Assembly: GCF_018977255.1 (NCBI RefSeq)
Contig: NW_024704771.1
Location: 930,001 to 994,000 of the forward strand
Direction: 5' to 3'
From: Callorhinchus milii
Lineage: Eukaryota
DNA length: 64,000 nucleotides
A program made the translations under genes and the position numbers. Below are positions 1 to 64,000 of the stretch, one piece after another. The notes under the pieces were generated by a model. It had not been told where the DNA came from. It was given only the letters and a program-made list of their open reading frames with translations, and searched no databases. How positions within the stretch are numbered: position 1 is the first letter of the stretch; each line of letters begins with the position of its first letter.

Positions 1-80
1 TAATTACACTAACAAAACACCCCGAGACATCGAACACAAACCATACACTGCAATCAACACACAACCAGTCAACCCCCTGT

Positions 81-411
81 CACTGTGTGAGGTTAGTGAC
101 TGAGCTCAGTCACTGTGTGAGGTTAGTGACAGAGCTCAGTCACTGTGTGAGGTTAGAAACTGAGCGCCGTCACTGTGTGAGGTTAGTGACTGAGCTCAGT
201 CACTGTGTGAGGTTAGAAACTGAGCGCCGTCACTGTGTGAGATTCGTGACTGAACTCAGTCACTGTGTGAGGGTAATAATTGAGCTCAGTCACTGTGAGA
301 TTAGTAACTGAGCTCAGTCACTGTGTGAGGTTAGTAACTGAGCTCAGTCACTGTGTGAGGTTAGCAACAGAGCTCAGTCACTGTGTGAGGTTAGTAACTG
401 AGCTCAGTCAC
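81..411. repeat. 30-bp minisatellite (CACTGTGTGAGGTTAGTGACTGAGCTCAGT)n, copy 1
   Basis: Tandem 28-30 bp units read directly; paralogous to the array at 41821-42455. Confidence 0.95.
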
Positions 412-1608
412 AGGATTAGCCTCTGGGCATCGCCATCCCTGGACACAGGTTTAATGTACTGTTAGTAGTGAAGATTCTTCTCATTCGATGCAAACTCTAA
501 ACAGGTCAGTGTCGGAAATTGTTTCCTGAAATGAACGATTATTTTACCATTAAAATAATGCCTTAACTTTACTGCGATTCCAGTTACAGAATTCACTGGT
601 TTCACTTTCACATGTGGTGATGTGGAGTTTACATATGAAATAAATGTTCTCTATTGTCAGGTTTGTGTCAGCAGTAAAGCGGAAGCTCTGCAGTCAGTTT
701 ATTCCCAGTTTGTGGTTTAAACGCTGAGAATTGGAGGCAAGTGAGGAGGGAAGGGAATGGGAGCTCCTCTCTGACCTGCACCATGTTGGGGTGAATAAGG
801 AGCGGCTGTGAGGAGGCGGAGGGCAGGAGCACATTACAGCAGTTACACATAACATGTTTCTTCCCCAGTCTGATTGCTGTCAGGTCACTGGTGTTTACAG
901 TGTTTCCTGTGAAGCGCTTTGAGACGTCCCTGGATGTAGAAGGTGCTGTGTCAGATGTCAGGATTATTATTCTCCGAGGTCACCTTGACAAGCGCTGAGG
1001 GTTGAAGCTCAGACAAACAGACGGAGACTCTGTGTGAGTTTGGAGCCTGAACCTGCAAAAGGTTCTACTGTTAAAAGCAAATCAGTGTCAGAAATTGTTC
1101 CCCGATGTGAAAAGTTTATTGTTATTAAAAATAATCATTTTATTTTTAGTGTTATCCCACTGACTTGGTTCAGCCGAAACAACAACAACAACTTATATAT
1201 CGCCCTCCACTCAGGGCAGCGTCTCAGAGCACTTGACAGTGGTGATGCCTGACTCCGAGCCTGAGTCAGAGGGTTGTGGGTTCAAGCCCCACATTAGGAC
1301 TTTGAGCTCACAGTGTAGGCTGACACTCCACTGCGGTGATCGGGGAGCACAGCATTGTCGGAGGTGATGTCCTTTGGATGTGAGGTTAAGCTGAGGTGCT
1401 CTCTGCCTGTCAGGTGGATGTTAAAGATGCAAATTGCTGTTGTTGTTCCACCTGTTTCAGGCAATTACTTTATTCCCAAAGTTTGGAGGAACACTTTGTT
1501 CAAATGCTGATCTTGATTGTGACACAGATCTGGTCTTATTGTGTGTTATTAATGTAATATGAATTATCTGTTGATTTCCTCGTGTTTCAGTGCTCGATGT
1601 CCTGACAA

Positions 1609-1666
1609 ATGATGGAGAAGATTTTCATTCTGATTTTCCTGTTTGAGATTCCGGCTTCACTTTCTG
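1609..1666 (+). CDS. BTN-like copy 1 signal peptide exon ([19 protein letters not shown])
   Basis: tttcag acceptor at 1590, ATG at 1609, hydrophobic leader, phase-1 donor G|gtgagc. Confidence 0.85.
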
Positions 1667-4600
1667 GTGAGCAACACTGTCATTTTATTCCAAATCGTCA
1701 CTGTCACATCAACATTGCTATTTATTACAGAGGCAACTAAAATATTAGATCACTTGTCAAAGTAGAGAATAGTTTTGTTTCTGATAAAGAATCCACTCAC
1801 TGTAACTGGAAGCTGGAGCTTGTTATCACTGCAGCTAAACCTGCCCCAGGAAAGTGCTGTATCTGTCAGCTTCCCTCAGTCTATCAGCCCATAACTGTGG
1901 CTGAAAGATCCTCACCAAACCTGGTCTATTCCCAGCTTCTCCTGATCACCTCCCGTTGTTCAGTGGTGAACAACTGTATCTCATTTCTGAGAGAAATGAC
2001 AATTCCTGACTGTGTTAATGAGCTGAACGAGAGGACATTCTGGCTGTTTACACTGGAGCCGTATTTCAAACTATATTTGCAAAGGTTGTGAGCTGTCCGT
2101 GTTCACAGCACTGAACTCCGAGAGTAAATGTATCAGGTGAAGCTGAGATGGGAAGATGGGAGGTGAGTATTCTGGGAAGATGAGGTCAAATGGGCTGAAG
2201 GACTTCCTTCATCTGAACCTCTCTTGTGATCGGGTGAAATGTGTCCATTGATGATATTATAAACTGGTGATTTATATTCATCTTTTAAATGGTAACATTG
2301 CTGCACATTTCCAAATAAAGTATATTTCTGTAATAAGACAGTTTCTGTGCAGACTCAGGTCAGTTCATATCTCAGACTTTCAGGGCTTCAGGAAACCAGA
2401 CACTGTCAAACTGTCAGTGACAGTGACACAAATAAACTATTGCAACTCATTGTTTCACATTTAAATAGAAACAAATCATAATAATAGTTTAATAATTGAT
2501 ATTGTGTTGTTCAATAGATTCTTTTATAGTTAATGGTCCTCGTCAGCCTGTCCTCACAGCTCTGGGGAACGATGTCACTCTGGGATGTTGGTTAACACCA
2601 GGAGTGGCTGCAGATATGATGGAAGTGGAATGGAGTAAATCTGATTCTGGGGAAGTGGTGCATTTCTACACACGTGGAGTGGATCGACCTTATCAGCAAC
2701 ATGAAGCCTACAGAGGAAGAACTGAGCTCATTAGAGACGGGATGACTCGAGGAAACGTGTCTCTCAGACTGAAGAACGTGAGGTGCTCAGACCAAGGAGA
2801 ATACACATGTTTTGTGAGATCAACAACAGATTTAGGTGAAACAACAGTGCTTGTGAAAGTTGAAGGTTTGTTGTGTTTAACCTGTACATTTCCCTATTCT
2901 AAGCTCATATTCCCACCCCGTCCCAGTCAATATATTTTCCAGCCTCAGAAATGCACCATAATCTCTACCAGAGCCCGGTGTGAACTGCACAATGTAATGA
3001 TTTGTCATTCTGGCTCAATGTGGGCAATTGGCTGCCGCGTAACACCCACAAAATACTCAGTCAATTCACTGTACAGTATATTCTGTGAAGGGCTTTGAGA
3101 CATCTTGAAAATGTGATAAGGCTCTATATCAAGTGAAGGATTATTATTGTTCATTGGAAGGACTCTTGTTGTTTGGTTTAGAGGGTTGTGGGTTGAAGCC
3201 CCACATCAGCACCTGAGCTCATAGTTCAGGCTGATACCACACTCTGTCACTGAAGGACACTCAGTGTTAGAGGCTGACGTTTGGTGAGACGTGAAAATTG
3301 ACAGTTTGCACCTCTCTGTTCAGGTGGACATTAATGATCCCATAAACTGATGGAGAAGGTCGTGTCCTGCAGATTAATTGGCCATTCACTTGATGGAGCA
3401 AATGACTATAACCTTAGCCTTCAAAAAGAATCACGACACGGGAATGATTAGGTGTAAAGTACTGAATGTTTTGATTTGATCAGTTGTTACAAAAGTTCTG
3501 TCTTTGTAATTGTTGATAACACAATGTATTATTGTTACAGACCGCAGACGGCTGCCCTTGATTTCCATGGCAGGTTACCAGGACTCGAGACTTAAACTCA
3601 CCTGTAAATCAAAAGGCTGGTATCCCGAACCTCGTGTAGTTTGGTTTGATAGGAGTGGAGCAAAGGTGAAAGCCAAGACTGAAACATGCACTCAGGGGTC
3701 TGAAGACTGTTGGAAATGTGAAAGTAGCATTGATATAACCAGAGATTCTACAGACAGATTCACGTGTCTGACAGGAAACTTTTTGGAGGAAAAGAAGGTG
3801 AAGATCCAGGTATCAGGTCAGTGAAACATTTGGAAAAATATAAACACTTCAGTGCAACGTATTACAGTTCATATTGTGAAGTGGAACAATCCACAGCAGC
3901 TCCCAATGTTCAATCTGAGGCTTTCATTCTGATTTCCTTTCAGCCACTTTCATCATAGGATAGTTTGCTATTGTAATTGTAAATGATTAATTACACAACA
4001 ATAACAACAAGATTACATGTCTATAGCGCCTTCCGCGTTGGGAGGACGTCCCAAGGCACTGGACAGTGACAGCATTTCATGTATTTCTGAAATACATGAA
4101 TTTAGTGTGTGTGGCTTTTCGCTGTTAGTGTTTCCAGTCAGTTGTGGACTCCTGTAGCTCAGTGGTTAGAGCCTCACAAGCGAGAGACCTGGGTTCGATT
4201 GTCGGAGACGCTGTCCTTCAGATAAGATGTTGAACCGAGGACTTGTCTGTTCCTGTTCAGAAGGATTTTAAAGATCCTCTGATACCTTTCATGAAGGGAA
4301 GGAAGTTTCTCCAGGTATCCTGGCCAACAATCCTCCAGATAAATTGCTCATTCACTACATAACTGTTTGTGGACATTGTGTGCGTAATATTGTTCGCATA
4401 CAAATAAACAGTCACTACATATCACTGTAACGCCTATGAAGGCTTTGAGACTTCATGAAAATGTGATAAGGTTCTATATCAAATGAAAGAATGATAGGAT
4501 TATTATTACATATGACACAAAATTTCTTTATGTTACAGAGGTGTTTTTCCACCGAGGCCCAGACTGGCTGGTGGCTTTCCTTGTGGCGTTCAGCCTTGTG

Positions 4601-7600
4601 CTTGGAGCAGCTGGTGTGTTGGTGTTCTTCTGCAGAAAACGATTGAAAAAAGTAAAAGGTAATAAATGATTTTAAGTTTCCCCCAAAATATAATCTTTAC
4701 TTTCATCCTTTATATAATCCATAACATAGTGAGGAGAGCACTGGCAACGTCTGAGCGCAGGTTACGAAAGCGAGAGTGAGTGTCTCTGGGGTGTTGGGTG
4801 TGAGGTAGGGGCGGAGGCGGGTGATGTGGTGGTGAATGAAGGTGGTTTTGATGAGGCACTGCATGTGAGTGAGAAAGGAAAGCCGGGGATCAAACCACAT
4901 GCCACGGTTGTCACTGAGAAAATTAGAGAGAGAGGCTGGGGAGCTTGTGGAGCTCAGAGCCAGAATGGGATGGCTTCAGTCTTATCTAAACAAACAAATT
5001 GAGATGGATCTTGAAGGAGGCATGAGAGGGGGTGAGGTGGGATGGAGTTCCAGAGAGTGGGGGCAGAGAAGCTGAAGGCTCGCCCACCAATGTTGGGGTG
5101 GGCAAAGCGGGGAACATGAAGCAGGCCGGAGGATGCTGAGTAGAGGGAGCGGAGAGGTTGGTAGGAGGTTAGGAGGTCACAGAGGTAGGGAGGAAAAAAG
5201 CCGAGGAGGTGAGGATCAGGAACTTGGAACTATATCATCTGAGTCATGTGGAGTCGGGCGATCATGAGGGTGATAGTGTCACGGTGTCTGGAGCAGAAGA
5301 GGACACAGGCTACAGAATTCTGGACAATCTGCAGCCTGTGGAAGGAGGAGTAGCGGAGGCCGACAAGCAGGGAGTTTGTGTAGTTGAGCCTGGATGTGAT
5401 GAACGCGTGGATGAGGGTCTCGAGAGAAGTGGCAGAGCCGGGCAATGTTGCGGAGGTGGGGAAAGGCGAAGCGGGTCATGGCAATGATATGGGGGATGAA
5501 GGTCTGTTAAGAGTTGAACAGGACACTGAGGTTCCGCATTGGCTCCATGATGTGTAGAGTGCAGCCATGAAGGGCAATGCTGTCAGCGACCGAGTTATGG
5601 AGACACTGACAAGAGCAATGCAGGACGGCCTTGGTCAACTGGAGAAAGTTAGCTCTCATCCAGGACTTGATGTCTGACAGACATTCTGTGAGGACAGCAG
5701 TGATCCTGGAGTCGAGGTGGAGGTGGAGTTGGGTGTCACCACATATATGTGGGAGTTGACTCCATGTCTATGGATGATGTCACCAAGAGGGATCTATACT
5801 GAGTTGGAGGAAATTTTGGCTCATCCAGGCCTTGATATCTCACAATCAACTGGACAGATCATCAGGGACCTGGGGTCGAGAGTAGATTTGGGGTCATCCA
5901 CATCCATGTGGGAATTAAGTCCATGTCTGTGGATGATGTTGAGGGACAGGGTGACTGTGTTGGCCAGTAGTGGGCAGAGGAAGGGCAATTGGGTGGTCAG
6001 CGGATGGGTGGGGAGGGAGTTGAGGGAGCAGGTGGTGAGCTTTATGTTATGAGAAGGAAGATGTGGTCAGGTGTATTTTGTTGATTTTTGTTGTTGAACG
6101 TGAAAGGTGCAATATAAATGTTATTTTGTTGTTATTATTCTCTATTGTCTCTCACACATATAGAGAAGTTGTGGGATAAAAGGCTGGAAATGTTAATCAG
6201 AATGTGTCTTGTCGTTTCCAAACTGTAGAAGGATTTGCTCACACAGAGGGATGTGAAGATGTAGAATTCTTTGCCCCAGAAATCTGTAGAGAAGGAATCA
6301 ATGTGAATGTTTAAATGAGAGACAGAGACTCGGATAGTAGAAATATTTGCGTAAAGAGCAGGAAATTGGTTTTAAAAGATTAAAATTGGTGGAACAGACT
6401 CATGGGCTGAATTGTCTCCTCCTGTTCCTCTTTTCCTTTACTAAAAGCTGATGTCAATTAGAAATAACCTAAAGCAGAGCCTTTAGTGCACTGTTATTTT
6501 CACTAATATTTAATAAAATATTGTATTAATATTTCTGCTGGATTGTGTCCATTATGTTTAAGGAAAATGTCCTACAGTTACTGATGGGGATGACACTGAC
6601 AATTGTGTTTTTATTTTCCAGTTTATGAAAATCTAAAAAAGGAATTTAAAAATCTGGGTAAGTAACAGCATTACAAACATCCCCGAGCCTCAGCCTCCCC
6701 GAGAGTCAGGTCCTCGGAGACCCACCACAAGCCCTTCCTGTGCTCACTGGTGACCTCAGCATTTACATATACACACACACCCAGACATATACACACACAC
6801 CCAGACATATACACACACACACCCAGACATATACACACACACCCAGACACAAGCACACATACACACACACATATGCACACAACACACATGCACACACACA
6901 CATGCACACAACACACATGCACACACACACACGCACACAGAATCACAGAACAACCTGAACTAAACCCACCTCCTGTGGAATAAAGAAACGTGACATTTCT
7001 GTGCAGATGAGGAGAATCTCACTGTGTTTGACTGTAGAGAGAAAGTGAAACTTACACTTTAACACAAATTAAATCATTCTGATACAATGAGTGAAATAAA
7101 TAACATAATGTAAACGAGTCTCTGAATGTGCATTCCACTCGGTTAGATTCTGTTCCTAAATATTTAACATTTACATCTGCGATCTGAAACAATAATTTAC
7201 ATTTATACAACTGCCTCCATGCGCCGGGTCAGAGTGAAAGGGGAGGTGACCGTACACACGGTTAAAGAGGAAGGTCTTCAGGTGCGATGAAGATGGTCAA
7301 AGTGGGGAGAGTGAGATGGAGGGATTGAGAAAGGGAGTTCTTTTGGTTTGGTGGTTAGTGGTTGAAGACATGGCCACCAATGGTGGGGCGGAGGCGAGTC
7401 AGGGATGAGCAGAAAGCCAGAGCCGCCCAAATAAAGGGGTGGGTAGAGGAGTGGGGTGTGAGCAGGTCGGAGAGGTAGGGAGGTGCTGGACATGAGGTGA
7501 TTTGTCAGTGAGTGTGAGGATCTTGAAATGGATCTGTTCAGTGATAGGGAGCCGTGGAGCCCGGCAAGGGCTGGAGTGATGGGGTATGGAGTTTGTTGTG

Positions 7601-10600
7601 GGTAATGTACCAAATGTAAGGATTATTAATATTATCATAATTCACTTGTTGAGACTGTGAATGTTTAATCAGTTTCTACAATGCAGAATTTTTTTATTGT
7701 AAATTATAACACAAATTATAACACAAAAATAATAATAAATTGGTCATTTTCAATCTACGACTGTCTGTGGGACATTGCTGTGCGCAATTGGCTGCCGCGT
7801 TCGCCCACAAATATACAGTCAATTCACTTTACAGTGTGTTCTGTGAAGCGCTTTGGGATGTCCTCCCGACGTGAAAAGCGCTATATCAAATGCGAGGATT
7901 ATTATTATTATTATTAAATTTTGAAATAAAATACATTTAAAAGAAAATCTTACATTTTCAGTTTGTTTATTAATTTAATTTCCTTCAGTTGATGTGAGAA
8001 CATATCACCTCATATCACAGTGAGTTTGGAAATTTTAAGTTTAAAGGAAAACAAAGAAATGGAATAAAATAAACCAGATAAGCTTTTTAACTTTTTTCAA
8101 AAATGTAAAAATAAATTTTCTAAAACCTTTTCTTTTGTTTTAAAGATAATGAACTGAAATCTGCCAAACAAGGTACAGTACATTGTGTTATTGACACTAA
8201 GTGTTTCTATGATGGAATTCCATCAGTGATGATGTCCCATAAGTGGATCAATCAATGACGACTGACTTCAACATTCAAACTGTCTTCACTCAATGACTTT
8301 CAATCTCATGTGAGAAACTTTACATTGTTTATTAATATTTGTTTCTTTCTTTAGACCAAAAATACATGAAAAAAGCACTCGGTAGGTTTTACCATTTAAA
8401 ATCCACTTGTTTTAGCCGATGATTCTGGGAAGGGTCAGCAGTGAGAAGTTTTGAGTAATGATAAGCTGTGAGGTTTCAGCAGGAAAATCTGGAGCAATTC
8501 CCCCCAATCCATCCTCTGTGGACCACAAGCCTTGGCTCTGGCCAACCCATGTCTAAACATTAGTAAACCCGGGAGCATGGCGCTGGGGAGAGGGTTCATT
8601 CTATATCAGACACGGAAACTCTACATACAGTATGTGGAACTCCCAGTAGTTTGGTTTGGAGAGTGTTAACCCCGGTGATGGGTTTCAATGTGACACGGAC
8701 TGAAACTATTTTGAAGCCCAAATGTTATTTTCTTATTTCTGAAAACAAACTTCCAGATGCCTCAGTGGTGAAGGGTTGTTTATCAGCTGAATCACGAGAC
8801 TGGGAATAGGTTCAGTGTGTAACAGTGGGGGGTGATCTGTGGAATAAACAATCAATAAATATTGTTTCCTTTCAGAACTGAAACAACAATTCGCTAAATC
8901 AGGTAATTGACGTTTTTATCCTCATTTACTGTTATTGATGTAGAATTGAGCTGCTTTTCAAAAAAAAATTATCACCACTTTTGATAACGTAATAGATGGA
9001 ATGTAAGAAATACAATGATATTAAGATTATAAATGGACTTTGACATGAACGTTCAATGCACAGTTCAATCATCTCCATCATCATGGTGTCCTGTAGCTCA
9101 GTGGGTAGAGCACTCGCCTCGCAAGCGAGAAGATCTGGGTTCGATTCCCGGCAGAACGAAATGTTGGGCAAGTCCTTAGTCCACACACTTCTGTATATCG
9201 AGCAGTAAGTAGGAATCTGGTTGTTAGTCTTTTGGCGGTTCACTTTTCTGGTGGTAATAATTCCTTTCAAATAGTAATAAATTGGTCACTCAATCCATGG
9301 CTGTTTGTGGGACGCTACTGTGCACAATTGGGTGCCGAGTTTCACCCACAAAACATACAGTCAATTTACTTTACAGTGTGTTCTGTGAAGCGCTTTGGGA
9401 CGTCCTCCCGACGTGAAAAGCGCTATATCAAATGTAAGGATTATTATAAGGCGCTGTATCGAATGCAAGGAATATTATTATCTCACATCTACAAATATGA
9501 TCAGTTAGTCAGACTCTGGAAGTATCTAATCCCAGATACTGAGTTGCACACAGAGACTGTCAGGAATAACATAATTTTGGAAGTTTACAAAAGATGAAAT
9601 TCATAAAAAAAAGGTTATTAAATGAAAACTTCTGTTTCTTTCCAGAGTGGGAGGTCGTTGGCAGTTGTGAATGTAAGTTACCCCACATTACAGTCTGGTT
9701 ATAGACCCCACATTACAGGCTGGTTATAGACCCCACATTACAGGCTGGTTATACACCCCACATTACAGGCTGGTTATACACCCCACATTACAGGCTGGTT
9801 ATAGACCCCACATTACAGGCTGGTTATAGACCCCACATTACAGGCTGGTTATAGACCCCACATTACAGGCTGGTTATAGACCCCACATTACAGGCTGTTT
9901 ATAGACCCCACATTACAGGCTGGTTATACACCCCACATAACAGGCTGGTTAGACACCCCACATTACAGGCTGGTTATAGACCCCACATTACAGGCTGGTT
10001 ATACACCCCACATTACAGGCTGGTTATACACCCCACATTACAGGCTGGTTATAGACCCAACATTACAGGCTGGTTTTAGACCCCACATTACAGGCTGGTT
10101 ATAGACCCCACATTACAGGCTGGTTATAGACCCCACGTTACAGGCTGATTATAGACCCCACGTTACAGACTGGTCACAGACACCTTTCCCCTGATAGAGG
10201 CCACACAACCCGGCTACACCTTCCATCATATCCCACGACCTAACCGCCGTGGTGGCTGAGTGGCTCTCGTCTCCCGGTCCCCGCTCAGCCTATCCCCTTA
10301 CTCCTCTGGAACCTTCCCCTCCTTTGAGCACCTTACCCTTTATCACCCCTCCAGCTTTTGCCTCAAAATTCTCCTTTTCTATCGCACCCCCACAAGCCCT
10401 GCCCCACCTTCCTCCCTGACATCTCCACCCTCCTATCTTCCCTCTCCCCCAAATGCCTCCTCATTTCAGGTGACTTCAAACTTCCCTTCATCCCCTCCTG
10501 CTCTACCTCTGCTAACTTCTCCTCTTTTCTCCTCCCTCAACTCATCCTCCACATCCACCCTGTCACCCATGTCCGGGGTCACACCCTCAACCTGGTGATC

Positions 10601-13600
10601 ACTCAGGGCCTCACCATCACGGACATCATCATCATTGACAAAGCAATCTTGGATCATCATTTCGTCTCCCTTAACTCCTCAATCCCTCTACCCACAGCCA
10701 CCCAATCCACCTCGATTTCCTATCGCCTCTGGAAAAAATCTTCCCCCCACCCTCCTACTTGGCTGTCTTGGAGTCACCTGTACTTCTTCCCCTCTGGGCT
10801 TCCTCCCGCATTGACCTATCCTCTTTGGTCGCTCTTCTCCACAGCTCCCTTTCCTCCACTCTCGATTGCTTTGCTCCCCACTCTTCCGGAACCGTCTCCT
10901 ACTCATGTAACTCACCATGCACACCAGCCGCATCTGCTTCCTTAAAGCACAGATGGTGCCACTCCAAACAATTACCCTAAATCAAACTTAACGGCCCATC
11001 GGCAGATCTGGCTGGACCTTATCAAATCCTATCACTCTGCCCTCGCCTCCGCATCATCGTCATTCTACTCCAAGGCTACAAACAACCCTAGTCTCCTCTT
11101 CTCCATCACCAACCGGCACCTCCACCAACCCTCTTATGCCTTGTCCATCCTCAACACCAATGCCAACTGCTAGGCCATGCTGGATGTACTCGAGTCCAAA
11201 GTAGAGGGGGTCCTCTGCCCTTCTGTTTACTAGCCCCACCCCATTTCCCACCATCCCCTACCATCCCTCCCTCCACACCTTCAAACCTGTCTCGCACTCC
11301 TCACTCACCACCACTGTAACCTGCATCAAACCAACCAACCACCTGCTCCCCAAGCCCATCCCTACCCGTCTGCTTACCTCCCAGCTCCATCTTCTTGCCC
11401 CTCTACTCACAGACATCATAAACCTCTCCCTGTCCACTTGTACTGTTCCCACCTCATCAAAAACCGCCGTCGTCACACCAATCCTCCCTGGACTCATCTC
11501 TACTCTTAAACTTATGCCCCATCTCCAACCTCTCCAAGGTCCTGGAATGAGTTGTTGCTTCCCAACTTCGCTCCTTTCTCTCCTGCCACTCCTTTCACGA
11601 ACCCCTCCAGTTGGTTTCTCTGCCCCCCACAGCACAGAAACAACGCTGGTCAAAGTGACAAATGACATTCTGTCCATCTGCGACCATGGCTCCCTCTGCC
11701 TCCTCATCCTCTTTGACCTCTCTGCTGCGTTCAAAACCATTGGCCACTCTATCCTCATTCACCGCCTCTCCTCTCTCCTCAACCTTGATGGTTCTGTCGT
11801 TGGCTGGTTCAGATCGTACCTCTCACACTGCCTGCTCTTCAAATCCACAAATGGTTTCTCCTCTAGCCCCCGCACTGTCTAGTGAGGTGTTCCTCAGGGC
11901 TCTTTCCTTGGTCCCCTCCTCTTCAATATCTATATGCTCCCTCTTCGTGACATCATCCGCAGACATGGGGTCAACTTCCATATGTGTGTGGATGACACTC
12001 AACTGTACATCTCTGCCTCCACCCTTGATTCCGGGACCACTGCTCAGCGGGCTCCAGCCTATTTCACGTTCCTCCGCCTCGCCAGCCACACCACAGGCTG
12101 GTGGGCCTTCTGCCACTCTGACCCTACCCTCTCGAACTCAATCCCACAGGCCCTCCCCCTCGTCCCTCCATTGCCTCCTTCAAGACCCATCTCAAGACTC
12201 TCCTCTTTGAACGTGCTTTCAATCACCCGGCTTACACCCAGCACTCCACCCTCCCCAATCCCTACCCCCAGCTTAGGCCCCAAACTCTGACTGTCCAGCA
12301 ACTTGGGACATCCTCCCGACATGAAAGGCACCATACACATTAATTTTGTTATTGTTGTAGTAGTAGACTCCACATTACAGGCTAGTTTGTTGTTGTGGTT
12401 AGAGACGTTCCATTGTAGGCTGATTTATAGAGCCCACATTACAGGCTGGTTATAGACCCCACATTACAGGCTGGTTATAGAGACCCCACATTACAGGCTG
12501 GTTATACACCCCACATTATAGGCTGGTTATAGAGCCCACATTACAGGCTGGTTATAGAGACCCCACATTACAGGCTGATTATATACCCCACATTACATAC
12601 TGGTTATAGACCCCACATTAAAGGCTGGTTATAGAGCCCACATTACAGGCTGATTACGGACCCCACATTACAGGCTGGTTATAGAGCCCACATTACAGGC
12701 TGGTTATAGACCCCACATTACAGGCTGGTTATAGACCCCACATTACAGGCTGGTTATAGACCCCACATTACAGGCTGGTTATAGACCCCAGATTAAAGGC
12801 TGGTTATAGAGACCCTGTATTGTCAATGTGCTAAGGAAGTTGCTATAATTGACTACTGTGTAGAGATTATCAGTAAAATACAGGTTCATCAAGTGATTAA
12901 CAAAATATCACTCCTAACCTAATTTTCAGTCTAGTTTCAGGCTGTGTAAAGTGCACACATTTTTTAGAATTGTACACCAATAAATGACATATATGCTGCA
13001 GGACTCGGTGAGCAGAGATCGTTGTGTGAAGTGGATTCACCATTGCTAGTTGTGTTAGTGACACCCTGATAATGAGCTACTGGGTCCAGCTGATAAACTT
13101 GTGTTTTCTTTCAGGCTGTAAAAAGCTTCTCTTTGGTTTTGGTAAGAGACTTGATTTAATAATAATAATAATCATTGTATTTGATGTAGCGCCTCATCAC
13201 GTTGTTGAGACGTCTCAATGCGATTCATAGAAAATACTGCAAAGTGAATTGATGGTATGTTTTGTGGACGAAACCAGCAGCCAAATGCATAGTCATGGAT
13301 TGAGTGACCACATTTTTTTTGAGGAATTATTTCCCCCGGAAAAAAGTGATCCACTAATCAACTAACTACCAAGTTCCTGCTGACTGCTCGGTAAACAGAG
13401 GCGTGTGGAGTGAAGAAACTTGCCTTAGGTTTGCACTGCCCAGGAATCAAACCCTATTCCTCTTATTTCCGAGGCGAGTGCTTTAACCACTACTCCAGAT
13501 ATTAATACGATAAAGAAAATGATTATTCAGTGAAGCATAAACATAACTTTACAAAACAATTTTAATTGAACAACTAAATTCCAACTAAGTTTTCCTTCAT

Positions 13601-13633
13601 TTCTAGAAAATAACAGACACCGCATTTATGCAG
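1609..13633 (+). CDS. Butyrophilin-like gene copy 1 (spliced: SP-IgV-IgC-TM-cytoplasmic mini-exons; no B30.2 exon found; predicted junction stop)
   Basis: Ten phase-1 exons with AG/GT boundaries assemble into an open BTN-type protein up to a T|AA codon at the 9672/13607 junction. Confidence 0.8.
2518..2865 (+). CDS. BTN-like copy 1 IgV exon (348 nt)
   Basis: [36 protein letters not shown]; caatag acceptor and G|gtttgt donor; exon length typical of BTN IgV. Confidence 0.95.
3541..3816 (+). CDS. BTN-like copy 1 IgC exon (276 nt)
   Basis: [16 protein letters not shown]...FTC motif typical of BTN IgC; ttacag acceptor and G|gtcagt donor. Confidence 0.95.
4146..4505 (+). mobile_element. tRNA-derived SINE with conserved core and L2-like 3' tail
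   Basis: A-box tagctcagtggtt, B-box ggttcga, core (gatgttgaaccgagg...aaagatcc), tail ctatatcaaatg..attattatt. Confidence 0.8.
4539..4658 (+). CDS. BTN-like copy 1 transmembrane exon
   Basis: [40 protein letters not shown]: hydrophobic helix plus basic stop-transfer; canonical splice sites. Confidence 0.92.
4725..6050 (-). mobile_element. Degenerate L2 LINE fragments (RT C-terminal region); shared with copy 2 at ~47445-48735
   Basis: Minus-strand remnants [19 protein letters not shown] and HLRNIARL, typical of L2 ORF2. Confidence 0.85.
6622..6657 (+). CDS. BTN-like copy 1 cytoplasmic mini-exon (36 nt, [12 protein letters not shown])
   Basis: ttttccag acceptor, G|gtaagt donor, open, conserved in copy 2. 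Confidence 0.85.
6770..6940. repeat. CA-rich compound microsatellite (paralog at 49490-49690)
   Basis: Imperfect (CA)n / CACCCAGACATATA units. Confidence 0.9.
8146..8172 (+). CDS. BTN-like copy 1 27-nt mini-exon (DNELKSAKQ)
   Basis: ttttaaag acceptor and G|gtacag donor; identical in copy 2 (50435-50461). Confidence 0.75.
8355..8381 (+). CDS. BTN-like copy 1 27-nt mini-exon (DQKYMKKAL)
   Basis: ttctttag acceptor and G|gtaggt donor; paralog at 50640-50666. Confidence 0.75.
8876..8902 (+). CDS. BTN-like copy 1 27-nt mini-exon (ELKQQFAKS)
   Basis: cctttcag acceptor and G|gtaatt donor; paralog at 51230-51256. Confidence 0.75.
9085..9447 (+). mobile_element. tRNA(Ala)-derived SINE, present only in copy 1
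   Basis: tRNA-like head gtcctgtagctcagtgggtagagcactcgcc..gcgag..ggttcgattccc plus L2-like tail; absent at the paralogous site (~51440). Confidence 0.85.
9646..9672 (+). CDS. BTN-like copy 1 27-nt mini-exon (EWEVVGSCE)
   Basis: ctttccag acceptor and T|gtaagt donor; paralog at 52161-52187. Confidence 0.7.
9683..10185. repeat. 25-bp minisatellite (CCCCACATTACAGGCTGGTTATAGA)n, left part
   Basis: About 20 tandem units. Confidence 0.95.
10190..12360 (+). mobile_element. Degenerate L2 LINE (endonuclease remnant, RT, 3' tail) embedded in the minisatellite
   Basis: GHTLNLVIT (APE), [32 protein letters not shown] remnants in shifting frames. Confidence 0.9.
12367..12815. repeat. 25-bp minisatellite, right part
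   Basis: Same unit as 9683-10185. Confidence 0.95.
13150..13497 (-). mobile_element. tRNA-derived SINE (same position as 53030-53380)
   Basis: Reverse-complement tRNA-like head near 13440-13497 and L2-like tail near 13150. Confidence 0.75.
13607..13633 (+). CDS. BTN-like copy 1 27-nt mini-exon (creates TAA if joined to 9672)
   Basis: catttctag acceptor and GCAG|gtaaga donor; positional paralog of 53492-53518. Confidence 0.6.
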
Positions 13634-14479
13634 GTAAGATGTTAATATTGTATAAATGGTACAATTCAGAACTGCTCAGATCCCACCCCAGATTTCGCAC
13701 AAAGATGTACAGACAGAAGGTCCCAGCCTGGTCTGTGCTGAGGTATCTGATCTCAGTCGGGGAGGGAGGGGCTCTACACATGGCCTCAGGGCCCGGATAT
13801 GGATGGACAATAAGCCAAAGTCACTGTTCCTCATCACATTCAGGGATTCCCCCCCCACTCCCATCCCAGCCTTTCTGTAAATACCGGGTGAGGAGAGGAT
13901 CAGGCTGTGATGCCCTCAATGGTTAAATAGTCAACCAACACTGGCTGTCCAGGCTCCCACATGAACAAGTCACTAAAGACAGCTACAGACCAGACACAGT
14001 GAGTATCAGCACTGAGCCCGACTCCTGCTCATCGCCCTCTGCACATTCACTAAAGCTGTGATGCCATGTTGAGGTTGTAGAGATGTCAGTCCAATCCTGT
14101 GCCCCAGGCGCTGGGCACAACAGCTGTTAGTGTGTGTCTGGAGAATGGTATGTGACTGTACCTGGGGAAGGTACTGATAGACCAAATACTACACACACTG
14201 TTACTGTATTTAACACATTACAGGGTGTCGTCCACACTGTCACCTGTCGTAAAATACTCACTTCATATTGTCCACATGTTCGAGATCCAAGTCCAATATT
14301 GTGACCAGGTTCTGTTCACTGAGGGCTTCACCCACAGGTTGGAGAATGTGTTTGTATATAACTGGTTATTCACTAATTACTACATTCCCTGTTACTACAA
14401 TCACAATCCCCACTGTCAACATGTCAAAAATCACCACATATAGCAATGAAGACAAACTCACAACAGAGAGTTACCATGA

Positions 14480-15185
14480 GAGGCTCACTCACGTGATCAC
14501 ACACACACTCACCTCCAGCCCCCCACACCCATACGCTCATATCCCCACCTCACACACACCTTCACGTTCCCCCCCCCACACACACACCTTCACATCACCG
14601 CCACACACCCTCACATCTCTCCCACACACAGCCTCACATCCCCCCACCACATATCATCACATCCACCCCCACATACACCATCCCCCCATACACACACAAT
14701 CACGTCCCCCCCAAACACCCTCGCATCCCACCCACACACCCTCACATCTCTCCTACACACAGCATCACATGCCTCCCACCACACATCATCACATCCCCCC
14801 CATACACACACAATCACGTCCCCCCAATACATACACAATCACGTCCCCCCCAAACACCCTCGCATCCCACCCACACACCCTCACATCCCACCCACACACC
14901 CTCACAGCTCCCCATCGCACACACCCACACATCCCCCCCAAACACCCTCACACCCCACCCCTAGACACACACTCCCATCCAACCAAAAAGACTTCTTCAC
15001 ATACCTCACCACACACACCCTCACATCCCCCCCACCCACACACACACCCTGACATCCCCCACCACAAACACACTCTAATATCCAGCCCCACACACTCACA
15101 TCTCCAACCCCCATCCTCACATCCCCACACACACCTTCACACCCTCCACACACACCCTCATTACAACCCCACGCACCTCACATCC
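14480..15185. repeat. CA/C-rich low-complexity region
   Basis: Imperfect cacacaccctcacatcccc units. Confidence 0.85.
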
Positions 15186-18100
15186 AACAACAACAACTTG
15201 GATTTATATAGCGCCCTCCACGGACGGCATCGCAGAGCGCTTCACAGAAATGGATCCTGGGGCTGAGCGAGGGGGAGGGGGAGGAAGGTGACCAAAGGCG
15301 CGGTCAAAAGGAAAGGACTTCAGCCGAGACCTGAAAATAGGAAGAGAGGGGACGAGGCGAAGGGAGTGAGGAAGGCAGTTCCAGAGCCTCATTGTGGCCA
15401 AAGACATGTGCACCGATGGTGGAGCGGAGGATTCGGGGGACAAGAAGGAGCCCAGACCCAGTGGAGCGAAGGCAATAGGCACTGTTGTGAGGAGAGAGGA
15501 GGTAAGAGAGGTCGGGGGTGCAGAGGAGTGGAGGGATTTGAAAACAAGAGTGAGGATCTTGAAATTATTCCTCTCTGGGACAGGCAGACAGTGCAGTCTG
15601 GCAAGGACTGGGGTAATCGGGAGCGGAGGTTGGTGCGGGTATGAATGTGAGCAGCAGAATTTTGGATGACTTGGATTTTGTGAATGGTAGTGGAGGGGAG
15701 ACTGGCGAGGAGGACATTTGAATAGTCCAGCCGAGAGGTGACAAAGGCATGGACCAGGGTTTCGGTGGCTTTTGGGCTGAGATATTGCCGGAAACGGGTG
15801 ATGCGTCAGAGGAGGAAGAAGTGGTGCTGGTGAGGGACCGGATGTGGGGGAGGAAGGATAACCTGATGCCGAGGTTGTGAACAGGTTTGGAGAGTTTTAG
15901 GGAGAGGTCGGGTAGGTGGCGGAGGTGTGAACCGTGCGATTTTAGATGTTGAGTATGGCTTCCTTCTTGTCAACGTTCAGCTGAAGGAAATTTGCGCTCA
16001 GCCAGCTCCTGAGGTCTGACAGGAAGGCTGACAGAACATCAGGGGACTGGGGGGGGGCTCGCAAAGTGAGGCGGAAAAATTGAGTTGGGTGTCTTCTGCA
16101 TACATGTGGAAGTGTACCCCATGTCTGCGGATGACATCCCCAAGAGGGAGCATATAGATTAGGACGAGGAAGGGGCCAAGGATGGATCCTTGGGGTACCC
16201 TGCAGGTAACTGAGTGAGAGCAGGAGGAAAAGCCGTTTGTTGAGATGTACTGCTGGTGGTTTGTGAGGTAGGACTCAAACCAGGCGAGTGCGGTCCCACT
16301 GAGGTGGGTGACGGAAGAAAGGCAGTGGAAGAGGATTGCATGATCGACTGTGTCGAAAGCGGTGGAGAGATCCAGGAGGACAAGGAGGCAGAGGGAACCC
16401 TGGTCACAGATAGAGAGGATGTCGTTTGAGACTTTCACAAGCGCAGTCTCTGTACTATGGGTAGAGCGGAAACCGGACTGGATGGGTTCGAAGAGGGAGG
16501 AGAGGTGTGCACGGAGTTGATTGGCAACAACGCGTTCTAGGACTTTGGCAAGGAAGGGCACGTTTGAAATAGAGTGGTAGTGGCTGGGGTTTGAGGGATC
16601 TGGGGAAGGTTTTTTGAGGAGGGGTTGATGACAGCAGCTTTGAGGGGGGCAGGGACTGATCCAGAGGAGAGGGACTGGTTGATGACATCAGCCAGTAGTG
16701 GGTAGAGGAGGGGGAGCTGGGTGACCAGCAAGTTGGTGTGGAGGGGGTCAAGGCAGCAGATGGTGTGTTTCATCGAAGTGATGGTGGGTGAGAGAGACAA
16801 AGGTGAGATGGGGAGGAAGAAATGTAGGATGGGGTTCGTGATAGGAGCTGATGATGGGGAGTGTCAGGGGGATGGAGAGAGGGTGGTGATGGGTGATGAT
16901 GCAGGAGGATGAGACTGTCTGGTAGATATTATTTATTTTAGTTGAAAAGAAGTCCATGACCTCCTCGAACTTAGCATTTGATGTGAAGATTGAGGAGGCC
17001 TGAGGGGGGCACGGAGGAGGTAGTCGGTGGTGGAAAAAAGGATTTTAGGGTTGTGTTTAGCCTCCAAGATGATGTTGGAGTAGAAGGCCATTTTTGCACG
17101 TGTCAAAGAGTGGTGGTCGCTGTGGAGATGCTCGAACCACAGTTGGTGGTGAACTCTCAGGCCAGGTTTCTGCCATCTGTGCTCGAGCAGCTGGGTTTGG
17201 TTTTTAGGGTGCGGAGATGATTGTTATACAAGGGGGAACGGGTGGGTTTGAGGATGGTCCTGGATTTCAGGGGATGAGATAGTTGAAGGTGAAGGACAGG
17301 CGATCATGGAGTAGCTGGACGGTTGCTTCAGTATCTCTGTGGGTGAAAGGCCAAAGGGATAGGACATTGTGAGGGTCTCAGGGGGTAGCCTTTTCCACGG
17401 GTGGCAGAGTATTGTTGAGGGGAGTTTAGGTGGAGATTGAAATTGCCCATTATGAGTAGCCGTTCGGAGCAGAGGGACAGGGAAGAGAGGAGAGTAGAGA
17501 TGTCAGAGAGGAAGGGGCCTGGGGGCTTGGGGGGGGTGGTAGACCAGAAGGATTTTCAGTGGGAGAGAGGCATGGAAGAGGGTGAGGTGCTCAAAAGAGG
17601 GGAAGCAGCCAGAGGAATAGGGGGAAAGACCAAGGGAAACTTTGGAGATGAGGGCCACCCCGCCACCAAGTTGGTTTAGACGGGTGTGGTGGAAGGTGTA
17701 GACTGGAGGGGAAGCTTCGACTAGAGGAACGGGGTCATTGGGGGAGAGCCAGGTTACTGTGAGCCCAAGAATGCTGAGGTGCTCATCCAGGATGAGGTCA
17801 TGGACAGTGAGGTTTCTTTGTGAGTGAACGGACATTTTGAAGGGAAATACGGGTGGGTTTGCTGGTGGGAGGAGAGGGAGGAGGGAGTGATACGGAGAGG
17901 ATTTTAGGGTGTACAGGAGAGATGGCTGTGGAGTGTGGGGGGAGTGGGGTGTTGGGGAGGGTACGTATGACGGAGGGGGACGTTGTGTTTGCCTTAAGGA
18001 GGCGGTTTGTGTGGAGGGAGTGAATGATGGGACACTTGGGGTCGCTGCTCTGGGACAGTCAGTGCCTGGAGCCACGATGGGCCCAGCGGAGGCTGCCCAG

Positions 18101-18330
18101 GCTGGAGCAGAGGGAGGTGGTGATGGGGTCCAGGAGAGAGAGAAGGTGGGGGGTGTGGGGGTGAGAGAAGGACAGAGTGGGAGTAGGAGATAGAGGGTGT
18201 TGGGAGGAGAGACATTTACAGTGGAGGGAGAGGCTCGGGTCGGGGCGGCAGCCAAAACGCGCACAGAGACCGGGAGCGAGCGATCAGTGGGACGGCATCA
18301 GCCCACAGGCTGTGTGGTCACGGCTAAGAT
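15186..18330 (-). mobile_element. Near full-length degenerate L2 LINE (APE endonuclease + RT + 3' tail)
   Basis: Endonuclease N-terminus (LTVHDLILDEHLSILGLTVTWL), RT (PFLAKVLERVV, HSTETALVKVSNDIL, LDLSTAFDTVDH, VPQGSILGP, YAEDTQL), tail at 15186-15250; frameshifted. Confidence 0.92.
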
Positions 18331-18401
18331 GTCAGTGACAGGGGCGGCCACGACATTTTCTCCTGAACCACTTTCACTGTGGATTAGTTTCTTTTAGCTT
18401 T

Positions 18402-18897
18402 TCTTAGTGTTAGTGTTGGTGTCAGTGCTGTTAGTGTTAGTGTTGGTGTTGGTGTTAGTGCTGTTAGTGTTAGTGTTGGTGTCAGTGCTGTTAGTGTTAG
18501 TGTTGGTGTCAGTGCTGTTAGTGTTGGTGTCAGTGCTGTTAGTGTCAGTGTTGGTGTCAGTGCTGTTAGTGTTAGTGTTGGTGTCAGTGCTGTTAGTGTT
18601 GGTGTCAGTGCTGTTAGTGTTGGTGTTGGTGTCAGTGCTGTTAGTGTTAGTGTTGGTGTCAGTGCTGTTAGTGTTAGTGTTGGTGTCAGTGCTGTTAGTG
18701 TTGGTGTCAGTGCTGTTAGTGTTAGTGTTGTTCTCAGTGCTGTTAGTGTTAGTGTTGGTGTCAGTGCTGTTAGTGTTAGTGTTGGTGTCAGTGCTGTTAG
18801 TGTTAGTGTTGGTGTCAGTGCTGTTAGTGTTAGTGTTGGTGTCAGTGCTGTTAGTGTTAGTGTTGGTGTCAGTGCTGTTAGTGTTAGTGTTGGTGTC
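18402..18897. repeat. 21/27-bp minisatellite built of GTGTTA/GTGTTG/GTGTCA/GTGCTG hexamers
   Basis: Direct reading. Confidence 0.95.
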
Positions 18898-19520
18898 TCT
18901 GAGACAGGGATATATATCGCTGATATCTTTCTCTCCAGCAATGCCCAGTCTCACAGTCGGGGCTGTGCTCAGAATCTCACTGAAATCTCCCAAATCACTT
19001 TTATATCTATAAACAGGTGCCGTGTTGTTCCCCAGTGAGTGGCCGCGTCTCACTGTGTATAAACACTGTGTGTTTTCAGTGACAGCTTTTATAATCTGTA
19101 ACATTTCTCACTCACTGTAACAATCTTTAACCTTCAATAAACCGAGGTCACGTCTGTGTGGATATTAATATCCAAAATATTGTCATTCACTTGCAAAATA
19201 CTCGATCAATTTACAATAAATAATGTGTCATTTTATGTCCAATCCTTATGCACAGTCTACACACACTCCTCACCCTCTGATACACACATCCCTAACCCTC
19301 ACCCCCTGAAACTCACACCCTGAGTTGTCTTAATTCACTCTCCAACTTACTGTGCAGAGACCACACAGATAACACAGCGCTGAGACACCGAATGCCCACC
19401 TCCTCCTCTGACCCTCGTTACTCTCACCGGCAGTGTTTGTTTCTGGTCCAGTTGTTGCCTCTCTCTCCGGCCTCACCGGCTGCTCCAGGTTTAGGGTTCG
19501 CTCCGTGGACTTTCATTGAT
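18898..19520. repeat. Unclassified dispersed repeat X, copy 1 (others at ~23186-23620 and ~38736-39410)
   Basis: Near-identical core ctctgagacagggatatatatcgctgatatc...gtgacagcttttataatc in three places. Confidence 0.9.
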
Positions 19521-20089
19521 TTCCCACATTTCCAACTCCATTTTAGAATTTGAGAAACCAGTGACATTGAACTCAGATCGTGTGGATGTATTCCAGAGGA
19601 ATAATAACAATAATCCCTCCATTTAATACAGCACCTCATCACATCACTGAGACATCACAAATCGCTTCACAGAATATATTGTAAAGTGTATTGACTGTGT
19701 GTTCTGTGGGCAAAATACTGCAGCCAATTGCACACAGCAGTTTCCCACAAATAGTCATGGATTGAGTAACCAAATTATTTTTTGGGAGAGATTATTGACC
19801 ACAGAAAGCGATCCACCAATCACCTGTCAACTGGGTTCCCACTTAACTGCTGGTAAACAGAGGTGTGTGGAATAAGGAAACTTGTCTAAGATGTAAAGGG
19901 GATTGACTGGATATTTTATGAACAAAATGTTCAGGAGTGAGGAATGGGTGAAGACGCTGTGGAGCATAATCACCGCATGGACTGGTTTGACCGAGTTGCC
20001 TATTTAGTTGCTGTACATTCTTTGACTCCCACGAGACAATTTGACAGTCAGAAAAATCCAATCCCGGTCACACTTTCATACAGTTTTAC

Positions 20090-20485
20090 CTGTGAAGATT
20101 CCTCTCTTTGAGGCAAAACACCAACAGGTAAGTGTCAGAAATTGTTGCCTGAAATGACATTAGATTCTGATTGAAAAAAATTACTTTATTCTGTATTCCA
20201 GTTACAGGATTCACTGGTTTCACTTTCACATGTGGTGATGTGGAGTTTAAATATGAAATAAATGTTCTCTATTGTCAGGTTTGTGTCAGTAGTAAAGCGG
20301 GAGCTCTGCAGTCAGTTTATTCCCAGTTTGTGGTTTAAACGCTGAGAATTGGAGGCAAGTGAGGAGGGAAGGGAATGGGAGCTCCTCTCTGACCTGCACC
20401 ATGTTGGGGTGAATAAGGAGCGGCTGTGAGGAGGGGGAGGGGAGGGGCACATTACAGCAGTTACACATAACATGTTTCTTCCCCA
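20090..20485 (+). repeat. Orphan third copy of the BTN 5' region (putative 5'UTR exon donor and intron start)
   Basis: Matches ~470-868 and ~43320-43720; no downstream BTN coding exons. Confidence 0.85.
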
Positions 20486-20769
20486 AACCATCTCATGTAG
20501 ACCCCAGTGCAGGGCCAGGGGGGGCCTCACTGTCACAGTTAAAGATCTCACATCACTATTCCAACAGAGAAGGCAGTTTGTTCTGTTGTGGGTGTAAATG
20601 CAAAGAACATGTTGTAAGATCACAGAGTTATTAATTATGTTTTCCATTTTTATTAATTACCGGCTGTACCTGTCGCAGCTACACTTGCAACCAAAGGATC
20701 CACTATGGAATGTAGATTTCAGTATTATTATACTTTATATTATATTTTATATTTGATTATTATACTTTA

Positions 20770-22560
20770 TAACAGCAACAACTTGCACTTATATAGCATC
20801 CTTCACGCAGGGTAGTGTTTCACAGCGCTTAACGGGTGCAGCCTGACTCCGAGCTGGTCGGTGGTTGGGGATGGGAGCTGCCGTAAGCACAGTCAAAGAA
20901 GAAGATTTTCAGGTGGACTTGAAAAAGGGGAATGGGCACGATGGAGGGATTGAGGGACAGTGCTCCAGAGTTTCAGGGTGTAGTGGCTAATAGCNNNNNN
21001 NNNNNNNNNNNNNNNNNNNACAACCACTGATGGTGGGGCAGAGGGTGCGAGGGACGAGTGGGAGACCGGTGCCAGTCAAGCGGATGTGGAGTGGATTGGG
21101 GGGTGAGTGGGTCGGGGAAGTTTTCAACATGAGTGTGAATATCTTGAAGTTGATCCATTCAGTGATGGGGAGTCAGTGGAGCCTGGACAGAACCGGTGAC
21201 ATGTTGGTATGGAGTTTGGTCCAGGTCAGTTTTCTGTGGCAGAGTTCTGAATGAGCTGGAGATCTTTTGAATGGTGGACCTGGGGAGGCTGGTGAGGAGT
21301 GTGTTGGAGTATTCCAAGAGGAGGTGACAAACACATGCACAAGGTTTACGGCTGCATTTGTGATAAGATACCGTCGGAGGCAGGCAATTTGGTGGAGGTA
21401 GAAGAAGGTGGTCCTGGTCAGGGATTGGATGTGGGGGAGGAAGGGCAGTCGGAGGTTGAACTGGATGCCTAAATTGTGCACTGAGACTGAAGGAGAGACC
21501 AGAGATGTTGAGGAATCTCGATCCACAGTGGTGAAGACATTGACAGACAGAAGGAGTATGGCTTCCATCTTGTTCATATTCAGCTGCAGGAAGTTTACAC
21601 TCATCCAGGCCTTGATGTGTGCGAGACAACCTGATAGAACATTGGGGACCTGGAGTCATAATAATAATAATAACCATCCTTGCATTTGATATAGCTGTTA
21701 ATGGAGGAGGGAAAGTAGATTTGTGTGTCATTGCATACATGTGGAAGTTTACCCCATGTCAATGGATAACATTAGGGGGCATATAGATAACTAAGGTAGA
21801 TGAGGGAGGACGGTGGAGGAGGATGGCATGGTTATTATTATTATTATTATTATTATGGTCAACCGTGGCGGAGAGATCCAGGAGGATGAGGAGGCAGAGG
21901 GAGCCCCGGTCACAGATAGAGAGAGTGTCATTTGTGACCTTGAAAAGCACTGTCTCTGTACTGAGGACCGAGTGAAAACCAGACATCAGGGGCTCAAAGA
22001 GGGAATTGGTCTCACACAATGCATTGTAGGATTTTGGCCGGGAAGTTTTTGGGAGGTTGGAGATGGGATGGTAGTGTGAGAGACGAGAGAGATCGAGGAT
22101 GGTTTTTTTTGAGGAGCGCATTATCTAATATATAATAATCCTTGCATTTGATATAGCGCTTTTCACGTCTTCTCGACATCTCAAAGAACTTCACAGAATA
22201 GACTGTATATTTAAACCATTACAGTGGTTTTCAGGCGGAGTGGAGCAGCCTGTGGAGAGAGACTGGTCGGTTAGCAAGGAGGAGAGAAGGGGAAGTTGAG
22301 TGACCAGAGATGGGTGGGGAGGGGGTCGAGGCAGCAGGTGGTGACCTCCATCTGGGTGATAGAGACTGAGAGAGAGGGGGGAGAATTGGGGGCAAAGGAG
22401 TGTAAGGAGGGGAAAGTGGCAGGAGCCGTGGTGGAGGGAGGAGGCATTGTGGATGGTCTGTGTGAGGTGGAAAGGGACATGGGATGGGGGGAGGGGATAA
22501 TGCAGCCAAACAGATAGTTGAGTGGGTGCACAGAGATGGTGATGGACGGTGGAAATCAGC
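20770..22560 (-). mobile_element. Fragmented L2 LINE pieces with SINE tail insertions
   Basis: NFLQLNMNKMEAILL, FFYLHQIACLRRYL, LSTETVLFKVTNDTL remnants. Confidence 0.8.
20995..21019. other. Assembly gap (25 N)
   Basis: Run of N. Confidence 1.
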
Positions 22561-22681
22561 GTCTTTGGATTGTTATTTGCCTCCCGGGTGACTCTGGAGT
22601 AAAAGTCAGTTTTGGTCTGTGAAAAGGGGAGGCAGTAGGTGTGGAGGTGCTCGAGCCACAGTTGGCAGTTTATAGTATAGT

Positions 22682-23005
22682 GGAGTCCTGTAGCTCAGTG
22701 GTTAGAGCACTCGCTTTGCAAGCGAGAGACCTGAGTTCAATTCCAGGCAGAGGGCGAAACCTTGGGCAAGTTTCCTTACTCCACACAGAGCCTAATAATA
22801 AACCCTCCAAAACCAAAAACAATAATAAATTGGTCATTTTCAATCCACGACTGTTTGTGGGACATTGCTGTGCGCAATTGGCTGCCGCGTTCGCCCACAA
22901 ATATACAGTCAATTCACTTTACAATGTGTTCTGTGAAGCGCTTTGGGACGTCCTCCCGACGTGAAAAGCGCTATATCAAATGTAAGGATTATTATTATTA
23001 TTATT
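22682..23005 (+). mobile_element. tRNA(Ala)-derived SINE
   Basis: Head with CTCGC-TTTGCAA-GCGAG anticodon arm (TGC), B-box, L2-like tail ending in (TAT)n. Confidence 0.88.
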
Positions 23006-23185
23006 GTCCTGGAATCTGAGGGCTTCACATCAGGGAGACATTACACACACACCCTCAAAGCCACCCCCCCACATACACACCCTAACATCCCCCCCCTCCA
23101 CACACACCCTTAACATCCACACACCCACACACACCCTCATATCCCCCCCACACACACGCACATCCCCACACAGTCATTCACATCT

Positions 23186-23620
23186 GTGTTGGGAGAATCT
23201 GACTTGCCATCCAGTGTGTGAGCTCACACACTCTGAGACAGGGATATATATCGCTGATATCTTTCTCTCCAGCAATGCCCAGTCTCACAGTCGGGGCTGT
23301 GCTCAGAATCTCACTGAAATCTCCCAAATCACTTTTATATCTATAAACAGGTGCCGTGTTGTTCCCCAGTGAGCGGCCGCGTCTCACTGTGTATAAACAC
23401 CGTGTATTGTCAGTGACAGCTTTTATAATCCGTAACATTTCTCGTTCAATGTAACAGTCACCCAAGAAGCGACATCTTTAACCCTCACTAAACCGAGGTC
23501 CCGTCTGCTTCTGTTCAACTGGATATTAATATCCAAAATATTGTCATTCACTTACAAAATACTCGATCAATTTACAATAAATCATGTGTTATTATTTTAT
23601 GTCCAATGATTGAACACAAT
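23186..23620. repeat. Dispersed repeat X, copy 2
   Basis: Aligns with 38736-39170 and 18898-19250. Confidence 0.9.
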
Positions 23621-23819
23621 CTGCACACACTCCTCACCCTCTGATATACACACCCTCACCCTTACCCCCTGATACACACACCCTCACCCTCACCCTCTGA
23701 TACACACACACCTAACGCTCACCCCCTGGTACACACACCCCTAACCCTCAACCCCTGATACACACACCCTAACCCTCACCCCCTGATACACACACCCCTA
23801 ACCCTCACCACGATACACA

Positions 23820-25860
23820 CCAAGAACAACAAATTATATTTTTGCAGCGCATTTCACGTCAGGACATCTCAAGTGGCTGTAATGTTAGGAATGCCAACCT
23901 GAGCTGGTGGTTGGGATCAGGAGGGCTGGAAGGCAGGGAGGGTGGACGTAAGAGGATGATCGATGGAATGGTCAAAAAGGAGTGATGGGCCTTGAAGGCG
24001 GCAACGGAAGGGGCGAGGTGGAGGGACTGAGGAATCGGGACAGAGAGGGTGAAGCCCGCTCGCCGATGGTGGGGTGGACAAGGTGGGGGACATGGAGTAG
24101 GCTGGAGATGCAGAGCGGAGAGGACAGGTTAGTGGGGTTAAGAGTTCACAGTGGTAGAGAGCAGCAAGGCCATGGTGGGCTTTGAATTTGAGGACCGGGA
24201 TGTTGAACTGTATCGTCTGAGGGATGGGGAGCCAGTGGAGCCGGGCGAGGATGGGGGTGATCGGGTCACGGAGCCTGGTTGGGGAGGTGGACAAAGAGGG
24301 AGATTCTGCAATTGAGCCTTGAGATGCCAAATGTGTGTATGAGGGTTTTGGTGGCCTGACGGGTGAGGAAGTGGAGGAGTCGAGCAATGTTGCGGAAGTG
24401 GGGGAAAGGCAGAGCGGATCATGGCATGTATATGGGAGAAAAAAGACAGTTGAGTGTCGAACAAGACACACAGGATCCTGACTGGGGGCTGGAAGTGAAA
24501 CGGTTAGGAAGACAAATTGGAGATTTTGAGAGATAAGCCCTGAACAATTCAAGCGGAGAACCTTTAATTTTGAGGCGAGAGGAGAGGTGGTGGAGGATGA
24601 TGGAGTGGTCCATGGTATTGAAGGCAGTGGAGAGGTCGAGGAGGACAAGGAGCCCGAGGGAGTCCTGGTCACAGATGAGCAAAATGTCCTTTGTCACCTT
24701 GACCAGAGCAGTTTTTGTGCTGCTAACAGCTCAGAAACCCAATTGGAGGGGATCGTGAAGGGAGTGGTAGGAGAGGAATGAACGAAGCTGGGAAGCAATG
24801 ACTCTTTCAAGGACCTTGGAAAGAAAAGGGAGGTTGGAGATGGGCCGGTAGTTACAAAGCAAGAATGGGTCCAGGGAAGATTTGTTCAGGATTGGGATGA
24901 TTCTCGCTGCTAAATGATAGAGAGCGATTGATGCTGTCGGAGAGTAAGAAGAAGTGTGGGGAATGGGGTCAAGGGAGCAGGTGGTGTGTTTCATGTTGGT
25001 TATGGTGGTGATGAGAGAGGAGGGGGAGACAGGTTCAAAAAGGTGAAGGGAGGTTATGTGTAGGGGTTAGAGTGTGGGGGTGAAGAAGGGGAGGGAGGGT
25101 GGAGGCAGTTGAACAGATCTTCTGGATTTTGGACTTGAGGAAATCCAGCATCTCCTCACAGTCACAACTTGAGGAGACAATAGGTGAGGCATAGGAGGGT
25201 GGACGGAGGAATTTGTGTTGGAGAATAGGAGCCTGGGGTCTTCCTTCTCGTCCAAGATTATCTTGGAGTAGAAGGACCGTTTGGTGGAGGTGAGGGCAGA
25301 GTGGTACGTTTGTGAGAGATGGGAGGGATGGAGGGTGGGCTTGAGGAGGGGTGTGATAACAGCGGGTTTCAGGGGGATTTACATGGATGGATTTGAAAAT
25401 TGAGCTCAGAATTGACGTCCGGCAATGAGTTTGATGGAGATTTTGAAATGGCGTCTCCGCGCCTGAAGCTGCCAAACCTTCGCCTCACTGGTCCCTCACC
25501 ACCACTCGTTCCTCCACCCGTGGCCTCAGTGGTCTCTCCCACCTGTTGTACAGATGGGAGATTTGAAATTTCTTGCCCCGCCAGTGCTCATCCATGGCCA
25601 ACCTCGCCCGGCTTTCATCGGCCAAACCTTCAGCCCTCCCCACTCACATCTTCCGCTGTTTACAGTGGTTTCCCGTTTCCCGAGGCCCTGCCATTCACTG
25701 ACTCACGAGCACGAGCACCATGTGTTGGGACCTTTGGAAGGACTGTCTGTGGTCCACCTCAGGACTCAGGACTTTCCCTTCCCAGCTCCCCTTAAACAGG
25801 TGATGGTAATAGATTGGGTGGTGGTGCGGGGCTGAGCCCCTCTAACTCTCATCACCCGCT
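23820..25860 (-). mobile_element. Degenerate L2 LINE
   Basis: [49 protein letters not shown] remnants. Confidence 0.88.
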
Positions 25861-26149
25861 GTCTAAGCACAACTACAGGTTAACCAAACTTCACTTGTTT
25901 TCTCTTATTAATAATAATCAATCCTTGTTTTTCCCTTTGTGATTGCTTTTGATGACTACATTCATTTTAATACCTTTCATCTGTTTATTTAATTAAACAA
26001 TGAAACACTAGATATGATTATTAATGATGCATTTGATATAGCGCCTGATAACGTCTTCGAGACGTCTCAAAGCTCTTCACAGAATATACTGTAAAGTTAA
26101 TTGCATATATACTTTCAGCCGCCAATGGTTCGCAGCATTGTCCCTGCAA

Positions 26150-27075
26150 CAGTTGGGTTTCAAATTATTTCATTATAAATAATTTTGTTTCAATCCTAAA
26201 CTGATCGGTTTGTGTATGAAAAATAAAATATTTGAAGCTACTTCAACAATATTAAACTCCAATTTATAATAATAACGAGCTGTGCCCATTACAGCTTTGA
26301 AAGCAAACCAAAGGATCCAATATGGAATGGAGATTTCAGTGACAGCATTGACAAACCATTTAACATACCATAAGCACTGTGTGTACACCTTAAGCAAAAC
26401 TGCCATACATGTGCGACGGGTCATAGCTCAGGAACGAAAGAAGATCGTATCTAAGCTATGCCAACCAAAGCGGTTTACTGTGTGATCCAGCAGGTCCTCG
26501 AGTTATTGCAAGGCTTCCGTGTGGACGATATTTGCAGCTTTTCCTTCTCCGGCCATGATGTACAGGGTTTGAGATCATAGCTTTCTCTGTTGAATCCAAT
26601 TCTGCTGTTCTTTGTTCTTCAGTTTCATTTAATTCGCCTTCTCTCTTTTCATAGCATTTCTGTTTGTCCTTGAAAGGCTTGATCTTCGCTTCCGCATCTT
26701 TAATATTAAGAAAATTATTGGGAGGACTCCTGTTGGGAGGAATGAGTGAGAAGACTCAGTGGGAGGAGTCCTTGTTCAGAGGACTCCTGTGGGAGGACTT
26801 GTGTTGGGAGGACTCCTGTGGGAGGACTCCTTGTTGGGAGGACTCCTTTTGCCACTTTTTTGCAGAATATAGAATGGTGTGTGATTTTGTTGCAAAATAC
26901 TGTGCAAACCCCATATTTTGGTGCTTAAGCTCATCAACAATAGGAGATCCCCGAAAAAAATATGCCCATGACACTCCACACTGCAAGAACTTTCCAATGA
27001 GGTATAAATCATGTTAATCGGTTATTGTGTTTTTAGCAGACAAACAAACAGACCTTTTTTCTATATTAGTTCAGA
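26150..27075 (-). mobile_element. Possible Helitron-like remnant
   Basis: Minus strand starts A|TCTGAACTAATATAG...GTCTGTTTGTTTGTCTG (resembles Helitron 5' ends as I recall them); internal GGAGGACTCC minisatellite; decayed charged frame (..NETEEQRTAELD..). Confidence 0.35.
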
Positions 27076-27691
27076 TAATAATCCTTGCATTTGATTTAGC
27101 ACTTCATCACAGCTTTGAGGCGTCTCAAAGTGCTTCACAGGATATAATGTAAAGTGAATTGACTGAAAAATAAAATATTTAAACTCCCACAGTAACACTT
27201 TATTACAGACAGAGAAATAGATTCACCTTTTCCTCGTTTCTCCTGATGGCTGTTGTGGTGTAATTTGAGGAATAGAATCATTTGCTGAAAGTTACTGTGG
27301 TTTAAAATGACAGTGAAGCCACACACAGCGTTAAATACATAAACCTGCAGTACCGCGTTACTGCCAACAGATGGTGGTGTTGCACTGGGAAACTTCACCC
27401 CAATGTTCACAGTAAAACAACAATAATAATCATAATAATAATATTTGAGAAGTGCCTTTTCATGTCAGGAGAACATCTCAAAGCACTTCACAGGATTCAC
27501 TGTAAACATAAGAGCTGAGAAGTTACAGGACATAGTTACACAGTGAACCTCACATCAGTATAATTGCTGACGTCACACCTGAACCCGAGTAAATTCACCT
27601 TTTCCTCGTGTCTCCTGATGGATGTTGTGATGTGATTTCAGGAACAGAGTCATTTGCTGAGGCTTAAAACGACAGTGAGGCCGAGCGTATA

Positions 27692-29400
27692 CAGTGGAAG
27701 CCACTTAAGACGGACACGCCAGGGCCGGGCATTTTGTCCGAATTAAGAGGGGCCCTGAAGTTAACTGGTTTCAATGCATTAAATCTCACCCGGTTTTCTT
27801 CATCCAATTACTGCAGCAACAAATTACATTTGTACAGCGGCTTTCACGTCAGGAGGAAATTGAACCTTTTTTATTGAAAACTTCTCTCAAGTCGGACTGC
27901 ACAAGATCAGTGCGGCGTCTCTCTCTGCTGCTCACAATGATGTCAGGAAGTGCATTCTAACACTTGTCATAGAGTCCGCTCTTTAGTACGAAGCTTTCTG
28001 CCTCTCACAGGCCAGTCAGACCTGTGCCGGCCATCACAGATGGGGCCTCGTTCTCCTCAGAGTTGCTGTCGCTGTCGTTCACGACTAGTGGCCCCTCGGC
28101 GACCACAGCTTCAGCCACGATGGCCTCGTGGTCCTGGGGATCACAGCAGAGTAGATCAGCGTCAATGTCCAGGATCTGGTCAGTGATCTGCCTCTCGCTC
28201 TCGGCCTCTGCGCTTGTCCTCCCCTCCGCCTCAGTGCAGGGAGCAGCATCACCAGTCACAAACCACCTTTGTGAAGCAGTCGGATATGATCGCAGGCTTC
28301 ATGCTCTCCCAGGCCCTGGCAACCATGCCGATGGCATCCAGAGGCTGATGTGTCTCACCAGCTCTCCCACCGTGGCATGGGGGCTGATCACGTTGCCATC
28401 GATGTTGTCCAGGAGGCACTTTCGTAGCTCCTCGTGGTAGGAGAGCTTCAGGTTTCGGATGATCCCTTGACCCATGATCAGAGTGGTGTCCGGGGGAATC
28501 AGTTCCAGGCAGATGTTCTTGAGGGTTGGAATGGTCAGGTGACATGGTGCACTGTCCACAAAAACAAGAATCTTACGCCCCTGCTCAACCAGCTCAGTGT
28601 CCCACTGCGTCAGCCACTCCTTAAAGATCTCTCATCATCCACGCCATCTTGTTGGCCTTATAGGTGATGGGTAGAACAGTGAGGTCAACCCCCTTCATAC
28701 AGCGAGGGCGTTGGCTCTTCCCGATGACCAGCGGTTTGCGCTGGTCACTGCCGGTCATGTTAGGGCAGGCCATCAGTGCGATGCTGTCCATCGCCCTCTT
28801 CACACCATTCAGCGCCGTCTGGTGAAAATACAATGAGCCGTCGTGTCCTGGACGGTAGTACAGCCCCGTTTCCTCCGCGTTGTAGATGTCATTGGCGGCA
28901 TAGGAAGAGAGCAGCACACTGCTGGTGTCAGCGCCCTCTGGGGCAGTGCTCTTTAGCTCTCTGGGAAGCAGCCTGTGTGTGATGTTGTTACGTGCCTTCC
29001 AGCGGCTAAACCAGCCGTCAGTCACCGTGAAGCCCGGCTTCCTGAGGTCACGCGCCAGGCTCTCTGCTTTGGCTTTGAGGATGGGCCAATGAGCAGCTGC
29101 CCCTCAGTGGACGCCCTTTGGAACCACAGGAGATCGTGCTCCACCTGGGGATCTTTGCCTTTGCGATCCCTCTTCTTATGAGGAGGCCGCTGTGTGGCAC
29201 AGCTTCATCTCACTGGCAATGATGTCGCCCAGTTTCGACGTCTTGACTCCAAGTCTTCTGGTCAGTTCTCGTAGCGGAGTCCCTCATGGCTCCACCTTGA
29301 CTCTGTCTAACACTTCTGTCTTCTCCAAGAGCGTCCGAGACATTTTCTTCGACATGGCGGCTGTTTATCACGCGCTGTGTGAGAGGGTGACATGAGTTAA
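27692..29400 (-). mobile_element. pogo/Tigger (TIGD-type) DNA transposon with disrupted transposase (ATG 29355 to ~28005)
   Basis: TA|CAGTGGAAGCCACTTAA TIR-like left end; CENP-B HTH (DGWFSRWKARNNI); DDE_1 remnants (DIYNAEETGLYY, LVIGKSQRPRC, VDSAPCH); stops and frameshifts; third Asp motif lost. Confidence 0.88.
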
Positions 29401-30039
29401 TGATAAAAAATAATAATCTGCGTATTTGCTACAGCGCCTGATCACAGTGTTGAGATGTCTCAAAGCACTTCCACAGGCAGTGAAGGCGTTGGATAGTGAA
29501 GCCTGTGTTAGAGAAAGAGCAACATTTTGGCGGGTGATGTGAATAGAGGAGCTGGTGGGGGAAGGTTCGGGGGAAAACGACTGTCAAGTATAAGTGATGA
29601 GAATTAATAATAGTATTTCTTGCATTTGATACAGAGCCTTATCATGTCTTTGAGATGTTTCAAAGGGCTTCACAGTATAAACTGTGAAGTCAATTGACTG
29701 TGTATTTTGTGGGCAGAGTATGACAGCCAATTGCATACAACAGTGACCCACAAACACTCTTGGATTGAGTGACCAAATTATTTCTTTTTTAATTCAGTTG
29801 GGAAGGATGTGGATGAGGGAAGTGAAAGAAGGGGGTAGGGGTTACCTTTTGGAGGCAGGGGAGGCAGGCCTTGGGGTGCGCTGATGATGGGGCAGTCGGG
29901 GTGGCTGCTCTGGGACAATCATTGACAAGTATTGCGGTGCTCCGGGTGGAGGAGGCTCAGGGCTGGAGCAGAGGGAAGTTTCTGGAAGGGCCCAGGATAG
30001 AGAGCAGGCGAGGAGGGTGACAGGAGACAAGAACTGATT

Positions 30040-30620
30040 GTAATAATAATTCTTGCATTTGATATAGCACCTTATCACATCTTCCAGATGTCCCGTAGGG
30101 CTTCAGACAATACTGTGTAAAGTGAATTGACTGTGTATTTTGTGGGAGAAACGTGGCAACCAATTGCACACAGAGGTGTCCCACAAACAGTCATGGATTC
30201 AGTGTCCAAATTCTTTTTTTAAGGGACTATTCCCCCCAGAATGCGACTAAAACTGGTTCCTATTGACTGCTTGGTAAACAGAGGCATGTGCAGTAAGGGA
30301 AGTTGCCTAAGTTTTCTCCCCGCTCGGGTATCGAACACGTGCTCGACAAGAGCCCAATCTGATATGTAATGTAGGGAGAGGGAGAGAGAGAATAATAGTA
30401 ACAATAATCCTTGCATATCATATAGTGACTTAACTCTTATTCAACACATCTCAAAGGGCTTCACAGGATACACTCTAAAGCGTATGTGACTGTATATTTT
30501 GTGGGCAAAGCGCAGCAGCCGATTGTGCACAGCAGTGTCCCCACAAACAGCCATGGATTGAAGCAACTAAATTATTATTGTTGTTGTAGGGATTAAATCC
30601 CCAGGAAAAGTGACCCGGCA
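30040..30620 (-). mobile_element. Two adjacent tRNA-SINE copies
   Basis: Reverse-complement tails (aataataat..cttgcatttgatatag) and core segments. Confidence 0.75.
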
Positions 30621-33600
30621 ATCGACGAACAACTGAGTGAAGTGAGAGAGAGGGAATGAGAGAGAGTCAGAGAGAGGGAGTGAGAGTCAGAAAGAGAGAG
30701 AGCGAGTGAGAGAAAGAGTCAGAGAGAGAAGGAGGGAGTGAGAAAGAGGGCGGGACAGAGAGGGCGGGGAGGGCGGGGAAGGAGATGACAGGAAACAGGT
30801 AATAAACAGTAACTTGTTGACTTTCCTGTTGTTTTGGGGGAAATGACTGGTTCCTTCCTGTGCACCGGAAGCTGTCAATGCACAACCCAACCGGGACCTG
30901 GCGCTTTGTGTCCGAATTAACCGGTGTCCAACGTTACCCGAATACCGCGGCCGCCATTGTGTGCTGTTATATCCCGCGGTGACGCTGTGTCACCAACGGG
31001 TGGCGCTGCCTCGTGTGGTATGTGGTTCGATGCCGCGGTGACGCTGTGTCACCAACAGGTGGCGCTGCAGCCACTCCGCACTGTCAGTGATACACCGCCA
31101 CCATCACAGAGATAGGGCGCTTTCACCCGCGCAGTGCATTGTGGCTCCCGGGCACCGCCATTGCTGCTGTTCCTTCTGCTCAGTGTCAGCGACACAAACC
31201 CCCGCACAGGCGGCGCTTCCTCTCGTCCCCGTCTCACCCCCTCCCTCTGGGGAAATGTCATCATTGTTATTATTATTACCTTCTGATCCGGGCCCAGGGG
31301 GAGGGTCACAGCCACAAACCTCCCAAACAAGTGGCTTCTGCTGATCTCTGGGTCTGGACACAGCCCCAAAGCTGAGAGTGGCAGCAGTTTGTGGGAGTGA
31401 GCGGTGGAGGGGACACGGCTGCAGAGAGCAGCACCGGAGCTCAGCGGAGGGTCTCACTTGCCCCGTTTGCCCGGACCTGGTCAAGGGTCCGGTTTCTCTG
31501 GTTTGCGGCCACAGCTTCTGCCGCTCGTGTCTCGCAGGGCTTTGGGAGAGGCCGGAGGCTCACTCCTGCCCGGAGTGTCGCCAGGTGTGTCCGGGAGGGG
31601 AGCTGAGAGCAGGTCGACCAATGGATAATTTGGCTGAAAAAGCTCAAAATCTCAGTCTGGATCCGAAACGGGGAGAAAGGGAACACCGTTGTGACGATCA
31701 TCGGGAAGAGCTGAAGCTGTTCTGTGAGACGGATAAGAAATTGATCTGTGAGATGTGTCTCATTTACGCTGAGGAACAGAATCACAAATCACTCAGTGAT
31801 GTCCATAGACAAAGCTGCTGAGATCTACAAAGGTACACAAGGAGCGGACTTTATAATGTGACTGCAATTACTCTTTCTTTCTTGAGCCGAGTGTCTGACA
31901 CACACGGAAACTATTGCTGTGTTTAAGAGAATCCAAAGCAGGTGGTGATTGAGATATAAGGGAGAAACTATTTCCACTGGTGGGTGGGTCGTAACCCGAG
32001 GATTTATAACAGTTAAAAGAAACAGAGGAGAGGTTTTCCCACAGCGTTGTTCGTGTCTGGAATGCATTGCGTGAAAGGGTGTTGGAAGCCGATTCAATAA
32101 CAACTTTCAAGAGAGAAGCAGATAATTATTTGGGGAGGACAAGTTTGCAGGGCTATGGGGAGAGAGCGGGGGAGTGGGAGTGATTGGGAAAGCTCTTCTC
32201 AAAGAGCCGACACAGACACAATGGACCAAAAGGCCTCCTTCTGTGCTGTATAATTCTATGATTCTATGATATGTTAACTGCACATGGAATATTGACCTGT
32301 GTCCCCGGAGGGACGCACTCTGTTTACAAATCTGTTGACTATTTGACACAGGCCGACAAGAGCCAAGGCTTGTGTATCCCAGAGTATATGTCGGGGTATC
32401 TATCGAAGTTTAACCAACTAAATGGCATGAGCGGCCATTGAGAGCGCTATCTGTCAGACTTCCCGCTGTGTGTTCTCTCTGGTCATACAGTTAACAATGT
32501 GTTTGTTTTAGTTAATTTCCATTTTGATTACAGGAGAAACTGAAATCATATTTCAACTTGGGTCTGAAGAGAAAGGATGTTTTTTTTCAGTGTTAATTTG
32601 GGCTAAAAGAGAAGATTTCTGCCTTGAAAGTAAGTTGCGTGTGATAGGAGTCAGCACTCTCACCTCTGAGCCAGAAGATTGTGGAATCCATCCCCACTAC
32701 GGGCTGTTAGTCGTGTCTCTCTCTTTACCGTGTGATGTCTGGGCTCTCAGTCGTGTCTCTCTATTTACCGTGTGATGTCTGGGCTCAGTCGTGTCTCTCT
32801 TTACCGCGTGTCATGTCTGGGGTCTCAGTCGTGTCTCTCTCTTTAACGTGGCCCGTTGTGATGTCTGACGCCTCACTTTACAGGAACAGGCGAGGAGTCT
32901 GCAGAACGACGTCACGGCTGAGTTTGCCGAAATGCACCAGAGCCTCAGTGACACGGAGCAGTGTGTAATGCGAGAGCTCAGAGAGTGAGAGGAGGAAATG
33001 TTATAGGGTTTGAAGAGGCGTTAAAATCTATAGACCCAGAATTAGTAACGTTACAGCGGCAAATGGATGAACAGGACATGGGGTCCTTTCTGAGGGTAAG
33101 AAAAGGAGATTGTTTTTATTTATGTAATAATAGTCCTTGCATTTTATACAGCGCCTTTAATTTCCTTTTAATGCCTCAAAGTGATTCATAATAAAGTGTA
33201 GTGAATGTGTATTTTATAGACAAATACAACAGCCAATTTGCACCGAAAGTGTCCCACAAACAGCAATGAAGTGAATGACCAATTGTATTTGGGAGTAACT
33301 CCCTTCACGTTTCCAGTCGTGTCCGGGATCTTTATCGTCCACCTGAACAGGCGCAACACCACAGGTTAACGTGTCATCCAAAGGACAGCCCTCAGCTCTG
33401 CAAAACTAACAACATAACAGAGCTCAGCCCTTACACTCGCCTACAAAACACACAGTCACTACACTTTACGGTGAATCCAGTGAAGTGTTTGAGATGTCCT
33501 CCCAATGTGAAAGGCTCTGTACCAAATGCAAAACTAAAAACGTAACAGAGCTCAGCCCTTACACTCGCCTACAAAACATACAGTCACTACACTTTACGGT

Positions 33601-33849
33601 GAATCCAGTGAAGTGTTTCAGACGTCCTCCCAATGTGAAAGGCTCTGTACCAAATGCAAAGCTCCTTCTTCTCACCTTGTGTAAAGCTCCCTGAGCGAGT
33701 CACCGTGTGGAGGTTGTTCCGCACGCGGAGGGTTAGCTGCTGTGACTCTGACCTCTCGGTGTTTTGTTTCATTTCAGGAGGAAGATTCTCGGAAGATCAG
33801 GTCTGACGTTCTCTTCATACAAACTGTTTCACTCATTAATGTCAAAGCA

Positions 33850-34290
33850 GTAACCACGGGATCCACTCTGCTGCCTGTGCCCTTTCTACTGCCACCCCCT
33901 CCCCAGCTCCCTGTGTCCCCGACCGGCCCCACCCATCCCTCCCTCACTTTTAATGGCCTCCAAGATCTTGATCCTCCTGACCTCGGTGACCTATTAACAC
34001 TATACCAACCTGTCTGCTCCACCTGCTCCATGTCCACAGCCCTACCCACCCCACCACTGGCGGTCGGGGTCTCTGCTTTTCTGCTCCAGCTTCTGGAACC
34101 AAAACCCCCCATCTCCCTCCCCTCCTTTAAGGCCCATCTCTTCCTCTTTGACCATGTCTTCAGCCACTCTCCAACTCCCACCCTCCAACCCTCTTGATTC
34201 CAACACCCGGCTCAGGTGTAACCCTTGACTGTCCAGCTCCTTGGGACATGTTTCTGAAGTGGAAGGTGCAGTGCAAATGTAATTTTTTGT
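33850..34290 (+). mobile_element. L2 LINE 3' fragment in TRIM intron
   Basis: L2 C-terminal remnants (SFKAHLFLFDHVF) and tail. Confidence 0.7.
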
Positions 34291-34639
34291 TTCTTGTTGT
34301 TATCTTTACAGTGTTAGTGAAGACTGGATCGAGCCATCAGTGTTACGAGGAGATTTGACTCTGGCAAAGACTTCACAGTGTGGAGAGAAATGATCCACAT
34401 GATCAGCCTTGGTGAACAGTTCCAGACTCGTCCCTCACTATAAAGCCCTCACTGTGTGGTAGATGCAGAGAGTTGTTTTTGGTCAGCAGTTGGGTGTCTG
34501 ACACACACGGAAACCCATCACCATGCTTCTGAGTCTCTGAACCAGTCTGAGAGTTGCATATACATATGCCACCTCCACATGGAAATTTCCCTGTGTCTCA
34601 CCAGTCCTGACTGTGGGCTCCAGGAGGTCACCACCTCAC

Positions 34640-35070
34640 ACAGACAGACATTCATCCAAAGAGAGACACGCACTCACAGACACAGAGAGACACACACTCA
34701 CAGACACAGAGAGACACACACTCACAGACACAGAGAGACACGCACTCACAGACACAGAGAGACACACACTCACAGACACAGAGAGACACACACTCACAGA
34801 CACAGAGAGACACACACTCATAGATATAGAGAGAGACATACAACCAGAAAGAGAGACACACCGAGACACATACTCAGAGAGAGACTCCTATTCAGACAGA
34901 GAGAGAGACACACACACAGATTCACACCCAAGAGAGAGAGTGACACACACATAAGTAGGGAGAGACACACAGACACGCTCAAACACCCAGAGACAAAGAC
35001 ATACAGATACAGACACGCGCACAGACAGAGACACACACATACTTGCGGAGACACACACAAACACAAACAA
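34640..35070. repeat. CA/GA compound minisatellite (CACTCACAGACACAGAGAGACACA)n
   Basis: Direct reading. Confidence 0.9.
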
Positions 35071-35072
35071 AC

Positions 35073-35580
35073 ATAGGAACAGGAGTTGGCCATTCAACCA
35101 TTCGAGTCTGTTCTGCCATTCAATTAGATCATGGCTGATCTGTACCTGAACCCTATCCATTCCAATTTCCCACTTTTTCCCCCGTATCCCTTGACACCCT
35201 GAACTACCAAAAACCTCACGCTTGAAGGTGTGGATGGATTAAGAATCCACAGCCTTTTGGAGGAGAGAAATCCAGATTTCTACCACCATTTGAGTGAATA
35301 AATGCTTCGTGATTTCACTTTTAAATGGCCTGGTTCTAATTTGAAGATTATGCCCTTGTTTTAGATTTCCCACCAGAAGTAATAGCTTCTCTGTAACTAC
35401 CCATTCAAATCCGTTCACCATCTCAAACACCTCAATCAAATCACCCCTCAACCTTCCAATCTCAAGGGAATACAATCTAAGTTTACGCAGCCTTTCCTCG
35501 TAACGTAACCCTTTGAGGCCTGGAAACATTCCAGTGAACCTGTGTTGCACCCCCTCCAGGGCCAATTATATCTTTCCTGA
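35073..35580 (-). mobile_element. CR1 LINE 3' fragment
   Basis: ALEGVQHRFTGMFPGLKGLRYEERLRKLRLYSLE..RLRGDLIEVF is the CR1 ORF2 C-terminus; CR1-type 3'UTR. Confidence 0.9.
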
Positions 35581-36184
35581 AGAAAGATATGGTCACACAT
35601 TACCTCACACAGACAGACAGAGAGAGACACACTGAGAGAGAGAGGAGAGAGACACAGACAGCGCTCCCCACAGCGGCTCCTTAAAGCCGGGCGTTGGGCA
35701 GTGGTAACTCACCAGCCAGTGAAGCCCATTTCCCACCTGTGGTGCTGACACTATCCCAACCCCCAGCGCCGCGCACACACATCCAGAGCCGCTCACGTGC
35801 ACAGAGGCCTGGGGCCGAGCAAACCACTGTTACTGGTGTTCGTGGGGGCAGAGGGGGTGCGATCTTCTATTGGCCCAGGAATCGGGGTGGCTGGTCTATC
35901 ATGAGCAGCTGCTTCAGTGTTTAAGTCAATCTCTCCGCAATCAAAGCAATCGCTCACTGTGTATTTCTCTCTCTCTCAGCTCCGGCCGTCTGACTCTGGA
36001 TCCTGACGCAGCCCATCCCTGGCTCATCGTGTCTAAGGACCTGACCAGCGTGAGATACGGGGAAAAAAATGAGAAGCAGCTCCGTAACACCTGGAAGAGG
36101 TTCAGTTACTGTCCCATTGTCTGGGATCTGATGGGGAAAACTCTGAGCCGCTGACAATCTGCTGGTCACAGGTTAAACCTGTCT

Positions 36185-36510
36185 CAGTCTGGCTCAGTCG
36201 GTAATGCTCTGGGCTCTGAGTCCGAAGGTTGTGGACTTTAAGTTCAGTGACTCCAGTGCAGTCCTGGGGGGAAGCCCTGCATTCTCAGAGTTGCCCTCCT
36301 TTTGATTGAGTGGATGTGAAAGATCCTATGGCACTGTTCAAAGAGGGGAAGCAAGTTTCTCCCAGTTTTCTGGCCAACAATCCCCCAAATAAGATTGTTT
36401 TTTCCTTCATGGCTGTTTGTGTGCAATGTAGTGCTTTGGGACGACCTCCTGACATGAAAGCTCTTTATAAGTGTAAATTGTATGACAAGAATCATAATAA
36501 TAATAATAAT
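36185..36510 (+). mobile_element. SINE with conserved core (aggtggatgtgaaagatcctatggcact-type)
   Basis: tRNA-like head and core shared with the SINEs at ~1240, ~3180 and 4146. Confidence 0.65.
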
Positions 36511-37320
36511 CCTTACAACTGGAATAGCAGCTTTCACTACGGGATGACATCCCGGGATACACTGTAGTGACTGTATTTTGTGGGTGAACAAAACACATTG
36601 TGTCATATTGCTCTTAAGGTAATATCTTGTGATGTTCTTTGAGATGTTTCAATGGTGTGATTTTTAGCCCGACATCAAAATCAAGGGTTATTATGGTCTG
36701 GGCGGGAGCGAGATGTATCCAGGGGTGATGGGGTTACATTTTATAGGCCGCTTCTCTGGATCGTGGGAAACTTGGGAGCGTGTCAATCTGCCGAGCTTGG
36801 CAGCGTGATCCTGTCTGAGGTTTTCACCTTTACTTGGCAACGGCATTGCGGGTAAAGTGGTGTGTTCAGCCAAGATACGGAAATATACAAATTGGGTAAA
36901 TGTGGGGATAATTTCAAATTGTGTAAAGAGTGAAAATTGCACAAATGTACACACTGCGCATTAAATAATTGTTTGAATAAGGAACCGACTGGAGAAACCA
37001 TATCAATGAATCACCTAAATCACTACAAATGTCACTGACAGTGTTTTCAGCCACTGTGCCCCGAAGCTCTGGATTCCCTCCCTCAATCCCTCCGCCCATT
37101 GCCCCCTCCCTCCACACTTTCAAATCCCATCCAAAGACCTTACATTTTGATTGTGTTCACTGTCACCTCTCCCCTCCCTCTACCCCTGGATCGGGGTCAG
37201 ACTCCCCCTCTGTCAAGCGCTCTGGGACGCTGCCCCGCGTGAAGGACGCGATATAAATGCAAGTTGTTGAATATAAACTCAAGTCTAATAAGTGGAGACA
37301 TTGCTGTATGGGGCAGTGCT

Positions 37321-37335
37321 GCCGCCATCTGGTGG
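37321..37335 (-). promoter_or_regulatory. CTCF core motif CCACCAGATGGCGGC
   Basis: Full match to CCASYAGRKGGCRS on the minus strand. Confidence 0.5.
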
Positions 37336-38735
37336 TGACAAGATGAACGGCAGTGGGTTCCAGGACCAACATCTGTCACTGAAGCACTCGCCCAGTCAGT
37401 CATCGGGTCCTTTTCCATGTTGTTTAATGATTCTTTTCACCTCTCTTTCATTGCTTCAGGCACTCTTCTAAGGGCTTTACTAACGGTTGGACTATTTCTC
37501 TTAGCGTTGTTTTATATTCTCCCTTCATCAGTCCTCTATCACCTGACAATATTTCTCTACAATGTTGTCAGTCTCCAAATGTTTGCCTTCTTCTGGTGTT
37601 GGTGGACACAAAGTGCAGACAGTGGGAAAGGTAAGATTGAAGCCAAACAAAGCCAAAACCCCATGACGGTGGGGATGAGAGTAGAGACGATGATGGACAG
37701 CGTCAGCTCAGGTAAACGTCTCACATCTTCTGATGTTTAAAATGTGAATGATGTACATTTACTGATGCAAAAGCTGACAGTCTGTCATGAACAAGGAATG
37801 TCTCTGAGGGATTCCACCTGAATATGCCAAAGCTGTGCATCAGCCCGGCTCAGTCTGTAACACTCTCACACACACCAGGACTTTCAGCTCACAGCCTCGG
37901 ATGACCCTCTGGTACAGAGCTGAGGGAATTAATATAAGGTCCTGTCTGTGCCTATTCAGGTGAATGTAAAGATCTCACACTACTAATGAATAGAGAACTG
38001 TCTCTGTTACAAGAATCAAATCACTAAAGCCGGTCTGTCAGGGCTGACAGATTCTCCCATTCTGTCCTGAGGAGCAGTCGCTGCCCACACACTGTCTGTG
38101 CCCCAACCGCACTCCCGCCTGCAACTGTCCTGCTCCTCGAGCCCCTCTTTGTGTTATTTTTCTGTTTCTCTGAGCTCCGGCCTCTCCGACTCTGGATCCT
38201 GATACCAGGACTCCGGGTATTCGGAATTCAGACCCAGACAGACCGGGATCGACACCAAAATAAGTTTTGAAAAGGTTTCCGTGGGCCTTCGCTGTGTGTC
38301 CTCCCGTGGGCTCCCCTCTCCTGTCACACTGAGCAGCCTCACCATCCTCACTGGCCGTCACAGGGGCCGGGGATACCCACTGTCACTCAGATTGTTTGAA
38401 TCACTGATTCACTATCTCCTGTTCCTGGGATTCAAACAATTACAATTTATTGGTGTTTTACAATAAAGCAGTAAATGCCGGGACCGACATTGGAATGACA
38501 CTCAGCTGGAAATTCCGGCTCTCCAGACGGGATCTCCCCCATTGGTCCGGCCTCGAGCCGGGGGTTCAGTGTAATGAGCCACTGTAGCCGCCAGACAGCA
38601 CAATCAGCACCAGCACCGCAACAGCTCGTCTGGATTAACATCATTCAGAGCATCAGAGGAACCTGACACCCAATGTGTGGGAGCAAAACGTGAGCCATCT
38701 GTGTAAAGCTCATCGCCAGCTCGTCTCTGTGCTCG

Positions 38736-39410
38736 TGTTGGGAGAATCTGACTTGCCATCCAGTGTGTGACTCACACGCTCTGAGACAGGGATATATATC
38801 GCTGATATCTTTCTCTCCAGCAATGCCCAGTCTCACAGTCGGGGCTGTGCTCAGAATCTCACTGAAATCTCCCAAATCACTTTTATATCTATAAACAGGT
38901 GCCGTGTTGTTCCCCAGTGAGCGGCCGCGTCTCACTGTGTATAAACACTGTGTGTTTTCAGTGACAGCTTTTATAATCTGTAACATTTCTCTCTCAATCA
39001 CTGTAACAATCGCCCAAGAAGCGACATCTTTAACCTTCTTTAAGCCGAGGTCACGTCTGTGTCTGTTCAAGTGGATATTAATATCCAAATATATTGTCAT
39101 TCACTTGCAAAAAACTGCCACAATTTACAATAAAACATATTATTATTATTATTTTATGGCCAATCATTATACACAGTCTACACACACCCCTCACCCTCTG
39201 ATACACACATCCCTCACAGTCAGCCCCTGACCCACACCCTGAGATGTCTTAACTCCCTCTCCCCCTTATGTACAGAGACCACACGGATAACACAGCGCTG
39301 AGACACCGAATGCCCACCTCCTCCTCTGACCCTCATTACTCTCTGCTCCAGTGGTTGTTTCTGATCCAGTTGTTGCTTCCCTCTCCAGCCTCACCGGCTG
39401 CTCCATGTTT
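38736..39410. repeat. Dispersed repeat X, copy 3
   Basis: Aligns with copies 1 and 2. Confidence 0.9.
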
Positions 39411-39725
39411 GGGGTTTGCTGAGACATCTCAAAATGCTTCAGAGAACATACTGTAATGTGTAGTGACTGTGTGTTCTGTGGGCGAAACGCTGCAGTGAAG
39501 TGTGCACAGCAGTGACCCACAAACAGTCGTGAATTGAGTGACCAAATTAATTTTGGGGAGAGATTATTACCCCCAGAAAGCGATCCCACCATTATCAACC
39601 AGGTTCCTACTTACCGCTTGGCAAAGAGAGGTGTGTGGTGTAAGGAAACTTGTCTAAGGTTTCGCCCCACCCAGGAATCTCTCACTTGTGAGGCGAGTGC
39701 TCTCACCACTGAGCTATAGGACTCT
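39410..39725 (-). mobile_element. tRNA-derived SINE
   Basis: Reverse-complement head (gagtcctatagctcagtggtgagagcactcgcc) near 39690-39725. Confidence 0.8.
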
Positions 39726-39849
39726 ACTGTTTTCAAGAGGAAGCCGGACCTCCTAAACCTATCCTCACCCCCTCCCCTTTATGGGGGGCGCAGGCAGGTC
39801 AACAACACACAGGATGGGCACACGTGTTTGTGACGCTCCCTTTAAGCTC

Positions 39850-40490
39850 AGTCAGGAGACCTTCGCATGAGGGAGAGGAGGATTGAATGGAATGGGAGGC
39901 AGTAAGGAATGGGTGGGGACTGATGTGGAATATAAACACCGGCACAGACTGGTTTGGCGGTTTCTGTGCTGTATATTCTTTGTAAATTGAAGTGTAACTC
40001 AATGCGCAGCCCCTGAGGTGCCCGACTGAGACATTTCCCAAACCACTGGCGGCAGAAACATTCACAAACTGCGTGAATTACACACAGACCCGGGAATGGC
40101 ATTCTGTGTTTCCACCTTTTGGGAATATGGTGAATCTGCCCCATGTTGATGCTGTGTTTGCAGAGACTGTCATTAATTCTGCCGCTCAGTCTATTCAGTC
40201 TGTCACAGCCCGTCAGCAAGTCTCCACTATTCACAGACTCAGACAAAACCAGACTGAGACACACTGTCACCCACACTATATTTATTATATCAAGACTCGA
40301 CTCCACCTCCACACGATGCAGATCATCCAGAACCGCACCTACTCCCAATCCTATCAGCCCCGCACTCACTTGATTCCAATGGCTTCCCATCCCCAGAGGA
40401 TAGAGCTCAAAATCCTCATCGTCTCCATCAAGGCCCCCCACGGCCTTGTCCCTTCCTCCCTCTGTGACCGACTGAGCCATTACCAACCAA
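39850..40490 (+). mobile_element. L2 LINE 3' fragments
   Basis: IISRLDST, LKILIVSIKAPHGLVPSSLCD remnants. Confidence 0.65.
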
Positions 40491-41820
40491 ACTGGGCAGA
40501 GAAGAAGCACAAAGGCTGTGACAGGACAGCGGAGCCATCACCGCCCCTCACACAGACTGACACACACAGCGGGAACGGGAGGCAGTGGCTCCGGACACGG
40601 CTCTGGGCCTGAGAGCCGCGGTCTGACCACCTGCCACAGGCGGGAAGTGTGTGAAGGGACACAGTGGCCGCCACACACAGCGGGTCCTGGGGGTCACTGG
40701 TTTACCGCACACACCACACAAGTGCGGGAAGGGCGGACAGTGCTCGAGGAGCGAGTCCCGGCAGCTGCTGTCTTACCTCCCGCAGGAAGAGCTTCACACG
40801 AGGAGGAGGAGATGGCGTCGGTTATCTGTGGTGACGATCGGATGTCAATAGCGTTTGAAGTTGATTTGGGTTTGAGTTATAAAAGGAAATGCTGTTGAAC
40901 AGTGAACAGATAGAGAGACGGTGCGGACACGTTTACGCCACAGAATTCAATAGAATTCAATACAATATAAATAGTATAATTTAAGTGTATCGCTGAAGCT
41001 GAAAGAACAGTTGAAAGAGAAAGGAAACTGTTGTGAATCGGGACAAGAAAGTTGCACAAGAAAGTTTGTAAATGTATATTATTAAACAAACAAGAAATAT
41101 TTTAAAAAGAGTGGTTTGAGGTCCTCTGTCCGTCTGGAAACAAAACCCTTCGGCTCTGCTTTTGCCCATCTCTCCCCTCCCCACCCCCTCAGCTCCCATT
41201 CCCCCCTCAGGTGCCCATCAGCTCTGTGAAGCGCTTTGAGCCATCATCTCGACATGAGGCGCTGTGTCAATATAAACTGTACTGTCACATCCCAAACTGG
41301 TCTCAGTGACTGTGAGGCTGAGAGCAGCTGAACTCACGGACTTGTTTTAAACCAGAAATATATTTCTTTGTTGATAGAATATATATTTACACTTTCCTCA
41401 AAAAGAAACAAATGCCATAAGAGAATGAAGAAACACAACACGTTATTTTACCATTACGGGACGTGACAGCCCCGACCCCTTGTGGTGGGGGGTTGGGGGG
41501 GAGGGGCTGCCATTGCGCACTCCACTTTGGTGGAGGGACCAAGGCTCCCCCCCCCCCCCCCCCCCCCCCGGGGATCTGCTGCCCGTTGCGGGATGTGCTC
41601 ACATTTCTTGGGGGGAACGCTCCCATTAAGCACAGTCGGGAAACGCCCCGTGTGCACCACAGACATGTGTGACTGCACACACCCTGATAAGGGGCACTTC
41701 CATTTACAGATGTCACCCCAATGTGCACCGTAAACACATATAATTACACTAACAAAACACCCCGAGACATCGAACACAAACCATACACTGCAATAAACAC
41801 ACAACCAGTCAACCCCCTGT

Positions 41821-42455
41821 CACTGTGTGAGGTTAGTGACTGAGCTCAGTCACTGTGTGAGGTTAGTGACTGAGCTCAGTCACTGTGTGAGGTTAGTAAC
41901 TGAGCTCAGTCACTGTGTGAGGGTAGTGACTGAGCTCAGTCACTGTGTGAGGGTAGTAACTGAGCTCAGTCACTGTGTGAGGTTAGTGACTGAGCTCAGT
42001 CACTGTGTGAGATTAGTAACTGAGCTCAGTCACTGTGTGAGGTTAGTGACTGAGCTCAGTCACTGTGTGAGGTTAGTAACTGAGCTCAGTCACTGTGTGA
42101 GGTTAGTGACTGAGCTCAGTCACTGTGTGAAGTTGGTAACGGAGCTCAGTCACTGTGTGAGGTTAGTGACTGAGCTCAGTCACTGTGTGAGGTTAGTGAC
42201 TGAGCTCAGTCACTGTGTGAGGTTAGTGACTGAGCTCAGTCACTGTGTGAGGTTAGCGACTGAGCTCAGTCACTGTGTGAGGTTAGTGACTGAGCTCAGT
42301 CACTGTGTGAGGTTAGCGACTGAGCTCAGTCACTGTGTGAGGTTAGCGACTGAGCTCAGTCACTGTGAGGTTAGTGACTGAGCTCAGTCACTGTGTGAGG
42401 TTAGTAACTGAGCTCAGTCACTGTTTGAGAGTAGTAACTGAGCTCAGTCACTGTT
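41821..42455. repeat. 30-bp palindrome-containing minisatellite, copy 2 (18 regular units plus variants)
   Basis: Direct reading. Confidence 0.97.
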
Positions 42456-44465
42456 GAAGTTCGTAACTAGGTCTGTGCACTGATACACACAGTAACTCCA
42501 CTTTACAGTGAAATGCTATGAGATTCAACTCATGAGACATGAAATCTGTTATACCATATACAAAAGTTATTATTGTAATCATTATATTACCACCTGCACC
42601 AGTACAAAGGTGAGATAGTGTCTGACCCCAACCGGCAACACACCTTAATAAGCCGAGCTCTCATCATCCACACATCCCCACCCATCAGGGCATCTGGTCT
42701 GTGGGGAGGAAACAGGGACACTGACCCTGTTATATAACAGTATAATAATTATATATATTTTATAACAGATTATATTCTGTTTTTAATGGCCTTTAGTTTC
42801 CGACTCAATCTTGATCACACGGAGAAGGTCACAATGTTAAGATCTGCCCCCGTGTCCTCTCCCGCTCCAGGTTGTGTGAGTCTATCACCCCATCCCAGCT
42901 CAGCTCCATGAGCTCCCCATCCCCAGCTGATCAAGTTCCAGATCCTTGTTTCACCTTGAAAGCTCTCCTCGGTGTTGCCCTCCCAACCTCAGCAAACACC
43001 TCCAACCATACAGATCTGTTACACATTAACCTGGAAATCAATCACGTGGGACGTTTTCTGTGGATTGAAGATTATTCCAGGGAAACGTGAGGGTGTAACC
43101 AGGGTCTCAGAGCAGGAATGTTAGTTACTGACAGCAAGTGATGAGCAACAGTCAACACTAACAGTGAAAATCACAGGACTTTTCCCCACTCGATATTGTA
43201 GGGAATATTTGAACTGCGCTTTCCCTGTTTGTGTGGCTATAATGTGATTCCCACAGAAAACGAAAGCAGATTAGCCTCTGGACATCGCCATCCCGGACAC
43301 AGGTTTAATTTACTGTTTATAGTGAAGATTCTTCTCTTTCGATGCAAAACCTAAACAGGTCAGTGTCGGAAATTGTTTCCTGAAATGAACTATTATTTTA
43401 CCATTAAAATAACGCCTTAACTTTACTGCGATTCCAGTTACAGGATTCACTGGTTTCACTTTCACATGTGGTGATGTGGAGTTTAAATATGAAATAAATG
43501 TTCTCTATTGTCAGGTTTGTGTCAGTAGTAAAGCGGGAGCTCTGCAGTCAGTTTATTCCCAGTTTGTGGTTTAAACGCTGAGAATTGGAGGCAAGTGAGG
43601 AGGGAAGGGAATGGGAGCTCCTCTCTGACCTGCACCATGTTGGGGTGAATAAGGAGCGGCTGTGAGGAGGGGGAGGGGAGGGGCACATTACAGCAGTTAC
43701 ACATAACATGTTTCTTCCCCAGTCTGATTGCTGTCAGGTCACTGGTGTTTACAGTATTTCCTGTGAAGCGCTTTGAGACGTCCCTGGATGTAGAAGGTGC
43801 AGTGTCAGATGTCAGGATTATTATTCTCCGAGGTCACCTTGACAAGGGCTGAGGGTTGAAGCTCAGACAAACAGACGGAGACTGTGTGAGTTTGGAGCCT
43901 GAACCAGCAAAAGGTTCTACTGTATAGGGTTAAAAGCAAATCAGTGTCAGAAATTGTTTCCCGATATGAAAAGTTTATTGTGATTAAAAAATTCATTTTA
44001 TTTTTACTGTTATCCACTGACTTGGTTTAGCCGAAACAACAAGAACAACTTATATATCGCCCTCCACTCAGGGCAGCGTCTCAGAGCACTTAACAGTGGT
44101 GATGCCTGACTCCGAGCCTGAGTCAGAGGGTTGTGGGTTCAAGCCCCACATTAGGACTTTGAGCTCACAGTGTAGACTGACACTCCAGTGCGGTGATCGG
44201 GGAGCACAGCATTGTCGGAGGTGATGTCCTTTGGATGTGAGGTTAAGCTGAGGTGCTCTCTGCCTGTCCGGTGGATGTTAAAGATGCAAATTGCTGTTGT
44301 TGTTCCACCTGTTTCAGGCAATTACTTTATTCCCAAAGTTTGGAAGAACACTTTGTTCAAATGCTGATCTGGATTCTGACACAGATCTGATGTTATTGTG
44401 TGTTACTAATTTATTATGAATTGTCTGTTGATTTCCTCGTGTTTCAGTGCTCGATGTCCTGACAG

Positions 44466-44523
44466 ATGATGGAGAAGATTTTCATTGTGATTTTCCTGTT
44501 TGAGATTCCAGCTTCACTTTCCG
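44466..44523 (+). CDS. BTN-like copy 2 signal peptide exon
   Basis: [19 protein letters not shown]; G|gtgagc donor. Confidence 0.85.
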
Positions 44524-47500
44524 GTGAGCAACACTGTCATTTTCTGCTTAAGCGTCACTGTCACAATAATATTGCTATTCATTACAGAGGCAACTAAAAG
44601 ATTAGATCACTTATCAAAGTAGAGAATAGTTTTGTTTCTGATAAAGAAACCACTCACTGTAACTGGAAGCTGGAGCTTGTAATCACTGCAGCTAAACCTG
44701 CCCCAGGAAAGTGCTGTATCTGTCAGCTTCCCTCAGTCTATCAGCCCATAACTGTGGCTGAAAGGTCCTCACCAAACCTGGTCTATTCCCAGCTTCTCCT
44801 GATCACCTGTTCAGTGATGAACAACAGTGTCTCATTTCTGATAGAAATGACAATTCCCGACTGTGTTAATGAGCTGAACGAGAGGACATTCTGGCTGTTT
44901 ACACTGGAGCCGTATTTCAAACTATATTTGCAAAGGTTGTGAGCTGTCCGTGTTCACAGCACTGAACTCCGAGAGTAAATGTATCAGGTGAAGCTGAGAT
45001 GGGAAGATGGGAGGTGAGTATTCTGGGAAGATGAGGTCAAATGGGCTGAAGGACTTCCTTCATCTGAACCTCTCTTGTGATCGTGTGAAATGTGTCCACT
45101 GATGAGATTATAAACTGGTGATTTATATTCATCTTTTAAATGGTAACATTGCTGCACATTTCCAAATAAAGTATATTTCTGTAATAAGACAGTTTCTGTG
45201 CAGACTCAGGTCAGTTCATATCTCAGACTTTCAGGGCTTCAGGAAACCAGACACTGTAAAACTGTCAGTGACAGTGACACAAATAAACTATTGCAACTCA
45301 TAGTTTCACATTTAAATAGAAACAAATCATAATAATGGTTTAATAATTGATATTGTATTGTTCACTAGATTCTTTTATAGTTAATGGTCCACGTCAGCCT
45401 GTCCTCACAGCTCTGGGGAACGATGTCACTCTGGGATGTTGGTTAACACCAGGAGTGGCTGCAGATATGATGGTCGTGGAATGGAGTAAATCTGATTCTG
45501 GGGTTGTGGTGCATTTATACACACGTGGAGTGGATCGACTTGATCAGCAACATGAAGCCTACAGAGGAAGAACTGAGCTCATTAGAGACGGGATGACTCG
45601 AGGAAACTTGTCTCTCAGACTGAAGAACGTGAGGTGCTCAGACCAAGGAGAATACACATGTTCTGTGAGATCCACAACAGATTTTGGTGAAACAACAGTG
45701 GTTGTGAAAGTTGAAGGTTTGTTGTGTTTAACCTGTACATTTCCCTATTCTAAGCTCATGTTCCCACCCCGTCCCAGTCAATATATTTACCAACCTCAGA
45801 AATTCACCATAATCTCTACCAGAGCCCGGTGTGAACTGCACAATGTAATGATTTGTCATTCTGGCTCAATGTGGGCAATTGGCTGCCGCGTAACACCCAC
45901 AAAATACAGTCAATTCACTGTACAGTATATTCTGTGAAGGGCTTTGAGACATCTTGAAAATGTGATAAGGCTCTATATCAAGTGAAGGATTATTATTGTT
46001 CATTGGAAGGACTCTTGTTGTTTGGTTTAGAGGGTTGTGGGTTGAAGCCCCACATCAGCACCTGAGCTCATAGTTCAGGCTGATACCACACTCTGTCACT
46101 GAAGGACACTCAGTGTTAGAGGCTGACGTTTGGTGAGATGTGAAAATTGACAGTTTGCACCTCTTTGTTCAGGTGGACATTAATGATCCCATAAACTGAT
46201 GGAGAAGGTCGTGTCCTGCAGATTAATTGGCCATTCACTTGATGGTACAAATGACTATAACCTTAGCCTTCAAAAAGAGTCACGACATGTGAATGATTAG
46301 GTGTAAAGTACTGAATGTTTTGATTTGATCAGTTGTTACAAAAGTTCTGTCTTTGTAATTGTTGATAACACAGTGTATTATTGTTACAGACCGCAGACGG
46401 CTGCCCTTGATTTCCATGGCAGGTTACCAGGACTCGAGGCTTAAACTCACCTGTAAATCAAAAGGCTGGTATCCCGAACCTCGTGTAGTTTGGTTTGATA
46501 GGAGTGGAGCAAAGGTGAAAGCCAAGACTGAAACATGCACTCAGGGGTCTGAAGACTGTTGGAAATGTGAAAGTAGCATTGATATAACCAGAGATTCTAC
46601 AGACAGATTCACGTGTCTGACAGCAAACTTTCTGGAGGAAAGTGAGGCGAATATCCAGGTATCAGGTCAGTGAAACATTTGGAAAAATATAAACACTTCA
46701 ATGCAACGTATTACAGTTCATATTGTGATGTGGAACAATCCACAGCAGCTCCCAATGTTCAATCTGAGGCTTTCATTCTGATTTCCTTTCAGCCACTTTC
46801 ATCATAGGATAGTTTGCTATTGTAATTGCAAATAATTAATTACACAACAACAACAACAAGATTCCATTTGTATTGCGCCTTTCACGTTGGGAGGATGTCC
46901 CAAGGCGCTGGACAGTGTACAGCATTTCATGTATTTCTGAAATACATGAATTTGGTGTGTGTGGCTTTTCGCTGTTAGTGTTTCCAGTCAGCTGTGGAGT
47001 CCTGTAGCTCAGTGGTTAGAGCCTCACAAGCGAGAGACCTGGGTTTGATTGTCGGAGACGCTGTCCTTCAGATAAGACGTTCAGGTGGATTTTAAAGATC
47101 CTCTGCCACTTTTCATGAAGAGAAGGAAGTTTTCCAGGTATCCTGGCCAACAATCCTACAGATAAATTGGTCATTCACTACATAACTGTTTCTGGACATT
47201 GATAGGAATGATAGGATTATTATTACATATGACACAAAATTTCTTTGTGTTACAGAAGTGTTTTTCCACCGAGGCCCAGACTGGCTGGTGGCTTTCCTTG
47301 TGACGTTCACTCTTGTGCTTGGAGCAGCTGGTGTGTTGATGCTCTTCTGCAGAAAACGATTGAAAAAAGTAAAAGGTATTAAATGATTTTAAGTTTCCCC
47401 CAAAATATAATCTTTACTTTCATCCTTTATATAATCCATAACATATTAAGGAGAGCACTGGCAACGTCTGAGCACAGGTGACGAAAGCGAGAGTGAGTGT

Positions 47501-50500
47501 CTCTGATGTGTTGGGTGTGAGGTAGGGGCGGAGGCGGGTGATGTGGTGGGGGTGAATGAAGGCAGTTTTGATGAGGCACTGCAGTTGAGTGAGAAAGGAA
47601 AGCTGGGGATCAAAGCGCATGCCACGGTTGTCACTGAGAGAATTAGAGACAGGCTGGGGAAGCTTGAGGAGGTCAGAGCCAGAAGGGGATGGCTTCAGTC
47701 TTATCTAAACAAACAAATTGAGATGGATCTTGAAGGAGGCATGAGAAGGGGTGAGGTGGGATGGAGTTCCAGAGGGTGGGGGGAGAGAGGCTGAAGGCTC
47801 GCCCACCAATGTTGGGGTGGGCAAAGCGGGGAACATGAAGCAGGCCGGAGGATGCTGAGTAGAGGGAGCGACAGGTTGGTAGGAGGTTAGGAGGTCACAG
47901 AGGTAGGGAGGAGAAAAGCCGAGGAGGTGAGGATCAGGAACTTGGAACTATATCATCTGAGTCATGTGGAGTCGGGCAATCAGGAGGGTGATAGTGTCAC
48001 GGTGTCTGGAGCAGAAGAGGACACAGGCTACAGATTTCTGGATAATCTGCAGCCTGTGGAAGGAGGAGTTGGGGAGGCCGACAAGCAGGGAGTTTGTGTA
48101 GTTGAGCCTGGATGTGATGAACGCATGGATGAGGGTCTCGAGAGAAGTGGCAGAGCCGGGCAATGTTGCGGAGGTGGGGAAAGGCGAAGCGGGTCATGGC
48201 AACGATATGGGGGATGAAGGTCTGTTAAGAGTTGAACAGGACACTGAGGTTCCGCATTGGCTCCATGATGTGTAGAGTGCAGCCATGAAGGGCGATGTCA
48301 GTGCCCGGGTTATGGAGGCACTGACAGGAGCAATGCAGGACGGCCTTGGTCAACTGGAGAAAGTTAGCTCTCATCCAGGACTTGATGTCTGACAGACATT
48401 CTGTGAGGACAGCAGTGATCCTGGAGTCGAGGTGGAGGTGGAGTTGGGTGTCACCACATATATGTGGGAGTTGACTCCATGTCTATGGATGATGTCACCA
48501 AGAGGGATCTATACTGAGTTGGAGGAAATTTTGTCTCGTCCAGGCCTTGATATCTCACAATCAACTGGACAGATCATCAGGGACCTGGGGTCGAGAGTAG
48601 ATTTGGGGTCATCCACATCCATGTGGGAATTAAGTCCATGTCTGTGGATGATGTTGAGGGACAGAGTGACTGTGTTGGCCAGTATGGGGGCAATTGGGTG
48701 ATCAGGAGATGGGTGGGGAGGGAGCTGAGTGAGCAGGTGGTGAGCTTTATGTTATGAGAAGGAAGATGTGGTCAGGTGTATTTCGTTGATTTTTGTTGTT
48801 GAACGTGAAAGGCGCAATATAAATGTCATTTTGTTATTATTATTCTCTATTGTCTCTCACACATAAAGAGAAGTTGTGGGATAAAAGGCTGGAAATGTTA
48901 ATCAGAATGTGTCTTGTCGTTTCCAAACTGCAGAAGGATTTGCTCACACAGAGGGATGTGAAGATGTCGAATTCTTTGCCCCAGAAATCTGTAGAGAAGG
49001 AATCAATTTGAATATTTAAATGAGAGACAGAGACTTGGAAAGTGGAAATATTTGGTGAAGAGCAGGGAATTGGATTTAAAAGATTAAAATTGGTGGAAGA
49101 GGCTCATGGGCTGAATTGTCTTCTCCTGTTCCTCTTTTCCTTTACTAAAAGCTGATGTCAATTAGAAGTTACCTAAAGCAGAGCCTTTAGTGCACTGTTA
49201 TTTTCACTAATATTTAATAAAATATTGTATTAACATTTCTGCTGGATTGTTTCTGTTACATTTAAGGGAAACGTCCAACAGTTACTGATGGGGACGACAC
49301 TGACGATTGTGTTTTTATTTTCCAGTTTATGAAAATCTAAAAAAGGGATTTAAAAATCTGGGTAAGTAACAACATTACAAACATCCCCGAGCCTCAGCCT
49401 CCCCGAGAGTCAGGTCCTCGGAGACCTACCACAAGCCCTTCCTGTGCTCTCTGGTGACCTCAGCATTTATATACATAACACAACCAGACACATGCACACA
49501 CACCCAGACACATGCGCACACAAACACACACATGCACACCCAGACACATGCACACCCAGACACATGCACACACACACAGACACATGCACACACAAACACA
49601 CCCAGACACATGCACACCCAGACACATGCGCACACAAACACACACATGCACACACACACAGACACATGCACACACACGAATGTGCACACACACAAAAAGA
49701 GTCACAGAACAACCTGAACTAAACCCACCTCCTGTGGAGTGAAGAAATGTGTGATGATTCTGTGCAGATTAGGAGAATTTCATTGTGTTTTGACTGTAGA
49801 GAGAAAGTGAAACTTACACTTTAACACAAATTAAATCATTCTGATACAATGAGTGATTTAAAAAACATGGGATTCAGGGATGAGCAGGAAGCCAGAGACG
49901 GCCAAATGAAGGGGTGGGTAGAGGAGTGGGGTGTGAGCAGGTCGGAGAGTTAGGGAGGTGCTGGACATGAGGTGATTTGTCAGTGAGTGTGAGGATCTTG
50001 AAATGGATCTGTTCAGTGATAGGGAGCCGGTGGAGCCCGGCAAGGGCTGGAGTGACGGGGTTTGGAGTTTGTTGTGGGTAATGTACCAAATGTTAAGGAT
50101 TATTAATATTATCATTATTCACTTATTGAGATTGTAAATGTTTAATCAGTTTTGTCAGTTTCTACAGTGCAAAAAATCCCCATTCTTAATGTGAATTACA
50201 ATACAAATTGTGAAATAACAATAGATAAGGAAGAAAATCTTATATTTTTGATTTGTTTACTGATTTAATTTCCTTCATTTGATGTGAGCACGTATCCTCC
50301 TATCACAGTGAGTTTGGAAAGTTTGAGCTTAAAGGAAAATAAAGAAACTGAATAAAATAAACCAGATAAGTTTGTTAACTTTTTTTCAAAAATTTAAAAT
50401 TACATTTTCTAAAACCTTTTCTTTTGTTTTAAAGATAATGAACTGAAATCTGCCAAACAAGGTACAGTACATTGTGTTATTGGCACTAAGTGTTTATGAT

Positions 50501-53500
50501 GGAATTCCATCAGTGATGATGTCCCATAAGTGAATCAATCAATGACGACTGACTTCAACATTCAAACCGTCTTCACTCAATGGCTTTCAGTCTCGTGAGA
50601 AACTTTACATTGTTTATTAATATTTGTTTCTTTCTTTAGACCTAAAATACATGAAAAAAACACTGGGTAAGTTTTAATCTCCTGGAGCGTGAAATAAGTT
50701 TCCTTCTCATCGCGCCTCCCCTTGTTTTAACCGGATGATTCTGGGAAGGGTCAGTGGGAAAGGGGGTTAGTGAGAACTTTGGATAATGATAAGCTGTGAG
50801 GTTTCAGCAGGAAAAACATGAGCAATTCCCCTCAATCCATCCTCTGTGGACCACAAGCCTTGCTTCTGGACAACCCATGTCTAAACATTAGTAAACCCGG
50901 GAGCATGGCGCTGGGGAGAGGGTTCATTCTGTATCAGACAGACACGGAAACTCTACACACAGTTTGTGGAACTCCGAATAGTTTGGTTTGGAGACTCTTA
51001 ACCCCAGTGATGGGTTTGTGTGTGTGTCAGACTCTGACCAAAACTAAGTCCATGTGTTTTTTTTAATTGGTGAAAACAAACTCTGATTGGGATTTGGTGA
51101 GATCCTGAAGCCTCAGTGGTGAAGGGTTGTTTATCAGCTGAATCACAAGACTGTGAATAGGTTCAGTGTGTAACAGTGGGGGGTGATTTGTGGAAATAAA
51201 CAATCAATAAATATATTGTTTCCTTTCAGAACTGAAAAAACAATTCACCAAATCAGGTACTTGATGACTTTATCCTCATTTACTGTTGTTGATGTTATTG
51301 ATGTAGAATTGTGCTGCTTCTCAAAGGATCAATTATTATCACCTCTGATAAAGATAATAAATTAAATGTAAGAAATACGATTATATTAAGATTATAAGCA
51401 AAGTTTGACGTGAACTTTCAATGTACAGTTCAGTCATCTCACATCTACAAATGTGATCAGTTTGTCAGACTCTGTAACCTGGAGAGATCTGAACCCAGAT
51501 ATTGAGTTACACCGATAGATTACAGTAGAACAGAAGAAATGCTGGAGGAAAAAAGCCCAATATCCATCCAGTTTGCCTTCCACCTTCCTGGCAGTCGCAC
51601 GCATATCCCATAATGTTATTTCCTAAAAGAACATTTCTAATCTGTGTTTGAAAGAATCTACTCAATAATAATCCTTGCATTTGATATAGTGCTTTTCACA
51701 TCTTCTAGACGTTTCAAAGCGCTTCACACAATGTACAGTAAAGTGAATTTACTGTATATTTGTGAGCGAAAGGCACAGCAGCGTCCCACAAACAGTCAAG
51801 GATTGAAGTGACCAATTTATTATTATTTTCCTTTCTGGAGGGATTATTATCAGGTGTGTGGAGTAAGGAAACTTGCCCATGGTTTTTCCCTGTGGGAATT
51901 GAACCCAGGTTTCTCGCTTGCAAGGGGAGTGCTCCAACCACTGAGCTACAGGACTCCACAGGATCATTGGTGAGATCATACTCTTAATACAGTCTCACCA
52001 ATGACTTACAAAGTGACCCGATAACCCCACTATTTCCACTTTCTATTGATCTTTTGATACATCCCAACAATAGATTGTCAGGAATAACATATATTGAAGT
52101 TTACAAAAGATGAAATTATAAGCAAAATCTTATTAAATTAAAACTTCTGTTTCTCTCCAGAGTGGCAGGTCGTTGGCAGTTGTAAATGTAAGTTACCCCA
52201 CATTGCAGTCTGGTTATACACCCCACATTACAGGCTGGTTATAGACCCCACATTACAGGCTGGTTATAGACCGCACATTACAGGCTGGTTATAGACCCCA
52301 CATTACAGGCTGGTTATAGACCCCACATTACAGGCTGGTTATAGACCCCACATTACAGGCTGGTTATAGACCCCACATTACAGGCTGGTTATACACCCCA
52401 CATTACAGGCTGGTTATACACCCCACATTACAGGCTGGTTATACACCCCACATTACAGGCTGGTTATACACCCCACATTACAGGCTGGTTATAGACCCCA
52501 CATTACAGGCTGGTTATAGACCCCACATTACAGGCTGGTTATAGACCCCACATTACAGGCTGGTTATAGAGACCCCACATTACAGGCTGGTTATAGAGAT
52601 CCTACATTACAGGCTGGTTATAGAGACCCCACATTACAGGCTGGTTATAGAGATCCTACATTACAGGCTGGTTATACACCCCACATTGTCAGTGTGCGGA
52701 GAAAGTTGCTCTAATTGACGATGTGTAGAAATTATCAGCAAAATGCAGGTTTATCAAGTGATTAACAAAATATCGCTCATAACCTAATTTTCAGTCTAAT
52801 TTCCAGTTGTGTAAAGTGCACACATCACACTGTAGATGTGCATCCCAAAAAATACCGTATGTGTGACAGGACGGGTGGGTGTAGCAGAGACTGTTGTGTC
52901 AAGTGGACTCACCGTTGCGAGTTGTGTTAGTGACGCCCTGATAATGAGCTCCTGAGCCCAGCTGATAAACTTGTGTTTTCTCTCAGGCTGCAAGGATCTT
53001 CTTGTGGGGTTTGGTAAGAGACTTGATTGAATACAATGCTTCATCACTTCGTTGAGACGTCTCAAAGCGCTTCACAGAATATACTGCAAGGAGAATTGAC
53101 TATATTTTCTGGGCACATCGCAACTGCTAATTACACACAGACAGCAGTGTCCCACAAACAGTCATGGATAAATCACCAAATTACTATTTTTGGGGAAGAA
53201 ATTATTACCCCCAGAAAGGGATCCACTAATCGACTAACGATTGGGTTCCTACTTCCTGCGAGGTAAACAGAGGCAGGTGGAGTAAGGAAACTTGCCCAAC
53301 GTTTCACCCTACCAGGAATCAAACCCAGTTCCTCTCTTTCTTCCAAGGCGAGTGCTCTAACCACTGAGCTACAGGACTCTGGAATATTAATGCAATAAAG
53401 AAAATGATTGTGTAATGACGCATAAACACAACTGTATAAAACAATCTCAATTGAACAAATTGATTCTAACTAAATTTTCTTTCATTTCCAGTCAAGGCCA

Positions 53501-56500
53501 GAATCCACAGTTATGCAGGTAAGACATTAATATAGTATAAATGACACAATTCAGAACTGCTCAGATCCCACCCCAGATTTAGCACAAAGATGTACAGACA
53601 GAAGGTCCCAGCCTGGTCTGTGCTGAGGTATCTGATCTCAGTCGGGGAGGGAGGGGCTCTACACATGGCCTCAGGGCCCGGATATGGATAGACAATAAGC
53701 CAAAGTCACTGTGCCTCATCACATTCAGGGATTCCTCCCCCACTCCCATCCCAGGCTTTCTGTAAATACCGGGTGAGGAGAGGATCAGGCTGTGAGGCCC
53801 TCAATGGTTGAATAGCCAACCAACACTGGCTGTCTAGACTCTCACATGAACAAGTCACTTGAGAGAGCTACAGACTAGAACCAGACACAGTGAGTGTGAG
53901 CACTGAGCCCGACTCCTGCTCATCGCCCTCTGCACGGTCACTAAAGCTGTGATGCCATGTTGAGGTTGTAGAGATGCCAGTCCAATCCTGTGCCTCAGGC
54001 GCTGGGCACAACAGCTGTTAGTGTGTGGCTGGAGAATGGTATGTGACTGTACCTGGGGAAGGTACTGATAGACCAAGTGCTACATACACTGGTATTGTAT
54101 TTACTACATTACTTGGTGTCATCCACACTGTCATCTGTCGTAAAATACTGACTTTATATTGTGTGAAGGAATCTGATTACTGACCAATAGCAGTCAGTTG
54201 TCATGACTGGACGCTCCTGTGATGTTCTCGTTTGAGTTCCTCTTGACTCAGGACATCAGTGTGTTTCAACTAACGATGACCACATTATGGTGACATGGTG
54301 TTTGCCCACAGCAAACTCTGATCTTGTTGTCTGATCAGCAGCCCATATATTTATATATAACTGACCCCCCCTCCCCCCGATCAATCAACCTGTCCACTCA
54401 GTTTCAAGATCTAAATTAGTCCACATCGCTTCTCCCAGAGGGACACCGCACCCAAATCACACCCAGACCTCATCTACGCCATACACAGATCAAACCCAGA
54501 CCTCACCTACACCAAATCTATACCACCCAAACCACAACTACACCACACCCAGACCTCATACAGACCACACAGGGCACACAGCTGTTGGATAATTTTCCGT
54601 TTCTACCTTCTTTGTATACTTCTGCAATTGGATGTTAGTTCATTCAAGCAATAAACACAGTCACACAGTTCAATCACTAAGAGTACATTTATTCAAATAA
54701 CTCAGGACCAGTCAGTTCAGTCTGGTACAGAGTTAGGGTCGTAGCTTCACCAAGCTGACGACCCCGTTGTAGGATTTAACAATGGCATTTATACAAGTAT
54801 GGGGAGGATCCTTCTCCTCCAATCGTTAGATTTGGTCATAGGTGACAATGTGGTCGAGACATAGGATGTGTATTGGGCAACTATCCATTGTCTCATACTC
54901 CAAGGCTGCGGTTAGTCTGCGCATATATCTGTTGATTCAGGTTTACTTCCTTCATGGAACCAGTCTGCGCATACATCTGTTGATTCGGGCTTACTTCCTT
55001 CATGGAATCAGTCGTAACTGGTTCCATGCAGTTGAGCTGCACGTTTCTAAGATCAGATAACACAGTCTGCCAAGCTTCTCATTGCAGGGTTTACTAAAGG
55101 TTATAATTTGTGCCTTTTTATCCATCATTCCCTCCTTTTATAATCTTTATTAACATTGCCATGTGCCGGTACAGTCCCCAATTTATTTTCTCGGATGCCT
55201 CTTGTTGCCTTGTGACAATTTAAAGATGCATCGTCATAGATGGGATCAATTGTACCTTGCTTTCATGGGTCAGAATAATAATCCTTCATATCATCATCGT
55301 CTGACAGATTATCGTCTGACACCACCTCCATCGTAAGTGATGGTGTTACCCCCACACACTTAGTGACGCACACTTTAATAAGGTGAATAAGGACACAAAT
55401 CCCCAGTAATAATACCAGTAACACAACCCCTGCTTTAAGAACCCAGGCTCTCCATCCTTCAAATAAGGACGCCCACCAATTAGATATTCCACTTGGTTCC
55501 TGTAAGCTTTTTCTGACATGTCTGGGACACCAACCCATCCTAGAGATATCCTGTAACTGCATGTGCTATTTCCCACCTCTGTTCCCTTCCCCTCCTTAAT
55601 AAAGCAAATCTGGCCTGGTATATTGCTCACCTTAAACCCTGGCGATATCTTATCATGGTCAAACCTTCGCACATACCTTGTACTGTTCTGTTTTTCACAT
55701 GATAGTGTCTCATTTCCCCAGAGCCCACTTATGTTGAAAGTGACTCCTGCTTGGAGTCCTAACACAGTTTCTGCTTTTGTCAGCGGAATCGCATAGAGGA
55801 GAAAACCAGTCTGTGAACTATGGGGTATTTGGGTGCACACCCAACACCCTGTCACATTTGACGCCTTTACTGCCTTATGTGCAGCTAAGAGATATGTATT
55901 CCTCCCCAGACGTGTTACCAGTCCAAACCATAGTCCAAAACTGAGAATCCGTAGCCATGCCATCTTGCTAGTTGCTCCTTACAGTGGTGATGTCTTCTTG
56001 CAGTGGCTAACGTGGACCCAGGTGTTTCGTTCTGCAATCCGTACTGCTGTTGGTGTGGTTAGTAGCACCTGATATGGTCCTGTCCACTTTGGTTGATGCC
56101 AATGCTTCCTTTTGATGTCTTTAATCAGTGTCCAATCTCCTGGCTGCAGTGGGCATGGCTCGGTGTTCTCATTCAGTTCCTGGGGAGGTAATACATTTCT
56201 CATAGTCATTTTATTCTGAAACATTTTTTTCATGTATCCTGCAAGTCCGGCCTCCTCCAATTCTGTACGTTCTCCCAGCTGAGGCATATAATATGCTCTA
56301 CCCATAACAATTTCATACGGGGAGAGTTTTTTGCTCCCAGGTGTAATTCTCATACTTGTCAGTGCTAACGGTAGACATGCCACCCAACCCTTCCCTGTGG
56401 TTTCCATGGCTTTCTTCAGCTTATTTTTAAGTGTCCCGTTATGTCTTTCTACCATTCCTGCAGACTCTGGATGGTAGGCACAGTGGTTCTTTAAGGTTAT

Positions 56501-59500
56501 CCCCAAGTGGATCCCCACATTTCTTAGGACCTCATTCTTAAATTCCGGCCCATTATCACTGTATAATATTCGCGGGATACCCCATCTTGGTATTATTTCT
56601 CTGCATAATATCTTTGCCACTGTTACTGCATCCACATGGGTGGTGGGGAAAGCTTCTACCCAACCCGAGAAAGGACATACCATTACTAGGCAATATTTCT
56701 TTCCTTCGCATACGTTCAGATGGATGAAATCCATCATCCAATGAGAGAAGGGTTCTTTTGCCAATGGAATCTTGCCTTGTTTACATTTTAGTTGTCCTTG
56801 TGGGTTATTGCGTAAACATGTTATACATTGTTGACAAAATTTTTGTAAATAAGTGGTTAGTCCGAATGTCGTATATTGTTGGTCTATCATTGTCCTCATC
56901 CCTCCTTTTGAGACATGGCATTTGCCATGGCTCAATCCTGCTGCAATGGGAAACAATGATCGTGGTAAAACTGGCAGTCCAGTGTTTCCAACCCATATGC
57001 CGAATGTGTTTAGTTTGCATCCCATGTTTTTCCATCCTCGCTTCTCAAGGGTGCCTGCCTCTGATTGCATTGCTTTAATCAATGCCATGTCAATCGAGGG
57101 TGGTGTTTGTGACACTAATACTTCTGCGAGGGGCACTGCCTGGGCAGTTTTATCTGCAAAGGCATTTCCCTTTGACACCAGGTCCTTCGCAGAAGTGTGG
57201 GCAACACACTTAAGTATCGCTAATTGTTTTGGGAGTTGTAATGCATCAATTAGGTTCAATATTAAATCAGCATGGCAAATTGGTTTCCCTGTGGAGGTAA
57301 CCATACCCCGATTTCGCCACTGTCCAGCAAATATGTGGCAAGTGGAATGGGCATATTGTGAGTCTGTATAGATATTAACAACTTTTCCCTTCCCCAGTAC
57401 GCAAGCTCGGGTAAGCGCCACAAGTTCAGCCATTTGTGCCGAATATCCTGCTGGGAGTCTGGCTGCTTCTATTACTGTGTCCTGAGTGCATACAGCGTAA
57501 CTGCTTTGGGAACGGCCCCCCGTATCCTTTTTGCATGAACCGTCCACAAAGTATGTCACATCTGCATTCTCAAACCTTGTATCCGCCAAATCCACTCGCG
57601 CCGCCACTGACTGTGAGGTTTCTTCCAAACAGTCATGCGGGCTACCCTCGGAGGGTACCGGCAGCAAGGTTGCCGGATTCAATACTGTACATCGTTCAAT
57701 GGTTACATTTGGGCAGGTTAGCAATGTGGCCATACAGGACAGCTGGCGTGCTGGCGATAGGAAAGCGTGTTTAGTTTGGAGCAATAATACCGAGACTGCA
57801 TGCGGCACCAACAACTTCAATGGTTGGTATAGGACCAGGGGCAATGATGCGCGAACAGCCAGGGCTGCTGCTTCCACTGCTTGTAAGCAGCAAGGAAGGC
57901 CTCGAGCCACCGGATCCAGTCGGTGTGAGTAGTAAGCCACGGGCCTCATCCGTGTTCCAAATGGTTGTAATAGGACAGATGCCATAAACCCATTTTTAAC
58001 GCAAACAGTTTGAGTATATGGCCTTGCAGGGTCAGGATGCGCCAGGGTCTCTGCCCCAGATAAAATGGTTTTTATAATTTCAAATGCCTTTATAGCCTCT
58101 GGATTCCATTCAATTGCATCCTGTGCCTTCATAGGGGCATCATAAATCAGCCCTAACAAGGGCTGAGTTAGCTCCGCATATGAAGAGATCCATGCACGGC
58201 AGAAGTTAGTCATTCCTAAAAATGACATCATCTGTTGTTTAGTTTCGGGTCGCGGAGCTTGCATTATTGCAAGCTTTCTGTCTTTTAATAAGGATTTTCC
58301 TTCCCTAGAAATTGCATGGCCCAGATATTTGACCTCGGGTAAACAATATTGCAACTTTTTTCGGCTCACTTTATGTCCCCATTCTCCCAAAAATTTTAAG
58401 CAGGCCAGAGAATCTTGGCGGCAAATTTCGTTGGATGGGGAACATATAAGTATGTCATCTACATACAACAAAACTTGACTGCCACCCGGGGGCTCAAATT
58501 TTGCCAGATTACTTTCCATACATTGTGAGAATATGGCCGGGGATTCAACAAATCCCTGTGGACATCTGGTGTACGTATATTTCCTTCCCAAAAATGTGAA
58601 GGCAAACCAAAATTGGGAGGCCTTGTCAACCGGAATAGAAAAAAACGCATTTGCTAAATCAATTACTGTAAACCAAGCTGTATCAGGTCGCAAATTGTTC
58701 AGCAAGGTATTGGGGTCGGGTACAACTGGGGTCCGGGGAATCACTGCCTTATTTACAGCCTGTAAATCCTGAACCAATCGCCACCCTTGTGATGGCGCTA
58801 CCTTTTTTACTGGGAACAGGGGGGTGTTACATGGAGAGTCAGGGCAATCCACTATGATGCCCTTCTCCTTAAGTTCCTTAATTATGGGTTCAATTCCTTC
58901 AATGGCCTCTGGTTTCATAGGATACTGCCGTTGGTATGGGCGGTGTGTTCCTTTTGGTATGATTTTAATAGGTTCAATCCCTTTTATTAGTCCTACGTCA
59001 GCTGATCCTTTGGACCATAGAGCATCAGGCAGAGCATTCAACTCCGCCTCCTGTTCTATTTCCACTCCTAACAGTCAGGGAACCATCTTCCCTGAGTGCA
59101 TCTTCCTAACTCTTTCACATTGATACACCCAATTCAAACATTGTGAGTAGAGACCTGTCCTCGGGGAATACCATATCCCTGCATCCTGAGTCTCTTCCCA
59201 ATCCTGTGCTTTTATCCCACAATCTACCAGGTTACCCACTTGTTGCCATGACTTTTTGCATCTCTTTGCAATTGATACATGGGGGTTCCCTTCTCCCTGG
59301 TATAGCTGATCATCTAACGGTTGGAGTAAAACTTTCCCTCCCATATCAGTTGCATTCCAATATATACATTGAATCGTTAATCGTGTGGAACTTCCCAATT
59401 TGAAATGTCTCTCATATGGCAACGAACTTCCCCCTTTTTCACGGTACCACATGGTACAGTGCAGATCCTCAGGCAGGTGGAAGTCACTTTGTTCCATGAC

Positions 59501-62458
59501 CCGCTGGTGTGCCAATCTAAGCAGTTCCTGTTGGAATTGTCCTGGCCCTTCCTTTAACTGTAGGGCATAATAGTATTGTGGTTCCCCCCTTTCTTGGATA
59601 ATTAGGGTATCTTCAATTTTTTTTTTGTACGTAACCTTAACTGCTTCCCATCGGTCGTCACCCATAGGTATCACTCCTAACTTGAGTTTAGTTAACACAT
59701 CTCTCCCTAGTAAATTAACCGGGCATGTCATTGATATAACCACTTGTGCTTCTACAGTCTCTTTATTCTTGTAACAGAATTCAAGAGGTTCCGTGACGCA
59801 TTGTGTTTCTAAGTCTCCGGACGCTGACCGAATATCAATTTTTTCCTGACTCTTTTTATAAGGAAAAGTTGCGTCTCTCATCGTAATAACCGTTCTACAT
59901 GCTCCTGAATCGCATAAAAACGGTATGTCAATTCCATTCACTCTTAATGTCAACCAAGCACTCCCAGGAGACTGTATTAACGCCAATATACGTTCAGTCT
60001 CCTCTCTCTCCTCCTCTCCTTCTTCTTCGGGCTTTTGGGACTTCCACCGGTTTGGACAATCCCTTGCCCAGTGTCCCATTTTCCCACAAACATAACATTC
60101 TCCCCCATTATTGTTCTTTTGCTTCCTCTTTCTATTCTGCCATGGTTGTTTATTAACTTCTTGTGATATAAATCCCTCATTATGCCTATTATTCCTCTTC
60201 TCTTCCCTTGTTATTCGTTCAAAATGGATGGCATGATCTAATACTGGCTGGAGTGCCCCTGTACTCCATGTTATTAGATGTTGTTTTACCAATTTTGAAA
60301 TATGGGGCACCATTCCCGCCAGAAATGCATTCTTAATTTGTTGTGCCCAAACTCCAGTATCATCATGTGGATGTGGTGGTTCGATTCCACTATTGGAATT
60401 AAACACCTTGCGCAATCGCGTATAGTATTGCATACACGTTTCGTCTTTTCCCTGAATACAATCCGTTATCGCCGAATAGTTACATCTGGCTCTATAAAAT
60501 GTAACTATTCTCCCCATTAATTGGTCGAAGGGTCCCCAATAATCATGCTGGGAGCGGTTTGCTGCTACCGGTGGACGGTCATACATTCTTGGTGCTCCCT
60601 CATTGTCTAATGCTGTCCAATCTCCCCCGACCTGACACCATTCCTGACGCAACACCTCTCTTATGCACTGCTCGGTTTCTAAACTATTTAGCCTGTAACT
60701 TGCCATGGTTTGATACATAAAATCTCGAAATTCGGTTCCCCCTTGATTGGGATGGGGACAGGCGATCATTGCCCTCTTAACATCCTCCATTCCCCATGCC
60801 CTATACACGTACTGGGTGTTCCCCTGTCCGTCTGCCACTTGTATCATTGGGAAATTCCCTGCTGTTCCTACATTTACCTGCATAGGTGGGTTTGAAGGGG
60901 AGCTCGGGAGTGCGGATTTGTTTTGATAATTATCATGGAGCCATCTGACATATGGGTCAGCATTGTTTGGCGTCCTCGGATTATATGCTCGGTTTAAAGG
61001 TGCCGTGGGCTGTTCTGACCCATACGCTGGTGGAGCACCATGCCCATTTTCCGGGCGTTGAGAGGCTGGAGTCTCTAAATCCTCCTTCCCTGTGTAAGCC
61101 AATAGTTTTGTTTTGGTTTCTGTCAATTCACCCAGCCGTCGATATTCCGTGGCTTTCATATGCCATACTTGTGCTTCCCCATAATGATATTTCAATTGTT
61201 TTTTCTTATCATCTCCACTTTTCTCTTTTATTTTATTCAATAATTCTTGTGTACTCTCAGGTTTTAATCGCCCATCAAATCCAAATTTACGTTTCCACAT
61301 TGTTTCCCAATCACCACTTCCTTCTACTACCTTATTCATAACCTTCGCATTTCGACTCACTAATTCTCGGGTTTCTTTCTTACAACAACTGCTGCGACAG
61401 TCCCCTTTACTGCCTACACACCCCATTCTTGCAGAATTTAAAATGATCTCGTCACTTACCCTTTCCTAGGTGAGTCAGTCTCGACCTCTACGTACCAGCC
61501 TCTAGATCCTCTTCGATCCCTGGTGTCCGATTCCTCCGGACCTGACTATACTCACCCGAAGGCGTAAGATATTGAGATCCCGGACGAGCCCCCAATGTTG
61601 GATAATTTTCCGTTTCTACCTTCTTTGTATACTTCTGCAATTGGATGTTAGTTCATTCAAGCAATAAACACAGTCACACAGTTCAATCACTAAGAGTACA
61701 TTTATTCAACTAACTCAGGACCAGTCAGTTCAGTCTGGTACAGAGTTAGGGTCGTAGCTTCACCAAGCTGACGACCCCGTTGTAGGATTCAACAATGGCA
61801 TTTATACAAGTATGGGGAGGATCCTTCTCCTCCAATCGTTAGATTTGGTCATAGGTGACAATGTGGTCGAGACATAGGATGTGTATTGGGCAACTATCCA
61901 TTGTCTCATACTCCAAGGCTGCGGTTAGTCTGCGCATATATCTGTTGATTCGGGTTTACTTCCTTCATGGAACCAGTCTGCGCATACATCTGTTGATTCG
62001 GGCTTACTTCCTTCATGGAATCAGTCGTAACTCGTTCCATGCAGTTGAGCTGCACGTTTCTAAGATCAGATAACACAGTCTGCCAAGCTTCTCATTGCAG
62101 GGTTTACTAAAGGTTATAATTTGTGCCTTTTTATCCATCAACAGCTACATGTCTTAATGATAACAGCTGACAACATTCTGCTTTCTTACAGGTTACGAGG
62201 AGGTTCTCACAGAATTAGGTAAGGTATTTGGGTCAGTTTGATAAAGAGCCATTCTGTCACTCCCCTTTCCCCGAATAAATGTTAAAATATATTAATGGGG
62301 AGCGGGAGCGAGGAGGGGAATATAAAGCAGTTTGGGGAACAGAGAAAATGTGACTGGCAAAACCGTATAAAACCATCCTCATCAAATAAATCTATACCAA
62401 CTGAACTTCCTTTATTTTACAGAAAAGACCCAATTTGGGTTGTACAGAAGTTATGCAG
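44466..62458 (+). CDS. Butyrophilin-like gene copy 2 (spliced; open through all visible exons; 3' end probably beyond the window)
   Basis: SP, IgV, IgC, TM and eight phase-1 mini-exons join without stops. Confidence 0.85.
45369..45716 (+). CDS. BTN-like copy 2 IgV exon
   Basis: 348 nt, IgV motifs, canonical splice sites. Confidence 0.95.
46390..46665 (+). CDS. BTN-like copy 2 IgC exon
   Basis: 276 nt, [10 protein letters not shown] motif. Confidence 0.95.
47256..47375 (+). CDS. BTN-like copy 2 TM exon
   Basis: [40 protein letters not shown]. Confidence 0.92.
47445..48735 (-). mobile_element. Degenerate L2 fragments (paralog of 4725-6050)
   Basis: Colinear and highly similar to copy 1. Confidence 0.85.
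49326..49361 (+). CDS. BTN-like copy 2 36-nt mini-exon ([12 protein letters not shown])
   Basis: ttccag acceptor and G|gtaagt donor. Confidence 0.85.
50435..50461 (+). CDS. BTN-like copy 2 27-nt mini-exon (DNELKSAKQ)
   Basis: AG/GT boundaries, open. Confidence 0.75.
50640..50666 (+). CDS. BTN-like copy 2 27-nt mini-exon (DLKYMKKTL)
   Basis: ctttag acceptor and G|gtaagt donor. Confidence 0.78.
51230..51256 (+). CDS. BTN-like copy 2 27-nt mini-exon (ELKKQFTKS)
   Basis: tttcag acceptor and G|gtactt donor. Confidence 0.75.
51665..51960 (-). mobile_element. tRNA(Ala)-derived SINE, present only in copy 2
   Basis: Reverse-complement head ggagtcctgtagctcagtggttggagcactccccttgcaagcgag; absent near 9560. 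Confidence 0.82.
52161..52187 (+). CDS. BTN-like copy 2 27-nt mini-exon (EWQVVGSCK)
   Basis: ctccag acceptor and T|gtaagt donor. Confidence 0.72.
52197..52688. repeat. 25-bp minisatellite, uninterrupted in copy 2
   Basis: Same unit as 9683-12815, without the L2. Confidence 0.95.
53030..53382 (-). mobile_element. tRNA-derived SINE
   Basis: Reverse-complement head gagtcctgtagctcagtggttagagcactcgcc. Confidence 0.8.
53492..53518 (+). CDS. BTN-like copy 2 27-nt mini-exon (FKARIHSYA)
   Basis: tttccag acceptor and G|gtaaga donor. Confidence 0.75.
54583..55127 (-). repeat. 3' LTR (545 bp)
   Basis: TG..CA ends with imperfect 10-bp IR (TGTTGGATAA / TTATCCATCA); minus-strand TATAAA (~54790) and AATAAA (~54690). 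Confidence 0.97.
55128..55140 (-). promoter_or_regulatory. Polypurine tract (AAAAGGAGGGAA)
   Basis: Abuts the 3' LTR on the minus strand. Confidence 0.92.
55263..55963 (-). pseudogene. env: Internally deleted env: signal peptide and SU N-terminus (ORF 55963-55346) joined out of frame to the TM C-terminus (to 55263)
   Basis: [16 protein letters not shown] leader, CWVC motif and N-glycosylation sequons; second frame gives [34 protein letters not shown] (membrane anchor). No furin site, fusion peptide, ISD or CX6CC seen. Confidence 0.9.
55979..59074 (-). CDS. pol: Pol (RT - RNase H - integrase), uninterrupted, in frame with the upstream ORF after a single TGA
   Basis: RT ([22 protein letters not shown]), RNase H (FVDGS, AELVAL, YTDS), IN ([24 protein letters not shown]). 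Confidence 0.96.
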   Translation of the reverse strand: MLGVEIEQEAELNALPDALWSKGSADVGLIKGIEPIKIIPKGTHRPYQRQYPMKPEAIEGIEPIIKELKEKGIIVDCPDSPCNTPLFPVKKVAPSQGWRLVQDLQAVNKAVIPRTPVVPDPNTLLNNLRPDTAWFTVIDLANAFFSIPVDKASQFWFAFTFLGRKYTYTRCPQGFVESPAIFSQCMESNLAKFEPPGGSQVLLYVDDILICSPSNEICRQDSLACLKFLGEWGHKVSRKKLQYCLPEVKYLGHAISREGKSLLKDRKLAIMQAPRPETKQQMMSFLGMTNFCRAWISSYAELTQPLLGLIYDAPMKAQDAIEWNPEAIKAFEIIKTILSGAETLAHPDPARPYTQTVCVKNGFMASVLLQPFGTRMRPVAYYSHRLDPVARGLPCCLQAVEAAALAVRASLPLVLYQPLKLLVPHAVSVLLLQTKHAFLSPARQLSCMATLLTCPNVTIERCTVLNPATLLPVPSEGSPHDCLEETSQSVAARVDLADTRFENADVTYFVDGSCKKDTGGRSQSSYAVCTQDTVIEAARLPAGYSAQMAELVALTRACVLGKGKVVNIYTDSQYAHSTCHIFAGQWRNRGMVTSTGKPICHADLILNLIDALQLPKQLAILKCVAHTSAKDLVSKGNAFADKTAQAVPLAEVLVSQTPPSIDMALIKAMQSEAGTLEKRGWKNMGCKLNTFGIWVGNTGLPVLPRSLFPIAAGLSHGKCHVSKGGMRTMIDQQYTTFGLTTYLQKFCQQCITCLRNNPQGQLKCKQGKIPLAKEPFSHWMMDFIHLNVCEGKKYCLVMVCPFSGWVEAFPTTHVDAVTVAKILCREIIPRWGIPRILYSDNGPEFKNEVLRNVGIHLGITLKNHCAYHPESAGMVERHNGTLKNKLKKAMETTGKGWVACLPLALTSMRITPGSKKLSPYEIVMGRAYYMPQLGERTELEEAGLAGYMKKMFQNKMTMRNVLPPQELNENTEPCPLQPGDWTLIKDIKRKHWHQPKWTGPYQVLLTTPTAVRIAERNTWVHVSHCKKTSPL
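59075..61426 (-). CDS. gag-pro: Gag-Pro-2H polyprotein, 783 aa (myristoylation Gly2, CA, single CCHC knuckle, aspartic protease, 2H-phosphoesterase-like domain)
   Basis: MGCVGS N-terminus; [14 protein letters not shown] (60056-60097); FLCDSGA (59903-59911) and NLLGRDVL; HCT (59459-59461) and HVS (59279-59281). Confidence 0.95.
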   Translation of the reverse strand: MGCVGSKGDCRSSCCKKETRELVSRNAKVMNKVVEGSGDWETMWKRKFGFDGRLKPESTQELLNKIKEKSGDDKKKQLKYHYGEAQVWHMKATEYRRLGELTETKTKLLAYTGKEDLETPASQRPENGHGAPPAYGSEQPTAPLNRAYNPRTPNNADPYVRWLHDNYQNKSALPSSPSNPPMQVNVGTAGNFPMIQVADGQGNTQYVYRAWGMEDVKRAMIACPHPNQGGTEFRDFMYQTMASYRLNSLETEQCIREVLRQEWCQVGGDWTALDNEGAPRMYDRPPVAANRSQHDYWGPFDQLMGRIVTFYRARCNYSAITDCIQGKDETCMQYYTRLRKVFNSNSGIEPPHPHDDTGVWAQQIKNAFLAGMVPHISKLVKQHLITWSTGALQPVLDHAIHFERITREEKRNNRHNEGFISQEVNKQPWQNRKRKQKNNNGGECYVCGKMGHWARDCPNRWKSQKPEEEGEEEREETERILALIQSPGSAWLTLRVNGIDIPFLCDSGACRTVITMRDATFPYKKSQEKIDIRSASGDLETQCVTEPLEFCYKNKETVEAQVVISMTCPVNLLGRDVLTKLKLGVIPMGDDRWEAVKVTYKKKIEDTLIIQERGEPQYYYALQLKEGPGQFQQELLRLAHQRVMEQSDFHLPEDLHCTMWYREKGGSSLPYERHFKLGSSTRLTIQCIYWNATDMGGKVLLQPLDDQLYQGEGNPHVSIAKRCKKSWQQVGNLVDCGIKAQDWEETQDAGIWYSPRTGLYSQCLNWVYQCERVRKMHSGKMVP
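61577..61594 (-). promoter_or_regulatory. Primer-binding site for tRNA-Pro (TGGGGGCTCGTCCGGGAT)
   Basis: 18-nt canonical tRNA-Pro PBS, 1 nt downstream of the 5' LTR. Confidence 0.95.
61596..62140 (-). repeat. 5' LTR (545 bp)
   Basis: Same length as the 3' LTR; 4 substitutions seen by eye. Confidence 0.97.
62192..62218 (+). CDS. BTN-like copy 2 27-nt mini-exon after the ERV (GYEEVLTEL)
   Basis: ctttcttacag acceptor and G|gtaagg donor; phase 1, open. Confidence 0.7.
   Translation, partial: VTRRFSQN
62423..62458 (+). CDS. BTN-like copy 2 36-nt mini-exon ([12 protein letters not shown])
   Basis: ttttacag acceptor and GCAG|gtaaga donor; 3' end and following intron resemble 53492-53560. Confidence 0.68.
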
Positions 62459-62854
62459 GTAAGATATTTAATATCATATAAAGTGTGAAATTCAGAAATC
62501 CTTGACAGACCACAGGGTAACAATCTGTATCTGCCACCTGTCTACCAACCGTGCGATCCTATCAGTGCACTCTCACAGAGGTAGGAAGGAGCAAAGCCGT
62601 TGAAGGTGAAGATGAGATTTTTGAACTCGTTCCTGTGGAGGATGGGGAGTCAGTGGAGCCGGGCGAGGGTGGGGGTGACAGGGTTTGGGAGAGGACACAA
62701 GCTGCAGAATTCTGGATGATACCGCTCCACAAAGACCCTCACACACACAATCTCACCCTCTCCCACAAAAACATACACGGACATCCACCACACACATCCT
62801 CACCTCCCCTCCACATACACACACCTTCACCTGCCCCTCAGACACATCCTGACA

Positions 62855-64000
62855 AACAACAACTTGGATTTGTATAGTGCCCTCCATACCGGATGGCGTC
62901 TCAGAGCGCTTCACAGTAACAGATCCTGGTGTCAAGTGAGGGGGAAGAAGGTGACCAAAGGCACGGTCAAAAGAAAGGTCTTTAGCCGAGACCTAAAAGC
63001 AGGAAGGGAGGGCACAAGGCGAAGGGAGTGAGGAAGGGAGTTCCAGAGCCTCAGGGCATAGTGGCTGAAGGCACAGCTGCCAATGGTGGAGCGGAGGAAT
63101 CGGGGGACAAGGAGGAGGCCAGACCCGGTGAAGCGAAGGCAACGGGCATTGTTGTGAGGAGAGAGGTCAGAAAGGTAGGGGCAGAGGAGTGGAGGGATTC
63201 AAAGACAAGATGGAGGGATCTGGGACAGGCAGCCAGTTCAGTCTGGCAAGGATTGGGGTAATCGGGGAGCGGAGTTTGGTGCGGGTGAGAAAGTGGGCGG
63301 CAGAATTCTGGATGACCTGGATTTTATGAATAGTAATGGAGGGGAGACCGGTAAGGAGGGCATTTGAATAGTCCAGCCGAGAGGTGACAAAGGTATGGAC
63401 CAGGGATTTAGCGGCTTTTGGGGTGAGATATTGGTGGAGACGGGCGATGCGTCGGAGGTGGAAGAAAGCGGTGCTGGTGTGGGGAAGGGTTTGGAGAGTT
63501 TTAGGGGAAGGTCGGGTAGGTGGAGGAGGTGGGAACCGTGCCATTTAAGACATTGATGAGAGCCAAAGAGTATGGCTTCTGTCTTGTCAACATTCAGCTG
63601 AAGGAAATTCGCGCTCATCCAGCTCTTGAGGTCTGACAGGCAGCTGACAGAACATCAGGGGACTGGGGGTCGCAAAGTGAGGTGGAAAAATAGAGTTGGG
63701 TGTCGTCCGCATACATGTGGAAGTGTATTCCATCTCTGCAGATGACATTCCCAAGAGGGAGCATATAGATTAGGGAGAGGGCCAAGAATGGTTCCTTGGG
63801 GTAACCCTCAGGTAACCGAGTGAGAGCGGGAGGAAAAGCCGTTTGTGCAGATGTACTGCTGGAAGTTCGTGAGGTAGGACTCAAACCAGGAGAGTGCGGT
63901 CACACTGAGATGGATGGCGGAGGAAAGGTGGTGGAGGAGGATGTTGTGATCAACTGTGTCAAAGGCAGCAGAGAGGTCCAGGAGGACAAGGAGGCAGAGG
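62855..64000 (-). mobile_element. L2 LINE 3' portion (continues beyond the window)
   Basis: HTFVTSRLDYSNALL, MSANFLQLNVDKTEAIL, HMYADDTQLY; L2 tail at 62855. Confidence 0.9.

Follow-up and report, generated by a model that had tools for sequence, protein, structure and literature searches.

A provirus in the genome of Callorhinchus milii raises the question of how a retrovirus might express its reverse transcriptase (RT) when an in-frame stop codon stands directly before it. The window analysed (64,000 nucleotides, positions 930,001 to 994,000 of contig NW_024704771.1) carries this provirus on its minus strand. The original prediction held that Gag, protease (PR) and a 2H enzyme share one open reading frame, and that a single leaky TGA, relocated from its usual place between nucleocapsid (NC) and PR, separates it from RT, RNase H and integrase (IN). 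In gamma- and epsilonretroviruses the readthrough stop is placed between NC and PR, and it is UGA in SSSV, ZFERV and RMERV, epsilonretroviral readthrough being described as unverified (PMC13517186). Three placements of PR are listed in PMC12789967: within Gag (RSV), within Pol (MLV, HIV) and apart from both, by means of two frameshifts (MMTV, HTLV). The best explanation, to which a probability of about 0.7 was assigned, is that the element belongs to a clade of fish class I retroviruses with two in-frame UGA stops, gag/pro-2H/pol, likely passed by double readthrough, and that the first stop has probably been lost recently in the window.

Structure of the provirus and its 2H domain

The provirus is young, spans positions 54583-62140 and is flanked by a 5-bp target-site duplication. 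Its LTRs, of 545 bp each, differ at 4/545 positions. The primer-binding site is presumably of the tRNA-Pro type. From the 5' end of the element, the following features were located.

61596..62140, minus strand: 5' LTR, 545 bp, compared with the 3' LTR
61577..61594, minus strand: primer-binding site
60020..61426, minus strand: gag, 469 codons, 57% identical to the outside Gag P0307, with the same end point
60100-60050, minus strand: CCHC knuckle in gag
60017..60019, minus strand: NC/PR codon, candidate first (gag/pro) stop site, GGA in the window
59966..60003, minus strand: predicted stem-loop 14 nt past the NC/PR codon, with a purine-rich spacer between, z -3.2
59675..59953, minus strand: retroviral aspartic protease with CDSGA (Pfam RVP, 1e-13; XMRV PR, Z 14.1)
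59096..59602, minus strand: CNPase-like 2H phosphoesterase domain, as modelled (HCT at 59461-59453, HVS at 59281-59273)
59075..59077, minus strand: TGA between 2H and RT, the second stop, followed by CUG
59017..59059, minus strand: predicted stem-loop past the second stop, family-specific, holding the originally proposed 9-pair hairpin
55982..59074, minus strand: pol (RT, RNase H, IN), 1031 codons in the gag-pro frame, first in-frame AUG at codon 53
55349..55978, minus strand: truncated env-like frame, 210 codons from stop to stop
54583..55127, minus strand: 3' LTR

The predicted arrangement of a single Gag-Pro-2H frame, then TGA-C, then pol in frame was confirmed, with 783 and 1031 codons on the two sides of the stop. 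The minus-strand frame is stop-free from 61465 to 59078 and, from the ATG at 61426, encodes Gag-NC-PR-2H, with a zf-CCHC match at aa 443-459 and a retroviral protease at aa 492-584. The context of the stop reads CCC TGA CTG TTA. At the other end of pol (55981-55963), a TAA is followed five codons on by an AUG; pol and env lie in one frame and are parted only by a single stop, as they are in L077, L095 and L097, so that gag, pro, pol and env are all in one frame. The env of the window copy carries an internal deletion. What we take to be a gamma-type env TM immunosuppressive motif was seen by eye in the translations of two sibling copies, L012 and L014, and is deleted in the window. Elsewhere in the window, positions 1-6300 and 41700-49000 form a duplicated segment of 96-98% identity, about 42.8 kb apart, that contains a 30-bp minisatellite, and other tandem arrays have units of 25, 24 and 12/15/27 bp.

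The segment from PR to the stop gave no match in Pfam, and the 2H part gave none in a PDB sequence search. Modelled from the single sequence, it reached a pLDDT of 34 and was unusable; modelled with 52 relatives, it reached 91. The latter model matched mouse CNPase (2xmi) with a Z of 15.6 and an rmsd of 3.6 over 162 aligned residues, and Foldseek returned an E-value of 6e-7. Over 53 rows, the motif residues were retained in 50 (H174), 48 (T176), 51 (H234) and 47 (S236). The 2H label thus holds by the model, the CNPase match and motif conservation, the segment being modelled as a CNPase-like 2H phosphoesterase fold with both HxT/HxS motifs. A CNPase-like domain is known in fish epsilon-like ERVs (Basta 2009, via the review PMC4977317).

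Conservation of the stop before RT

In the same genome, TGA CUG was found at this stop in 10/10 copies of the provirus family (family 1) that reach the junction; an eleventh match ends short of it and was left out. Sequencing-run contigs crossed the stop without change in 4/4 runs from two studies, one of these runs possibly being the window's own source. The sequencing error that had been envisaged as a refutation was therefore not borne out. In pol, an excess of synonymous change was seen between family-1 subtypes (e.g. 73 vs 29).

A second family of nine loci in this genome is 43-47% identical to family 1 over the 2H half, and TGA CUA stands at the same codon in 7/7 copies retaining the junction, the other two lacking the region. 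Within the 29 codons past the stop, 15 residues are common to the two families and 14/15 are differently encoded, and conservation at the coding level sets in directly past the second stop. Synonymous change is thus near-saturated around the junction, and the second stop with its CU survived it. Judged by the two families and by relatives in other hosts, the TGA before RT is conserved throughout the lineage and is no chance nonsense codon, as had been argued. PR is absent in 9/9 family-2 loci, so the NC/PR junction cannot be read there. Six of them (L066-L071; G000 C2, C3, C5 and C8) have a common deletion that fuses the early part of gag with the latter half of 2H, so that gag is mostly gone and PR entirely; these copies are likely non-autonomous elements mobilised in trans. 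A distant ERV of the same genome, L072 (G000 C1:65.27-65.28 Mb), has one stop after gag and then an unbroken PR-2H-RT.

With RT as query, 186 proteins were returned, and the analysis used the 120 that were listed. Among these, the closest matches start within a few residues of the window junction and more distant ones extend upstream through 2H and PR. In a 128-row FastTree of RT, one branch of 32 rows (SH 96) contained all 16 junction-starting rows (11 proteins and 5 DNA loci), together with 15 later-starting rows and a single longer row, in whose additional residues PR/2H gave no match. Among the 96 rows outside it, 79 reach at least 100 residues upstream, 14 reach less and 3 start late. The clade was supported at 100/99 in an IQ-TREE analysis of 34 rows hand-picked from the FastTree. 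It was placed among fish class I-like ERVs, in a tree that holds no class II/III outgroup and does not resolve the backbone to L094 and L092/L093. The hosts of the named members are medaka, Poecilia, Takifugu, Syngnathus and Oreochromis; in the proteins of these members a stop is suggested by where the gene call starts.

The complementary search with NC-PR-2H gave 652 matches, and the best 150 were listed: 36 lacked PR/2H, 28 were too short and 86 reached the end of 2H. Of these listed 86, 69 terminate there, 61 of them no more than 10 residues from one point, while 11 continue into RT and 6 carry other tails. A PR-2H profile was built from 52 of the listed matches plus the window sequence, and an upstream CCHC was present in 0/53 closed PR-2H proteins having the PR N-terminus. 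The NC-PR-2H part gave no homologue in a word-indexed database, and single-sequence locus scans found no loci. Two public gene models, P0193 and P0178, were considered as natural Gag-PR fusions and rejected. Both couple Gag to PR by jumping across the junction, which hides the stops in protein databases.

DNA of relatives was obtained from a metagenome scan that returned 19 loci, the best 12 of which were examined. L074, L075 and L076 read gag-TGA CUA G-pro-2H (323 codons)-TGA-pol, all in frame. In L073 the order is gag-TGA CUA G-pro (165 codons)-TGA CAA-pol, and 2H is lacking (its pro frame, at L073:835-1329, ends without the domain), so the second stop is independent of the presence of 2H. 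The second-stop hexamers of L073-L076 are UGACAA, UGAGAG and UGAGAC; the first stops are all UGACUAG. A single stop after gag with continuous pro-pol was found in L077/L078, L080/L081, L072 and the reference-type contigs L094 and L095; L079 and L082-L084 were too decayed or short to read. L097 and L098 are retroviral contigs within a bacterial metagenome-assembled genome, where they are probably host contamination.

All four related DNA loci with the second stop also have a stop after NC. The TGA before RT is therefore not a relocated stop but the second of two. Both branches of the clade hold two-stop loci (L073; L075/L076), and two in-frame stops are thus likely its ancestral state. Outside the C. 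milii genome the layout was read as DNA in four loci of three elements only; in the remaining proteins it would follow from gene-call ends, the PR-2H matches not being tied singly to the RT clade.

The hexamer at the second stop is UGACUG in the window, one base off the UGACUA of family 2. UGA-CUA is a leaky class, and UGACUAG allows basal readthrough of at least about 1.3% (PMC13517186). Type II readthrough sites carry UGACUA or UGACGG, and for UGACUA a downstream stem-loop is needed only conditionally. Over the lineages, positions +4 to +6 vary (CUG, CUA, CAA, GAG, GAC). The hairpin proposed downstream is present: its 9-pair stem at 59049-59027, with two G-U pairs, extends to about 59059-59017 (-21.6 kcal/mol, z -3.4; 1/200 shuffles equally stable). 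The windows at the two stop sites had the lowest two z-scores of 270, a ranking made noisy by the use of 25 shuffles each, but similar windows are not rare in the element (23/270 overlapping 60-nt windows at z <= -2.5). The stem-loop is absent in family 2, L073 and L075 (z +0.35, -0.19 and -1.2), and as a clade-wide signal it was rejected. Rfam gave no match within 58800-60300. With contexts that vary and a strong stem only in family 1, no single signal is conserved. Readthrough past the second stop, as originally proposed, appears the most likely way to Pol, though neither one context nor one structure marks it.

This variability would also suit a different route, in which the stops are real and conserved but readthrough plays no part: Pol would be translated from an RNA spliced past the second stop, in the manner of Ogre retrotransposons, or would be initiated separately or by re-initiation, as in foamy viruses. 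We consider this unlikely. Ogre elements offer a precedent in that GAG-PROT stands apart from RT-RH-INT, but theirs is an intron of about 274 bp (PMC6317226). The window has an acceptor-like stretch at the junction, rather pyrimidine-rich and ending in AG at +7, yet the position and phase of the AG vary by lineage, and in L073, L075 and L076 purines predominate upstream. The interruption is a single codon, which in every case is UGA and in frame; with no non-coding spacer and no common acceptor position, it argues against an Ogre-like intron. No joints were found in the contigs of four runs, two of them presumed RNA, which is weak evidence from contigs only. As to initiation, L075 has an AUG at codon 2 of pol, Met stands directly past the junction in medaka and Poecilia proteins, and P0009 and P0012 start with it there. 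The first in-frame AUG, however, is codon 53 in the window, 30 in family 2, 101 in L073 and 30 in L076, and the conserved RT N-terminal W..G..DVG precedes it in 4/5 lineages, which argues against AUG initiation.

The junction between NC and PR

Codon 470 (60019-60017) is GGA in 8/11 family-1 copies, including the window, and TGA in 3/11 (L012, L013 and L021). The TGA occurs on two contigs and in both gag subtypes, in the context TGA GAG, vs TGA CUA G in relatives. It is known from the assembly alone: L012 and L013 lie in one array, L012 has numerous 1-bp gaps, and run contigs covering the codon, which drop minor alleles, were all GGA. L014, otherwise near L012, carries GGA. The three copies L012-L014 (G000 C29) are 5'-truncated, lie 15-18 kb apart with a common upstream flank and are mosaics of two subtypes; two of them retain a longer, frameshifted env including the TM motif.

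Among outside proteins, the closest Gag (P0307, 57%) terminates within 3 residues of the NC/PR codon, and the closest PR-2H (P0145, 61%) begins just past it and finishes at the second stop. The open NC-PR junction of the original prediction stands for 8/11 copies and fails for 3/11 and for the four related loci, so that a refuting condition given with the prediction, other copies with a stop after NC, is borne out in these. In the 8/11, PR and 2H are in frame with Gag by sequence, in what looks like a recent allele. GGA at this codon is probably derived, marking a recent loss of the first stop, if the direction of change is read from these relatives.

The original prediction would reverse that direction: an autonomous lineage with protease in Gag and one leaky stop as its norm, the TGA at NC/PR being a secondary nonsense codon. 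The GGA form has integrated on at least six separate occasions, and these copies are young: their LTRs differ at 0-4 positions, and in 5/6 the 5-bp flanks match. Together with GGA in all run contigs that cover the codon, and with a second stop that is set in a UGA-CU context and has a stem, this speaks for such a lineage. The outside proteins that stop at or begin after the codon speak against it, as do the occurrence of TGA on two contigs and in two subtypes, the stem-loop downstream of the NC/PR codon, and the fact that no natural Gag-PR-2H fusion was found in other hosts among the matches listed. Defective genomes have, moreover, likely spread in the same host, as family 2 illustrates, so the spread of the GGA form is no proof of function in cis. 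We regard this reading as improbable, slightly more so than splicing or initiation. A weaker form, in which GGA is derived yet functional, is compatible with the two-stop explanation too. The Gag-Pro-2H allele of the window may replicate alone or may have been mobilised in trans.

That the second stop is a chance nonsense mutation or a sequencing error in a decaying provirus is very improbable and was refuted: most sibling copies do have private frameshifts or stops elsewhere, but this stop keeps one codon position across both divergent families and also in the DNA of relatives from other hosts, run contigs agree with the assembly, and pol shows the synonymous excess noted above.

Proposed double readthrough and known retroviral systems

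With double readthrough at two in-frame stops, the majority of ribosomes would terminate after Gag, some would pass the first stop to give Gag-Pro-2H, and fewer would pass the second as well to give Gag-Pro-2H-Pol. Protease and 2H would thus be dosed apart from RT/IN, comparable to the double frameshifting of beta- and deltaretroviruses. An allele that lacks the first stop, such as that of the window, would yield Gag, PR and 2H in a 1:1 ratio. Two leaky steps in series could leave very little Pol.

The element resembles gamma- and epsilonretroviruses (MoMLV, WDSV) in that one frame holds gag, pro and pol and is interrupted by an in-frame stop, which is UGA in relatives from aquatic hosts; unlike here, their one stop is at NC/PR and PR-RT is continuous, with no extra stop between pro(-2H) and RT (PMC13517186). 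The window RT is 45% identical to the reference-type contig L094, which is of WDSV length. The family copies and L073-L076 differ from an epsilonretrovirus-like class I ERV by the break between pro and RT. With beta- and deltaretroviruses (MMTV, MPMV, HTLV-1) the element would share three nested products (Gag and Gag-Pro as well as Gag-Pro-Pol), as deduced here from sequence, and an accessory nucleotide enzyme in the pro frame, theirs a dUTPase and here 2H; theirs, however, is a system of two -1 frameshifts, whereas one frame is parted here by UGA codons and the RT is class I-like (PMC12789967). As in those viruses, pro stands apart from gag and pol in L073-L076, in three family copies and in 53 PR-2H-only proteins. 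Alpharetroviruses (RSV/ASLV) likewise have PR in the gag frame, as in 8/11 copies here, but enter pol by a -1 frameshift rather than past a stop in the same frame (PMC12789967), and the Gag-Pro fusion described here is polymorphic in the family and absent from relatives.

A deposited sequence, CmiERV 'scaffold 2324' (Han 2015, PMC4422223), contains the family-1 second junction with TGA CUG but starts just past the NC/PR codon; gene layout and stops are not discussed there. No retrovirus with two in-frame stops was found in the literature searched, whose scope excluded Repbase and the primary papers on the CNPase-ERV (Basta 2009), ZFERV, SSSV and RMERV. The enzyme-expression routes given in the reviews, as far as these cover them, are readthrough of one stop, one or two frameshifts and a spliced pol, to which two in-frame stops would add another.

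The finding is probably a retroviral recoding variant by double readthrough, conserved and wider than first held. In its broader form, which we hold with somewhat less confidence than the two-stop explanation itself but still favour, a widespread retrovirus clade of cartilaginous and teleost fish would use two successive UGA readthroughs, a scheme absent from current ones and convergent on beta/delta double frameshifting. Protease and a CNPase-like enzyme would thereby be raised over RT/IN, and in one env-deleted sublineage PR-2H would further have been fused to Gag. Two stops would explain why such elements seem broken or why gene callers splice them wrongly. The second junction could serve as a marker of the clade, which offers natural UGA contexts by the dozen for studies of readthrough in fish, and the polymorphic first stop provides a natural comparison of protease dosage. 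The layout itself suggests selection for separate dosage of the protease and the putative 2H enzyme.

Follow-up and report, generated by a model that had tools for sequence, protein, structure and literature searches.

A predicted CNPase-type 2H phosphoesterase domain between the protease and the reverse transcriptase of an endogenous retrovirus of Callorhinchus milii

What does a retrovirus encode between its protease and its reverse transcriptase when the reading frame simply continues past the protease? The question arose from a stretch of 64 000 nucleotides of the Callorhinchus milii genome (NW_024704771.1, positions 930 001 to 994 000; hereafter, the window). An initial annotation, made from the sequence without database searches, had noticed an open reading frame (ORF) continuing for about 170 residues beyond a retroviral protease and carrying two H-x-T/S motifs. 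It had read this extension as a 2H phosphoesterase-like domain and had offered two functions for it, namely the destruction of nucleotide immune messengers or the processing of RNA ends with 2′,3′-cyclic phosphates. The placement of a 2H-like domain between protease and reverse transcriptase is borne out by the motifs, by the fold matches and by the Pfam domains on either side, RVP upstream and RVT_1 downstream in frame. The features of the locus are collected in Table 1.

Table 1. Features of the provirus and of its gag-pro-2H and pol reading frames (positions in the window)
Feature	Position	Strand	Basis
Target-site duplication GCTGT, upstream copy	62141..62145 (downstream copy 54578-54582)	minus	read from sequence
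Provirus, LTR to LTR, 7558 bp	54583..62140	minus	paired repeats, TG...CA ends, same 5 flanking bases
5′ LTR, 545 bp, with TATAAA and AATAAA motifs	61596..62140	minus	direct-repeat comparison
Primer-binding site, 18 nt, starting with TGG (complement of the tRNA 3′ CCA end)	61577..61594	minus	read from sequence
gag-pro-2H ORF, 783 aa, stop codon included, open throughout	59075..61426	minus	ORF list, Pfam
Retroviral aspartic protease, aa 492-584, DSG active site	59675..59953	minus	Pfam RVP, E 1.1e-13
Region after the protease, 196 aa (aa 588-783): low-confidence linker of ~28 aa and 2H phosphoesterase domain	59078..59665	minus
Folded core of the predicted 2H domain, domain residues 30-190, pLDDT mostly >90	59096..59578	minus	AlphaFold model, CNPase fold matches
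First catalytic-type motif H-C-T, His aa 656 (59459-59461), opening a beta strand	59453..59461	minus	sequence and AlphaFold
Second catalytic-type motif H-V-S, His aa 716 (59279-59281), opening a beta strand	59273..59281	minus	sequence and AlphaFold
UGA ending the 2H domain, next base C, pol onward in the same frame	59075..59077	minus	window and 5/5 related loci, same codon
pol, open (RT, RNase H, integrase): 1028-aa ORF and three in-frame codons between the UGA and its first start codon	55979..59074	minus
Putative env remnant, broken	55263..55963	minus	ORFs of 205 aa and 99 aa
Polypurine tract, adjoining the 3′ LTR on its upstream side	55128..55139	minus	read from sequence
3′ LTR, 545 bp	54583..55127	minus	direct-repeat comparison

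The region lies within a class I, gamma/epsilon-like endogenous retrovirus, for which all of the expected hallmarks are present: paired LTRs with TG..CA ends, a target-site duplication, a primer-binding site and a polypurine tract. The LTRs are two direct repeats that differ by 4 mismatches (99.27% identity), and the provirus is a young copy. The putative env remnant is broken. It is far below env length, so that one or more large deletions must have occurred, and the change of frame between its two pieces implies at least one frameshift. No env family was matched in a Pfam search of this remnant, and the name env reflects its position, a start that resembles a signal peptide, a C-terminal membrane anchor and the presence of a CxxC motif. 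An Rfam search of the provirus returned a single sub-threshold match, judged to be due to chance. A tRNA-Pro-like call at 53304-53378 was considered as the source of the primer tRNA and rejected; it does not match the primer-binding site and resembles a tRNA-derived repeat.

The gag gene, the protease and the region after it form a single ORF. An exact-match query with the 783-aa protein retrieved no existing record. The protein begins with MG, a myristoylation-type start, and contains a PPAY late-domain-like motif and a CCHC zinc knuckle (aa 443-459). The extension past the protease amounts to 196 residues; the interval of 59078-59600 first reported for it covers the last 174 of these. The 2H domain is intact in this proviral copy. 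Pfam assigned no family to it, whether the 196 residues were searched alone or as part of the whole ORF (no match at E ≤ 1). In pol, the Pfam domains are RVT_1, RNase H, rve and MLVIN_C, the MLV-type integrase C-terminal domain (E 4.2e-12). The order in the window is protease, 2H domain, UGA and pol, all in a single frame and with one UGA between the 2H domain and pol.

The two H-x-T/S motifs are, as annotated, exactly 60 codons apart (His656 to His716). Using a strict pattern (hydrophobic-H-hydrophobic-[ST]-hydrophobic), we found these two motifs and no others in the 783-aa ORF, and none in the 1028-aa pol (1811 aa scanned together). Shuffling of the domain sequence produced two or more strict motifs in 16 of 100 000 shuffles. 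Among the relatives of the domain, the first and the second His are retained in 81 and 84 of 90 sequences, respectively, the Thr in 81 of 88 and the Ser in 78 of 90. In the 58-sequence alignment, all four motif residues are at least 90% conserved. Apart from one Trp, no position in the family is better conserved than these four catalytic-type residues, and Trp140 of the domain is kept in 87 of 90 relatives. Since most relatives keep each of the four motif residues, the motifs cannot be attributed to chance.

The family of relatives is large. It comprises at least 160 protein clusters (160 representatives at E ≤ 1e-3 and 47 at E ≤ 1e-10), which come from fish-type and marine samples. Several long repetitive proteins (P0019, P0083, P0088, P0094, P0143 and P0150) were set aside because of spurious multi-stretch matches. 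A Pfam scan of 109 relatives identified RVP in 60, RVT_1 in 9 and a cellular domain in none of them. With the domain alone as a query, a word-indexed protein search returned three relatives, and the 58-sequence profile added only two known relatives from the word-indexed database and no named cellular protein. A scan of IMG/VR with the single protein gave no match. For the domain, the dN/dS ratio is 0.115 between the window and related locus L002, and 0.049 between loci L001 and L003; the corresponding values for the protease in the same pairs are 0.047 and 0.129. In saturated pairs, pN is ~0.27 versus pS of ~0.8. The 2H domain is under strong purifying selection, with dN/dS as low as that of the protease, and a large lineage of class I retroviruses of fish type has retained it inside the pro reading frame.

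We used AlphaFold to model the structure of the domain. The first run, based on 4 sequences, had a pLDDT of 33.6 and was superseded by a model based on the 58-sequence alignment (pLDDT 90.5, pTM 0.82). In the latter, a strand-helix-strand unit occurs twice, and strands 69-75 and 129-134 each begin with one of the motifs, as expected of the duplicated, two-lobed alpha+beta fold of 2H enzymes. A search with this model against the PDB gave 53 fold matches at E ≤ 1e-3. Each of the best 50 of the 53 is the catalytic domain of a CNPase or a RICH protein (E 8.5e-8 to 7.6e-6, probability 1.00, TM 0.51-0.62), represented by mouse, human and rat CNPase and goldfish RICH, with a sequence identity of 13-18%. 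The 2H fold anticipated by the initial annotation is therefore what structure prediction returns. Given TM values of 0.5-0.6 together with rmsd of 4-8 Å, the modeled domain is a divergent, shorter version of the CNPase fold. Its full-length fold alignment to CNPase implies that the two His would face one cleft. Viral 2′,5′-phosphodiesterases (NS2/VP3/AKAP7 type) do not occur among the best 50 of the 53 PDB fold matches.

Sequence comparison points in the same direction, at lower significance. The two best matches of the family profile in the PDB are goldfish RICH (E 0.0099) and human CNPase (E 0.02), both borderline and confined to profile positions 37-116. In these matches, the first H-x-T motifs of the domain, of CNPase and of RICH are aligned. 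When a profile was built from the C-terminal half alone, it matched nothing in the PDB, and the equivalence of the second motifs therefore comes from the fold only. The single-sequence search of the PDB gave no match, and in a Pfam search of the 58 relatives no family of the 2H clan, CNPase and AKAP7 included, reached the threshold. The sub-threshold Pfam matches were to Acb1, tRNA_lig_CPD, LigT_PEase and 2_5_RNA_ligase2 (best E 0.0026-0.12, one or two members each).

We also searched for similar folds among viral proteins. The best matches (E 1.8e-10 to 5.6e-7) are one entry without a name and, from two walleye retroviruses, proteins labeled ‘Envelope polyprotein’, with walleye epidermal hyperplasia virus 1 as the second match (E 1.4e-8) and walleye dermal sarcoma virus (WDSV) as the third (E 5.6e-7). 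Models of Acb1 (E 1.2e-3 to 4e-3) and of coronavirus ORF4b and ORF2 (E 1.8e-3 to 4.8e-3) are far weaker matches. Because the motifs are conserved, the model is confident, the fold matches are to CNPase and RICH, and the viral 2′,5′-phosphodiesterases and Acb1 match far more weakly, we assign the domain to the CNPase-type 2H phosphoesterases.

Domains of this type in fish retroviruses are already in the literature, as computational notes of 2002 and 2009. In PMC9503650, which cites Mazumder, Iyer, Vasudevan and Aravind (2002), a 2H domain is reported in WDSV, which resembles the present element in being a retrovirus of fish that carries such a domain. PMC4977317, citing Basta et al. (2009), mentions ‘CNPase’ ORFs in epsilon-like endogenous retroviruses of ray-finned fishes, said to encode 2′,3′-cyclic nucleotide 3′-phosphodiesterase. 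These two sources agree with the remark in the initial annotation that 2H-like inserts had been noted computationally in fish retroviruses, and our fold search arrives at the CNPase assignment of the latter ORFs independently. The arrangement is not the same, however. In the walleye viruses the fold matches sit in the ‘Envelope polyprotein’; the domain in the window follows directly on the protease, to which it is joined, and precedes pol. This difference in position suggests separate capture or relocation.

In CNPase and RICH, the catalytic domain is C-terminal within a longer cellular protein. The retroviral domain comes without the rest of that protein; it is embedded in a polyprotein, with the protease before it and a stop codon and pol after it. 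Vertebrate CNPase and goldfish RICH (PDB 2xmi, 1woj, 2i3e and others) are both its best structural neighbors and its best sequence-profile matches, and likewise possess two H-x-T motifs, of which the first aligns with that of the retroviral domain. Two differences stand out. The two His are 60 residues apart in the retroviral domain and 79 apart in mouse CNPase (H230 and H309, according to PDB entry titles), the core being shorter here. In addition, the second motif has Ser in place of the Thr of CNPase (T311, also from PDB entry titles).

Taken together, we think it probable that the 196 residues after the protease constitute a compact (core of ~165 aa) CNPase/RICH-type 2H phosphoesterase domain, an enzyme acting on 2′,3′-cyclic phosphates within a Gag-Pro-2H polyprotein. 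The domain is most likely catalytic, and 2′,3′-cyclic phosphate ends or nucleotides are favored over immune messengers as its substrate. In 2H enzymes, the two His serve as general acid and base, the Thr/Ser residues hold the phosphate, and a cyclic phosphodiester is opened. For a CNPase-type fold, the most likely reaction would convert a 2′,3′-cyclic phosphate, at an RNA 3′ end or on a free nucleotide, to a 2′-phosphate and a free 3′-OH. The domain would be translated as part of the Gag-Pro-2H polyprotein, packed into particles together with Gag and, as its position makes plausible, cut free by the adjoining protease. As a speculative role, we prefer that of a virion-borne enzyme that would either remove 2′,3′-cyclic nucleotides or clean the genome or the tRNA primer of the 2′,3′-cyclic-phosphate RNA ends that metal-independent RNases of the host leave behind. 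Accessory enzymes in such a location have a precedent. Beta-retroviruses and non-primate lentiviruses carry a dUTPase in the pro/pol frame, that is, a nucleotide-metabolizing accessory enzyme within Gag-Pro(-Pol) that is released by the protease. The 2H domain may be an accessory enzyme of comparable logic. The analogy is one of genome logic only, as the two enzymes are unrelated in both fold and chemistry.

Other functions have to be weighed against this one. The strongest alternative keeps the enzyme and changes its target. An immune antagonist resembling Acb1, the 2H-fold anti-CBASS protein with which phages destroy immune nucleotide messengers, could be delivered by the particle and, active right after entry, destroy cyclic-oligonucleotide messengers, for example cGAMP made by cGAS upon sensing reverse-transcribed DNA. 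Retroviral DNA is sensed by cGAS, and expression in the gag-pro frame would put the enzyme in the incoming particle. Acb1 is also matched by 2 of the 58 relatives in Pfam, weakly (best E 0.062), and is present among the viral fold matches. However, the fold similarity to CNPase is stronger by about four orders of magnitude, and no cyclic-dinucleotide phosphodiesterase occurs among the best 50 of the 53 PDB matches. The hosts of Acb1-bearing phages belong to a different domain of life. We regard an Acb1-like role as unlikely.

A 2′,5′-phosphodiesterase that degrades 2-5A and thereby blocks RNase L would be less likely by far. Coronavirus NS2, the C-terminal domain of rotavirus VP3 and cellular AKAP7 act in this way and belong to the same superfamily, NS2 and VP3 being virus-encoded accessory enzymes, and coronavirus ORF4b and ORF2 are indeed among the fold matches. 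These matches (E about 2e-3 to 5e-3), however, are weak beside CNPase. In addition, OAS genes have been reported missing in some teleost genomes (PMC2852836), where 2-5A may thus not exist; since the relatives come from fish-type and marine samples, the pathway itself may be absent in their hosts. At least as improbable is a non-catalytic module, such as a captured CNPase-like piece that binds Gag or associates with the membrane and modulates assembly. Its appeal is that cellular CNP, according to PMC7471995, binds the MA region of HIV-1 Gag and inhibits particle formation, and that the domain is physically within the Gag-Pro polyprotein. Yet a purely structural role does not predict that the catalytic-type residues should be the best conserved apart from one Trp. 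Finally, the view that there is no real domain at all but chance motifs, a spacer or decayed sequence, which could invoke the lack of a Pfam match, the empty single-sequence PDB search and the low pLDDT (33.6) of the 4-sequence model, is refuted by the family size (160 related clusters), selection (dN/dS ~0.05-0.12), the final model (pLDDT 90.5), the 53 PDB fold matches at E ≤ 1e-3 and the shuffle test (16/100 000), and retains virtually no credibility. Of the two functions originally put forward, the structural comparisons favor the one on 2′,3′-cyclic phosphates (CNPase type) over an immune antagonist of the NS2, VP3 or Acb1 kind, which matches only at E about 1e-3.

In this copy gag, pro and 2H are one ORF, and Gag-Pro-2H would therefore be translated directly. 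Pol, in turn, would need stop-codon readthrough because a UGA separates it from the 2H domain in the same frame; it would be made only when this UGA is read through. A UGA closes the 2H domain, with pol in frame, in six of six loci. In all five related loci, which represent at least four independent samples, the pro-2H segment is bracketed by in-frame UGA codons on both sides (10 of 10 stops are UGA). The protein ends no more than five residues from the end of the profile in 66 of 97 relatives. In most relatives, Gag-Pro-2H would be made by readthrough of the UGA at the end of gag. A UGA-CUAG context promotes readthrough, and it is found at the gag end in two of the five related loci. Downstream of the UGA in the window there is a hairpin (z = -2.6), for which the four-locus consensus is weak and shows little covariation.

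These observations raise a possibility that we put forward tentatively and consider rather doubtful as a whole. The protease-2H cassette might be a separate translational unit in a gag-UGA-pro-2H-UGA-pol arrangement with two programmed UGAs, Pol being produced after two successive readthroughs. The 2H enzyme would then be in large excess over the reverse transcriptase and, delivered by the particle, might act on cyclic nucleotide messengers or on RNA with 2′,3′-cyclic-phosphate ends, be it the genome or the tRNA primer, countering metal-independent host RNases or nucleotide signaling in fish. A literature search for a retroviral double-readthrough expression scheme found none, and to our knowledge no such scheme is known for any retrovirus. 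The bracketing of the pro-2H cassette by two UGAs in five related loci may therefore be new.

Extra enzymes are rare in retroviruses, and those that are carried, such as dUTPase, have brought to light pressures that the host puts on replication. In the present case, a predicted 2H enzyme has been maintained by strong purifying selection across at least 160 diverged lineages and is placed so that it would be packed in every particle. This points to a pressure of the fish host, on RNA ends or on nucleotide messengers, that retroviruses would have to counter. As an intact and young copy with a confident structural model, the one in the window eases the comparison of both structure and distribution. 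The two-UGA bracket, if true, would be a novel means by which a retrovirus controls the relative amounts of its proteins.

The pro frame of a complete-looking provirus in the window holds a conserved, selected domain of predicted CNPase-type 2H fold (CNPase, 2',3'-cyclic-nucleotide 3'-phosphodiesterase; 2H, phosphoesterases with paired H-x-T/S motifs). The initial annotation had proposed a 2H phosphoesterase-like domain between protease and reverse transcriptase. This is borne out by the motifs, the conserved residues and the CNPase-type fold matches; the feature is real and was read correctly. Both motifs quoted there as lying 60 codons apart are present at that spacing, with their histidines at aa 656 and aa 716 of the 783-aa gag-pro-2H ORF. 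Among the 1811 residues of gag-pro-2H and pol, a strict 2H-style pattern (hydrophobic-H-hydrophobic-S/T-hydrophobic) is restricted to these two sites, and two strict motifs occurred in 16 of 100,000 shuffled domain sequences. Pfam gave no match for the 196 residues following the protease.

The provirus has two LTRs of 545 bp that begin in TG, finish in CA and carry 4 mismatches between them (99.27% identity). An 18-nt primer-binding site with TGG as its first bases lies after the 5' LTR, and a polypurine tract immediately precedes the 3' LTR. The primer may be tRNA-Pro, and the primer-binding site presumably resembles the one that a known gammaretrovirus uses with this tRNA; the 3' end of the tRNA-Pro-like element at 53304-53378 does not match it. 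Both reading frames, gag-pro-2H and pol, are open in this copy; pol is in the same frame, with three codons from the UGA stop to its first start codon. The env remnant has a signal-peptide-like start, a CxxC motif and a membrane anchor at its end, and matched no env family in Pfam. Its length falls far below that of an env, so that one or more large deletions are implied, and the two remaining pieces lie in different frames, implying at least one frameshift.

Features of the window and their positions
Feature	Position	Strand	Details
Provirus, complete-looking	54583-62140	minus	contains the 2H domain
Flanking repeat GCTGT (five bases)	62141-62145; 54578-54582		both sides of the LTR pair
First long ORF, 783 aa	61426..59075	minus	MG start, PPAY motif, CCHC zinc knuckle (aa 443-459)
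Retroviral protease	aa 492-584 of the 783-aa ORF	minus	Pfam RVP, E 1.1e-13
196 residues 3' of protease	aa 588-783; 59078-59665	minus	then UGA stop
pol ORF, 1028 aa		minus	Pfam RVT_1, RNase H, rve, MLVIN_C
env remnant	55263-55963	minus	
Immunoglobulin V-set ORF pieces	2496-3098; 45347-45937	plus	nearly identical, ~43 kb apart; Pfam E 1.4e-13 and 2.1e-14
Non-LTR retrotransposon reverse transcriptase fragment	15998-16561	minus	Pfam RVT_1, E 1.2e-22
Non-LTR retrotransposon reverse transcriptase-like fragment	63167-63884	minus	likeness to the 15998-16561 fragment by eye only
Tandem array	52120-52652		25-bp unit, ~20 copies; just outside provirus
tRNA-Ala-like elements (three)	9087-9159; 22685-22755; 51885-51955		ARAGORN
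tRNA-Pro-like element	53304-53378		ARAGORN; looks like a tRNA-derived repeat
Low-complexity/microsatellite-like tracts	49457-49730; 18384-19104; 41827-42381; 34456-35076		CA-rich, 6- to 33-bp units
N run, 25 bases	20995-21019		gap or mask

Outside the provirus, the V-set pieces probably belong, as exons, to duplicated genes of the butyrophilin-like or another Ig-superfamily type, and the region around them may therefore be a segmental duplication. Long ORFs over the low-complexity tracts are spurious.

A word-indexed search with the domain identified three proteins of ~300 aa (77%, 59% and 58% identity), each consisting of a protease followed by the domain. A profile built from these and the window domain was scored against 1.84 billion cluster representatives; 160 proteins passed a cutoff of E<=1e-3, and 47 passed E<=1e-10. 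The Pfam scan of 109 relatives revealed a retroviral protease in 60, a reverse transcriptase in nine and a cellular domain in none; therefore, the family is retrovirus-borne. In the 90 members spanning the domain, the top conserved positions are the motif residues, whose lack of conservation in related ERV copies had been named as refuting (His in 81/90 and 84/90, Thr in 81/88, Ser in 78/90), and a Trp (87/90). A 58-sequence MAFFT alignment agrees on the best-conserved residues. Codons were compared with those of three related loci. In the two non-saturated pairs, dN/dS for the domain was 0.115 and 0.049, and for the adjoining protease 0.047 and 0.129; saturated pairs showed pN of ~0.27 versus pS of ~0.8. 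These substitution patterns are those of a functional protein.

AlphaFold modeling reached a pLDDT of 33.6 with four sequences and of 90.5 (pTM 0.82) with 58. In the model, a low-confidence linker of ~28 N-terminal residues is followed by a well-defined core, predicted to comprise two strand-helix-strand units with a strand opened by each H-x-T/S motif. Structure prediction, proposed earlier as a check of the 2H fold, yielded a confident model with CNPase and its goldfish relative RICH as best PDB matches. Foldseek returned 53 PDB matches at E<=1e-3; each of the best 50 is the catalytic domain of a CNPase (mouse, human or rat) or of RICH (E 8.5e-8 to 7.6e-6, probability 1.00, TM 0.51-0.62, identity 13-18%). 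Independently, the family sequence profile scored best in the PDB against RICH (E 0.0099), followed by human CNPase (E 0.02), and these alignments match up the first H-x-T; the second half of the profile alone had no PDB match. No member, the window domain included, reached the threshold of the Pfam 2H families.

Among predicted viral structures, the top match is BFVD entry Q2VF30_1 (E 1.8e-10, TMq 0.70). This entry covers the opening segment of a long protein, which may be the Gag-Pro-Pol of another fish retrovirus with the same PR-2H layout. Next come proteins of walleye epidermal hyperplasia virus 1 (E 1.4e-8) and walleye dermal sarcoma virus (5.6e-7); these are labelled envelope polyproteins, whereas in the window the domain follows the protease. 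Giant-virus RNA ligases appear at about 1e-4, and Acb1 models and coronavirus ORF4b/ORF2 only at about 1e-3. PMC9503650 cites Mazumder et al. 2002 for a 2H domain in walleye dermal sarcoma virus, and a 2016 review cites Basta et al. 2009 for CNPase occasionally encoded by epsilon-like ERVs of ray-finned fish (PMC4977317). Both support the earlier statement that 2H-like inserts had been noted in fish retroviruses, and this kind of domain is therefore already known. The window copy is a new, intact domain of that kind with a confident model.

A UGA ends the domain at the matching place, with pol continuing in frame, both in the window and in five related loci drawn from at least four independent samples. 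Of 97 relatives, 66 have a predicted protein that stops no more than five residues from where the profile ends. A hairpin past the domain-end UGA of the window, a candidate for promoting readthrough, scored z = -2.6, but the consensus structure over four loci is weak, with little covariation. All five loci (L001, L002, L003, L004 and L006) have a second in-frame UGA between gag and pro, so that all 10 boundary stops are UGA, with gag, pro-2H and pol sharing one frame; the usual layout is therefore gag-UGA-pro-2H-UGA-pol. CUAG directly follows the gag-end UGA in L004 and L006. The paired UGAs around the protease-2H cassette suggest two successive programmed readthrough events. Our literature search, which contained no primary fish-retrovirus papers, found none describing such a bracket. 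The stop between gag and pro is absent from the window copy, where gag, pro and 2H make up one uninterrupted ORF. Since the same fusion occurs in another long relative, P0026 (768 aa), we do not call this a defect.

As for function, the domain would be translated within Gag-Pro-2H, carried into particles with Gag and freed by the adjoining protease. By analogy with established 2H enzyme chemistry, the two histidines would open a cyclic phosphodiester, and the nearest fold suggests that the reaction would turn a 2',3'-cyclic phosphate into a 2'-phosphate. Destruction of cGAMP-like messengers is possible, but its structural support is weaker. A non-catalytic, Gag-interacting role would recall cellular CNP, which binds HIV-1 Gag MA (PMC7471995), but is disfavoured because the catalytic residues are conserved in the family. 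Destruction of 2-5A is unlikely; some teleosts reportedly lack OAS (PMC2852836). We prefer, speculatively, a role in cleaning RNA 3' ends, of the genome or the tRNA primer, or 2',3'-cyclic nucleotides made by host metal-independent RNases.
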